DNA of 63,494 nt, counting the filler, from Asterionella formosa (taxonomy: Eukaryota), in NCBI GenBank assembly GCA_002256025.1. It is 26 parts of 26 records of this genome, joined end to end, with 100 filler letters (N's around TTAATTAATTAA, not from the genome) between each part and the next. Parts side by side here need not be neighbours in the genome. Positions count along the whole stretch, not along the records: positions 21,156 to 22,242 come from NKIB01004422.1; 25 more parts are not named here. One strand, written 5' to 3'. The position numbers and the translations under genes are program-made. Under the pieces are notes generated by a model. It made no database searches. It was not told the origin of the DNA and was given only the letters and a program-made list of their open reading frames with translations. Positions within the stretch are counted from its first letter, which is position 1. Each line of letters opens with the position of its first letter. Positions 1 to 63,494 of this stretch are shown here, piece after piece.

Positions 1-1088
1 GTTCTCATTGCTGACAGAATCACATTGATACCTCCTTCTTCAACAATTGTCACCCTGTTCTTGTCATCAATCACAGCCAAGCTTTGAAGCTCCAAGAGAC
101 CTTCGTTTTGTTTACGACCATTCTGCTCATTCCTTCTCATCTCTAAAAGAATTGCAGCAATCGGAGATGAAATTGTGGATGTTGGAATTTGATGTAAAAG
201 GTCTTTTAAGAAAGCCTTTGCAATATCCTTTGCAGATTGATTGCTGTTTGATGTACCTCCTAGATGAAGTTTACTCAAGACAGTATTTACCTCAAGAGCC
301 TCAACAATGGCATTGGTGCCATCAATACCAATTGAATTCATACTGAGACAAAGGCAAGTCAAGACAGTATTGACCTTGAGGGCCTCTGCAAAAGCCTTGG
401 CACCATCATCACCAATTGCATTATCAATGAGTTCAAGATCATACAAGACAAAATTGACCTTGAGGGCCTCTGCAATGGCCTTGGCACCATTTGCACCAAT
501 TGAATTAAAACTGAGATCAAGTTTAGTCAAGACAGCATTGACTTTGAGGGCCTCTGCAATGGCTTTGGCACCATCAACATGCACTGAATTTGTAGAAAGA
601 TCAAGTGTAGTCAAGGTAGTATTGAGCTTGAGGCACTCTGCAATGGCCTTGGCACCATCATCACCAATTGAATTATTGATGATCTGAAGCTTTGTCAAGA
701 CAGTATTGACCTTGAGGGCCTCTGCAATGGCCTTTGCGCCATCAGCACCAATTCGATTATGGCTGAGATAAAGCTCATTCAAGGTAGTATTGACCTTGAG
801 GGCCTCTGCAATGGCCTTGGCACCAGCAACGCCAATTGAGTTCCTACTGAGATCAAGTACTGTCAAGACAGTATTGACATTGAGTGTCTCTGCAAAGGCC
901 TTGGCATTATCATCACCAATTGATTTGTCTGAAAGAGAAAGTTTAATCATGTGTGTATCATTTTCTTTCAACCGTTATACAGATATTTCCAAACATGCTT
1001 CAGCACTCATGACCTTGTTGTTATCATTATTCACAACCAACTGTTCAAGTGTTGCACAACCATATTCTTGCAGATCAGCATTGGAGGA
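1..1088 (-). pseudogene. ARM-LRR-ARM protein fragment (RI/NLRC3-like 28-aa LRRs), one in-frame stop, open at both contig ends
   Basis: Manual minus-strand translation (absent from the ORF track): SNADLQEYGCATLEQLVVNNDNNKV (armadillo-like), TAA at 977-975, about eight units of xxNxIGxxGAKAIAEALKVNxxLxxLxL, then DDKNRVTIVEEGGINVILSAMR (armadillo-like). Confidence 0.85.
260..935 (-). repeat. 84-bp coding tandem repeat (LRR units), about 8 copies
   Basis: The core ttgaccttgagggcctctgcaatggccttggcaccatc recurs every 84 bp. Confidence 0.9.
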
Positions 1089-1188
1089 NNNNNNNNNNNN
1101 NNNNNNNNNNNNNNNNNNNNNNNNNNNNNNNNTTAATTAATTAANNNNNNNNNNNNNNNNNNNNNNNNNNNNNNNNNNNNNNNNNNNN
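1089..1188. other. Artificial contig linker N44-TTAATTAATTAA-N44 (first of 25; others start at 2277, 19863, 21056, 22243, 23430, 24617, 25804, 26990, 28176, 29362, 30555, 31747, 49282, 50467, 51652, 52837, 54022, 55207, 56392, 57576, 58760, 59944, 61128, 62312)
   Basis: Identical 100-bp spacer with stop codons in all six frames, placed between unrelated sequences. Confidence 0.99.
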
Positions 1189-2276
1189 ACATTTGGGTAA
1201 CAAGCGCCTATGTTGCTACATTCTTGGGGAAGATGGAACCTGGAAAGGCGCGGTATGGGTGGTATTTCCGACACCACATACCGTATTTGGAGAGGGTGGG
1301 ACCAAGCTTGGCACCTGCGGCCGCAGGTGCTCAGATACACCCACCCGGATCCCCAACGCCCATGATACCACCAGATGGCTGTGGGGCACCACTGGTGGTG
1401 GGCACCCTTAACATCAACGGGCTGCAGCGGAAAAAAACCGATCTTCGGTTTCTGTTGCAACAAACCCGGTGTGATGTTATGGCAGTGCAGGAGACGCTGC
1501 TCCGATCAACGGATTGGCAGCTTCGTTTGCCAGGTTACCATTGCCTCACAGCAATGGGGGACCTGACAGCGTCGCAGCGAGGTGTGGCAATACTGGTGTC
1601 GACCAAATTCAACTGTACCCCAGTTGGTAAGGCCACACCATTTTGGACTTTTGCGAGAGTCTATGGGGCCACCCTCTTGAGGCCTATTCTTGTGGGAACA
1701 ATTTATGTCCCATGCAGAGCGGATCGCATCCGAGTGCTCAGGGCCCTGCCCTGAGCCTTGGACGCTCTGCATCGGGAGTTTCCAGAAGATCCCATTGTGA
1801 TGATGGGAGACTTCAACATGAAGATGACGGAGCTGCAGATTCTGATGGGACCGTGGCGGCTTCCCTTTCGGGTGTTACCCATCCAAGGGGGGGCCTCCAC
1901 TCGCCAAAGCCGGCGGGAGGGACAGCCAACACCTGCCATTGATTTCATCACATATTGTGGTGACACAGTGGCGGCTGTCCCCCCTGCCAGGGTCCTCGAC
2001 ACATGGGATATTTCGGACCACTTCCCAGTTGTTGCGGACCTACCTGGGCTTACCAGAATCCCAGAGATGGGGATTGCCCCACCACGGCCGGAATCACTGT
2101 ACCGGCGGATTGTGATGGAAGAGAAGGAACTCAAAGTAACCGTGGCTAATAGTAACTATTGGCAGCCACTAGCTGACTCGCTGGAAGAGGACCTGGAGGA
2201 TGTAATCGAGTGTTCACATTCACTTGAAAACCCCACCAGTTACCACCAGGAAAGGTTGGATGGTATGGCCAAGAAG
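1189..2276 (+). mobile_element. Non-LTR retrotransposon (LINE) fragment: apurinic-type endonuclease domain with an in-frame TGA at 1752-1754
   Basis: EEP/APE motifs in one frame across ORFs 1224-1754 and 1758-2276: TLNINGL, AVQET, RGVAIL, MGDFN, AIDFI, SDHFPV. Confidence 0.9.
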
Positions 2277-3047
2277 NNNNNNNNNNNNNNNNNNNNNNNN
2301 NNNNNNNNNNNNNNNNNNNNTTAATTAATTAANNNNNNNNNNNNNNNNNNNNNNNNNNNNNNNNNNNNNNNNNNNNGTTGGATCAGCAGTAGACAACTCA
2401 ACAATATCTTCGACGTCCTCATCAGCTACAACGCATTGCTTCTCTTCCGAATCAATGCGAATAGAGGCAGCATCAGAAGTTTCAGCCGTACCCACTACTT
2501 TGCTGCTCATTGCGCCAATTAATCGAGATATAGTCGATGTCGGAAGATTGGTATAGAGATGAGCGGACTACTGATTCTTGTATGACTCACGAAGCTGAAA
2601 GGTAATGTATACAGAGTACCGTAGTATATATATAACAAAAAATAGTTGGCGCAATATTTAATAGTGTTGTGCTTGCGTATTTACAGTTATTTTATCAGTG
2701 GCAACGGACGTGATACACAGTGATCAACGGCTTGATCAGTGATACAGCATTGGTCAGGGGTCCAAAAACTGTATCAGTGATACACCCATGATACACCGGT
2801 GATCAGACCAAAAAAACCGTTGGTGATACACAAAAAAAAACCAAACCGCCATTTTTGTATCATATTTCGGCGATGATACACCAATGACAACAAATAACAG
2901 AATGATAAGAACGGCCCTGAACAAAAGGAGACACCATCCTTCTCGAACATCAGAAGCTATCCAAAAAGGGGTCAGTAATTATTTTATGTATCATGCTTGT
3001 ATCATGATTATTTCTCCTCAACAAAGCACAATATACAGGACAACATT

Positions 3048-3332
3048 ATGATGTCTGCCAAACGCTCTGTAGGGGAAGAACTTTTTCTCGTCCACCTCAA
3101 TCGGCAATTGCAAGAGGAGAACGATACCAAAGAAACAACTCCCCCTCGTGAACGAAGCGTGTCAATCGGGGAAGAACTGTTCGGAGTTCACCTAAAGCGG
3201 GCGAAAGGAATGGAGCCTGACAGCGAGCTTCTTGCCGGCAAGGCCACTGATGGTGTCAGCGGTCACGTCATTCACTTGCGATCCAGAGATGTTCCTCCAA
3301 ACAAGCGCGCTTCCCCCAACCATCGCCAGTAA
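3048..3332 (+). CDS. Small hypothetical protein (about 94 aa) with a duplicated S(V/I)GEELFxVHLxR motif
   Basis: ATG at 3048; internal repeat RSVGEELFLVHLNR / VSIGEELFGVHLKR is better conserved as protein than as DNA; convergent with UBE4B. Confidence 0.55.
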   Translation: MMSAKRSVGEELFLVHLNRQLQEENDTKETTPPRERSVSIGEELFGVHLKRAKGMEPDSELLAGKATDGVSGHVIHLRSRDVPPNKRASPNHRQ

Positions 3333-3550
3333 CACCCCATCTGCCGCCACTTTCATGTCGCGAATACAAGATTTGAGTTCTTGTCTTGAATCATCCAAGC
3401 ATGAGTAGCATAGCATATCTATTTGCCAGTTTTAGCAATACATTGAGATTCCCTACATATAACGACTAAGTTTGTTCTCAATGTTCACCTAAACACTTGG
3501 TATGGACTTTCATCATTGGGTAAATTATCTGCAAAGATCTGTAGCCAGCT

Positions 3551-6500
3551 TCAGTTATTACCCTGTGTGGCACGTTTCTCGTCCAACCACTTGTCGATGC
3601 GAGCTTTCAGCTCCGTTGCTGGCTGGACCATATCCACAGTCAGACCCTTACGATTAAATGGATCATGCGGATCGTTCAGCAAATGCTGCGTAATTGTGGA
3701 CCGATCAACGATGTTCTCGCTCGTCGGGAGGTACACAGGATCCATCATGAAGGTGCACATCAGAGGATCCAAAAATTCGTCCGGACAATCAGAAGTAAGG
3801 GCGTCGTCACTTGCCACTAGCTCACATGCCTCGTTCACAGCAAGTGGAAGGTCTGCAAAGGCCTCCATGGATGCACCAGTTAGCAAATTCAACTTGCGAC
3901 AGGTGGTGACGGACTTGGCCATCAGCTCTGAATTGTAATATCCACTCTTGGCACATTCTACTTGGAAATCTTGAGCGGTGGAAAACAAGGCAAAAATAGC
4001 ACACAGGTCTCTGAGCATTTCCTTCGGACGGAAGTTGAGCTCTTCAGGATTCTTGACCTGTATGAAAGGGATAGGAAGTGAAGTAAGATGACGCATTAAC
4101 TATGGTAAACGAATGTTCAAAATAATCAAAATTTGAAACACGCACCTTAAGCTCCAACCCCTTTGATCCCACTAATTTAGTCAAGACATGCAACAACATG
4201 TTAACCAGGCGAGGACACATCTCTTGAAGAAGAAAGAGAGTCCTAATATTCTCGTCCGTATTCAGATATCCCAACATTTGCAGAGTCTTGCTACAAAGTG
4301 GAAACGCTCGCTTTACTTCGTGCTCATTGTCTTCCAAACGACTAGAAACTCGATCACGTTGCTCATCCGGGAGGGCTGCCCATCCTTGTGGGTTGTCCAT
4401 CTGTTCCTGAGCTTGACGAATCTCAGGCAGTTTTTCCATCACACTTGCAATGAGGGCGTTGGTTTCGTTCATGATACCATTAGCGAACTTTATGAAGGAA
4501 TCCTTGTTTTGTGTAATTCGTCGAAATGCTGGACGGTGCTCTGTACTTTCCCACAAGTATTTTAGCAACGAGGCAATATTGGCTCGGTGTCCCATCTTTT
4601 CGTAGTAGCCTGTGTGTTCGACCTCTCCGTAAAGTAACAACAACGAAGGCGCAAGAGTTTCTTGTGCGACTTTATCTGACGCTAGAAATGTCTGACCACC
4701 GGCCATGGGATCAGACGACACAGACGAAGGAACATCACGGCGACCGTCCCCAATGGACGGAGGTAGGTAGACCTCATATAGGACATCACCCAATTTTGCT
4801 CTCAAGTTGTAATTCCGAACAAAAGCAGCAAAGTCAGGGGACAAGAGCTTAACTACCATGCGGAAAATGTCGCAATAATCATGACCCAATAAAAGCTTGG
4901 GCTTCATTTTAGCAAGGAAAATGAGAATGTCACATATATCATCCACAAAGTGCTCCGGCATCAAACGAAGCTGATCGTCATTCAAACGAAGCAAAAAACC
5001 CGCCATCAAGTTGCAGAATTGCAAAGTCGCACTGATCATATTCTCCAAGAAGAGAGTGACTTCGTTGGCTCGCTGCATGCTGATGAAATTCGAGAATCGA
5101 GGGTCACTAGCTAGGTCTGTATTTCGTTGGCGTAATTCGTAGTGCAAATGACTGATTTGACGAAGCAAATTATGGTGAAAAGACGAGAGTGGAACCAGAC
5201 CAAGATGAAGAGAGCGAGCAGCGAAAAAGAAACACTGAGGAATGAAGCTATTCTTCGGATTATACTCTTGAACCGGGCGAGTTGAATTCTCTCCCAATCG
5301 AGGAACTGAATCATCGCCATTTGTAGCATATACACCACCATGTACAGAAGGGTCCGACACAAAGCCAGGGTCAATAAGAGCAGACTTGGAACCATTCATC
5401 ATGAAAGGTTCACACAATTTGAGCAAGACAACCGAAAGGTTGATCAACGTCGGAGTTTTCGAAACCTTGCTGTAATCAGGTCTCATCGCCGTAGCTCCCA
5501 CATTGACAAGAAGAGCATCCACCACCCACGTCATGACTGCGTTACGAGCATCTGCACCGGCTGTCACTAAAGCCCGTACTAGCTGATTGCAGATGTCTTG
5601 ATACACGACAAGCTGTCGACGTTGATGGTCACATGCCTTCTCAATCGAATCGACAGATGCCATTATATTAGGGAAGGCCGACGTAACAGACGGGGAATCT
5701 CGAGGACAACCCAGTCGAAGCACAAGCCCCAAGATGGTATCTTTTTCTAATGCAGGACCAGATCGCTTGAGATATCCAGTATTGCTGCGGCCCATGGCTT
5801 GCATCAGTCTAAAGAACTGTTGCTGTTGCGAAGACGCGCCTGCAGGAAGTGTCGGCGGTGGCGGTGTCACGCGATCCTGCGCTGTGAGAGAATTAACAGG
5901 AGGGAGCAAAAAGTTGGGAAGCTGTGTCATAACAAGAGCAGCTTTCTTGTGCGAACACAAAGCCGCCATGGCAGCAACAATGACAAGACCTCCTCCATCC
6001 GAAGCACTGTCAAGAACAGTGTCCACCTTTGCTAGTGCAGTCGTGAGGTAGTTGATCACACAACAAATGATGGACTCAAAAACAGCCTTGTCGTGGTCAA
6101 GAAGTTCGTCGCACAAGCAATAATAGAACGAACTCTGCGTCCCCGAGACTCCATGCGTAATGGACGACCAGATATCTGTAGTAGCTGCCAAGAGACACTT
6201 GGCTAATTGAGTATTCCCGTCCTTACCGCCTTCAAAAAGATCTGGAATCATGAGGGACGAAGCAGCGTAGCTCACAGCCTGAAGTTGAATCTCTTGCAAA
6301 ATGTTTTCTAGTTCAGGGTCTTGCTTTCCTTTTGGCTGCTGCTTTTGTGACTTGAGCTCTTCTCCAGCCTTCTTGTGACAAGTGGCCAGGTAACGCAAAA
6401 TTCCCTTTGACTGTCCGTCTGGAAGCTCCTTCATGGCAAGACGCGATGACAGAATGTCAGCAATCGTTTGTGCGGAAATCTCTTGTACATCCTGTACAAT

Positions 6501-6953
6501 TGCGCATGACGAGTCCGACGTCATAGAAGTTCCAGCAAGCGCCACCGAAAGCACTTTCCTTATGACAAGCTCCTTCTTCATTTCAAGCTTTCTATTTTCA
6601 TCTTCTTTGCTTCGTTTATTCCTCTTTAGTACAGGTTCTGACGATACAAGTATTGTGGCCGGCTTAGGCTGGACAACAGAAACCAGTTTTGTTGCAGCGG
6701 GCTTGCGGTCTTCTGGCGGGTCTACATCCATATTTTCGACTACCGACGCAACAATAGTACTCTCAACTTCCATAGGTTGCGATTGCTGCACATTCATGCG
6801 AGCCAGTCGACGAGCTCGAATGTAGTCTTCTGTCAACGGAGGATCAGCTGTTTGTGATTGTTCTTCCGTTTCTGCTGCTCCTTGTTCATCATTGTTTACA
6901 GTTCCTCCACCGAGAGCCCATCTTGCTAAATCACTAGGAAATAATCCGGACAT
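3551..6953 (-). CDS. UFD2: Ubiquitin conjugation factor E4 (Ufd2/UBE4B), Ufd2P core + U-box; exons 6953-4146 and 4057-3551
   Basis: Ufd2 core motifs ([20 protein letters not shown]) and U-box [22 protein letters not shown]...[23 protein letters not shown] intron 4145-4058 joins GLELK|VKNPE in frame. Confidence 0.95.
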
Positions 6954-7117
6954 GCCTGATTCGATGGACAATCAGCAGGGAGTTCAAGATCAACGACTAC
7001 TTCAACAGATCCTATTCCGTTATCAACGTTAACAACAGAAGTCCTAGAGAAACGCGTTCACTAAACTTTATGTAACTAGTTTGCTTTTCTGGAATGATCG
7101 CATTTTCTTCCATGTAG

Positions 7118-7585
7118 ACTACCTGGGCGGGTACTGGTACCTGGAAGCACTACCTGGTACAGTACCAGGTACAGGTACCTGGTACCGGTAGAATAAACGC
7201 AACTTATTCCATCTTTGTTATGGATGATGGGGGGATGTAAAGGTAATGCCCAACAAATGTACATACGACGGGTATCCCAGCAGCATACCGGTATATGGAT
7301 CACCTATATACATAGCCAGAACCTGGTACCAGGTACCAGGTACCTGCTACTGAACTGGTAGGACTCCTACTATTTGTACAGTGCGATCCAGAGATACCGT
7401 TTCCAGGTACCAGGTACCAGGTTGTAGGTTATATTCAGTGCCACCATTTGCGTCGGGTCTTTCTTCGATTCCAATCGAAGATCGTAACAGTACACTCCTT
7501 AACGGCTATGCTTTTGGGCGACGTCTGCCTGCTGGGCGGGGGCGACGATCGCAGGTACCTGTTAGGTACCTGGTACCTACATACC
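7118..7585. repeat. Cluster of TA-flanked CC(A/T)GG / CCGG / CTGG motifs upstream of UFD2
   Basis: For example gtaccaggtacaggtacctggtaccggta (~7161-7189) and acctggtaccaggtaccaggtacctg (7321-7346). Confidence 0.85.
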
Positions 7586-7943
7586 GATATCCCGGTCTGC
7601 ATGTACATCGTGATGATCATAGCAACAACAAAATGTCACATGCCTGGGTGTGCTTCGAAATTAAAAGAATATCGTATCATGTGTATTATGTCATAAATTA
7701 CTAAACTCATAACCACAAAATTTGTGTTCGTGTTGATCAAATTTTTTCAGAGCTAGAAATAAAGGTGCACTACATAAAAATTATATTTATTCATGTATGA
7801 CTTCATATAATTTGCCAGAATATTTCAAGACTTGCTTGCTCATACCCAAAATGGCCTGCCCTCAGCAAAAAAGGTATGCATAACAACAATACAGTACATT
7901 TCAATCATCCAAAAGAAGGTATTTAACTCAAAGGATTCTTCCA

Positions 7944-8335
7944 TTGGACATGACTAGCTTTAGAGAAAGCTTGGTTTCCGGGTTAGTGGTTCTCGTGTTG
8001 GATGGATCCCTGCTAATCAGAACCCAAGAGAGTGCTACTCACAGCTGGAAGCTAAATGACAGGAGATCTCAAGCACAGGCATATAGGCATGGATGTGGAG
8101 GTCAAGAGATGTCTTCACTCCGGGCAGAGATTGGTGGATTTTTGGGTGGTATTTCTGCCATATCACACATCCTAAACTTGGAAACTCCCATTCCTTTGGA
8201 GAAAAGAGTTGCGCTGCCAATGTACCTAGACAACTCTGCTTTGATATCTCGAATTGAACAGGGGAAGTACAATGGCCTGAATGGCGCACTGCGCACAGAC
8301 TATCATCTTCTCCAGACAATTATCCATGCAATTAG
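7944..8335 (+). mobile_element. Degenerate RNase H domain of a non-LTR retrotransposon (diatom Ambal-like)
   Basis: RNase H acidic motifs LDGS, SSLRAEIGG, YLDN and DYHLL in the expected order. Confidence 0.7.
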
Positions 8336-8524
8336 CCAAAGAATTACAAAAAGATTTGATCCTAGGTTCTTTGGGAGTGAAAAAGAACAAATAATGGGCG
8401 GACCATTGGGATCATCCAATCTCATCATTCCTCACGACATTTTAGATTGTGAAAACCTTCTTATAACTTAACTAGTATGTGAAACTATATTATCACTACT
8501 ATTTATATTATTCTTGTGTATTTA

Positions 8525-11500
8525 TCAACGTTCACTTGTTAGTTTTTGGTCCCACCCAATTGATTTCCATAAATGACGTGCAGGCATGGCAACATAAAAA
8601 TTATCGTTCCGTATCTGTTCCAAAACTTCTTGCGGTTTCAGAGATTTCCTTGGCTTGATTCCTGTGGTTTCAAAGCAGGAACAACAAATGCTGCCGAAAG
8701 TATGCATGTTATGAAATTCAACAACGCTCAATTCAGTTGTATCTTTTTTAACATAAAGTCAATCCTTACAATGGAAATAGGCCCAACTCCATCTTCAAGA
8801 CTTTTTGTTCTTGCTGTTTCCTTTGCTGAATTCGCAATGCTCTTTACGTCGTAGTTGGCCCCCTTTGGTAAATCAGGATGAACCAATTGAGACCACAAGA
8901 AGGGTGCATCCTTACTCCGTGATAAATGCCCAATCTTATTAGGGACACCTGCTATATTCCATAGACCAGCCATTTGATGATGAAACAGAGAGCGAATTGA
9001 ACTTTAACAGGAAGGGATGGTGAATGGATCTTGGTAGGCGATTTTCCCAAATTATCAGGCGACATACTAGGCAACATCCTTGTATCCTGAATCATTCCCT
9101 CGAAATCAATTTCTGTTGAAATACCCTCAGTTACATTCATATGTACTACTTTACTCATCTTCTTTTGTTTGTTTTCTGTATGTAATGTATCACTTGCAAA
9201 AACAATTTTTCGTGCCAAGGAAAACTGCCTTGTTTCATATCACCTTGTTAAAATGTCATGCTTTAATCAATGTAATTGTCCATTGAAACGCTTACTGGGT
9301 TGCTCGTTTCAATTTGGCTTTCAAAAAAGACTCCAAATATCCATCAAAGAAATTAAGAGGAGATTCGAGCAAACTTCCTAATCAGATGAGGGTAATGTTT
9401 CATTCCATGAAATTTTACCGTTCGTAAGCCAATTTGAGATATCATTTCCCGTTGGGGACCAATCATAATCTTAGTAACTGACATAAATCTCTTAACCCTT
9501 TCCTCTAAAATATCAGTACATGTTGATGTATATTGTGGTATGAATAAAGTGTCATTGATAGATATACATAACCATAACAGCAATGTGAAATCCTTTTCTA
9601 GGTGCATGTTCTCTGAACCCATCATTCCACCCATTGAAAAAATAGTTAACAGACATAGATGATCCGGGAATTCCTTGCCCTGACATTTTGACAAAGCTTT
9701 CATCCCAGATCTGTATGACAATTTTGGAATATCACGATCGCTTTGCCTTGCTTTCCAAATGACTATTGATATATCTAGCAGCCACTTTGTTCTAAGTATA
9801 GTTTCGAAAATACATGCATTTCTGGTGCTGGTACAAGTGTTGGGTCTTGATTTTTGCCAGTGTAGATACTTTTGGTAACTGGTGCCTGTGTCCTTTTTGG
9901 TCTTAGCCCGTTTCTTCTTCGGTTGCTCTTGATCAAGAAAAGCAGATTCTGTTGTTTCAGTGATATGTTTCTGATCAGAGATGTTCTCTGGAATATCTGA
10001 TGTGGTGATTTTCTTTCTTTAAAAGAAATATCCATTCTTCAGGGATAGTCCGATAATTGTACAATGATTCCAAAATGTACTTGAATTTTCAAAGTAGTAA
10101 TTGATGAAGAACCTCAAATGGAGTTGCACCAAATAATCCTTCTAAGTCACCACCAAAAAAAATGATTCATTAGTGCAGGCATAATAGGATTATGCGATAT
10201 AACACGGCACCACTCGTTTGCTGTTGCGTAGAGGATATGACAACTGGAAGTATATCGGGTACCGTATTCGAATTCCTGTTAAGTCTTGTATATTTTATCT
10301 AATCATACATACTGGTAGGGTATTAAATGTTCCTTCAAAAAAGTTACATACAGAGATGTATGTTCTATACACTTTTTGAAGAAGAGGAAATGTTGAGATA
10401 TTGTTAAAAAATTCATACCGGTAATGTGTTCTATTCCACATAACAAACTGATGAGGGAATGGAGATCGAGAGCCTTCTACCGGTATCAAACCAACCGGTG
10501 GGAAGAGGTAAGTTATATGATTGTTTTTCTTCTCAACTGTGGCTAAGAAGGGGCTTATGATCGGTACAGTGTGAGACCAGAAGCAAACTATAAATTGTAT
10601 CGCTGTTTGTGTGCGCTGCTGCCACTCAAAGTTTCTACACTTCCTCAGGACGAACGATAAAAATCAACTTATTACGAGGTAAGAAACCGCACATAATATG
10701 TTTGTGCACAATGCTGCTGAGGCTTTGTAGTGTCTGTGTCACCGAAAAAATGATTTATTAGTGCAGGCATAATAGGATTATGCGATATAACACGGCACCA
10801 CTTGTTTGCTGTTGCGTATTTGCCATTAGATTGGGAGACACAATACTCGGCTCAGGTGGGATACATGGTAATTTTCCATCGGGATATGCATTTTTGTCAA
10901 GAAAATTGTTTAAAAACTTTTTAACATCTGACACTTTACAATGTTCAAATCCAATATCGGGATTATCAGCGTCTTCAAAAGAAACCAGGCAATCACGACA
11001 AACATATCGTCGATATAATCCATTACCACCCCTGAAACCACAAGTTTTGTTCTGCTCTTCTGTATCACCAATGATCATTCCAATCTGGAAATAAACTTTT
11101 GTCATACCAAGACCATGAACCCAAATATTGTATGACTTGTTTAGATCTTCGAAAGGCGGCCGACAATAGAAATCCTGTAACAGAAAGGTATAATTTGAAT
11201 CGACATGAGGACAAGTCGTTGCTAACCAGATAACTTATTATTCATTTGTTTCTCCAGATCACTGACCTGCTTCAATGTCTGGCAAAAGAGATACCAATTG
11301 CCATCCATCAACTTTTTTCAATCCTTCCTTCTAACGTTAAGTTTAAGATTGTCAACAAAAACGGATGCTCGGAATGTTTCATTTGTTTATCAATAGGTGA
11401 ACCATCACTGAAAACTGCTAGGGCAGCAAATAAACACCCTGTCTTGCCTTCAACACTCCATTTTGTGATGCAGGAGAATTGTTGAATGCATTTTCAAACC

Positions 11501-12427
11501 AAATCGCGGAAGTTACTTCGTCATATATGCGTTCTCCACAAGTTGTCAGTTTCACTTGTGGGTGACATACAAAATGTTGCATGATATCATCGGAGACACA
11601 TAACAATCCTGCCATGAGCTGTACTGGTTCGAAATAATGGATTGTGCGTGGGATGATCATGTTTGAATTGCTTGTTATCAATCTGTATTTGTTTGGTTAA
11701 CAGTTGACCACCAGCTAATGTTGGTGGAAATGAAATATCCATGCTGTGTTTTTTCAAAGTCTGGTAGGATGGAGATTGATATGCCACCTTCCATCAAACT
11801 ATTTCATTGCTTTGGCCTTGAACAGCCATTTCATTAGATGATCAAAGTAAACTGGTGGAAGGTAGGTAATTCTCGTTAAGGAATAACATGAGTTCCAATT
11901 CTATTGGATGCGCGCATGTTCAGGGAATGTTGACTTGGAAGTTGAAATCGAGGAGGAAGGGGCATTTCCATTGCATTTTCAGGGAGAAAACCGGTGTGAT
12001 TTTGGAAATCTGAATATTGCATGGTCTCTGAATTCAATCCTTGGAGAGTTTTTAGTCTCAATTGTTTGTCTTGTTGTGACTGAATATTGTTATAAACTGA
12101 ATTGTCGCTGTCGTCATGAAATGGATGATTGTTGCCACTTGATTCAAGGATAGGACACATAATCTCTTCTTGTTGTCTACTCTCCCTAAATGCTGCAGCA
12201 GTTGTTACTACACTGCCATTAACTTCTTTCCTTGAATGATTCGATGCACTACCGCAATACATAGTTTCATTATGTTTTCCAGGATCTCGATGTTCTTGCA
12301 TGCAATGTCGACAGTGACCATATGCATAGAAAACACGGTTGCTACAATTTTGATTGTGAGACTCAGATGGGGATTTGTTCTTCGTTACACAGATAACACC
12401 ATTGCAATGTCCGCAAAGACATTGCAA
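8525..12427 (-). mobile_element. Degenerate Plavaka-type (CACTA/Transposase_21-related) transposase, frameshifted and interrupted
   Basis: Ordered motifs across frames: Cys-rich N-terminus, RIYDEVTSAIWF, IIGDTEEQNKTCG..VCRDC..DNP, FGGDLEGLFGATPFEVLHQ (~10160-10100), KCQGKEFP, KFHGMKHYPHLIRKF, and terminal PARHLW. Confidence 0.75.
10151..10818. repeat. ~80-bp direct repeat (10151-10230 and 10740-10818) flanking a 509-bp insertion in the transposase
   Basis: cacc-aaaaaatgatt-attagtgcaggcataataggattatgcgatataacacggcaccact-gtttgctgttgcgta occurs twice with few mismatches. Confidence 0.9.
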
Positions 12428-12733
12428 ATTTCAAATGATGACAAAGTCAGGATATGAACAGGATAGAATAAAAATAAAATATTAATTTTAAATTTAGCAT
12501 CACTTCGATCATGCTGTGCTGGACAATACAGAGTCGTGAAATTATCACTCCACCATAGTAGTAAAAATGAATGTATACCGACGCTGCATCTAGTACAGGC
12601 GCCACTACTAGTAGTATAGAGCAACATCAATGTTTTCCTAGTATCTATGATATGGTTTGTGCATTGTAGAAGTATCACACTAACTATATCTATTATGTAA
12701 CTACTAAGCATGCATTCTTGGATTCTGTTAGAG

Positions 12734-14644
12734 TCATTCAAAATCAACATCGTCATCAATGTCCTGTTGATTAATGCGTTCATGGTAATCAATATTCTTC
12801 TCAGGAACATTTGGTTGAATTGGTTCAACATATTGATGCATATCCTCTTCACTTACATTGGGAAATGAAAAGTATGAGTGTGAGTAGATGATATTTGTTG
12901 TGGAAGTAGCAATTCCACTAGGATTCCTGCCTTTCATATTCAGATCGATTCTTTTCTGAAAGTCCAGTGTAGATTTCTTTATAATAACCGAGTAAATCAT
13001 CAGTCCATTGATCAGTGAGACCATTTGAAACTGAACTTTCTTCCCTCACACTTTTTTGATTAGTGGTTTCCCACTAATGTCGACAAAATCAGTAGAATGA
13101 CGAATATCGTTGCTTCTCTGAAATTTCCTGCATATCTGGATTGAAACCCAAATATTTTCGTTGCAATCTGAATTTTCCTTTCAGCACCAAGAAGCAAAAT
13201 GCTTCTGTACTGGCATTGATCAGCTAACCAACAAAACGTGATTGCAATTCACACTGTGCCCAAAGACTTAGTTAAAATTTGGCTTGGTTACACCAGATTT
13301 GCCTCCTGTTAAAAATGGTTCTCCACGGCTTGTTCTGCCTATAAAATACACTGGAGCAAGAACATTAGCACGCCAGCCTTGGTATCCTTGGCTTCCTCTG
13401 TCAATGTCCTTTGACTGCGCAAAACGATAAAGCGTGAACTCCCACCTAATAAAGTCATCAATATCCATTGTCTGGAAGTTAGCTATATTCTGTTAGACCA
13501 GCTGGTGTGTCATGAATTATGTTAGCATTTTTATATTCAAAAATATTTGATAAGAATATAATCACCAACTCAGAACATCATGCTTTCAGAGCATCTCCCG
13601 CCCAGCAAGAACTTACCTAAGATTCCTTTAAATTGATTATTCAATACATTCTGACATTCTCTCAACTTTTTAATGCACATGCCACCAACTGTTGTTTTAA
13701 TATAATCTAAACGTGCCTTCTTGGTACGTTCAATGGTCTGATTCATCGGAAGTACTAGTGCATCAGAACCATTCCATATGAAATCGGCAAGCTCTGGGTC
13801 AGTCTCCAATTCTTTGCCTAACTCCGGTTTCACTGTGAATAGCCGAGTTAGGCAACATTCGGCAAACCAATCCTGTTTGTGATTGGAAATGCCTTTCATA
13901 CTACTCGGACCAGATAGGCAGGGCGGGATGTTTGATTCTCTTTTGGGACCAGAAAAAAGCATATTAGATTGATATTCTTTTTTACAGTACCTGCAATTCG
14001 CGAATTCTAACCTCAAACTTACATGTTCACATCAAAACTTCTTGGTCTTGAAAGCAAACAAAACTCACAGCCATCGTGACAAATGATGGATCGGTTCGAT
14101 TTTAGCTAAGCAGTAAGCAGGAACGACGTTCTGAAAAGGCTGCTGAAATTGAAGAATCTTGATAAACTCGTATGGACGAGTTTTGAACCGAATTACAACC
14201 TTTGTAGTGATTGAGTTCATTGACCAATTGATAATATCCTTTGGCAAGTGCAAAATTTTTTTCCCTCAGTTTGTCATGTACTTGTTGGTCCATGCGATTA
14301 GAAAATTTATGATATGGTACCATGTTGTTCATCTGCATCCGGGAGTTATTAATGGTATCATCGACAGGAGCCATTTTTCTTGTATCAACAACTGAAAAAG
14401 AAACGTCATCATCGCTTTCAGTATCAATTACGGGATCCTTTGTACTAGTTGCTGATGGTGTCCTCATCGACGGTGGGGTAGTACCCCCACTAACTCCCTG
14501 TTGCCGATTGGGTTCCTTTGGATAATTGACTATTCGCTTTTCCTTTGTTAACTCATTTTGGTACTTGCTTCTTTGTTTCATACCGGCAGTATTTGCCACA
14601 TGTCGCATGTTTCCATGAACCTCTTTTTGGGTTTTTGAAGACAT
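12734..14644 (-). pseudogene. Accessory ORF of the Plavaka-like element (fragmented, probably spliced), starting MSSKTQKEVHG
   Basis: Same strand and directly upstream of the transposase; clear paralog at 52472 (MSSRNHKEVHG...); ORF pieces 14644-14102, 14016-13570 and 13468-13268. Confidence 0.55.
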
Positions 14645-14877
14645 TGCTTGTACTACTAGATAACTGTTGTTGTTGTCTTCCTTAAAGTTCGATGATCTTA
14701 AAATCAGGCTTTGCTAGCTACAATGAAATAAATCATCAGCCACTACATGTAATATTTTACGCTGTCTAGATATGATACCATAAAACCAACAATGCTATTT
14801 ACTTTACCACATAAAAAATCAGAGTTCGAGTAATAGCATATCTTGTCGAGTAATAGCATATCTTGTTTTCAATTATG

Positions 14878-15340
14878 CGATTATACGATCCTGAAACTAT
14901 GATGCTTTACTGTCCCACTGTGGTCGCAACAGCCCTGAACAGATAGTGTTCTTTTCCTCGCTTACTACTCCTTCTACCCTCTTTCAATTATACAATCATA
15001 TGATCCTGAAACTATGATGATTTACTGTCCCGCTGCAGTAGCAACAGTCATGAACATATGGTGTTCTATTGCTTGCTTACTACTCCAACTATTCTTTTTC
15101 AATTTTATGATCATATGATCCTGAAACTATGATGCTTTTTTGTCCTGCTACAGTAGCAGCAGTCATCAATATATGGTGCTCTGTTGCTCACTTACAACTC
15201 CGACTATCCTTTTTCAATTTTATGATCCTACAATCCTAAAACTATGATGATTTACTGTCCCACTGCAGTAGCAACAGTTATGAACATATGGTATTCTGTT
15301 GGTCGCTTACCACCTGGTACTCTGACTACCCCCAGTATAT
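14878..15340. repeat. 115-bp tandem repeat, about 4 copies, 5' of the element's accessory ORF
   Basis: (g/a)atcct(g/a)aaactatgatg starts at 14887, 15002, 15117 and 15232. Confidence 0.92.
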
Positions 15341-17599
15341 CACTTCCTACCTGCTACTGGTACTCTGTATATTTCTGATAAAATCTTATTGTCGTATGAT
15401 GTACCGGTACACATGAAGAACTCCCGCCCAAAAAGGGGCTTAAACATTTTGCTACCAAAATTCTCGCATATAAATAAGGATACAAATGGGTTATGACTTA
15501 GTACACCAATTGAATGGTCTAAATAATTAGTTCCAACGGACGTAGAAAATATTGATTCAAACAAATTTCTAAAAAACAGTACCGGTACACGAAGTTGTGG
15601 AAAACAATGGACATATAGTGCATTGAATATTTTCGAATTATCTATATGCGAATATGATCATCTCAACAATAGCAACCAGACGTTCCATATTGAGAGTGCC
15701 TTTGAATTTTATAAATGTACGACACTTGATATATTTATATATTTACAAGTTTTATAACTATATACACGGCAAATATATTTGAAATCGTTCTGTCATGCAT
15801 GCTAACAAACAATGCCTGCTTCATGAAAAGAAATATCTTAGTAAAGCACATGAAAAGAAAGGAAAGTTTACGCAATAACGAAAAACATTGTGGCTTCGAC
15901 ACATTGCGCCTTCGAAGGATGGAGTATGTTTAAGGTAATGAAGCCATGAATGTGGTACTTGGATGACATTTATTGGGAGGCGGGACAACAACAAATTGTC
16001 AAGTAAACGCACATTTCCTTTTCTCAGTTGAATCAACAGCTTGTTTCGCTTGTTGGGGGCACCAATGTAAAACAAAACAAAATTGGTAAGTGCTCTTGTT
16101 GTTGGACCTATTTACTTCTGATGGAACATAACTGACGGACACGCCACTTTACCTTCTCTTAAAGTTAAGCTAACGAAAATGAATCGGTAAGTTTTATTCG
16201 ACAACATTGGAAACCTGAAAACTACTTATTCAAGAATTTAGCTACTGACAATTTACTATTACAGACGTATGCATCACTTGCTTTGATTTGGCTGTGGTAA
16301 GTGAAGCAAGCAAGAGGATACGATGGAATGGCGTGATTTTGTGTCAGTGTAACATGTCTAGCTAACAAGTCATTCCTTCTCATCGTTACTGTAACTGCGT
16401 AGGACAATAAAACCGATCAAACAACGGAATAGTCGGCGAGTTCAGAATGACACCAACAGCAGGGAGAGAGACACAACATTAGTAAGGCACTGCTTGGCAC
16501 AATATTCAGAATAGAGGAAGAAAAGGGTGAGACAGGAACAATGTACACTGAGACGAGGAGAGAAACATGCCTTGGGTAGCTATCGAAACAGAAATATCAT
16601 TGTTAAATTTGTTAATTTTGTTATTTAAATTATGATCCATTCCAATCTATTTTAAACAATGGTTGTGATTAGAATATGATCATGCTTAAGATAGATTTAC
16701 GATGAAACAATTCACATGATAGCATGGAGTTGAGCTGATTTTAAGATGCGTTGTAGCAATAATTTACATCTGGCGATCACAAGAAGTGAAAATAATTTGA
16801 GAAGGTTTATGATATTGATGAGAAATGTTGTTGATCAGTTGATATACATTGTGTGATGATACTGTTCTTATTATCATTATACTTCAAGGTTGGTAAAACA
16901 TCAATAAATCATCATAGTTATAGGATACCTTGATCATAGTGTTTTGATCCAAAAATTATCATATATAGTGTACAATACTCTTGATCCTAAATGCATGATA
17001 CTTTTTTTTTGCAGACGTGGGATGGCACTCGTAGGGTGATCTTCTCACAGCGTCAGGGGTGCCACTTGTACGGTCAACATACTTGTGCTACCCACCTCGA
17101 ACACATGTATACTCGCAGGCATGAGACCACCTCAGGCGTGTATTGCCTTCAGCAGTACCGATGTCATGCTATTTCGAGGTGGTGTTGGATATGATCTCAC
17201 ATCATGACCCTAAATAGCAATTCAGATCAAAACTTTTTGGCCTGCTAAGATTTAACTGGCACCAAATAGTCCAAAGAGTACTAATTTACTGTTTTGATTT
17301 GCTAGGTTATTATGTCATCATGAAGAACAACTTATATGAACAAGGACCAGCATTGTTATGTTTTGAGTTGTTGGAGTTGGAGAAAATCTATGGTCACAAT
17401 GAAGAAGAAGAATTCATATGGTCTGGAAGTAAACAAGTGAAAACTAATTTGTGTTTAGCTGACAGATTATGTTAACAATCAATTCTACTTGAGTCAGGCT
17501 TTGTTTGACAAAGTATCGCCATGACAACAAATAATAATTCACATCAGCTGAGACAAATCTGGCAAGGGTCCAGGGTTGCGCTATTAGTATTACATCTAT

Positions 17600-19757
17600 T
17601 CGGCTGAACACTCCTATCAAATGAACCCCTGATCAGAGATGACATGCTCTCCTTCGAAAAAACTTAAGCTGAAGGCTCACCTGAAGAAACCAAAGTCGTA
17701 CTAGGCTGGGAAATCAATAGCCGCACCCTCTATTTTTGGCTCACTGCGGAAAAACTGTCTAGTTGGACAGCGGACATTCACGCCCTCCTTCAAACCCCAA
17801 TGGTCACCTTTGATCAACTGGCCACAACCATCGGTCGCCTAAATCATGTCTCCTATGTCATCCCCACAGCACGGGCTTTTCTGAGCCACCTTCGCCAAGC
17901 CGAATGACAGGTACGTCACCGCAAGTCAAAAATAACCATCACCGAGTTGCCCCACGAAGAACTCTGTCAATGGCTGCAATTCCTGAAAGTGGCCAGGCGG
18001 GGCATGAGCCTAAACCTTCTGACCCTCCGAGTGCCAACAGTGATCCTTTGCGCAGACGCCTGCCCACATGGCTTGGGCGGTTATTCTCTGACCTCTGGAT
18101 GAGCCTAGCGATTCGAGATCCCTCCACAATATCGGAGTGGCCTATCTCTAAACCTCCTTGAATATCTAGCCTCCGTGACCACGATCATAGTGGAAGTCGA
18201 GGCAAACCAGATCCGACCCAAAGCTTGTCTCCTTTCCCAGCTGGACAACTCCAGGGCCGACTACTGGTTGTATCTAGGGGGCGCCCATTTCCAAGGCACG
18301 GAAAAAGCAATCCATCTCGACGTATCACGGTGGCTGGCCACCACACTGTTACGGTCAAAGGCGTGCCACTATAGCCAATGGATCCCAGGTGAGGATGATG
18401 TTGTGGCCGACTCGCTGTCCCGCGACCACCATCTTGCACCCGAACCACTAACTCATCTCCTCTGCACCTTCGCAAAAAATCAGCTGCCCCCAAATCTCAA
18501 CATCTACCCCCTGCCACCCGCAATCGACTTGCAACTTATATCCTGGCTACGGAGGGGGCGCGTTCCGCCAGACTACAAACTCAGACCAAAGCAAAGCTCA
18601 CTCGAGCTTTCCTACTCTGGTAAGAATTTCTGCACTCAATCGGTTTCGGCACCCCCAAGACGTCTTCCTGGATACACTGTCCCCTGACCAATGAACACGT
18701 AGATTCGGCGCCTTCACAAACGCCATATGGCAAGCCGAGTTCAATGGACACAGAACTCGCCCACTGGCGTCAGCAACTGTCCGTGACACCATGCATCGTA
18801 TCTCTATCGGCGACCTTTATTGAACATGACCACGCCGACCCCGCTACAAACCTACAGGGAAAAACTCACCGCATTTTACGCCTCCAAAAGAGATGACCCA
18901 GCCGTTGAACACCAACGGGCGCTGACCAATGACTTTATTTTACAGGTACATGCCAACATGTCAACACCGGTGGATCGCACTTTGGGTCCGCTCCTAATCC
19001 TCGCTTTCTTCTTCGCCATGTGATCATGCGAATACCTTACTGTGAAAGGTGACTGCCACACGAAGCAACTTCGGATTCAAGACTTGTTTCAGGATAACAC
19101 CGAGATTACCGGTCATCGACATCGCCTCCACTAGGCCGACATCATTTGCATCACTTTCCGGGATCAAAAAACGGAGAGAAGGATGAGACGATCACGCTCA
19201 GCCACACCAAAGACACCATCATGTGCCCAGTCAAACAAGGAGCGACAATCATCAACCGCCTCTGGGAACTCACGGGGACCAGCCCAAACACCATCATAAA
19301 TACCTATCTGTCGGCTGGGGTCCTCTACACGCTGACTGCTGAGACGGCACTCGGTCGGGTCCGACAAAAAGCCCAGGACTTAGGGGCCACCAAACTGGGC
19401 CACGAACCCGAGCAGGCCATTGGCCTCCATTCCATCCGCAGCGCCGCCACAATGGCCATGATTTTGTCCGGTGTACCAAATTACATGGTCATGCTCATTG
19501 GGCGATGGAAATCCGACGCTTTTCTCACTTACGTGCGAAAACAGGTGGCAGAATTTACGAAGTCGGTGAGCCAACAGATGATCACCATCCCAAACTTCTT
19601 TCACCCACCGGAACAGCTGGCAATAACCCTCCCAGAATTTACTTCTCAATCGACAATGGCAGGGCGAGAAGCACATGCCATGGTCCATATTCCACAAGGA
19701 AACAAGCCATGGAGAGAGAAATTGGTCAGCTCATGTGTGTTGGAGAAAATATTTTAG
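17600..19757 (+). mobile_element. Degenerate tyrosine-recombinase retrotransposon (DIRS/Ngaro-like): RT C-terminus, RNase H, YR
   Basis: RT: AEGSPEETKVVLGWEINS, TIGRLNH. RNase H: ADACPHGLGG, NLLEYLA, WIPGEDDVVADSLSR. YR: FFFAM*SCEY, KNG, CPV, HSIRS, GRWKSDAFLTY. Confidence 0.9.
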
Positions 19758-21424
19758 GAAAGAAAATCCCGGTATAAATTACCTACTACATATTGAATCG
19801 AATGAATCAAGAAAGAATATGGTACCAGAGAATTCGAAAACAATCTACGCCAACAGTAAAAANNNNNNNNNNNNNNNNNNNNNNNNNNNNNNNNNNNNNN
19901 NNNNNNTTAATTAATTAANNNNNNNNNNNNNNNNNNNNNNNNNNNNNNNNNNNNNNNNNNNNGGAATTAGCAGCTGCAACAAATTCTTAATGATAACACC
20001 GCTTCCCTTGGGCTTCCAGCATGTACAGGCTCAGTTGATTGTGTGCACATTGGGTGGAATCAATGTCCCTTGTCCTACCAAGCAAAATAATATAATACTT
20101 ATAAGGTGCCAAGTGGTACTATCCATTGTTCTTTTTGAGGTGGTTTCTGATCACAGAAGGAAGATTAGGAACAAGAAATTACAATCACTTAGTCAAATTT
20201 GATGCTGTTGCTTCCAATCTGCATGATAGGAATTCTTTTCTTGGCAGGCAAGAGGGGAATGTGCTCACTGCCTCACTCACTGTAGATTGTTTCATCTATT
20301 ACATGTAAAGGCTACTACTATTTTACATGTGATAAGGGTGGGTACCCGTGATGAACACTTTCCAATTAATTATAGCAATGAAAATGGAAAAGAAAGGATG
20401 TGGGGTATGATGATGGCTTGTGGAGTCTGTTAGAATTGATATCATAGATAAAGATGAGCAATTTCTTCTCTTTCTTTAGATTCAAACCTGAGTTGAATTT
20501 AGTATCCAGCAGCAAATATAATGGCAATTTGTACACGCTATGAATCGTGTGCACTTGAATGGAACCACCAATCCAATATTGAAGTCAGTCACAAAAGGAA
20601 TACCGGTACTCCTCATCAGTTATGTACTCAGTTGGTCCTTGAGGTGTCATACTAACAAGGAACACACTTGTGATGCTGGTAGGAAAGGAGAAAAGGAGGC
20701 AGGCAGATGGGAAGGCCAATGATTACAAAAACAATAATAACAACAATGATGACAACAATGCTGAATGTCAATGGTTTGTACAATACCAATGAAAATAAAT
20801 TCACAAACTAGACTACCATTCTTCATGTAGAAAATAAATATCAGAACATTTACGTCGGATTGACATGATAAATAAAATAATCTACGGGACCGTACGACGA
20901 TGATTTGAAATTTCAGGAAGATGAATACGAAGATTTTTGCCGCGATAGCTTTTCAATCTTTGACGCTCTTTTTCGTGGACCGTATTAATAAAAAGCTTCC
21001 TTGGCCTTCATGTGACAACTGATATTAAATTTCGATTTCAGTTTCAACTAGAAGTNNNNNNNNNNNNNNNNNNNNNNNNNNNNNNNNNNNNNNNNNNNNT
21101 TAATTAATTAANNNNNNNNNNNNNNNNNNNNNNNNNNNNNNNNNNNNNNNNNNNNAGTAGTGTTCGGAGAAATATGATGCAGTTTGAAGGAGAAATGGAA
21201 GAGATCTAACCGTAACACATATACCTAGCTGTTAGTAAATGATAACTAATTTCGTATCTATGAAACAATGCATTTGCAGAGGCTGTTATTTCTATATATC
21301 TCCAACGTCTGCGCGTCCTGCCAATATCTACTCATTACCTCAATCGTTTCGACTGGTGGCATCGAGTAAAACATTTGCGAGAACGAATGGATCGATAGGA
21401 TATTGATCACAAACAGGAAGAAAC

Positions 21425-21760
21425 ATTCATGACAACCATGTCAGATCCGTTCCATTGCAAATCTTCCTTCAATAGGTCAAACACGTCATCCTTGAGCTTG
21501 CCTTCCAGTGGCATAGTAGGACTGAAGCGCGTCCAGAAAGATACGCTCCTTTTTGGCTACTGTGAGACGAATGAGTTCCCCACTTTCCGGATCGACGACA
21601 CAGTATTCCTCGTCAGGAATGCATTCTTCTTCCTGCAAGTTAGTCTCAAAGAATCGTCCAGACTTGGCGTCGTACGCGATTTTTCTCGTTCCGCTCGTAA
21701 TGGTGATCTTTTCGTCGCTTCCTTCTTCGGCCATTAAAGGTGGACCAACAACACGACCAG
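21425..21760 (-). pseudogene. PGRL1: PGR5-like 1 (PGRL1) N-terminal fragment, frameshifted and truncated
   Basis: EEYCVVD..LIRLTVAKKERIFLDALQSYYATGRQ, then after a frameshift near 21497 LKDDVFDLLKEDLQWNGSDMVVMN. This matches the PGRL1 pattern E..FL.ALQS.Y..G....EFD.LKE.L.W.GS. Confidence 0.8.
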
Positions 21761-22242
21761 CTGTTGTCGTTGTCTTCCTTAAAGTTCGATGACCTTAAAT
21801 TCATTTACCGGTACTGTCCCGCTGTAGTAGCAGCAGTCATAGACATATGCTGTTCTATTTATACAATCCTAAAACTATGATGATTTACTATGGTGTTCTA
21901 TTGCTTGCTTATTACTCCGACTACCGGTACCGCTTTTCAGTTTCACGATCTTACAATCCTAAAACTATGATGATTTACTGTCCCACTGTAATTGCAACAG
22001 TCATGAACATATGGTGTTCTATTTGTTTTTAGTTTTACGATCATACGATCCTAAAACTATGATGATTTACTGTCCCAATGTAATTGCAACAGTCATGAAC
22101 ATATGGTGTTCTTTTGGTTTTTAGTTTTATGATCATACAATCCTAAAACTATGATGATTTACTGTCCCACTGCAGTAGCAACAGTCCTGAACATATGGTG
22201 TTCTGTTGCTAGTTTACTACTCCGACTACCCCCAGTATATCA
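21761..22242 (-). mobile_element. Copy of the Plavaka-like element's 5' region with a 92-bp tandem array
   Basis: Leader ctgttgtcgttgtcttccttaaagttcgatga matches ~14664-14697; repeat cores at 21865, 21955, 22047 and 22139. Confidence 0.88.
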
Positions 22243-22342
22243 NNNNNNNNNNNNNNNNNNNNNNNNNNNNNNNNNNNNNNNNNNNNTTAATTAATTAANN
22301 NNNNNNNNNNNNNNNNNNNNNNNNNNNNNNNNNNNNNNNNNN

Positions 22343-23013
22343 CAATTACGCCAAACGTGACACCCAGAACTAGTAGTCCGAGAGCCGACGCTTTACTGAG
22401 ATAGCCCATATCGGGTACAACAGAAAGGGGGCCCATTATCAAGACAGTGGCCAGAGCATCCAATGCTTTGGAACCCGTTGAAAACGGCGTTTCTTCAACA
22501 AAGCTCATTATGGCGTCTTCGTCTGCATGTTCAAGAATTCATTTAGATTTGAGGAAAAATGATAAGACGAGCGATGGTGACACAACCGTTCTGTAGCACA
22601 TACTTACAAGCCACAATAATTCCACATAACAAGATGATCATCATACCATCGAGTGCATGCAGTCCAACATCCCCAAATGCAAACCATGCCACTTTCGCAA
22701 ACGTCGTGGCTCGTTTTGGCGGTTCAATATCTTTTGGTATCAAGGTGAGACAGTGACATAATCGTTGAACCGAATATAGATTCCATGCGGCAATCAAAAT
22801 GAGTCCAATTGTATTCAAATACAAACCGCCTTGAGATGCAGCAAATGGAAGAGCCAGTGTTCCTGTTCCCATGCACGTCTTCATGAGATTTATAATAGTC
22901 TCTTGTTGGGTGGCCTGACCTTGATGATGTCGACGCAATGGTTCGGCGTGCGGAGGTTCAATGCTGAGAAGCAGAAGACCTGTTGCTTCTGTTGCGCCAT
23001 GCTGGCTCCTCAT
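22343..23013 (-). CDS. Amino acid transporter, AAAP/SLC36-38 family, 3' partial; intron 22607-22523
   Basis: TIINLMKTCMGTGTLALPFAASQGG signature; GTAAGT..CAG intron joins IIVA-Y-EDAIMSF. Confidence 0.9.
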
Positions 23014-23566
23014 GGTAGAAAAAGCGATAATGTTGTTGGAGTAAGTCAGGTGTGTGCACTTATTGTCAATGATAGGAGTACAGTACAACACGTTAACGCC
23101 GGGCAAAGTGTAGCAGTGTTGTTTGGAACCGGAATCAAGTTTTCAAAACAGTTCTTTATCTTTTGATTGTAAACTGATGTTGTGACATCAATTACCGGTA
23201 CTGTATACATTGCAATCTTACAATACATAGAGTAATTTATGTAAGTACCAGTACCGGTAGTACCGGTTGATCTCTTCGCTCACGCTATCTACATTTTTGA
23301 TTTCTTGTTGGTGACAAAGTAAACCATCACCAATTTTCTTTTGTAAGGATTGCTTCGTGTGTCCACGGGTGAGGGCCTGCGAGGCTTCTTGTTTGTCAGC
23401 GGGAGGTACCTGTTACCAGGTACCAGGTANNNNNNNNNNNNNNNNNNNNNNNNNNNNNNNNNNNNNNNNNNNNTTAATTAATTAANNNNNNNNNNNNNNN
23501 NNNNNNNNNNNNNNNNNNNNNNNNNNNNNCTTCGTCACATCTCATTTCAACCTCCTTACTTTGACC

Positions 23567-24616
23567 ATGATACGTGTGGCTTGTAGCCTTCGATACCTTC
23601 AAAGAGGCACAGGATCTAATAATTCTCTAGCCCTTGCGAGCTTTCGCGTAGGAAACAACTCCAGGATACTTAGTGATGCGAGCGCTTCTAACAAGTTGTT
23701 TTCATCGGCGCGTTCGTTCGGGTCAACCACAAACTGCGAAGAAGTGAAATCCTTCGGCAATGCTGCTCCCGCTCCTCCATCCTTTGATGAAACAATGAGC
23801 AGGCTGTTTCTAGAGAGCTCATCGAAAGATCTCCCAACCATTTCTGAAGTGGTACCTGCCGCTGCCTGGGAGCCTTCGTGGTGGCCATCGGACCAAATCC
23901 TCCTGCTCCTTAACTTTGTTCAGGAAACGACTGGCACCCCTCTAGCCATCACGATTATTGCAACGACTCTTTCGATTCGTGTTCTTCTGTTTCCCCTGTT
24001 CGTCAAGGCGCAGCAGAACCAATCTCGCATGGCTCACTTGTCACCGGAGCTCACAATTCTTAAAGCCAAGGTGGACGCCAAAGGATCCAATATCACTCAA
24101 GCAGAACAATTAAAGATGGGACAGCAAATGAAAGCTCTGTTTGCAAAGTACAAAGTGAATCCTGCGACAGGCTTGCTAGTTCCTCTAGTACAGATGCCTA
24201 TCTTCATGTAAGTACTATCATTCGAAATCTGCAGTTAAACTGCATAAAAAACGCTCACCCACTCCAAAACGCTATTTCAGGGGCATGTTCTTTGGTCTAC
24301 AGAATATGCCTAAGATATTTCCTGAAGAAATGAAAAATGGTGGTATGTTGTGGTTTACTGACCTGTCGATTCCGGATCCTTACTATATTATGCCAGTCAT
24401 GGCAGCGACCTCATTTTTGCTGTCCATTGAAGCCAACAAGGAACAGATGTTGGCTACGAACATGGCGCAGGGAGCACTGATGATCAACGTCTTTCGCGCA
24501 CTCGGTCTTGTTATGATTCCTTCCACTTCCTTCTTTTCAGCCGGTCTTCTTTGTTATTGGGTTACAAACAATACTATCACGTTGGTGCAAACCCTCTTAT
24601 TCAAAAACGCAGCTGC
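23567..24616 (+). CDS. OXA1: Mitochondrial inner-membrane insertase Oxa1 (YidC family), 3' partial; intron 24208-24280
   Basis: Presequence-like N-terminus; IRVLLFPL, PLVQMPIFM, GGMLWFTDLSIPDPYYIMP and YWVTNN motifs. Confidence 0.92.
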
Positions 24617-24869
24617 NNNNNNNNNNNNNNNNNNNNNNNNNNNNNNNNNNNNNNNNNNNNTTAATTAATTAANNNNNNNNNNNNNNNNNNNNNNNNNNNN
24701 NNNNNNNNNNNNNNNNACAATTATTTCCGTCTTGTGAAAAATGAGAGAGTTCTTCACCTCGCAAGAAAAACGCGACTTCATGTTGTTATCGGCGATCTCA
24801 ATTTTCGTTGTCATTATTAGTGTTATTACTTTACTTCTTTTACGATTGTATTTTCCATGTCATTCTTAA

Positions 24870-25030
24870 TACAGGTAGCAAGTAGCAAAGCGTCGTTCTC
24901 TATTTTCGTGGAGATAATTGGTATTTTCGTCATGGTCAAGGTTGCGACAACATCATGAAGGATTCTCCAGCTGCTCACAGCCACTACCTGTCGTCTCTTG
25001 TGTTTTGTATGTACAAAAGAATCGCAAAAT
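24870..25030. repeat. Dispersed repeat, diverged copy also at ~44905-45060
   Basis: Shared blocks aaagcgtcgtt..ttttcgt.gagat..tattttcgtcatggtcaagg..ctccagc..tgttttgtat.tacaaaagaatc. Confidence 0.75.
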
Positions 25031-27089
25031 GGTAGCTAAATTATTACATACTAGTGCCTACGAGGACAAAAAGAATTATGGCACGTTACTTTGTCTATGA
25101 CAAGAAAATTATTGGGTGTTTGGTTCCACCTCGAGAAAAATGTACAGGGGGGTCCAGCAACCATAGGGGGGGTCCAGGACAATGAAGTATACGGTAGTCG
25201 TGGTGTATGTCAAGAATGTAGCATCAATGGCTATAATGAGTCACAAGGATTGTGGACTCGACTGTAGTCCAATAGGTCAAATGGTGAGTTCCCATGTCAA
25301 GAAGCTTGCTAACGAGATTGATGGTTTAGATCAATCAGAAGAAGGTTTGCATCAACAAAAAGGGAACACGAAGAACAGGTTCTCAAAGCGTGATGAATGG
25401 GATTGAAACTTAGTTTTAGTTTAAGCTTGTAATTAAAAAACAGTGAGAATTGACAGAGTAAGGTCATCTATATCAAAAACTAGCATGGAGGCTAGCAGCA
25501 AAAGATAACTGTACTAGTAGTAAAACAGGTAAGACCTACATAAGAGTATACCCATCAGACAGGAAGGAGTACGTGACCTTTTAACAGTTGTAAGGTGCTG
25601 ATGATATTTGAGTGCTGGTATAGCCTCAGTCATTGATGAGGGAGAAGACAGTTCTAACTGGCTGAGCTCTGATAAAAATAAAATATTATATCATGTGGGT
25701 ATTATAAAACAAATTATTTTGGTGATTTGATACATAATATTGTTGTTGCTCTCTGATAGCAGAGATATTTTAGACTACACTTATCTGACATTAAATAAAT
25801 ATTNNNNNNNNNNNNNNNNNNNNNNNNNNNNNNNNNNNNNNNNNNNNTTAATTAATTAANNNNNNNNNNNNNNNNNNNNNNNNNNNNNNNNNNNNNNNNN
25901 NNNCATACAGTGCTCCTCTATAGGTATGGTTGTTTGTAATTTCTTTGCATGGTGCTTATCAGTAAACAGTATTGCTTGACAAATGCAGGTGAAAGGCTCT
26001 TCTGATAGCAAATGTAACCTGCCCTAGTTATTGTTGTCTATGTGAGCATACTGGTATACAGACGAGATCCACAGCATGCCTCTCAGACGCGATGTGGAAA
26101 CGGTACGTGGACCAGTAGATACCAGTAGTAGTATGCCTGATAATTGGTCTGAATTTCGAACTGATAGAAGTGGGTATGACCCTTGGATACACAATAGAAT
26201 AGCACTGAACCCATTCCCGGCATTACTTCAGCCAATAACGGGTAACCAACAACCACAGCTTCCCAGCGCTTCTGCCTGAAAAAAAATATTAATAGCAACC
26301 ATAATGTCCCGAGGCAATGATGTCATTGAAAATTAATATTTTCAATAATGAATTCCTCCCTCAAACCAGATTTCCAAATTATGCACAATCTAGATGTGGA
26401 TCGTTGCATAATTTCTTTTAGGAAGTGTATTGTCATCAAGAGAAATTACAAAGGATCGTTGAAGCGCCCATGATGCTTCATACGAACCCTTTGTAGTACG
26501 GAATCAATTCATTGTTTGCAGCAGTGCGTGCAGTAGATATGAGACCCTTCTTTGCAGATCATCGAGTCATTTTACTCATTTAAATGCGTGTCTTTGCTTT
26601 CCCTTTGTACCTCGTCTGCATAAGTCAACGGATCATGTTGTAATTGGTGTCCGCTGATTTTTGCTTTGTTGCATTTGCTGATTAGATGTATTATAGCAGT
26701 AGCATTGCCGTTGGTGACGAGGCAACATTTATTTGCCAGATGATAAGTCAATGTAAACGACATATTAGTACTTCAGCCAAACGACACATGAAGAAAATCA
26801 TTGCAATTGCAATTCACTGGAAGTTGTTATCACAAATAATAGAGGAGAATGCTGAACAAGACCCAGGCACTGTTTCCAAGAGTGATCCACAATGAACTGC
26901 ACCACCATGATTGCTCCGAATAATTAATAATTTTACACAAACCATAATTCCTTAACCAGATGCATATGTATATGTACTGCTACCATACCNNNNNNNNNNN
27001 NNNNNNNNNNNNNNNNNNNNNNNNNNNNNNNNNTTAATTAATTAANNNNNNNNNNNNNNNNNNNNNNNNNNNNNNNNNNNNNNNNNNNN

Positions 27090-28094
27090 CCCCTTGAATT
27101 CGAAGAGTGGGACGGCAGAACTCCCTTTTGGCATCACTGTGTGGCAGGTTCCTTGGCAGGCGTTGGTGAACATGTGCTTGTATATCCTCTGGATACGGTC
27201 AAGACTCATATTCAGTGCGCGGCGTGTATTCCTCGTGACAGCATTGTTTCAAAAGCCGCACCGAAACACTCGAATATGCCGCACGGTGGCATGTGGACCA
27301 CCATGCGACACATTGTCAGTCAGCCAAGCATTCGGGTCGGCCCCTCCTCCATGACTGCTGCTGCTGCTACTACTGCTCCTCCAAAAAATTTATTTAGATT
27401 GTGGCGAGGCATTCCGACCATTCTCGTGGGGTGTGTTCCTGCGCACGCTCTCTATTTCAGTGCCTACGAAGCTGTCAAATACTACGGAAAAAGACCCGAC
27501 GGCACTACCGCCCCTCTATGGGCAACTGCAGCCGGAGCGGCCGCAGTACTGGGACACGACATCATCATGACCCCCCTTGATACAATCAAACAACGCTTGC
27601 AACTAGGGCATTACTCTGGAATGAAGCAAGCCATTTCGGAGATGTATCAAAGGGAGCACGGTCTATTAGCCTTTTATCGATCGTTCCCCATTACTCTGGT
27701 GACAAATATTCCATATGGTATGGTCATGGTAGGTACCAATGAATTTCTAAAGGACCGCTTGCTAAATGGAGAATCTCCATCGCTTTCTGTCTGTCTCTTT
27801 GCCGCGAGTGTATCAGGCATGATGGCGGCTGCCACAACCACCCCTTTGGATCGCATCAAGACTGTCCTACAAACTCAACACTTGACAACTGCATGCACAT
27901 TGGGAGCATGCCCAAGAATTGGTGAGGGAGGAAGGCTGACCTTGAGACAAGCCATTGCAAAGATTGTCCAACAAGAGGGTATGGCAGGATTTTTCAAGGG
28001 AATGGCACCACGGGTGGCATCTCACACCCCAGCTGTTGCAATTAGTTGGACCACATATGAAACTGCCAAACAATGGTTATTATCTTATGAATAG
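27090..28094 (+). CDS. Mitochondrial carrier, mitoferrin/MRS3-4-like, 5' partial
   Basis: Three PxDxxKxx(Q) motifs; mitoferrin-typical AGVGEH..YPLD, PAHALYFSAYE and HDIIMTPLD. Confidence 0.92.
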   Translation, partial: PLEFEEWDGRTPFWHHCVAGSLAGVGEHVLVYPLDTVKTHIQCAACIPRDSIVSKAAPKHSNMPHGGMWTTMRHIVSQPSIRVGPSSMTAAAATTAPPKNLFRLWRGIPTILVGCVPAHALYFSAYEAVKYYGKRPDGTTAPLWATAAGAAAVLGHDIIMTPLDTIKQRLQLGHYSGMKQAISEMYQREHGLLAFYRSFPITLVTNIPYGMVMVGTNEFLKDRLLNGESPSLSVCLFAASVSGMMAAATTTPLDRIKTVLQTQHLTTACTLGACPRIGEGGRLTLRQAIAKIVQQEGMAGFFKGMAPRVASHTPAVAISWTTYETAKQWLLSYE

Positions 28095-28309
28095 GGGATA
28101 GGTATGGATGATGCACAAGTTTTAATTGGTTATGATGATTTTGAATTGGTGCCATGGGACCAGACTAACAAGCTGNNNNNNNNNNNNNNNNNNNNNNNNN
28201 NNNNNNNNNNNNNNNNNNNTTAATTAATTAANNNNNNNNNNNNNNNNNNNNNNNNNNNNNNNNNNNNNNNNNNNNCGTCCACTTTAAGGCCACAGGCTAC
28301 TCAGGAACG

Positions 28310-29361
28310 ATGGGAAGTGACGAAGACACGTCAGTGAGGTTGCCGACATTCGATGGGCAAGATGCTAAATGGCACATGTGGAAAGCGAAGTTTCTCGCAT
28401 ACGCGTGCTACAAGAACTTTCAAGAAATACTTAACGGTGACGAACTACCAAGAGGAGAGAAAGACCTAAAGGGCGATACGATCGTGTTGTCGGATGCTGA
28501 CGAGAGACGCATCCGAAGGAGCAACACAGTTGCTTACGCAAGTCTGATAATGGCATGCCAGAGTGGGCCATTCGGACACGTAAATAATGCAAGAAGTGCC
28601 GAGTTTCCTAACGGCAATGCTAAAGAAGCATGGGACAAGCTCATTTCTACGTATGAGTCAGGCAACATGGCGAATGTCATTGCCTTGTCCCACCAATGGA
28701 TGAAGTGCACTCTAGGGGAAAACGAGAACCCCGACAGCTGGTATGTGGAGTTGGATCGAATCCGGGAACGATTGGGCAATACGAGCTCCGCCGTTTCGGA
28801 TGGTGCCTATGTGGCACACATGATCAACAACCTACCTGAAAGCTACAAGAGTTTGGTAGTAGGAAGGTTCGGCCTGGCGCGCAACACGCTAACGGTCGAA
28901 GAGATTAAGACAGACATCCGGGACTACTACGATCTATATGTCCGGGATGACGTCAAAACGACTGACAAGAACAAGAGTGAACAGGCCTTCTACACGAAAG
29001 GGAAGTTCAAAGGTGACTGTCGTAAGTGTGGCAAGTATGGCCACAAGGCGGCTGAATGTCGCAGCAAGGGCAATAGTGCCGAAAAGAAGGAGCTCACTCC
29101 TGAGCAGAAAGAAAAGAGGAAAACGATCAAGTGTTTCAAGTGCCAACGCATGGGACACTACGCAAGTGAGTGCACTAGTAACAGTGCATCTAAGAATAAT
29201 AGAAACGAAGAGAACAACACGACTACCGGTACATCTACCCAGCAGCAAGGAATGTTCGTCGACACGTGCGTCGAAATTAGTTACAACGAGGAAGTCAACC
29301 TCGCTCGTGACGTCAGAAATCGCTGGTTGTTAGACAGCGGTGCTACTGTTCACATCTGCAC
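28310..29361 (+). mobile_element. Ty1/Copia (CoDi-like) gag-protease fragment
   Basis: Gag with two CCHC knuckles (CRKCGKYGHKAAEC, CFKCQRMGHYASEC), then WLLDSGATVHIC. Confidence 0.93.
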
Positions 29362-29461
29362 NNNNNNNNNNNNNNNNNNNNNNNNNNNNNNNNNNNNNNN
29401 NNNNNTTAATTAATTAANNNNNNNNNNNNNNNNNNNNNNNNNNNNNNNNNNNNNNNNNNNN

Positions 29462-30327
29462 TGCTAAGGATTGTCCTGAAGAAAAGAAAACAAAGGAAAA
29501 GAAAGAAACTGGAATGTTTGTTGGTATTGTTGAAACGATCGAAATCCATGATGAAAAGTCTGATACAGATGATGATTTTGAAATAATTAACTTGACTACA
29601 AACAACAAGACGTTTTTTGACTATGAATATGTTGAAGACACAAAGGTCTACATTACATGCGAAGAAACAGAATATGCATTTATTGGAGTGACGATTGAAA
29701 TTGAGGATGAAGAGATCAATCAAGCACACCATGCAAGCATCAAAAACAGTGAGAGTAAAATTTGTGCATCAATCGAGGAAAATGAACGTTGGTTAGCTGA
29801 TACAGGCGCAACCAGTCATATTACTATGTGCAATAAGTATATGACAAATGTGAAAGCAGTAAATGTACGCGTTGTTGTAGGCGATGGTAAAGAAGTCATT
29901 TGCAAGGAACGCGGAGATGTCTGCGTGCGAAACAAAGTGACCCCCAATGAGACACTCTTGCTTAAGAATGTCCTTTATACACCTACCTTTCATAAAAATA
30001 TTATCAGCATTGGCACTTTTGTACGTGATGGTAAATACGAACTTGGTATGAAGCACAACAAAATGACTCTGACAAAAGCGGGGAAAACTGAGACGCTAGA
30101 TTTCAAACGTGATCATTCAGATGTTTTGTACTATGTATTTCCAAGGAACTCGTGGAATTTACCCAGGTGGGAGTGATATCTTATCTGCAGAGGTCATCAC
30201 AACGAAATTGACCAGTATGGACATTAATGAAGCTCACGCTAAATACGGACATATTGGGGAAGCGGCATTGCGGGCTACTATGAAATCGCTTGGTATCAAA
30301 ATGACAGGTGTGATGTATAGATGCTAG
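29462..30327 (+). mobile_element. Ty1/Copia pol fragment (protease + GAG-pre-integrase), frameshifted and truncated
   Basis: WLADTGATSHIT, LKNVLYTP and DINEAHAKYGHIGEAALRAT; homologous to 55307-56391. Confidence 0.9.
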
Positions 30328-32988
30328 TTTAGGACGTGATTTACTTCGTCAAGTTAGTTTAACCATGATTTCGTGAATAACACCACGTCATGTATGGATA
30401 TGATTGTTCCTACCATGCATCCTCTCACATTCTTTGATGATGGAGAACATTTACGTGATGTATTATTGTATTTTGATGCAACTATGATTATGGAATCTTC
30501 ATAGCTGCTGAATATAATTACGTAAATATTGATACAGTGACATAAACAAATGCANNNNNNNNNNNNNNNNNNNNNNNNNNNNNNNNNNNNNNNNNNNNTT
30601 AATTAATTAANNNNNNNNNNNNNNNNNNNNNNNNNNNNNNNNNNNNNNNNNNNNCTCATCACTCCGATTTTTGCAACAACAACGAAATACTAGCGATGAC
30701 AAGCGGAATGAATGTTTGCGATAACGTCTTCAATTTGTTGGTCAAGTGATCTTTATATCTTCGAGTAATCGTCATGTGCAGTGTACCTTTGTTCATTATC
30801 ATTCAATTAAGAGTGTACAGGAGAGAAGAAATCATAAGATTTCGAACTCGTAATGGTTCCGCACACAGCGCACAAAGTATATCCGTTTCGTCCACTTCAG
30901 CATGACAATCTCGCCAATCAACCCGTAAACAAACACATTCTACTTGTTCTCCTTGACATTTTCAATTCTCACATGATACTACATCTACTATTGAGATTCA
31001 GCATAGAAGGAGATACGAAAATGTGCGTAACAGAATACTGTCTACATAGCTATAGTTATAGAATTATTCTGATTAGAATGCATATCATTTTCATATTGCT
31101 CACTCGTTTCTGCATTTGGTATACTGTACTTGAATTAACTATTGAACTTGTCAGCATCTTTGATACCATCAAGAGAGCGAGAGCAAGTGGCTCTTTTCAT
31201 TGTTGTTTGCTCGTAGGAAGAATTTGATATCTGTATCGTCATTTGCTTGTTGGAATTGTCCGTTGCCTCAAACTTGCTTGGTGTGTGTGTGTGCACACAC
31301 TGTCGACTTGTTTTCAATGGTATGTTGTTCTTGTATTCACTGTTGAATTTGTCCGCATCTTTGTTAACATCAATAGAGCGACAAGTGGGTTTCTTCATTG
31401 TTATTTGCTCCTGAAAAAGTCGGTGTCCGTGTCATCCTCATCAATAGAGAGACAAGTTCTTTCGTTGGAAAAATTGGTACCGTATCATCATTCGCTCGTT
31501 CGAACCACTGTCCGTTTCCTCAAACCTGATTAGCGTTTGAGTACCGGTACCCGGAATGTGCACTGTCGACTTTAGTACATTACAGGCGGAGTGACTTCGC
31601 TACTAAATTGCGTGATATAATAATATACCCTGTAGCACGATGCAGAATACAGTTGCTTCCCAATCATCTCATCATGATTGATAAGATGATAATGTGATAT
31701 CATGATAGGGTTACATCGATGCATACATCACCAAAGTATGATACGTNNNNNNNNNNNNNNNNNNNNNNNNNNNNNNNNNNNNNNNNNNNNTTAATTAATT
31801 AANNNNNNNNNNNNNNNNNNNNNNNNNNNNNNNNNNNNNNNNNNNNTCAAAGTCCACCCACGGCTGCTCTTCCGACAGAGAATTCGCGTTCTTCTCTAGG
31901 CATGTCGTTGATCATGTAATCAATGGGATCAAAGTTGTTGACAACAAGACAGCAGCATCGCTCAAATTGCGGGAAAAACTAACTAATTCCCAAATAGGAA
32001 TGATAATATTTCATTTATAAAAGTAGTCTAATAGAAATATTTTACTTTTTTTATAATGGTTTTGTCATCCTACGTCACAGTAGATGGGTGGTTGACAGCA
32101 TTTAGGATTTCCCAAAAACCGATAGCATCGTTTTTTCGTCAGTTGACCAAAACCAAAACCAATCCAAAAAAAAGTTTTTGGGTTTTCGTTTTGGTCCACC
32201 GTTAGCAACGGCCTGATTCCCTCCTGTCATTCGTGTGGTGTATGCACCAGGTACCGGTATTTTGTTGGCCTGTCTGCGTTGTTTACGACGACCAAATGCA
32301 TGATAGCTAGGTTGCTTGCAGACCGATATGTAATTTTTGGCTCTGGTTCTAATAGGACAGTACTGGTACTATGTACTGTTACTTTGACTGAAGTTAGCTT
32401 CAACTCACGTCTTAAAAGTTAGCTGGTATGTGCTGCTCTGGAAGGTCCGGTCAGAACAGACGGTTTGGGTTTGTATGATATACCGGTACCCGGTATTCGG
32501 AAAATGGACCCTCTTGTCGTAAAAAGTCTACACCGTCGACAGCACATATTTTATATATGTACAACCGGTAGATTGAATTTTGCAGCCCTCCCTCCCAAGC
32601 TCTTACGGTCTGATGTTGCAGATCATTATCGATTTCTTTTTCGTCCGTTTTCTCTGACGCCTTGCATGCCGTCGCTAGGGGGTGGGTTCCGATTTGTTGA
32701 CACCACCTACACAAGGAACAGTGGGAGAAAGAAATTAGCCCGTCAACATATATCGACGAGCCTTGTACTGAATCTTGTACCCGGTATGTATGGAGAAGTT
32801 AAAACGCGAAGCATCGATGAAAATGCTGTCGAGAACTCCGAAAGAAGCATCACGCGGAAGTCGTCATCAGCAGTTTATCATAGCAACATCACAGCGACGC
32901 GTCAAAAGATCCCATATTTTATTCAAATTGATTCCATTTATTGATATTCGCACTGACTGTCATCAATTCAACGATTCTCGTCAACGTC

Positions 32989-35334
32989 ATGATTGCGTCC
33001 AGCAGAATTATGCTTCGAACGGCTACGGCCATGGGAGGCAACATGGCACTTCTTGCCTTGACAGCCCGCGCCGTGGGGAGTTTTCCCGTAGCAGCCAAGT
33101 TGCAGGTACGTGTCAAGTGGTGCTGGAATGGGTGATATTTTGAGCCAACCATTGCGACGTTGGCATTGGACGGCAGGCAGAGGTGGGAGCTTGCAAGTGC
33201 GGTCTCGGAACTTGAGTAACGCTTGCTTTGCCTCGCGCTTGGAGCTGTGGAAGCGCCCCCGAGGACGTTGCGCCTTATGAAAGCGCTCCACGAACCGATT
33301 TTGTTGGGGTTTTTCCGTCGGTAGTGTCATACATTGGTCGTGCGCCTTCCCGTTGTCGTTAACGCCTTACTGTATGTTTGCTCACTAATTCCCCTCGCTA
33401 TTCCCAGTCACACTCGGCTCAGATTTGTCGCTTCAAGTCCTCTGTCCCTCAAGAACCTCACAATCCTAGAGATGACTACCATGTCGCTCGAACATTCGGG
33501 GGGACGGATGCCTGTCGAAAGGCTGGCATCTCTGGCTTGGGAATCACGGGTCCTTCGATCGTTTACAAGAACCTGTCTTTTCAGGAACTCTTTGATCACG
33601 AAGTGAAAAACAAGGAAGGAGTCGTCGCGGCTGCTGAGTACGGCGATACCTTTGTCATTGACACGGGAAAGTTCACTGGAAGGTCGCCCAAGGACAAGTG
33701 GTTTGTCAAGAATATTGGATCCGAGAGTGATGCTCATCTCGATTGGGGTACCGTCAACCAAGCGACGACTCCAGAGGTTTACGAAGAACTATACAACAAG
33801 GCAATCGCTCATTTCAACACGCGAGAGACGGCCTACGTGTTTGATGGTTTTTGTGGAGCGTCACCCAAATCGAAACGGAAGATTCGATTCGTTCATGAAA
33901 TGGCATGGCAACAACATTTTGTGACAAACATGTTCATTCGAGCTGCCGATGAAACCGAGTTAGAAAACTTTGAACCGGACTTTACAGTTATCAATTGCTG
34001 CTCTCAGGTCGACAGTGACTTTGAAAGACATGGACTGCACAGTGATACAGTAGTTGCCTTCAACATTGAGAAAAAGACGGCTGTGATCTTTGGAACTTGG
34101 TACGGTGGTGAAAACAAGAAAGGTATATTCTCGTTGATGAACTACTGGCTTCCATTGGATGGCAACCTTCCAATGCATTGCTCAGCCAATGTTGGCAAGG
34201 ATGGTGATTCAGCACTTTTCTTTGGATTATCTGGAACTGGGTAAGTTTAATGTTTGGTCGGAAGCAATCGATACAATTGTTTCATGCACGTTTGAATTAA
34301 ACGGAAGAGTTCAATCCATCGCCCAATCACTAACAACTGTCGCTTCTTCTCTCTTTTTGTTTTCAAGAAAGACCACCCTTTCAGCAGATCCTCACCGTGC
34401 CTTGATTGGTGATGACGAGCATGGGTGGGACGAGGATGGTATTTTCAACTTTGAAGGAGGTTGCTATGCCAAAACAATTAATTTGACGGAAAACACTGAA
34501 CCAGACATTTATAGAGCCATTAGGACGGATGCCATGTTGGAAAATGTGGCCTTGGTCGAAGGTGACGACAATAAGTTGATTCCTGATTACTTCAATACTT
34601 CCAAGACTGAGAATGGACGTGTGTCTTATCCTATCTTTCATATTCCAAACTATGTGAGTGCTCGTATCTGAAACTAAAGTGGCTGATGTATAATGTCAAA
34701 CTTTCTCATGACATTTACTGTCTTCTCATAATAGCACAAGCCTCAAATGGCTGATCATCCAAAAAATATCATCTTTCTGACTTGTGATGCATTTGGGGTA
34801 TTCCCCCCTGTAGCTCGTCTGTCAAATGAGCAAGCAATGTATCACTTTATTAGCGGCTACACTGCCAAGGTTGCTGGAACAGAACGCGGAATTACAGAAC
34901 CTACGGCTACCTTCAGCGCTTGCTTCGGAGCAGCCTTCATGACACACCATCCGACTCGGTATGCTGATTTACTTCAACAAAAACTTGAAGAGCACAAAAC
35001 ATCTGCCTACTTGGTGAACTCAGGATGGGCAGGTGGACCATATGGAATAGGTCACCGGATGTCGATTTCCACTACCCGGGCATGTATTGATTCCATTTTG
35101 GATGGATCAATTGCTGATGCTGACTTTGTCAAGGACCCTGTGTTTGGTTTTGAAGTTCCCAAGGCATTGGAGGGCGTTGACTCAACTGTTCTTGATCCCA
35201 GGACTGCCTGGCCGGATCCAATTAAGTACGACGAAACGCGGAAGAAATTAGCAAATATGTACGTGAAGAATTTTGAAAAGTTCGCAGGCAGGGGAACAGT
35301 AGACTACACTCAGTATGGGCCAAAGCTGGAATGA
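32989..35334 (+). CDS. PCK1: Phosphoenolpyruvate carboxykinase (ATP), probably mitochondrial; exons 32989-33105, 33423-34240, 34368-34653, 34735-35334
   Basis: [46 protein letters not shown] and ENGR; three GT-AG introns restore one frame. The exon-2 acceptor could alternatively be at 33407. Confidence 0.96.
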
Positions 35335-35898
35335 ACGAAAAGTGAATTTTACACTTTAAAATATGCACAATAGGTAAAAAACAATGAAAAATCCGTTTGC
35401 CTGATTCAATTTACTGTTAAAGTATCTTCGAGTGAAGAAACAACTGTTCAAATGGACACCGTTTCAGGAAATTATTTATATGAACTAGCAGTAGTCATAA
35501 ATCATCATTTTTTTCTGATTATTCTTATACAAGGATCATACAGCTAATTTGAGGCAGACAATCTTTCCAGAGCGACTATTTACCAGGTAAATTACCTCAT
35601 CCACTGGTGGCTCAAAGCCATTGCGATTTACTGGACTTGAGGTATCCTGTGAGATTACTTGCAAGTACATGCACTTACATGGACAATGAAATCTAACAAG
35701 CAACCAAAGAAAACATTCATAACACCGGAGTATTACCTTACGCTGTTAAAAAGGGTACCAGGTACCAGTAATCACTTATAATGTGCTTTCTAAGACTACT
35801 TGTACTAAGTCTGTCTTGGCTACCTAAATCCCACCAATAGGTTTACTGCTTTATTTTTATGATAAATCTGTAATGGTGCAGTAGCCTTCGTTTGAGGC

Positions 35899-37536
35899 CT
35901 AGATGGACTTCTCTGCAGAACTTGGTTGGCACGAACTGCTTTTTACATTGACAGCAAGAACAATTGTTAACAATTGTCGCATCATAACATCGTAGACTTC
36001 GAACCCTGGATGGACCAAATGACCTAAAACACTTGTTGGACCCCCATTTTTTTCTCTGTCATCCGGTCGTGCCAATGTCAACCAGTACTCGTCCACGATA
36101 TGGATTGACTTGAACTTGCTTGATATTTCACTAAAGGCAATGTTGTTGAAATGGGCAGCCATGTGGCTGGTGAGTGGCAAACGTTGCCGCTGAGTTTGTT
36201 CGTTATCGTTGAGTGGCCAACTGAAGCCCCAATTCCCCCATCTTGGCCAAAGAGCATGTGTAGAAGCGAGCACCTTTATTTTGGCTGGATGGGCATCCAC
36301 AATCTCAACTAAGCGTTGGAATCGAGTTTTGTACAAACTACTGCAGCTGAAGGTGCGATTGGTAGGGAAACCAAGTTTTTTCCATTCTTCCTTATGAATT
36401 TGCGAGCAACCAAAAATCTCATGGGCTCCACTGTTGAAGAAAATGCATGTCTTTTCAGGATTTGAGATTTTGACGAGATTCAATGCCTTTTTTATAGCAG
36501 GAAGAGCCACTCCAAGTCCTCCTCCACCCCTATAATATACAGGGATAAAACTGATTGTGATGTTGGCTCCACCTTGGATTCGCTCTAGAAGTGCTGTGTG
36601 CTTTCCCATCATGACAGAATCGCCAATAAAAATGAAATGAAGATCCCGGAAACAAGGTGATGTTGCATCCTTCACCAACTCACATGTTGTTGGTTTAAGG
36701 TCCATGAATATGCCTATAGAATTGATGTTTCTCACATATCCATGAAATGACATTTTTTCTTGACTGGAGTAGCTTATGTTTCTTTTCGCAATGTCCTTAT
36801 TCACATTCACTTTGTCTGTTACAACCCAACGACTTTTGTAGTATCCCTCATTCATGTCATGTACTGTCATTTCCTCAACAGTACATGGTGCCATTTGTTT
36901 GTTTGTTGAAACCTCATCATCCACAGCCATCAGTTGAAAGGGTGTCCCTGGTAGCAGATACCCTTCGTATCCAGGTGTTTCATCTGAGTTTGGGTAACTC
37001 GCCAAAGGCGGAGCATTCGAAAATTCCAGAACCACTTCGACCCAATACACCCCGGGATCTCGAATCATGAGCGAAACAGAGTGCTCCGAAGACCTCGATT
37101 TTTTCGATGGTGGCTCTACAATAGCTGAAATGACCGACGGTCCATACGCTCGAACGTAAAATTTGGGATTTTGGTCCCTACATGTGGTATGCTGACAGGA
37201 AATGGCGAATTTCCACAGCTTGTTGATTTGTGCTGTGGCCGCCTTGGAGTACGAGACTTGATAGAACGGGGCGCTCGTGTAGGTTGGACGAACCCAGCCT
37301 GTGTAACCTGGAAGTTCGCCGGGAACAATCGCGACGGACTGGGATGTCGATTTGGCACTGTCAAGTGCATCCGCAGCACTAGTTGTGTCGACACGGAATG
37401 TTACGACCCTAAATTGATACATGGTAGTTGTTACAGCAACGGCAAGTGTGAAAAGTAAACATCTCCTGCTCAATAAACGTTTACTTGACTGGTCGAGCAT
37501 CGCTTTCGTGGAACAACGGCAATCATTGTTCGTCAT
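35899..37536 (-). CDS. Type II membrane protein with Ig/filamin-like region and SGNH/PC-esterase-like domain
   Basis: 545-aa ORF; N-terminal TM; DPGVYWVEV; FIGDS, NSGAH, DEYWLTLARPD and HLVHPG. Confidence 0.65.
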   Translation of the reverse strand: MTNNDCRCSTKAMLDQSSKRLLSRRCLLFTLAVAVTTTMYQFRVVTFRVDTTSAADALDSAKSTSQSVAIVPGELPGYTGWVRPTYTSAPFYQVSYSKAATAQINKLWKFAISCQHTTCRDQNPKFYVRAYGPSVISAIVEPPSKKSRSSEHSVSLMIRDPGVYWVEVVLEFSNAPPLASYPNSDETPGYEGYLLPGTPFQLMAVDDEVSTNKQMAPCTVEEMTVHDMNEGYYKSRWVVTDKVNVNKDIAKRNISYSSQEKMSFHGYVRNINSIGIFMDLKPTTCELVKDATSPCFRDLHFIFIGDSVMMGKHTALLERIQGGANITISFIPVYYRGGGGLGVALPAIKKALNLVKISNPEKTCIFFNSGAHEIFGCSQIHKEEWKKLGFPTNRTFSCSSLYKTRFQRLVEIVDAHPAKIKVLASTHALWPRWGNWGFSWPLNDNEQTQRQRLPLTSHMAAHFNNIAFSEISSKFKSIHIVDEYWLTLARPDDREKNGGPTSVLGHLVHPGFEVYDVMMRQLLTIVLAVNVKSSSCQPSSAEKSI

Positions 37537-38332
37537 TCAGACACGAATTTGAAAATCGTAATTCTGATTCGCCGCTGTGAGTGGCCAAGTGGCCTGCTCC
37601 TTGTCACACTCCTTCCTCGGATACGCCTCTTTCCGGTACACAATACAAATAGTCAGAGGCAGGCCGAGATGGAGGAGGGAATCTATTTGTTGATGCAAGT
37701 GGAGGACTGCAAACTGTGGGAGAGGGCAGAAAAGTAATGGATGTAAGAAAATGATCAATATAAAAATACCTTATGTTTGTAATCATACATTTGTCAGTTG
37801 GACTACCAGTGGTACACGTACATGTACATTTTTATGGCTATGTGCCAGGTACGACATACGCACCCGTAGGTAGGCAACCCTGAATTTTTATATATATATA
37901 TAATATATTTTAACTTGTAATTCTAATTATTGGCCGCTATGAATAACAAGAAGCAATTATTTGTCCGCGTGGGAGTACTATAAGTAATGAATGATAGCAG
38001 TAAGAAATACCGGTATGATATGTTCGGGTTGTTCATACGACATATCTAAAGGGATTTTATATTTGTTCTTCATATGTATAACAGTATTTATGAGACTAGG
38101 TATTAATCGGCATACGTGGCACGTGTGTCCTAATATTGCCCCTACCTTTCTACAACCGAAACAATTAATAATTGTTAAGAACGCTGATTTGAGGATGACG
38201 CCATGATCACAGCCATGAGGCATGGCTCGGGTGGGTATTTAACATTTTGGAATCGTTCGTTGCCTGTATTGTTGGTCACTGTCACCCTTGTCCATTTCTC
38301 ATTGCTTCTTGCCATACCTGTTTCTGTCCACA

Positions 38333-38831
38333 ATGAAACATCCACCAACACTTACTGTCGATGCCGATGCCCTTATCAATGAATGTGAACTGGCAGAAAT
38401 GTCGCCAAACAGCCAAGACGAGCTGTTGCCAGTGAGTGTAACCAATGTTGGGACAGTATTGTAACCACCCTCGGACTGATAGAAGTCTAACATGACATTT
38501 TCCACCCTCATGCACACAGGCTATTCACATGGCTGCTCTGTTGTATCAATGTCAACTTGGTCATGCTCGTCATTTATGGAGGCGCACGTTGGTCGAATCG
38601 GATGTGTTCCAGGACTGGTGTGCCGTGGCCCGCGCCATGATTCGAAACCAGGGCGTTTCCGACGCGCTCATACTTTGCGAAAGTCGCCATCCAGCTCCAT
38701 TGAATCAATATGCAACTGAAGTAAAGCACGTATGGGAAAGCGGGCAAAGAAAACCTATTCCCTCGACTCCGCCACAATTGACTGAACATGTAGTCAGTTT
38801 TTTGGAATCAGTGGACTTGTTGAAAGCGTAA
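38333..38831 (+). CDS. COP9 signalosome subunit 8-like; exons 38333-38431 and 38520-38831
   Basis: GTGAGT..CAG intron is in frame; LINECELAE...LLY..QLGHARHLWRR resembles the CSN8 'CE..EL...AR.LWKR' pattern. Confidence 0.6.
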
Positions 38832-39904
38832 CTGGTAGGTTTCATTGTATTGATTTGTCGGCAAGGGACAAGAATAAAAGCAGCAAGCACCATAATTTTT
38901 CTTGTGAATGACAAAAACTGTTTAGAGTGGGAAGTTTCACTTGAAAATGCAAGGGCAAACTGCTCTGAGAATGAACAAAATGCACAGAATTTTGGTACAG
39001 GTACCAGGGTGTCCTGTTATCACTGGTGTGGTGATGATCGACGACTTGTTTCCAGATGATATATTGCATAGATTTACTGTGATATCATGATTTCGTATCT
39101 TAGCATTAAATCAATTTACTCGTGTTTACTTCTGTACGCGGGCGAGGAGAATGTAGATTGCAAACTTCGTAGCTCTGTGATGGGAGCTAGCTAAAAGATG
39201 CTCTCATCCTCAGAATCATTCACATACATACAAGTATAACGGTACCGGTAGGCTGGTGTCGGGAAAACCATTTCCTACCGGTATTTGCTTTTCGCGGTAT
39301 ACATACATAAGCATAGCCCTTGGACCTATGCACGAGCTAAAGTGTATGAAATACTATATATGATATTCAGGTATGAATATGATCATTTGATCATACCGGT
39401 ACCTGGTAGTATGAATCCACTCCAGTGCAAGTTGCGGTAAGAACACCAAATAAGAAATCTTGCCTTATTTTCCTCATGTAGGAGTAGCTAAAAATACATC
39501 CAATACAGTATTGCTATATTATTCGCAATGACGTATTTGTGATACCAGTCATAGCGGTACATACGACCAGGAGTACCTAATACCAGTACAGTTCCGGGTA
39601 CCTGGTACCAGTAGTGGCACGACAATATCCAGGGTTTGTAGAAATATGATATACCGGTATACCTCCTGGTACTGTACGCGCTGACTCTGGCTGTCCGCGG
39701 CGTTTTTGACACGCGACATCATGCAAAAGACACACGAAGCAACATTCATCAATCACACCCCCTTCTCATCAGCTAACGGTATGTACCAGGTAGTCTACCG
39801 TGCGTAAAAATTAGTGATCAGATCTAGTACCGGCAATTGAGACCAGCTACAGCCCATTGTCCGGTCTAGCTATCGTATGCGGTCCACCTCAACTGCAACC
39901 AACA

Positions 39905-41725
39905 ATGGCTTCTAAATCCGGCATAGACTACCTCCTCCAGCAAAGAGGCAAGTCCCTGAAGACTGGACAAGAATTGCGAATTGTCCTCGTCAAGGCGTCT
40001 GGAACTCGTCAACAAGCAGATCCCATGGACCCGTCGGCACCTCGGGAAGACTTCCCACTCATTGCCAAGTTTGGTGAATCGACCGTACGGCCAAACTTCA
40101 AAAAGATGGTGCGATTGCATCAGCAAAATGTTCCAGGCTACAAGGTTCGTCCAAGAACTCTCAACTCTAGTTATGTTCATTCTATTTGCGCTAAAAGGAC
40201 GCGACCACCATCACAGATCGTATCTGGAATCTTGGCTGTGACGTGATCCGATGTCACTATAATTGCTCCTGCTCACAAATCATTTTATCCTAACCCTCCG
40301 AATTCACAGGACGACTCTGGGGATGAAGAAGCCATTGCTGACGCACCCAAAAAGAAACGCCGCTACCGTCGCAACGAGGCTCCCAAACGGCAATGGCTCC
40401 TGCAGGAAGAAACGGATTACCTCCAACACCAAATTTCTAAACACGAAATGAAAGAAACATTTAAATTCGATCCAAATCAGCACTCCACGAGATATGAAGG
40501 CATTTCTGAGTTTAATGCCTCTCATTATATACTACTCTCGGCCTCAGCATCTGGTGAAATTTCCCTCACGACGTTAGCGCCTCCCCACGCTGTGCAAGCC
40601 TTTCGTCAACCAGCAGCGTCCGTTGCCATGAGCATGACGGAAGCAGAACAAGCCATTCAGGATTCTCGTTCGACCATGACACGATACATGATGCACAAAA
40701 AACCAGGTCAACCTGCGGTAGGAAACTCCAAAATGCGTCTATTTAGCAAGCTGCAAAATATGGCCAAGTCCTTGGACCCAGATATAGAAGAAGACGACGT
40801 CATGGGTGATGTCAAGTTTGAAACACGCAAAGGTGGTGGGTCAACAAAGGCGAGAAAGGAGTTGCTATCGACGCTCGGTGACGGGGTATCCATGGACCAA
40901 GAAGGCGTATTGGGTGGTGCAAATGATCAAGAGTTTGGAGGAAAGCGCCGCTTCAACGAACATCAATGGGAGGGTGACATTAAGACTGGTGCGGCCAAGG
41001 GATCGTCGGCTGGCAACGATGGCATGGCCATGGCTGATGACTTTTATCAAAGAGATGTAAAGGCAGAGTATGAAGAATTAGATTATGATGCGAATGACCA
41101 GTTTGATGATGATGATGTGGACATGGCGGAAGGGGAAGTTCAAGTAGAAAGGGGTGGGTTCGGGGATGAGATCGACGATGAGGATGAATATGAAGACGAG
41201 GAAGACGAAGAGGATACAAAAGGACTAGCTAGCACAGCAGGATTGAAAGCAATGTTGGCTAAGGCGAGAGGAGAAACAAAACAAGAAGGCGAACCAGAAA
41301 CCAAAGAGGGTGAGAAACACGACGATACCAGTTCGACACGGGCTTCGTCACCAGAACCCGAAACAAGTAGGAGTGAGCAAGTGCCCTTAGCTCAAGTCAT
41401 GGCGGCCGCTGAACGCAGCCGTGATGCGGCTGTCAAAAAAGATAACAGCAGCAAGGAGAAGAAGGTCAAGCCTACAGGGGTTGAAATCGACGAACATGGA
41501 CAGCGCATGCTTTCTTTGGAAGCAGTACAGCGGGAAATTTGGTTGCATCATGGCAAAATTACAACTAAGCAGTTGATGAAAATATTTAATATCAAGAAAA
41601 AATCAGCCCCTGATCGCAAATTGCGCTTTCAGGAACTCATCAAAGAGCTTTGTTCGATTCTGGATGATCCCGTCCAGGGACGCATGTTGCAGTTAAAGCA
41701 GCACTATGCTACTTTACGCGGCTAA
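39905..41725 (+). CDS. Transcription initiation factor TFIIF alpha subunit (RAP74/Tfg1)-like; exons 39905-40144 and 40310-41725
   Basis: W.L...RYEG..., MSMTEAEQ, an acidic middle region with ELDYD..DQFDDDD, and a C-terminal winged-helix-like segment; intron joins in frame. Confidence 0.7.
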
Positions 41726-43937
41726 TGTAATGTTTCCATGCACAATTGCTATTGCTTGCTTCTCATCTGACTCCTATAAAGAGCCATGCTGGAGATAGGA
41801 TGGCTGTGGTACACTGCTGCAATATCAGGTTACCAGGTATAAGACATAATGAGCACTGGTACCTAATAGGAGTACCAGGTACCACCAAAAAAGGAGAGCC
41901 AACAGTAAAACAACTAAATTCATCTTTTGGTCTAATATGCTACTAGATATGAACATAATTCCTCAAGCAATGTTATGGCAATTTATCTATTTACCAATAA
42001 TGGTTGTAATTCCAACTCATCACATCTATCTTGCATAACTTACTTAATAGGCCCAAAGGTTGCTGTTGATGAGAAATGGAGTGAACAAGCTAAATCAATT
42101 TTTGCTCCATTCATCTGGCATCACATTATACATATACATGTGTGTTAATATGTTTCTATTGGAAATTAGGTTAGTTTTCAAATATATTGTTTTACCAGTC
42201 CAAAATATGCAACAGCATCATGTTGCATACTCCCCACAGCACCATTATTAGTCAATGACATTTGACATGGAGAACACAAACTCACCACCACAATCACTGG
42301 TAAAATGAGTGGAAACAAGAGGGATGACTGGACAGGTGAGAACTTGAAGTGATTGATTTGTGAAGTCAGTACAAATTCATGAAGAATATACTAGGGTTAT
42401 GATATGCATGTAAAACCTGGGCTATCAACAATCAAGTAAAGAAAACGCAAATTTTTGGGGGTAACAAAACTTCATGTATATAGTTTAAAAAGTATGTACT
42501 GGTAGACATGAATATTGCAAGTCACAATGGATTTTTTAAAGTGGCTTAGATCTGCCTCAAGATCTCCATAAAAGTATGTTCTACTTAAGAACTGCCTATT
42601 ACATGATAGGTACTATCCTGTCTCTAGCGTCTACCATAAAAATCGTACTTGATTCAGTAACTTCTATAATTTTAGACTAAAACGAGGTGATCAAAAATTG
42701 GCCATTAGTTTTAAGGTGGTACCAGTAGCATAATTCAACTTGAGCCATTGTTCCTCTTCCTTAATTTTTTATGACTGTTTTGATTTCTATTTACCTGATA
42801 GAGTATACCATAGCTACTACAATATACAGGCACCACGATTACTATGTATACTCATCTGCTCCATATATTTTTAATGATTATGTATGGTATTTACTGGTAT
42901 ATGTATTGGCTGGGTGACAGGCATCCAAATCAAATCCAAACAGGCAGTTTCTGTACACCATACCAACACAGTAGCAGATAATGTGCCATAAGCACAGATC
43001 ATCATCATAAGTCATCAATAAATCGACCATTGGGAACTCATCTATCTCTAGTAATGGCTGCTGTACTAAAAACAATGGCGAATGAGTCTCCAACTTACCA
43101 CTCATGGTAGGTAAATGGAGAACTTCGAGCTACTGTACCTTATGATTTATTTTCTAATCATAATGGACAACCCTATGATTATACAGCAGTCTATAATAAC
43201 TATAAGAAAACATAAATAGCTTGTTAACTTAGAGGTGAACCTCATGAGAAGCCGTTATAAAACTACTAATGGCCTCAAGGTCCAAATTCCTGATCTAAAC
43301 AGTCGAATCAGATGCAATAGTAGTCACGAGAATCTTGCATTGCAGATTTAAACAGAGCGTTTCTGTATCACTTTGTCTACTGAGTATACAATGAGCTGCA
43401 AGCAGATGAAAACAACAAGAATGGTTAGAGACTCAGGAGATTGACCTTAATGAGGACTGAAATCAATCAAACAGCATCATTAAATTGAGAAATGCACAGC
43501 CTACATTTAAGAAATACACAATGAAACAAACAAAAATAAAAATCCAGGTTCTTGTTCCACCTGCAAGACAAGTGTCATTCAAGAACTCGGATACAAACAC
43601 TGATGGCGATTTTTTAACAAGACTACAAAAGAGGGAGTGACCACCACAAATTTACCCACTATCCTACCTTTCTGGGCCGCCATGGAGTATAATGAAGTCA
43701 ATCCTGTTTGTAGCTAGGCTAGTTGCACTTTTGCACTATAAAAATTATTTTTACATAATATGTATTAGGTCTGCGATGCAGTTGTATATACAGCTGTCCT
43801 TTTGAAAACCAAAAAGCTGGTGGGAAGCATACTTTATCAAAAACAATTCAATGAAATGATGATAGTTCTAGTTTGACTAGCTACTAGTACACTAGGGCAG
43901 CCCATGAACAAATTGATTGATCATCCTTATTGCACCA

Positions 43938-44040
43938 GTGCCAATGCGCGCATTGCAGAGACCCTCAAGGTCATCAATTGTGTCGTGACTATGCTTGATC
44001 TCCACGATAGTTCAATTGGTGCTGACGGTGACAATGCCAA
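43938..44040 (+). repeat. Isolated degenerate single LRR unit of the family at 260-935
   Basis: cattgcagagaccctcaaggtc...cttgatctc...tcaattggtgctgacggtg translates to IAETLKVINCVVTMLDLHDSSIGADG. Confidence 0.75.
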
Positions 44041-46038
44041 CGGAGAGGCACATGATTTTCAATATTAGATTTCAGAGTAAGGAACTGAGATATGATTGGC
44101 TGCTTTACACGATTTCGACTGTTAAGTCGACTACCGTAGTATGGCTGGATGGAAATTCCAGAAACCCCGGGTAACCTTGTGTAGGCCTGGTATATCAATT
44201 TACCATAACCCTAAATATTATATATTCTGCGCCTTATTTCGCTAGCAAAATGCCTATCATCATAGCGCTCACATGTCATTGCTTTCTCTTACTGCCATTA
44301 CTTTAAGCCCCTTCAAAACACGGTTATAGCATTGAAATTATTTACCAAAATACTTAATGTGTTTAAAAACAAATTTAGTTTCACTTATCGAATAATTATG
44401 TGATCAAACCAATAATTATGTGCATTTGTAACAATTTTTTCTTACCAACTAGCCCTCACAACAGTATTATGGCGAAATTGCGTCACTTCACGGCAATAGT
44501 ATGCTGGTCGCACCAAATAAGAAAATAAAGAGTCCCCGCTCAATTTCGATTCAATTTTTTCCTCTTTCACATTGGTCTTTGATATCAACTGCCAAAGAGC
44601 AATTCATTTTTGGCGCCAATACTTGCATCCACGGCTACGCAAATTTTCGGTACATTACAATCAATCGATTCTCAGCTGATAAATAACTATTTCCACATCT
44701 TTTGCTTCAACTAATCATTTCATTTGTATAGTCGTTTTCTTATTCATTGCTCAGCTACTGCGAAAATGTCAGCAACAGCGTCGTTTTGGATTGTGCAGCT
44801 CTTGATTAGTATGTAGAAAAAATGTGTCATCGGCGACAAATTTTGTTGTCAATATTAGTGTTATAACAATACTTTTTTTTACGGTTGTATTGTCTTTGTT
44901 ATGCGTGATACATATACCAAATAGGAAAGCGTCGTTTTCAATTTTCGTAGAGATTTCTGCTATTTTCGTCATGGTCAAGGCTGAGACGACATGATTCAGG
45001 ATGCTCCAGCCGATCACAACGACAACACTGTAGTGTTTTGTATATACAAAAGAATCTCATTATTGAATTAGCTGGTGGAATGGCAGTGCTGCTGTTATCA
45101 GGCGGAGGTGAAAGGAAGAATCCTGCCGGAGGCCAACAAGCTTGAAAGGTGCTCCCTCTTGGTTTGCTCAATGACTTAACATGATTGCTTGCCTAGGTAT
45201 GTTGATAGTTTTAATCAAGATTCAAGAAGAGCTTGCGAAATGGCAGTGCTGCTGTTATCAAGAGGAGGTGAAAATTGTGCCAGGCAAAGACAAGCTGAAG
45301 TGGTGCCCTGCCCACCAATTGGGCTTTGCTATATTGCCTTGCGTTCCTTCTAGCTAGTGCCAGCATTATACTATTAGCTGCATTGCTAGTAATAAAATAG
45401 AACATGAACACTTTATTTCCATTTATTTAACAACTGCTTGTATTTTGTTTGACTTTTTTTTTAGAAATTACTTGATTGTAAATTCTCTATTCCCAGCCAA
45501 TTTTCTTTGGATGGCTTCTACATTTTGTTAGACCTTCTGCTGTCTGCCACATTTCTATAATTGTAGCTGTTTATACCTGTATATACAGGTATGTGCATTG
45601 ACAAGGCAACAGAATTGATGCCTTGAATTATTGAGGCACAAATCCACCAGAAGGTACAGGCAGTATGTACTGGTGTTCGGTATAAAAGGGTTTGGCAGGC
45701 CATGCGCGCCCATCTTCAATTCCTGTCGTCGTCATCATCACCGATACATAATAATAATACCGGTACATTGCCGGTTTACATATATAGTACACATACATTA
45801 TATACATACCGGAATATACCGGTGTATGAAAACAGTTTATTTCGGAGCTTCCCGTCATTTTTTAGGCTTATGTCGCCCAACCAAATTCATTTTCTCACGC
45901 ATCAATTGTGACGAGGAAGTGAGTTTTATCTGCCAATCCGGTTCAATCTCAATTTTGATGTGACGAGGGTACCATACCGGTAGTAGAATCCTTTTTGGTT
46001 CACATTGGCTACAGTATCAATAGGAAAAACAACTTTCC

Positions 46039-47145
46039 ATGTTTGCCGTATCGACTGATTCTGTCTCGTGCACGGCACCACTTCGTTCCAGTTGCCGCTG
46101 GCCCCTCGCCATTGCTGTCACAATCTTTATTTTTTTGGCAAAGGCGGATATGAATTGGGGGATCAATCTGAAATTCACGGACAAGCATTCCAATAAAACC
46201 ATGTCTGGTCTGCCGACAATGGACGATGGCACCAAAAAAGAGATGCCCGTTGTAGGGGGAACACTGCAGATGGAAGCCTATGATGAGCACGAGAAACAGC
46301 ATCGTGTGGCGCCTTCAAATTGGATTGATTCGCATCATTCCATGGAAGAAACCATCATTATTGTTCTATCTACACGTTTTCACTTTGAAACGAGAGCTGT
46401 GATTTGAGACACCTGGGCTAACCAGAAAACCAATGTATACTTTGTCATTGGCGACGAATGCCCGTACCCTCCTGATCAAAGGCTGAACAAATATTCATGT
46501 GAACTAGACCCCAACCAAGTGCATGAATTCAATGTCACGTACACAGAACAGCTTAAAATAGAAAGCAGGATGATATCTGAAGAACAGGAATCCTTTCGAG
46601 ACTTGATCTGGACCCCAAAGCCTGACAGCTATAGGGAGTTACCAAATAAGGTCAAGGAAGCCTATTCATGGATTATCTCCAATATGCCCACTGCCAAATG
46701 GATTGTAAAAACTGATGAAGACATGTATGTCCGGGTCGATAGGTTGGGAAAATATCTGCAAACCAAAGATGCAGCAAAGTACATGGTTGTCGGTAAAATT
46801 CTAACAAATTCCAAGCCACGTAAGTTTGGGAAATGGAAAGAGTCAAATTATTTCAATACATACTATCCCAGTTTCCCCCAGGGATCAAATGGGCATGCAG
46901 TTTCTAGATTTGTGGCAGAATATATTGCAATAAATAAGGAAACTCTGGTTGATTATCAGGGAGAAGATGTATCTATTGGCATTTGGTTGGATGTATCCCC
47001 GTACAAGGCAAAGCTGAAGTGGGTGGAGTCGTCGCAATTCGCTATTCTAAAGTCTCCCAGTGGGAAAGTTCGATCATGCAAAGACAATGATTTTGTTGTC
47101 ATTGGCCATAAGATGAGCCCTAGTGCAATTAAATTGTGTTTTTAA
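46039..47145 (+). pseudogene. Beta-1,3-galactosyltransferase (GT31) with premature TGA at 46405-46407
   Basis: N-terminal TM; RAVI*DTW (family R..IR.TW), DSYRELPNK, KTDEDMYV, GKW, GEDVSIGIW. Confidence 0.82.
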
Positions 47146-50100
47146 CATGATGTGAAGGCATTACCCCAAGAGGGCAACAAGCTACATTCTCCGTAAACTA
47201 TAGAAAGCTATTTTCCACTAAATTGGTTGAAGTACTGGAGTATTAAACATGTTCAAAAATGATTAGTTGCTCCGTATTTGTTGGTCACCTTCCAGCAGCT
47301 GCCAATCCAGTGGCACAAATTGTTATTGTTATTGCTGGTTCAGGAGGTCAGGTGTATATTGATGAGATTGGTCAAGGTGGTAGTGTACTAGATGAGGTGG
47401 TACCAGTGAAACCAGCAGGCAGAGCAGAATTTGATGACAAAGGCTGGTCAGCAGAGGAATAAGGAACTCCCACTGTTCAACTATAGTTGCAACCAAACTT
47501 TAGGTCACTGCCTCTCATGAAGTGCAGGCTCCGATATTTCTCCGGCTAACAGCCCTTCCTACTGATAAATTATTCTGAATCGAATGGTGTATATAATATA
47601 TGTTCTAAGTAGTGAACCTGCCCTGATTTTTTCGAACGCTTTTCGTAGAATTCGACTCGATTGCAATGTTTGCTCTGGACCCCCCTTTTCGTTGACCCTT
47701 TGTTAGAATGGAAGATATTCTTTATATAAGATTAAATAAGCCCCTGTCTGGCAACACCTTGTCCATTTCAGGAAAATGACTGCAACTTGCTGGCAAATCT
47801 AAATCATATCTGCACATGGCAAGTGCTCGATGTGAATGATGGAAGCATGATGATGAGATTTCCAAAATACCGGTAGTTTACCAGTGAAAACACTATCTTC
47901 ATTACTAATGCTACTTCTCTGTTCCAGTATAGTTGCACCCTACCTTTAGGTCACTGCTTCACATGAAGCACAACCTCCAATAATTCTCTGTCTAGTCGCA
48001 CCTTCAGATTGGGTTCTGAAATGCTTGACAAGGCGATCGAATCAAAACAGATTACTTACAACAAATGTCCAAACTGCCAAGGAGATAGCTGCCCAGCAAC
48101 AATATGATGCCCTTCTGAATCGCGTGGAGACTGTGAGGAGAGCAAGCCCAAAGGAAAAATAAGCCTTCAACATTTCCGCGTTGAGAACCCTTGTGATGTG
48201 TTATAAATGTGACAGTGATGCAGAGAAGAATTTCCCAGGCCCTTCCCATTGACAAAGGTGGTGCAGGTGTGAGGAAAGGAAGGGGGGAATGCCCGGAAAG
48301 AGGCATTCAACAATGAATTTTCATCAGAAGAATGAAATCTATGTTTTTCTGTTATTTCATAATAATTATTATAAAATGTTGTTGTTGTACTCCGTGATCC
48401 CTGTAGAACATAAATTAATTCTATGGTATTAAGATATTTTTATATACCGCTTTGAACCTCTATAACGGATAAATGCATCATTGTAAACAATCAGTTGGCA
48501 AATAAATCTTAAAGTACGCTTTTATTGAAACTCGAATCTAATGGAGTACTTGGAGTTGCACTAGGGCCCATATGGGCCCCAAGGGAATGACAAGTGAGGG
48601 TGAGTCCATGGAGGAAGTCTTAGGGGTTGCAGTTTGGAGGTAAAACAACCGTAGAGATTGTGAGCTAGAAGGGCAAGGAGCGCATTCGAGGGCTCTTAGA
48701 GGGTTTGGAGTCATGTGTAGAAAAGTGGAGGGAAAAGCGAGCAGACTGGAAGGCCAATTTGGGAGAGTAATATTGAAAACAGAATCCAGGAGTTGGTAGA
48801 ATCAGTATGAGGAGTGTAGTATCATCTCAATGAAGACATGCTGATAAGAGAGCAAGAGTGAAGGGTCTGGGAGGACACAGAAAGTATTTTTGGCAAACTG
48901 TATGTCATTTCGGTTAATTTGAATTGAGAAGCCTGGCAGTCGATTGCCAGGATGAAATGTAGTAGGCAGAACAAGGTTGAAGCACATCCGATGGAATCCA
49001 TTGGCTGGAGTGCATGCAGAGTAATGTTAAAGTGAGCTCATCTACGTAGTTAGGACTCGGAGTCAAACGAGTCAAACGATTCGAATGAGTCAACTTTGAT
49101 GTACCAAGCTCTCATCAACCACACATTATACTTTGTTACTCCGACTATAATGAGCCGGACAATATAAGCTATTTCGGAAGACCGATAGTTTGAAATGAAT
49201 GATCATGGTTAAATACCTATGATCAGTAAGTGTGAGATAGACATGGGTCTATCTATGATTGTATGTTCCTAGAAATGCAAANNNNNNNNNNNNNNNNNNN
49301 NNNNNNNNNNNNNNNNNNNNNNNNNTTAATTAATTAANNNNNNNNNNNNNNNNNNNNNNNNNNNNNNNNNNNNNNNNNNNNGTTACACACTCAATCAAGA
49401 AGATTGTTTTCAATCTGTGATCTCTTGATAATAGGCGATTGCGAACTTGTTAAATAATACATGCGCAACCCCCTAAACAGGAAATTTCCCTCTGCTTCGT
49501 ATACTGCTTAAAGTAAACCTGTAAAAGTATCAGGGGTTTATTGTTTGTAATCACCATGAAGCAGCACCTCTTTGTTTCGAGACCGGATTGCCGATAACAC
49601 ACACGACGATACTGATCGTTTTTTTTCTGCGATTTTCTCATTCGTTAGAGAATTCCCTCCGCTAATTAATTGTATGTGCTTCTTATGATGTATCCTCATC
49701 ACTGGATGTTCAAGATCAGGAAATCTCGCCATCAGTCGTGTGATAATTTTTTTTCTATAATTACCGGTCATTTACGCCAGTACAAATTCCGGTTAAAAAG
49801 CAGTGGTATACCAGGTAACCAGGTTACCTGGTAGGAGCACCATGTAAAGGTACCAGTTAAAAACTGGAAGCCACCGTTATTTTACTCCATCTTCCGACTG
49901 AAAAAATTTATTGAATTTATCAATCGACCTGATGCAAGTACGAAGCGTATGTTCGACGATTCACTATATATACTCAACGGATAAGTAATCAGTTTCGATT
50001 CAGTGTATAAAGCCATGAAGATCTAATTTTTTCAAAGAATGTTGCATAGCGGTGGCTCAGAGTGCATATTTTTCTATTCATACATGAGTATATTTTCCCC

Positions 50101-51751
50101 CCAAACCGTGATTATTTTTACTCCGTTTATACTACAGAAATTCTTTTCGCGCGATACAATATACATTTTGCGCTTGCATCATCACAAAATCTTTTCTGAC
50201 GCATACTGTATTCGAAAGAATGATGACCTCGTACCCCTAATTAATTATACTAAATTAATTCTATCGGAAGAACATTATCATTCTTGTAAATGTACGTGTA
50301 CAGTTCTTGGTCCCAGGTCACCTGGACACCTTGACACCTGGTACCAGGTACAAGGTGAGCGATCTTGCGCATCAATACAGATGTATATAAAGTTAGGGTT
50401 ATATCAAATATATCAGTACTTGACTAACACCTATTGTTTACTTTGATGTCAACTTGGGAAACAAACNNNNNNNNNNNNNNNNNNNNNNNNNNNNNNNNNN
50501 NNNNNNNNNNTTAATTAATTAANNNNNNNNNNNNNNNNNNNNNNNNNNNNNNNNNNNNNNNNNNNNTGAATAAATTTTATGTATCCATTTAAATAATTTT
50601 TTCATCCAATCTCATTGTTGTCATGGTTGAGTTCATTCATGATGAACTTGAAATCGAAGTCCATTGCACAGTGATGATTGTGAAATCATTGTAGTAGCTT
50701 AATTATAACTGCTATAGGACTGTATTTGCGGCATTCCTCTAAAGTTTCAACTCCAGATAGCCCACTGTCAAGCTAAAGAGCTTCTGCACGTGAATTGGTT
50801 GGTCATGTAGGCGTGGATTTGCCATGCTTAACACTAAATAGGTCATATATAAACAAAATCATGTGCTCTCGCACTGCTTGATTTGTTTACTGATAGCGCT
50901 GATCATGGCAGTTATGTTGATAAATCAAATGGTGCTGGAGGTTGTAAAATTGTTGAATAAACCAACAGAATAATACTGACATTGTCAATGTGATTTTAAC
51001 AAGCGTTTTTAGGTGCAAAATATTATATACATAGAGTCAGGGGTTTTGCTAATACTAGGCCTACGGGGCCTACCTTGCGGCCCCAAAGATTGCACCCAGC
51101 CATAGTCCGATGGCATAGTAATGTTGAAGCAAGTACAAAGGTTATTGTAGCTTGTCCTCTCAGGTACCACTAGATCTAATTATAACTTGGGTGAGGTCAA
51201 TATTTTTTGAGATATAAAAGTTTTCAATGTCATCGTTTTGCCTTGTAGGGATGGTGACTCTCAGTATTTTGGTTTTTACTAGTACATAAATGAGGATTTC
51301 CCGATTACCCTATTGTTGCCACAAAACCTTTTTGATGCCACGCAATTATTAGACCATTACAGATTACTACCCTTTTATTTATTGTCCCTTTTGATGTTTT
51401 CTTCCCATAATAATAGTTGATTTTGATGATACTCCACCATCAATTTTTGGTTTTGGGTCAAATGCAACTTCAGTTATTTATTTTAGTGATGGTTTAAGTG
51501 ATATTTAATTACTTCTATCGCGTGACAGCCTTCCACTTGTTGTTGTTTGACAATCCTCATACATAAAATATGTAGATCATAGTACAATACTTGCTGGCTA
51601 TGAAGCTGTGTAAAGAATGTTATGACAGTGTTGCTGATCAACCAAGGCATTNNNNNNNNNNNNNNNNNNNNNNNNNNNNNNNNNNNNNNNNNNNNTTAAT
51701 TAATTAANNNNNNNNNNNNNNNNNNNNNNNNNNNNNNNNNNNNNNNNNNNN

Positions 51752-52836
51752 ATATATATATATATAGCATTGGACATTTATAAAATTCAAAGGCGCTCTC
51801 GATATGGAACATCTGATATGGTTGAGATGGCCATACTTGCATATACATAATTCGAAAATACTCAATGCACTACATGTCCATTGTTTTCCACGACTACGTG
51901 TACCGGTATTATCTCTGAAATTTGTTTGCATCGATATTTTCTACGTCCATTGAAACTAATTATTTAGACCATTCAATAGGTGTAAGTCATAACCGCCAGG
52001 GTTTTGGTAGCAAATTGTTTAAGCCCCTTTTTAGGGCGGGAGCTCTTCATGTTTACTGGTACATCATATGACAATAACAATATATCATATATATATACAG
52101 AGTACCAGCAACAGGTAGTAAGTGATATACTGGGGGTAGTCGGAGAAGTAAACTAGCAACAGAACACCATATGCTCAGGACTGTTGCTACTGCAGTGGGA
52201 CAGTATATCATCATAGTTTTAGGATCGTATGAAAGTTAAATTAAAAACCAAAAGAACACCATATGTTCAGGACTGTTGCTACTGCAGTGGAACAGTAAAT
52301 CATCATAGTTTTAGGATTGTATGATCGTAAAACTAAAACCAATAGTCAGAGTAATAAGCAAGCAACAGAACACCATACGTCTATGACTGCTGCTATTGCA
52401 GTGGGACAGTAAATGAATTTAAGATCATCGAACTTTGAGGAAGACAACGACAACAGTTATCTAGTAGTACAATGTCTTCAAGAAACCATAAAGAGGTTCA
52501 TGGAAAGGAGCGACATGTGGCAAATACTGCTGGTATGGAACAAAGAAGCAAGTTCCAAAATGAGTTAACAAAGAAAAAGCGATTAGGCGATTATCCAAAG
52601 CAACCCAATTGGCGATTGGGAGACGTTGGGGGTAATACCCCATCGTCGATGGGGACACCATCAGCTACTAGTACAAAGGATCCCGTAATTGATAGTGACA
52701 GCGATGATGACGTTTCTACTTCAGTTATTGATCCAAGAAAATTGGCTCCTGTCGATGATACCATTACAATTCGGTTCAAAACTCGTCCATACGAGGTTAT
52801 CAAGACTCTTCAATTTCAGGAGCCTTATCAGAACGT
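51752..52836 (+). mobile_element. Copy of the Plavaka-like element's 5' region: 92-bp array plus start of the accessory ORF (52472), with an internal deletion
   Basis: Reverse-complement homology to ~14125-15730 across the contig; ORF paralogous to 14644-14102. Confidence 0.9.
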
Positions 52837-53589
52837 NNNNNNNNNNNNNNNNNNNNNNNNNNNNNNNNNNNNNNNNNNNNTTAATTAATTAANNNNNNNN
52901 NNNNNNNNNNNNNNNNNNNNNNNNNNNNNNNNNNNNAGCATCCTACCAAAGGCTTAATTAATTTATGGAATCCTGTGTTGGTGCAGCGATACGTTTTTCG
53001 TGAGTTCATGTTTGAAACAATTTTGATACATGCATCACGATCAAAACACAAAAGCACCATGGCGTCATTGTTCCATCATTTCAATGCTGCAAGACTTGAT
53101 GGCTGCTCACATTAATCATCCTCTTGGAGAATGCTTATTGCACTTGGTAGGCCTTGCAGGAAGTCATTGAGTAGTTGATGCAGGTCGAAATGCACAAGCT
53201 AAACAAGTTAAGTAGTAAATCAAGTTTGATAATAATAAAATAAAATGTTTATTCTTTTCCTTTTTAGATTTGCTATTTATACATTATTTCCTTTTGTCAC
53301 AAGTCTTTCCCTTCCCTCCATCATACCTTCAGAACTTGGCTATAATCAGCAGAACCTTGTTTAATGTTTGACAGCTTATTGCTCCAACCTTTCCTTCTTT
53401 AAATGACATTCCTCCACTCAAATTAGAATTTGATCTCCAATTAATCTGTCAGAAAACCCAAATATATTTTCACTTTCCGCATGCGTTAATATAAATTTAT
53501 TATAGACTCAACAACACAATACTAGCTATGCTGGTTTCGTTTTAACAAGTGGATGCAACTCAAATTGTAATACATTTTTCGAGTTGAAC

Positions 53590-53960
53590 TGGCTTTCAGT
53601 GGACCAACACCAAATCTCGATTTCAATTTCATGAATTGATAAACTTCGTCATGATGATGAAATTATCCAACAAATCAAAACAAGATATTTGCAGTTTCAA
53701 TTATTCTACGAAAATTGAATTGTTCCATTGCTGAGTTGATCTCTCATCAGACCCACACCGAGTCGCACTTTCAATATGAATCATTACTAGCCTTCATGAT
53801 ATGACCCTTGATTATCCAACACAACAAAGCTATTTTCAACCTACTCTATGCAGATATTTTATTTGGTTCAACTCTCAGCAGACCCAAATCGATTTTTGCT
53901 TTCCATATGAATCATTACTAGTCTTCATCATATAATGAAAGATTATCCTGTACAGCAAAC
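53590..53960. repeat. Highly degenerate tandem repeat, about 3 units of 130-150 bp
   Basis: Recurring tc..cagaccca....atgaatcattactag.cttcat.....attatcc. Confidence 0.5.
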
Positions 53961-54121
53961 AGTATGTATGCACTTTTCGAACAGTGCCAAGTCGACACAA
54001 ACCTGACCGAACTGTTTTTTTNNNNNNNNNNNNNNNNNNNNNNNNNNNNNNNNNNNNNNNNNNNNTTAATTAATTAANNNNNNNNNNNNNNNNNNNNNNN
54101 NNNNNNNNNNNNNNNNNNNNN

Positions 54122-55206
54122 AATGGGTCAAACTTGAACTTTTCCCAAAAGTCAAGTTTATCACAGGTGATATTGAACTTGATGAAAGGGGACCAACTAG
54201 TCTGGCACTCTCATTTCGTGCTCACTTCCCAAGTCTATTCATGGGAACCGATAAGGACTTCGAGTCAATTTGGCAGACATATAAGAATGATATTAATAAA
54301 GTGATGTCTGAGAAAAGAAATGCCGTTGTTACCACTCTCAAACATGCCTTTGCCAGTAAGTAAACAACTTGACTTGGTGGTATGCCTGATTTGTTCTTGA
54401 CTTGGTTAACATACTCATTGTTTACTACTTACAAATCATTCCATTCCAATCTGCAAAACTTCAGGACTTTTTCGTGATGGTGTGCACATTCATCTGAATA
54501 AGCATACCATCTCCAACAGCCGTTCTGTTTCTATTCAGGAGACAGGTGATGGAGAAGGAACCAAGAATCATCCTTTCTTCCTTCTAGTTGAGTACTTTTA
54601 TTCCAGGGTTAGGCGAAAGCTGTCTTGGAAACAACAGTGTGCTAAGAAGCATGTCAGTGACATTGTTAGTGTTTCTGACGAGGTTTTTTCATTTTTGGTC
54701 TTGGAGAATTGTTGGGATGTCTGGTTGCATAAGGCAATGATGAAAGGTCATGAAGATGATACTCCTGCACCAAAATACGTTTATACCGGTACTGGAGGAC
54801 AGGGAAAGAGATATGGTGGCTGGGACGCAAAGGGATATGCCAGGTTCAACAGCCTGTATGACATAGTTGTTCATCAAAGGACAACTGCCATGAGCAGGCA
54901 GTTGGAGATCAGTTTTAAGTCCAATCTTCTTGTTTTGGCTGGAGTTTCACAAGGTTAGTCACTTCGGGGAAGTGAACAAAGTGGAATTGTTGAAATGATG
55001 TTCATGGAAAATATTGACGAACTGATGGACATTTACATTGAAGTTACGCCAGGGAACAACAGTGTGCCTGCCATTAGAGTTCGGAATGATCTAGTGGCCA
55101 TTTCTCTTCCAGTAAGCACAACTCCGGCATCTTCCATCAGTGGATTGACTCCACAAGTTATTTCAGGAAGAACTTCAAGGATAACAACTGGTAGTAATAA
55201 GAGTGC
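54122..55206 (+). mobile_element. Fragment of a transposon-associated accessory ORF of the type seen beside diatom Plavaka/CACTA-like transposases
   Basis: LFPKVKFI..., then SDEVFSFLVLENCWDVW...KY...GWDAKGYARFNSLY..V...R. Family link is from recall only. Confidence 0.5.
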
Positions 55207-55306
55207 NNNNNNNNNNNNNNNNNNNNNNNNNNNNNNNNNNNNNNNNNNNNTTAATTAATTAANNNNNNNNNNNNNNNNNNNNNNNNNNNNNNNNNNNNNN
55301 NNNNNN

Positions 55307-56391
55307 ACAAACTTGCGCTCAACAACACCGTTCTGCTGAGGTGTATTTGGTGCTGTGTATTCAATCTGAATACCATGCTTGGTGCATACAGATGACAAAT
55401 TTTCGAGATTTTCACCTGCATTATCACATCGTAGATACTTGATGACATATTTTGCTGCAAATAGCTTGATAAGTAGCTCGTCCACAATTTTGGATAGTAA
55501 ATTCTTCTTCTTAACAAAAAAACTCCATGACTTTCCAGAGAATTGATCGACAACAAGTATCCAGTAATTGCTTCCCACAATGGACTTTTTGTATGGCCCT
55601 GAAGTGTCCACGAAAATCCGTTCACCGGGTAGTACAGCCTGTACAGTCGACACTTTTGAAACTGCCTTTGCTTTCGCCTTTGCCTTAGAGCATCCGTCAC
55701 ATGACCGGAGGGTACCAGTAAGTTCTATCTTCAGTGCTTTGAACGTAGCACGTAGTGCGGCTTCCCCAATATGCCCGTAGATATCGTGTGCCTCGTTGAT
55801 ATCCTGTGACTTCATTTTGTCCTCCCCACTCATAACTGTATGGGTGTTTGTAGACAAGTTTTTGGTACTATCGGCCCCCTGGGGCAATGGGGCAATAACC
55901 ATGGATACGACATCGGCATAACTCGCGCGACTTCCTTTAAAATAATAGAGAACTCCATTGGTCTCTCTGTTAAATGAAATATGTCCTCCACGACCTTTCT
56001 TAACGGTCATTGTAGACCCTGTGACTGAAAGGTCAAAACCGTCGCGGATTAGGACGCCCAAACTGACGATGTTCTTGTGAAACTTAGGCGTGTACAGGAC
56101 ATCCTTCAATGTCATAGTCTTCTCTCCGTTGGTGAGCTTGATGTCACCGCGTTTTGTGCATTTAATTTCCGAGCCATCGCCGACGACAACTGTGACACTG
56201 ACTGGGCGTACATTTGTCATACCGACGTCACTCATTGTGATATGGGCGGTAGCTCCAGTATCAGCGAGCCAATTCTCCTGTAGGGCAATAGAGCGAGGAG
56301 CAACAGCAGAGGCACAAAACTCTTTATTATTAAATTTTACATCACAATCATCAATAATTTCCTCGCAAATACCGACAAAAGTCCACTCTTT
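55307..56391 (-). mobile_element. Ty1/Copia pol fragment: protease, GAG-pre-integrase, integrase core (open frame)
   Basis: WLADTGATAHIT, H..GH..C..C, IFVDTSGP, LRCDNAGE, PQQNGVVERKF. Confidence 0.95.
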
Positions 56392-57014
56392 NNNNNNNNN
56401 NNNNNNNNNNNNNNNNNNNNNNNNNNNNNNNNNNNTTAATTAATTAANNNNNNNNNNNNNNNNNNNNNNNNNNNNNNNNNNNNNNNNNNNNCTGTTTCCC
56501 AAGTCCAATGGTACCACCAGAATGCAGCAAAGTTTTCTTCCCATTCATGATCCTTGGGACTTCGTCATGTTGTGGCGTTCTACCCCCTGCTCCATAACCA
56601 CAGCCACCCTGTCGCGGGTCGTTGCAAGTCACGATAATGGGTTATGTACCAAATTTTTCCGGTATAATAGAGGGGGGGGGGCAGCGCTTTGACTTTCACA
56701 GCCTCTCTACAGAGCTGCGACAGAAAATAATAGGGAAAAACATAGTACCACCATAACCGTAGGTGCTACTTAAAGGTGCTGATAAAAGATGTAGACGTAC
56801 TACCTGGTACCAGGTACCGGTAGTAACTCGTCAGCCTGGCTAATTATCGCGCCAGTTAAATTCATAAAAGCAATATTATGATAACTACCGGGTAGGTATG
56901 CCGTGAATCAACACATCACGAGCATTGATTGTCTCCAATAGTACTTAGAAGTGCTGTCACTAGTAGCAGATCACAATGATTTTGTTGTTTTAACAAACGA
57001 CGTGTTAACTTAAC

Positions 57015-57575
57015 TTAGTTTTACGATCATACAATCCTAAAACTATGATGATTTACTGTCCCACGGCAGTAGCAACAGTCCTGAACATATGATGTTCTAT
57101 TTGGTTTTAATTTTACGATCATATGATCCTAAAACTATGATGATTTATTGTCCCACTGCAGTAGCAACAGTCCTGAACATATGGTGTTCTTTTTGGTTTT
57201 AGTTTTACGATCATATGATCCTAAAACTATTATGATTTACTGTCCCACTGCATTAGCAACAGTCCTGAACATATGGTGTTCTGTTGCTAGTTTACTACTC
57301 CGACTACCCCCAGTATATCACTTACTACCTGCTACTGGTACTCTGTATATATATATGATATATTGTTATTGTCATATGATGTACCGGTACACATGAAGAG
57401 CTCCCAACCAAAAAGGGGGCTTAAACAATTTGCCACCATAACCCTGGCGGTTATGACTTACAAGGTACACGTAGTCGTGGAAAACAATGGACATATAGTG
57501 CATTGAGTATTTTCGAATTATTTATATGCGAGTATGATCATCTCAACCATATCAGATGTTCCATATCGAGAGCGC
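57015..57575 (-). mobile_element. Copy of the Plavaka-like element's 5' region with a 92-bp tandem array
   Basis: Repeat cores at 57033, 57125 and 57217; the following sequence matches ~15320-15700 with an internal deletion. Confidence 0.88.
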
Positions 57576-58184
57576 NNNNNNNNNNNNNNNNNNNNNNNNN
57601 NNNNNNNNNNNNNNNNNNNTTAATTAATTAANNNNNNNNNNNNNNNNNNNNNNNNNNNNNNNNNNNNNNNNNNNNGCACATACTATTTTGCGATCATTGA
57701 TCGCCGGCCAGGCAATGGAAGATTTAATTTGGATTTTGGATACCGGTATGTTTCAAAACCGACATGTAGAGAATATCCTGCCCACAATGCTGGGGCTCTA
57801 TGTAACTTCTATTTTGTTCGTCTGGCGTGCATTGTTGGTCGTTTTTCGTCGCTTTCCACATGGATTATATTTTAGACGAGAAAATAATAGCATAAAAGAA
57901 AACGTGAACGAGTTCACCTGCATTGCTGTCTTGTGGCTGTCGTGCGTGGCTCCTGCTTCGAAAGAGGGATACCGGTATACCTAGCGAATTACGGATAACA
58001 TCGGTACTCATCATGATCCGGCAGGCAAAAGAAGCGATATTTATACCGGTAGTACAATTTTGTTTCCATGGCGGTGCACATCTTGCATGCTCCATTACTA
58101 GACAATTCATTTGTTGAACGCTCATGTCTATCGCTGGACTGTCGAGACGTTTTCCAATCATATTAGAAACGTTATCTCACGAAG

Positions 58185-58759
58185 ATGTACAAGCTGAACT
58201 CACGGATGGGAAAATCATATCCTAACGGCGCCTCGTCCCTTTCCCCTCTTGAAACTGAAATGCACCTTCCACAAGCAACGAAGACTGCGCTTTCACCAGC
58301 ATATTCGCCCACATGTCGTGAAAAGGCTGACGATTCCTTCGCCTCGTCTCCATCTTACACTCGGCATAGCTACCGAAACGACTATAGCCGTGCTCAGCAC
58401 GTTGAGCTTCCGCACATGGTGCCGCCGTCAACAAACAAGCAACAGGAAACCCCGCCTCCTCTTCCTCCGAGGACACCATCTCCCATGACACCAGATCAGC
58501 TTCGATTCAGTGCATTTACGAATAGATTTTCAGCACACGATCCAAGAGTATCGCCAATAGGACGAAATCCAAATCATCATCAACCTCCCCTCCCAAATTA
58601 CCATGTCGTCCCTGTCAGTGAACGTATCAAGCGTTTTGGTGAACAGGGAGGCTATGCGCAGCAGTCAGCCATGTTCAATGAGGAACAGAACAAGCTTCAA
58701 CTGCAAAGTTCTTTGGATTCAGAAGGAGACCACCCAGAAGATTCTCATCAATCATTGGG
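58185..58759 (+). CDS. Hypothetical Ser/Pro-rich protein, 3' partial
   Basis: Open for more than 190 codons to the contig end; gene-like composition; PPPLPPR motif; no recognisable domain. Confidence 0.5.
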
Positions 58760-58859
58760 NNNNNNNNNNNNNNNNNNNNNNNNNNNNNNNNNNNNNNNNN
58801 NNNTTAATTAATTAANNNNNNNNNNNNNNNNNNNNNNNNNNNNNNNNNNNNNNNNNNNN

Positions 58860-59943
58860 ACCGGCTACTATCAGGCCTACATGGAAAAGGTCATTCCTCA
58901 TCCGAGTTACAATAGTGCTACTAACAAGAACGATGTTCTTGTCATCAAACTCAAGACAGCCATTACTCAAGTCGCCCCTGTTGCTTTGAATACCAACAGC
59001 GCTGTGCCTGCAGTTGGTGCTGCCGAGATTGTGTTTGGATTCGGTACCACCTCATCTGGAGGGACGAGCTCGAATGTGTTGCTCGAAGTAGGGCAGAATG
59101 CTGTGAGCTATACAACTTGCAATAACTATTATGGAAGCATTTTCGATGCAGGAATGACCTGTTCCTACAGTGCCGGAAAAGATTCGTGTCAAGGGGACTC
59201 TGGTGGTCCACTCATTCTAGGTGGCAGCAGCAGCGCTGCCACTGATATTCAAGTGGGCATTGTTTCCTTTGGAGACGGTTGCGCTAAAATCGGTGTTCCT
59301 GGTGTATACACACGAGTGAGCTATTACACAGCGTGGATTCAGAGTCAAATTTGTCTCTGGTCGTCATTCAAGCCCGCAACTTGCACCTCAACAACGAATG
59401 CTCCAACATCAGTTCCAACCCAAACTCCAACAAAGGCTCCAGTACCTGCCACCAAGGCGCCTACCAATGCTCCAACCACAGTGACACCTACCAAATCTCC
59501 TACCACTGTGACACCTACCAAGGTTCCATTGCCAACCACTATGATACCTACCAAGGCTCCAGTGCCTACCACTGCGACGCCTACCAATGCTCCTATCACC
59601 GCGACACCTACCAAGACGCCGACTCAGAGTCCAACGGCAATGCCGACTGCTCTGCAAACAATTTCTGGCACTATTAGTGCTTCTACTTGCAATTACTATT
59701 CAAGAAATGCCATTACTAATCTGCCTAATACATGCTCCTGTTCCACTGAGTCTTGCTCCTGCACAAATACTGCTGACATCCTCAAATCAAATAAAGGGGC
59801 AGTTTGCAAAGATTGTCAGTGGTGTCTTGGTGGAGTATGTGCTGTTCCTTTTGGAACCTATGGTGAAAATTCACCCTATTCTCCATTTGGATATGGAACT
59901 GGTTTCACTTATACAAGTGGGCGTACTGGAAAGTTCATCATGA
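58860..59943 (+). CDS. Trypsin-like serine protease (S1) with Pro/Thr-rich stalk and Cys-rich tail, partial at both ends
   Basis: HPSY..NDVLVIKL, DSCQGDSGGPL, GIVSFG and PGVYTRVS, followed by PTKAP repeats and a Cys cluster. Confidence 0.93.
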
Positions 59944-62900
59944 NNNNNNNNNNNNNNNNNNNNNNNNNNNNNNNNNNNNNNNNNNNNTTAATTAATTAAN
60001 NNNNNNNNNNNNNNNNNNNNNNNNNNNNNNNNNNNNNNNNNNNCTGTCGGTCGTCCCTCGCCTGTGAACTTAACAGAAATATTGTATGCACCTGCTGAGC
60101 AAACAAATATGAATTATTGCATGCAGAATTTTGAAGCAAATAGCAGCAGTATAGCAATTGTATGACATACCGTATTAGGTGGATGCGGAAAATAATACCT
60201 ATATGCAAGGTGTAGTACATAATTATCCTTTCATATATGTAGAGTGTTACAAGTATGGACATATCAATTTCAATGAGACACATAAATAAGTCGTCTGACA
60301 ACAAGTTATAATATACCGGTAATATACATTTATGTAGGTATTCCGGGGAGTTGACGGTAATTCCGAAGTACGAGAAGTCACGTGTAAAAACTGTGTTTCA
60401 TCTAAAATCGACCTCGTATCACGTTTTCTGAATCGCTCAAAGGCAAAAGAACGCGAAGCTGGCATAGAGGAGCAAAAGTACGCAAGAGAACATGAGGTTC
60501 GCAAAAGTTCGCAAAAGACCACAGAAAAGCGTATATCTATCTTGGCTTTCTCATTTTGCTGTCTGTAAAGGAATTTTCGTTCGAACTCTTTCTGTGTGAG
60601 ATTACCATTGATATACTTTCTTGCCGTGTATTGGAACAAATGTTCATATTCCCCCTGGATGTTTAATGCCTTATCAGAGCTCAAATTCGTTCAAATTCGC
60701 TTTGAATAGTAGCGCGTACTTTTCAAGAAGTACGCGAATTTCTGAAAAGGATACGACCTTCTCAGAAGTACCCGGTGGGTGAACTTCGCAGAAGAACGCA
60801 TGACTAGAATTTCGCATGACTTGAAAATAATCAGCGAATTCTATGCTCGATTCACACAAGGAATTTTCCATGTCATACCGAGGAAGTACGGGTTTCCCGT
60901 TCTATGTCCCGGTGACAAGGAAATGGTCATGTGTCCCTCTCCTTTTGTATACTGGTAAGTACCAGGTACTAACCTGAGGAAGGTCTGGTACCAGGTACCC
61001 GGTAATGGAGTTATTTTGCTACACCTTCTTCAAAGTATAAATGAGTTTTACCAGACCTTCCAGAGGTACAACCAAATACGTAGCCCTGGTATTTGCTCTT
61101 TTGCTGTGCTCGGAGTACCTGCAAGTTNNNNNNNNNNNNNNNNNNNNNNNNNNNNNNNNNNNNNNNNNNNNTTAATTAATTAANNNNNNNNNNNNNNNNN
61201 NNNNNNNNNNNNNNNNNNNNNNNNNNNGGTGTCAGGCTACTACAGCGATGCGCATGGTTGCAGAAACCAGACCATTTACGCTACATAACGATGTAGGTCA
61301 AGATTGGGTTCAGCTTTTCCCTTCTTATTTCGGTCTTCGATTGTGTGGTGATGGAAAGTCAATGTTGCCTGGTGTGTAAGTACTACAACAATGATTCACA
61401 ATGCATACATCTCCATTGGAACTATTATTTTTTTATTTCATTTCTAACCCAAAACAATTTTTTCTATTTCTTATTTGATGCTACTTATTACATCGCATTT
61501 CATACTTTGGTTGCTCCAAACATCATGTTCAATTTTCGTTGATGTTGCATGTTACAATCATTCTTGTGGTGTGTTTTACGCTTGTTGTACCATCTCTATG
61601 CATATTACCGTTATTCTGGTTGTCATGCTAAAATCGGCAATTTTATTGCCGAAAAATTTGATGTGCCCCATATTGCCCTTAAATAAAAATTACTTAGAGA
61701 CTAAAAATTACTTAGAAGTACCCGAATGGCAAGACGATAGCTGGAGTGGGAATTGCTGAAAACCTTCACTAATTGGTTTCTTTTCTGGTTGCCAATGTCC
61801 GCCTTGAACAATGTTTCTTGCTTTGACTTTAATTTCACCAGTTCAATCGCAAATCAAGAACCCATTCCTCATATCATCTTTATTGCTGCTTTGGCAAGAA
61901 AGAGGAGGTATGAAAATGGACACTGACTGAGATTCTGGTGGACAAAGATATTCGACAAAATCCGATCTACTACTGGTTGTCACTTACTGTTACAAGGTGT
62001 CAATATTTGTTTACAACATGAGGGACTACAGGTACAATTCCTTCACCTCCAAGCGGCTGCTTAAAACCCAACAATCCCTCAACTGGTGTGATGTTGTGAG
62101 ACATCAATCAAGACAAAGAGGATAGCAAGGTTAACAATGATGGCAACAACAACAATACAGGTGATGTGCGCCAATCTCATATTTGTGGTGAACTTGTTTT
62201 ATTCTCTATGCATATATACTAGCTTTACCATGTCATTATGAGTTGGGGAACAAAGTCTACAAAGTTTTCTATGCAAGAATATGGGTGATGAATCCCCGAA
62301 ATTATGAAATTNNNNNNNNNNNNNNNNNNNNNNNNNNNNNNNNNNNNNNNNNNNNTTAATTAATTAANNNNNNNNNNNNNNNNNNNNNNNNNNNNNNNNN
62401 NNNNNNNNNNNTCGCCGAGCACGAATCGCTCATGACTGTTCGAACGAGTGACAATACCCGGTACTCCTGGATGAGTCAAAACACAATAATACAAGGGCAG
62501 GTGTGATAAAAAATGATTCTTTACACAAGGAAGCACAGGTCAATTTCGAAAGTACCACAACTTGGAGCAAGGTCCTGTAGCTAATTGGCTGCTTCCTTGA
62601 ATTGATGCTGTGAGATTCTGTTGCAAATCATCCCCATTCATCGACAAGGTGGAAAATGAAGAAATCGAACCCGCCACCTCATGAGGTGTGCCGTGTGCCA
62701 AGAACAATTAAAGCCATTCCTTTATAAATGCAAGATCTAACAACTGCAAAAAGCATTTGGAGATCACTTGACTGTACAAACCTATCAACCTAATAACTTA
62801 CTTAGTAACTCAAAAAAAAGCAGCAACGACGAGACAGAAACAAACATCTCTGTATATAGCCTTCTTTGTCTGATGATAGATTTATCTAGAAAAGGTAATA

Positions 62901-63494
62901 CTTTGCTTACAATGTATGTACAATCAGCAAGAAATATCCCTATATGCAAATATGCAACTTTGCTTTGGGGTCAGATGATCAGAATCCCTCCTAGGAAAAT
63001 TTGTCATGAGCAGGAGACAGCACACCCGGTATTCTCATATATATGTAGGAGTATTTATTATATATATACCAGCGGCATGAAAGTTCCATACCATATTTTG
63101 GTAAATGCAAAGGTATAACCCAACTTTGCTTGGTGGCCACATTGCGATGATCAGAATCTCTCCTAGGACCATCAGTTATGATCAGGAGGCAAAACAAGGG
63201 AATAAGAGGTCTTCCGGTATCATTTAACTGGTTCTGTGGGCCATCAATGCGATGCAGCACAATGCAATGAGCAAAAGCAGTCAACATGGATTGCCCACTC
63301 AGTTTATAAATATATTTTGCATGTAGCAGCCACAACATCAAAAACTAAAGCAATACAAATATAAGAGTCATTACGAAAATCTACAACTACAGGTACTCTG
63401 ACTGGTACTACCGGTAAAATTCTGGTACAATAAATTTGTTATCATTTTCCATATTTCTTAGCATTTGCCTTCATATCGTCAACATATTCAACAG

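What the first reader, a model, noticed from the sequence alone, without database searches (positions are those of the whole stretch)
21806..21929. Paralog comparison shows TACCGGTA/TACCTGGTA arise as insertions that duplicate a TA: candidate excision footprints
Seen, three filled/empty pairs. (a) tcatt-TA-CCGG-TA-ctgtccc (21806-21813) versus tcatt-TA-ctgtccc (reverse complement of 52403-52416). (b) ctccgac-TA-CCGG-TA-ccgc (21922-21929) versus ctccgac-TA-tcct (~15198-15210). (c) ttac-CA-CCTGG-TA-ctc (15311-15319, first TA mutated) versus ttac-TA-ctc in sister units. Known: Tc1/mariner/IS630 elements duplicate TA and leave a few terminal bases on excision (Sleeping Beauty leaves TA-C(A/T)G-TA). 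Inference: an element with CC...GG termini has left footprints at very high density, explaining the pervasive GGTACC-rich DNA and 'YQVPGT' spurious ORFs. I know of no description of this in diatoms. No donor element is visible in this window.
Basis: partly seen in the sequence, partly recalled or inferred. Interest (0 to 1): 0.78.

Follow-up and report, generated by a model that had tools for sequence, protein, structure and literature searches.

The report
Jumping-gene scars with two matching donors
Tiny insertions that turn TA into TACCGGTA or TACC(A/T)GGTA pepper this alga's non-coding DNA, and they match, letter for letter and in site preference, the ends of two kinds of cut-and-paste jumping genes in the same genome, so they are most likely the scars those genes leave when they jump out.

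Summary
Observation confirmed: all three pairs are real, the bare TA is the majority state among paralogs where many exist, and the motifs are about 40-55 times over chance (window 32 vs 0.6 and 23 vs 0.6). The footprint reading is supported, with two donors rather than one. TACCGGTA matches pogo (DDE_1) families with TA|CCGTA ends; one is young and intact. TACC(A/T)GGTA matches a second group with TA|CCAG or TA|CCAC ends: ~750-bp MITEs, plus a 3.8-kb element from metagenomes with a 944-aa DD37D transposase that has no Pfam hit but folds like Mos1. Its target bias (G before TA in 27 of 35 ends) equals that of the CCWGG scars (216 of 267), not the CCGG scars (69 of 222). One end lies in the window at 49851, so 'no donor visible' is wrong. 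The class is not dominant: 3 of 594 polarised insertions are clean TA-CCGG-TA, while XY-(G/C)-XY and XY-GC-XY make 263, donor unidentified. No element/scar allele pair was seen and scars far outnumber living donors. The scan noted these scars before on other pieces of this genome. Known mechanism, unusual scale.

The parts
21806..21813 (.). TA-CCGG-TA scar (a); +6 against a bare TA
21922..21929 (.). TA-CCGG-TA scar (b); bare TA in 31 of 39 sister units
15311..15319 (.). (T>C)A-CCTGG-TA scar (c); old insertion shared by 15 of 91 sister units
52403..52416 (-). empty paralogous site for (a)
15198..15210 (+). empty sister unit for (b)
49851..50302 (+). left end of a family-E MITE: GG-TA then CCAG-starting TIR at 49853; 84% identical to the complete copy L221 over 480 of its 744 bases, then truncated; candidate donor type for the CCWGG scars
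49809..49833 (.). two CCWGG scars just outside the family-E end
11842..17017 (.). part of the old host element (CG...CG ends, 2-bp target duplications, 594 exact ends in the genome) whose subterminal tandem units carry the three pairs; right end at 17017, left end not determined; further fragments near 21761-22242, 51754-52766, 57017-57575
15402..15409 (.). older TACCGGTA shared by most host copies (31 filled-length, 2 bare of 33); 17 intact vs 7 CpG-decayed among the listed states
7151..7190 (.). stacked array of CCTGG, CCAGG and CCGG units in non-coding DNA
56801..56822 (.). three-unit mixed array CCTGG-TA-CCAGG-TA-CCGG

Best explanation
The motifs are excision footprints of two groups of TA-targeting, pogo-like cut-and-paste transposons. 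SHOWN: (1) the motifs arise as unit insertions at a TA; (2) families A and C (DDE_1 transposase, DD35D in A) end in CCG and duplicate TA; (3) family E ends in CCAG or CCAC, is flanked by TA on both sides and prefers GG-TA-CC; an intact relative encodes a 944-aa DD37D protein with a mariner-type catalytic fold; (4) each scar type has the flanking-base bias of its own donor. INFERRED, from Tc1/mariner chemistry: the transposase cuts the non-transferred strand a few bases inside each end, leaving 3' overhangs on the flanks. Two CCG overhangs anneal through their self-complementary CG and give TA-CCGG-TA (a one-base overlap gives the rare CCSGG). Two CCAG overhangs pair C:G, A:A, G:C as in Sleeping Beauty, and fill-in gives CCAGG or CCTGG at random; a two-base overlap gives the minor CCAGGG. 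Because every scar leaves GG-TA and TA-CC, which is the preferred target of family E, repeated visits stack units of mixed orientation into the GGTACC-rich arrays; slippage probably adds to them. A plant-mariner-like DD39D family (D, CTCC ends) uses the same arrays as landing sites but leaves different, rarer scars.
For: Polarity: 19 of 40 sites with paralogs have a bare-site majority, e.g. 23:3, 15:0, 15:0, 7:2; one site goes from TA (7 of 10) to TA-CCTGG-TA-CCAGG-TA. Donor A: 89 exact ends, 5 of 5 complete copies TA-flanked, 406-aa DDE_1 ORF E=1e-21, copies 99-100% identical at unrelated flanks, empty paralogs with a single TA. Donor C: TA|CCGTATAC ends, empty paralogs. Donor E was predicted from the scar spectrum (note) and then found: 38 exact CCAG ends; TA in 31 of 35 distinct flanks, G at -1 in 27, GG in 24, 10 abut a scar; TA on both sides in 11 of 12 complete copies read; 8 of 8 metagenome ends TA-flanked, 6 abutting CCWGG-TA. 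G before TA: E 27/35 vs A+C 12/51 (p=1e-6); CCWGG 216/267 vs CCGG 69/222 (p=2e-29); E vs CCWGG p=0.65; A+C vs CCGG p=0.31; isolated CCWGG units still 97/143. End-join spectrum: for CCGT ends only 2+2 (112 vs 2.5) and 3+2 (11 vs 0.9) stand out; CCAGGG 15 vs CCCAGG 0; D-type CTCC products 7 vs 1.1 and 4 vs 0.07. E transposase: model pLDDT 86.8, best folds Metnase Z 12.5 (rmsd 3.1, 193 aligned), Mos1 Z 12.3 (3.2, 195), Sleeping Beauty Z 10.9 (5.2, 211); Atlas DDE_1 clusters at 0.95. Arrays are often mixed: 31 of the first 50 listed trimers (hand count), 10 of 26 dimers in unselected DNA.
Against: No locus was seen with the element on one allele or paralog and the scar on another. Numbers are lopsided: 55 scars in 61 kb extrapolates to roughly 60,000 genome-wide, against 89 exact A ends, 38 exact E ends and 506 first-look E candidates, so long or very heavy turnover must be assumed. 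In old repeats new scars are rare (3 of 594 unique insertions). All intact E ends from metagenomes are CCAC (8 of 8), and CCAC-specific 4-nt products are not enriched, so the 4-nt-overhang step fits only the CCAG subfamily; a 3-nt CCA overhang fits both but does not explain CCAGGG 15:0. CC+GG could come from either donor. The TA duplication of E was not proved with a two-sided empty site. No intact E transposase was read in G000 itself (only decayed or partial pieces). Profile comparison of E with families A/B/C was not significant (probability 0.1), and 0 of 31 E-family proteins hit DDE_1 in Pfam. Two sites have a filled majority with 2 bare copies and may be deletions between TAs. Homogeneous dimers are in excess (16 of 26).
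Confidence: 0.8

Rival explanations
1. One CCG-ended donor makes both scars; CCWGG is CCSGG after CpG deamination, or CC+GG with one untemplated A.
For: CpG decay is active: CpG o/e 0.65-0.69; TACCGGTA decays to TACTGGTA/TACCAGTA in 7 of 24 such paralog states at one host site.
Against: At host CCWGG sites of like age, 11 of 17 paralogs read W and none of the listed states is S; CCWGG and CCGG have different flanks (p=2e-29); a CCA-ended family with the right flank bias exists.
Confidence: 0.06
2. A host process (endonuclease plus end-joining, or templated repair) inserts fixed palindromes at TA without any element having been there; the matching transposon ends are coincidence, or the elements merely prefer these sites.
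For: Scars outnumber donors by two to three orders of magnitude; no element/scar pair seen; family D sits in the arrays without making them, so site sharing alone proves little; the much larger XY-S-XY / XY-GC-XY class has no identified donor.
Against: Two different cores each match the ends and the target bias of a different resident family; minor products follow the end sequences, including the 15:0 asymmetry and D-type products.
Confidence: 0.07
3. The motifs are selected transcription-factor sites, as proposed for GTACCGGTA and TACATGTA in oomycete promoters; their abundance is regulatory.
For: 54 of 55 lie outside long ORFs; ATACCGGTAT/GTACCGGTA is reported as an upstream motif in Plasmopara and Phytophthora (PMC10031896, passage); PsMyb37 binds TACATGTA (PMC11134190, passages); Seidl et al. 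argued against a footprint origin for TACATGTA (PMC3520976, passages).
Against: Selection does not create whole-unit insertions inside dead transposon copies; avoidance of ORFs is what frameshifting or disruptive insertions would show anyway. Secondary use as binding sites is not excluded.
Confidence: 0.04
4. The long form is ancestral and bare TAs are deletions between direct TA repeats.
For: 2 of 40 sites have a filled majority with 2 bare copies; one 6-nt loss of this kind was called a derived deletion.
Against: At sites with many paralogs the bare TA is the majority (23:3, 15:0, 15:0, 31 of 39, 69 of 91); it does not explain the 40-55-fold excess.
Confidence: 0.03

Closest known systems
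Canonical Tc1/mariner excision footprints (Sleeping Beauty TACAGTA/TACTGTA; PMC6943129, passages read)
   Same: TA duplication kept, with the terminal 2-4 bases of the element between; CCWGG is the same C:G, A:A, G:C pairing with one extra base each side if the overhang is 4 nt.
   Different: Here the scars are among the commonest words of natural non-coding DNA (about 0.9 per kb in the window), come from two donor groups and stack into arrays; donors are pogo-like, not Tc1.
pogo superfamily of IS630-Tc1-mariner elements (PMC7386202 and PMC7325037, passages read)
   Same: Families A, B, C: DDE_1 domain, short TIRs, TA duplication, 2.2-2.5 kb, DD35D in A; pogo elements are reported from stramenopiles, with DD29-56D triads and transposases of 300-977 aa.
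   Different: Family E (3.8 kb, 944 aa, DD37D) has no Pfam DDE_1 hit and no significant sequence match to A; its placement in pogo rests on fold, motif order and Atlas neighbours. 'footprint' does not occur in PMC7386202.
Stowaway/Osmar5 footprints with repeated gain and loss at one site in Triticeae (PMC1925063, passages read)
   Same: 1-4 bp of TIR left between TAs; elements re-insert beside an existing footprint.
   Different: One intron over ~13-25 million years there, a genome-wide pattern here; the Stowaway-like family D is present but its CTCC scars are rare and are not the motif in question.
Oomycete upstream motifs TACATGTA and GTACCGGTA (PMC3520976, PMC10031896, PMC11134190, passages read)
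   Same: Same palindromic TA-bounded form, very abundant in stramenopile non-coding DNA; one is letter-identical.
   Different: Read there as transcription-factor sites, one with a bound protein; here shown to arise as insertions matching resident transposon ends. Their origin in oomycetes was not tested.

Membership tests
Tc1/mariner-type excision footprint | Site was a single TA before and carries TA-core-TA after | tested here: met
   19 of 40 sites with bare-site majority; pairs a-c
Tc1/mariner-type excision footprint | Core equals the terminal 2-4 bases of a resident TA-duplicating element | tested here: met
   CCG ends; CCAG/CCAC ends; product spectrum
Tc1/mariner-type excision footprint | Scar context matches the donor's target preference | tested here: met
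   G at -1: E 27/35, CCWGG 216/267; A+C 12/51, CCGG 69/222
Tc1/mariner-type excision footprint | Same locus seen with the element and, in another allele or copy, with the scar | tested here: inconclusive
   none found among held paralogs; read-laying tables truncated
Tc1/mariner-type excision footprint | Transposase-dependent formation | not testable with these tools
   needs an excision assay
pogo superfamily (families A, C) | DDE_1 catalytic domain with DDxD triad | tested here: met
   A: PF03184 E=1e-21, DD35D; C loci came from the PF03184 search over the cut-off
pogo superfamily (families A, C) | Short TIRs and TA duplication | tested here: met
   empty paralogs with one TA
pogo superfamily (families A, C, E) | Placement inside the pogo clade in a transposase tree | not tested
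   no reference pogo sequences were in hand; no tree built
IS630-Tc1-mariner/pogo (family E) | RNase H-like DDD catalytic core of mariner type | tested here: met
   D462, D611, D649 (DD37D); second and third D invariant in 60 relatives; best folds Metnase, Mos1, SB
pogo superfamily (family E) | Pfam DDE_1 match | tested here: not met
   0 of 31 proteins; Atlas neighbours do carry DDE_1; hhalign to A/B/C probability 0.1 though motifs align in order
IS630-Tc1-mariner/pogo (family E) | TA target duplication | tested here: inconclusive
   TA on both sides in 11 of 12 G000 copies and 2 of 2 complete metagenome copies read with the strict pattern, but no two-sided empty site
DD39D plant-mariner/Stowaway group (family D) | CTCCCTC ends, TA flanks, DD39D triad | tested here: met
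   ends; DD39D by hand count on the L234 frame; no tree
CMC/CMCT (CACTA, Mirage, Plavaka) for the host repeat | 2-5 bp duplications and mostly CA..TG ends | tested here: inconclusive
   2-bp duplications in 6 of 7 paired copies inspected by eye; ends are CG..CG; definition from PMC12730594 passages
CMC/CMCT for the host repeat | CACTA/Plavaka-type transposase | tested here: inconclusive
   only decayed frames; no Pfam hit, no homologues

The most novel reading that the evidence does not exclude
Transposon excision, not slippage, is the main source of small indels in this lineage. About 45% of polarised insertions in repeats (263 of 594) are a 2-bp duplication around G, C or GC, insertions outnumber deletions 706 to 265, and an undescribed pogo-like clade (DD37D, no Pfam hit, 221 database relatives) builds GGTACC arrays by re-targeting its own scars, arrays that then attract other transposons and may be read by host proteins. 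If so, abundant stramenopile 'promoter motifs' such as GTACCGGTA and TACATGTA may be transposon scars that were later co-opted.
Probability: 0.3. Interest if true: 0.85.

Novelty: new variant of a known kind. Interest (0 to 1): 0.62.

Why it matters
Footprints are usually treated as rare by-products. Here they would be a genome-scale record of past cut-and-paste activity, with named donors whose natural, intact transposases allow a direct test (predicted products TACCGGTA and TACCWGGTA). It offers a route from target preference to self-growing repeat arrays, explains spurious YQVPGT-type ORFs, warns motif-finders in diatoms and oomycetes that a top palindrome may be a scar, and points to an insertion-biased indel spectrum that affects alignment and mutation-rate work. 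My paper searches found no description in diatoms; the library lacks most subscription journals, and I opened no supplements.

Tried and rejected
Searches of G000 with DDE_3 and Transposase_1 gave nothing; they are insensitive, since family A itself scores on DDE_3 in hmmscan and the Transposase_1 control rang nowhere. CpG decay as the source of CCWGG: rejected. Family D as maker of the arrays: rejected, its CTCC ends cannot give CCWGG and its own products are rare. Laying contigs of four runs (X6-X9, four studies) on 31850-49280: inconclusive; the indel table showed 12 of 176 rows, all in repeats; long contigs across several motifs had 3-5 gaps (unit of count unclear) and a point change inside the motif at 32481, which hints that those sites are shared with other populations; no TA/scar polymorphism was visible. 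A one-sided match of a metagenome E flank to G000: right flank did not continue, so not an empty site. A GG-ended element with 2-bp duplication as donor of XY-GC-XY: false boundary. Hairpin-type excision of the CG-ended host as that donor: possible (target dinucleotides correlate with scar dinucleotides once TA is left out, rho 0.95 over 9 classes; 0.62-0.71 with TA) but the cores GGC, GCC, GGCC (4, 2, 2 events, overlapping) point to GG..CC ends instead; unresolved. A MAFFT alignment of 21 host copies was too gappy and was not used. Sequence search of E against solved structures found nothing. Atlas search of the 130-aa second ORF of family A gave only weak hits. Paper searches returned nothing; 42, 56, 108 nothing on point (listings only).

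Full report
1. Observation. Self-BLAST shows a clean 6-base gap at 21809 and a 7-base gap at 15311. All three lie in fragments of one old repeat family of G000 (68.4 Mb, 15,436 contigs; window 2377-19862 is contig C4420), with copies about 85-90% identical. Against these paralogs, (a) is bare in 2 of 2, (b) in 31 of 39, and (c) in 69 of 91, with 14 TACCTGGTA and the window's own CACCTGGTA. The motifs are far above chance: 32 vs 0.57 and 23 vs 0.61 in the window; 112 vs 2.5 and 135 vs 3.0 in 254 kb that is single-copy within my sample (a sample of transposon flanks, so not random). 54 of 55 lie outside 12 long-ORF intervals I picked. Triple units match 1,141 times genome-wide, overlaps counted, control 0.

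2. Direction. Of 40 distinct motif sites with a paralog among 733 kb of fetched DNA plus the window, 19 have more bare than filled paralogs, 2 are mostly filled with 2 bare copies, and 19 have no bare copy. The best-sampled sites run 23:3, 15:0, 15:0 and 7:2 for bare over filled; one goes from TA to TA-CCTGG-TA-CCAGG-TA (7 of 10 bare). So the long form is usually derived; the two exceptions may be deletions between TAs.

3. Donors of TACCGGTA. A DDE_1 search gave 93 matches. Family A has TA|CCGTAAAACCTGG ends, 89 exact ends genome-wide, copies 99-100% identical in unrelated flanks, 5 of 5 complete copies TA-flanked at 0.8-2.5 kb and a 406-aa DD35D ORF. Family C ends TA|CCGTATAC. For one copy each of A and C, empty paralogs show a single TA. 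Family B ends TA|CAGTG. The base before the TA is unbiased for A+C (G in 12 of 51) and for the CCGG scars (69 of 222; background 27%).

4. Donor of TACCWGGTA. These scars differ: G precedes the TA in 216 of 267, and in 97 of 143 isolated units. CpG decay does not explain them. TACCAGGGTA occurs 15 times and its mirror TACCCAGGTA never. A scan of held DNA then found family E: L221 holds a 744-base element with perfect TIRs in GG-TA...TA-CC, and a truncated copy starts in the window at 49853. There are 38 exact CCAG ends; of 35 distinct flanks 31 have TA, 27 G at -1, and 10 abut a scar. The MITE has 506 first-look candidates, 40 scored, 79-89% identical, in CCAG- and CCAC-ended subfamilies; 11 of 12 complete copies read have TA on both sides. 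A metagenome scan gave 6 loci, among them a complete 3.76-kb CCAC-ended element (L323, L324) with a 944-aa ORF; a CCAG-ended G000 piece is 96.9% identical to it over 1,073 bases. The protein has D462, D611, D649, 221 relatives at E<=1e-20, no DDE_1 hit in 31 tested, a non-significant profile match to A/B/C with motifs in order, DDE_1 neighbours in the Atlas at 0.95, and a confident model whose best matches are Metnase, Mos1 and Sleeping Beauty (the model is of the 723-aa database relative P0001, 99% identical over the searched part). It works like an IS630-Tc1-mariner transposase; its filing under pogo is likely but untested by a tree.

5. Mechanism. Known chemistry: Tc1/mariner transposases cut the non-transferred strand a few bases inside the element and end-joining leaves the terminal 2-4 bases between the TAs (PMC6943129, passages); Osmar5 and Stowaway leave 1-4 bases (PMC1925063, passages). 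Inferred here: CCG overhangs anneal by CG and give CCGG; CCAG overhangs pair C:G, A:A, G:C and give CCAGG or CCTGG. Counting all end-join words supports this: for CCGT ends only 2+2 and 3+2 stand out, for CCAG ends 3+1, 3+2 and 4+2, for D's CTCC ends 4+1 and 4+3. Against it, CCAC-specific products are not enriched although the young intact copies end in CCAC, so overhang length (3 or 4) is open, and TACCAGTA (76) is partly CpG decay of TACCGGTA. Each scar offers GG-TA and TA-CC, E's preferred site, so arrays can grow by repeat visits; mixed orientations (31 of 50 trimers by hand count; 10 of 26 dimers) cannot come from slippage alone, while the excess of homogeneous dimers suggests slippage contributes. 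Family D (DD39D-like) and E are often inserted beside scars and beside each other.

6. In 352 kb covered by at least 4 paralogs, keeping indels with clean flanks that differ from at least 60% of covering copies, there are 706 derived insertions (594 after merging shared events) and 265 deletions. Only 3 of 40 six-base insertions are clean TA-CCGG-TA and 0 of 14 seven-base ones TA-CCWGG-TA; tandem-unit sites such as (c) and thinly covered sites fall outside this filter. The peaks are at 3 bases (174 of 225 are XY-G/C-XY; 96 of 106 among those that are not perfect tandem copies) and 4 bases (89 of 137 XY-GC-XY, against 0.9% for random and 14% for tandem duplications). 32 of 41 three-base and 8 of 11 four-base 'deletions' have the same form, probably insertions shared by the majority lineage, so polarity is imperfect. 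This looks like the scar of an element with 2-bp duplications of any dinucleotide; the donor is not identified.

7. Limits. No locus showed element and scar together; scars (about 60,000 by extrapolating one window) outnumber living donors by hundreds to one; read-laying was inconclusive. I read about 0.9 Mb of G000, 1.3% of it, and could not read a full-length E copy there.

8. Comparison and novelty. The event is textbook; the scale, the two donor groups matched by target bias, and self-targeting growth are a variant I did not find in print (searches; limited library, no supplements opened). The same palindromes are read as transcription-factor sites in oomycetes (PMC10031896, PMC3520976, PMC11134190, passages). 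The scan itself has flagged these scars many times in this genome, some notes naming CCAG- or CCA-ended elements; those are unchecked AI notes, not independent support. Verdict: real, most likely excision footprints (0.8), new variant of a known kind, interest 0.62.

Noticed in passing
host and other repeats in G000; e.g. window 15671, 14644: Insertions of the form XY-G/C-XY and XY-GC-XY for any dinucleotide XY are 263 of 594 unique polarised insertions; rarer cores GGC, GCC, GGCC suggest an element with GG..CC ends and 2-bp duplications. Donor not found.
   Followed up: partly
window 11842-17017 and fragments; L195-L199: Large old TIR element with CG..CG ends, 594 exact ends, 2-bp target duplications and ~92/115-base subterminal tandem units; transposase unclassified.
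   Followed up: partly
L083:393-785, L085:2023-2415, L128, L231-L238: Families A, C and D carry a similar ~130-150-aa Cys/His-bearing second ORF; no Pfam hit, weak Atlas hits. Earlier notes call it HIRAN-like; not tested here.
   Followed up: partly
L231-L240, L202, L170-L171: DD39D plant-mariner-like family D (TA|CTCCCTC ends), mostly inserted at GG-TA beside CCWGG units.
   Followed up: partly
L141-L165, L200-L214: Many Harbinger-type (DDE_Tnp_4) elements, 150 scored matches of 423 candidates, one family with dozens of identical copies at contig ends.
   Followed up: no
L296 (G000:C14885), L248, L323: Family-E copies in tandem sharing one TA, or inserted next to another E end, in line with the end itself offering a GG-TA target.
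   Followed up: no
L170, L171; unique sample: TA-CCTGC-TA units (13 vs 2.0 expected) also form short arrays; decayed CCTGG or a further scar type.
   Followed up: no
window 28232-30176 and 55255-56439: Copia-like retrotransposon coding fragments (recognised by eye from gag/protease/integrase motifs).
   Followed up: no
window 1137-2324 and 18109-19757: Endonuclease fragment of a LINE-like element and tyrosine-recombinase/RNase H-like fragments (by eye).
   Followed up: no
window, 25 gaps: Contigs are joined by N-runs with a fixed TTAATTAATTAA spacer, an assembly artefact; many pieces are only ~1.1 kb.
   Followed up: yes
L230 (G000:C6897): An 803-base contig with a bacterial-looking transposase frame, possibly contamination.
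   Followed up: no
window 4044-6971, 23486-24668, 27042-28094, 33363-35334: Ordinary-looking genes by eye: U-box ubiquitin ligase, Oxa1/YidC-type insertase, mitochondrial carrier, PEP carboxykinase; none contains a scar.
   Followed up: no
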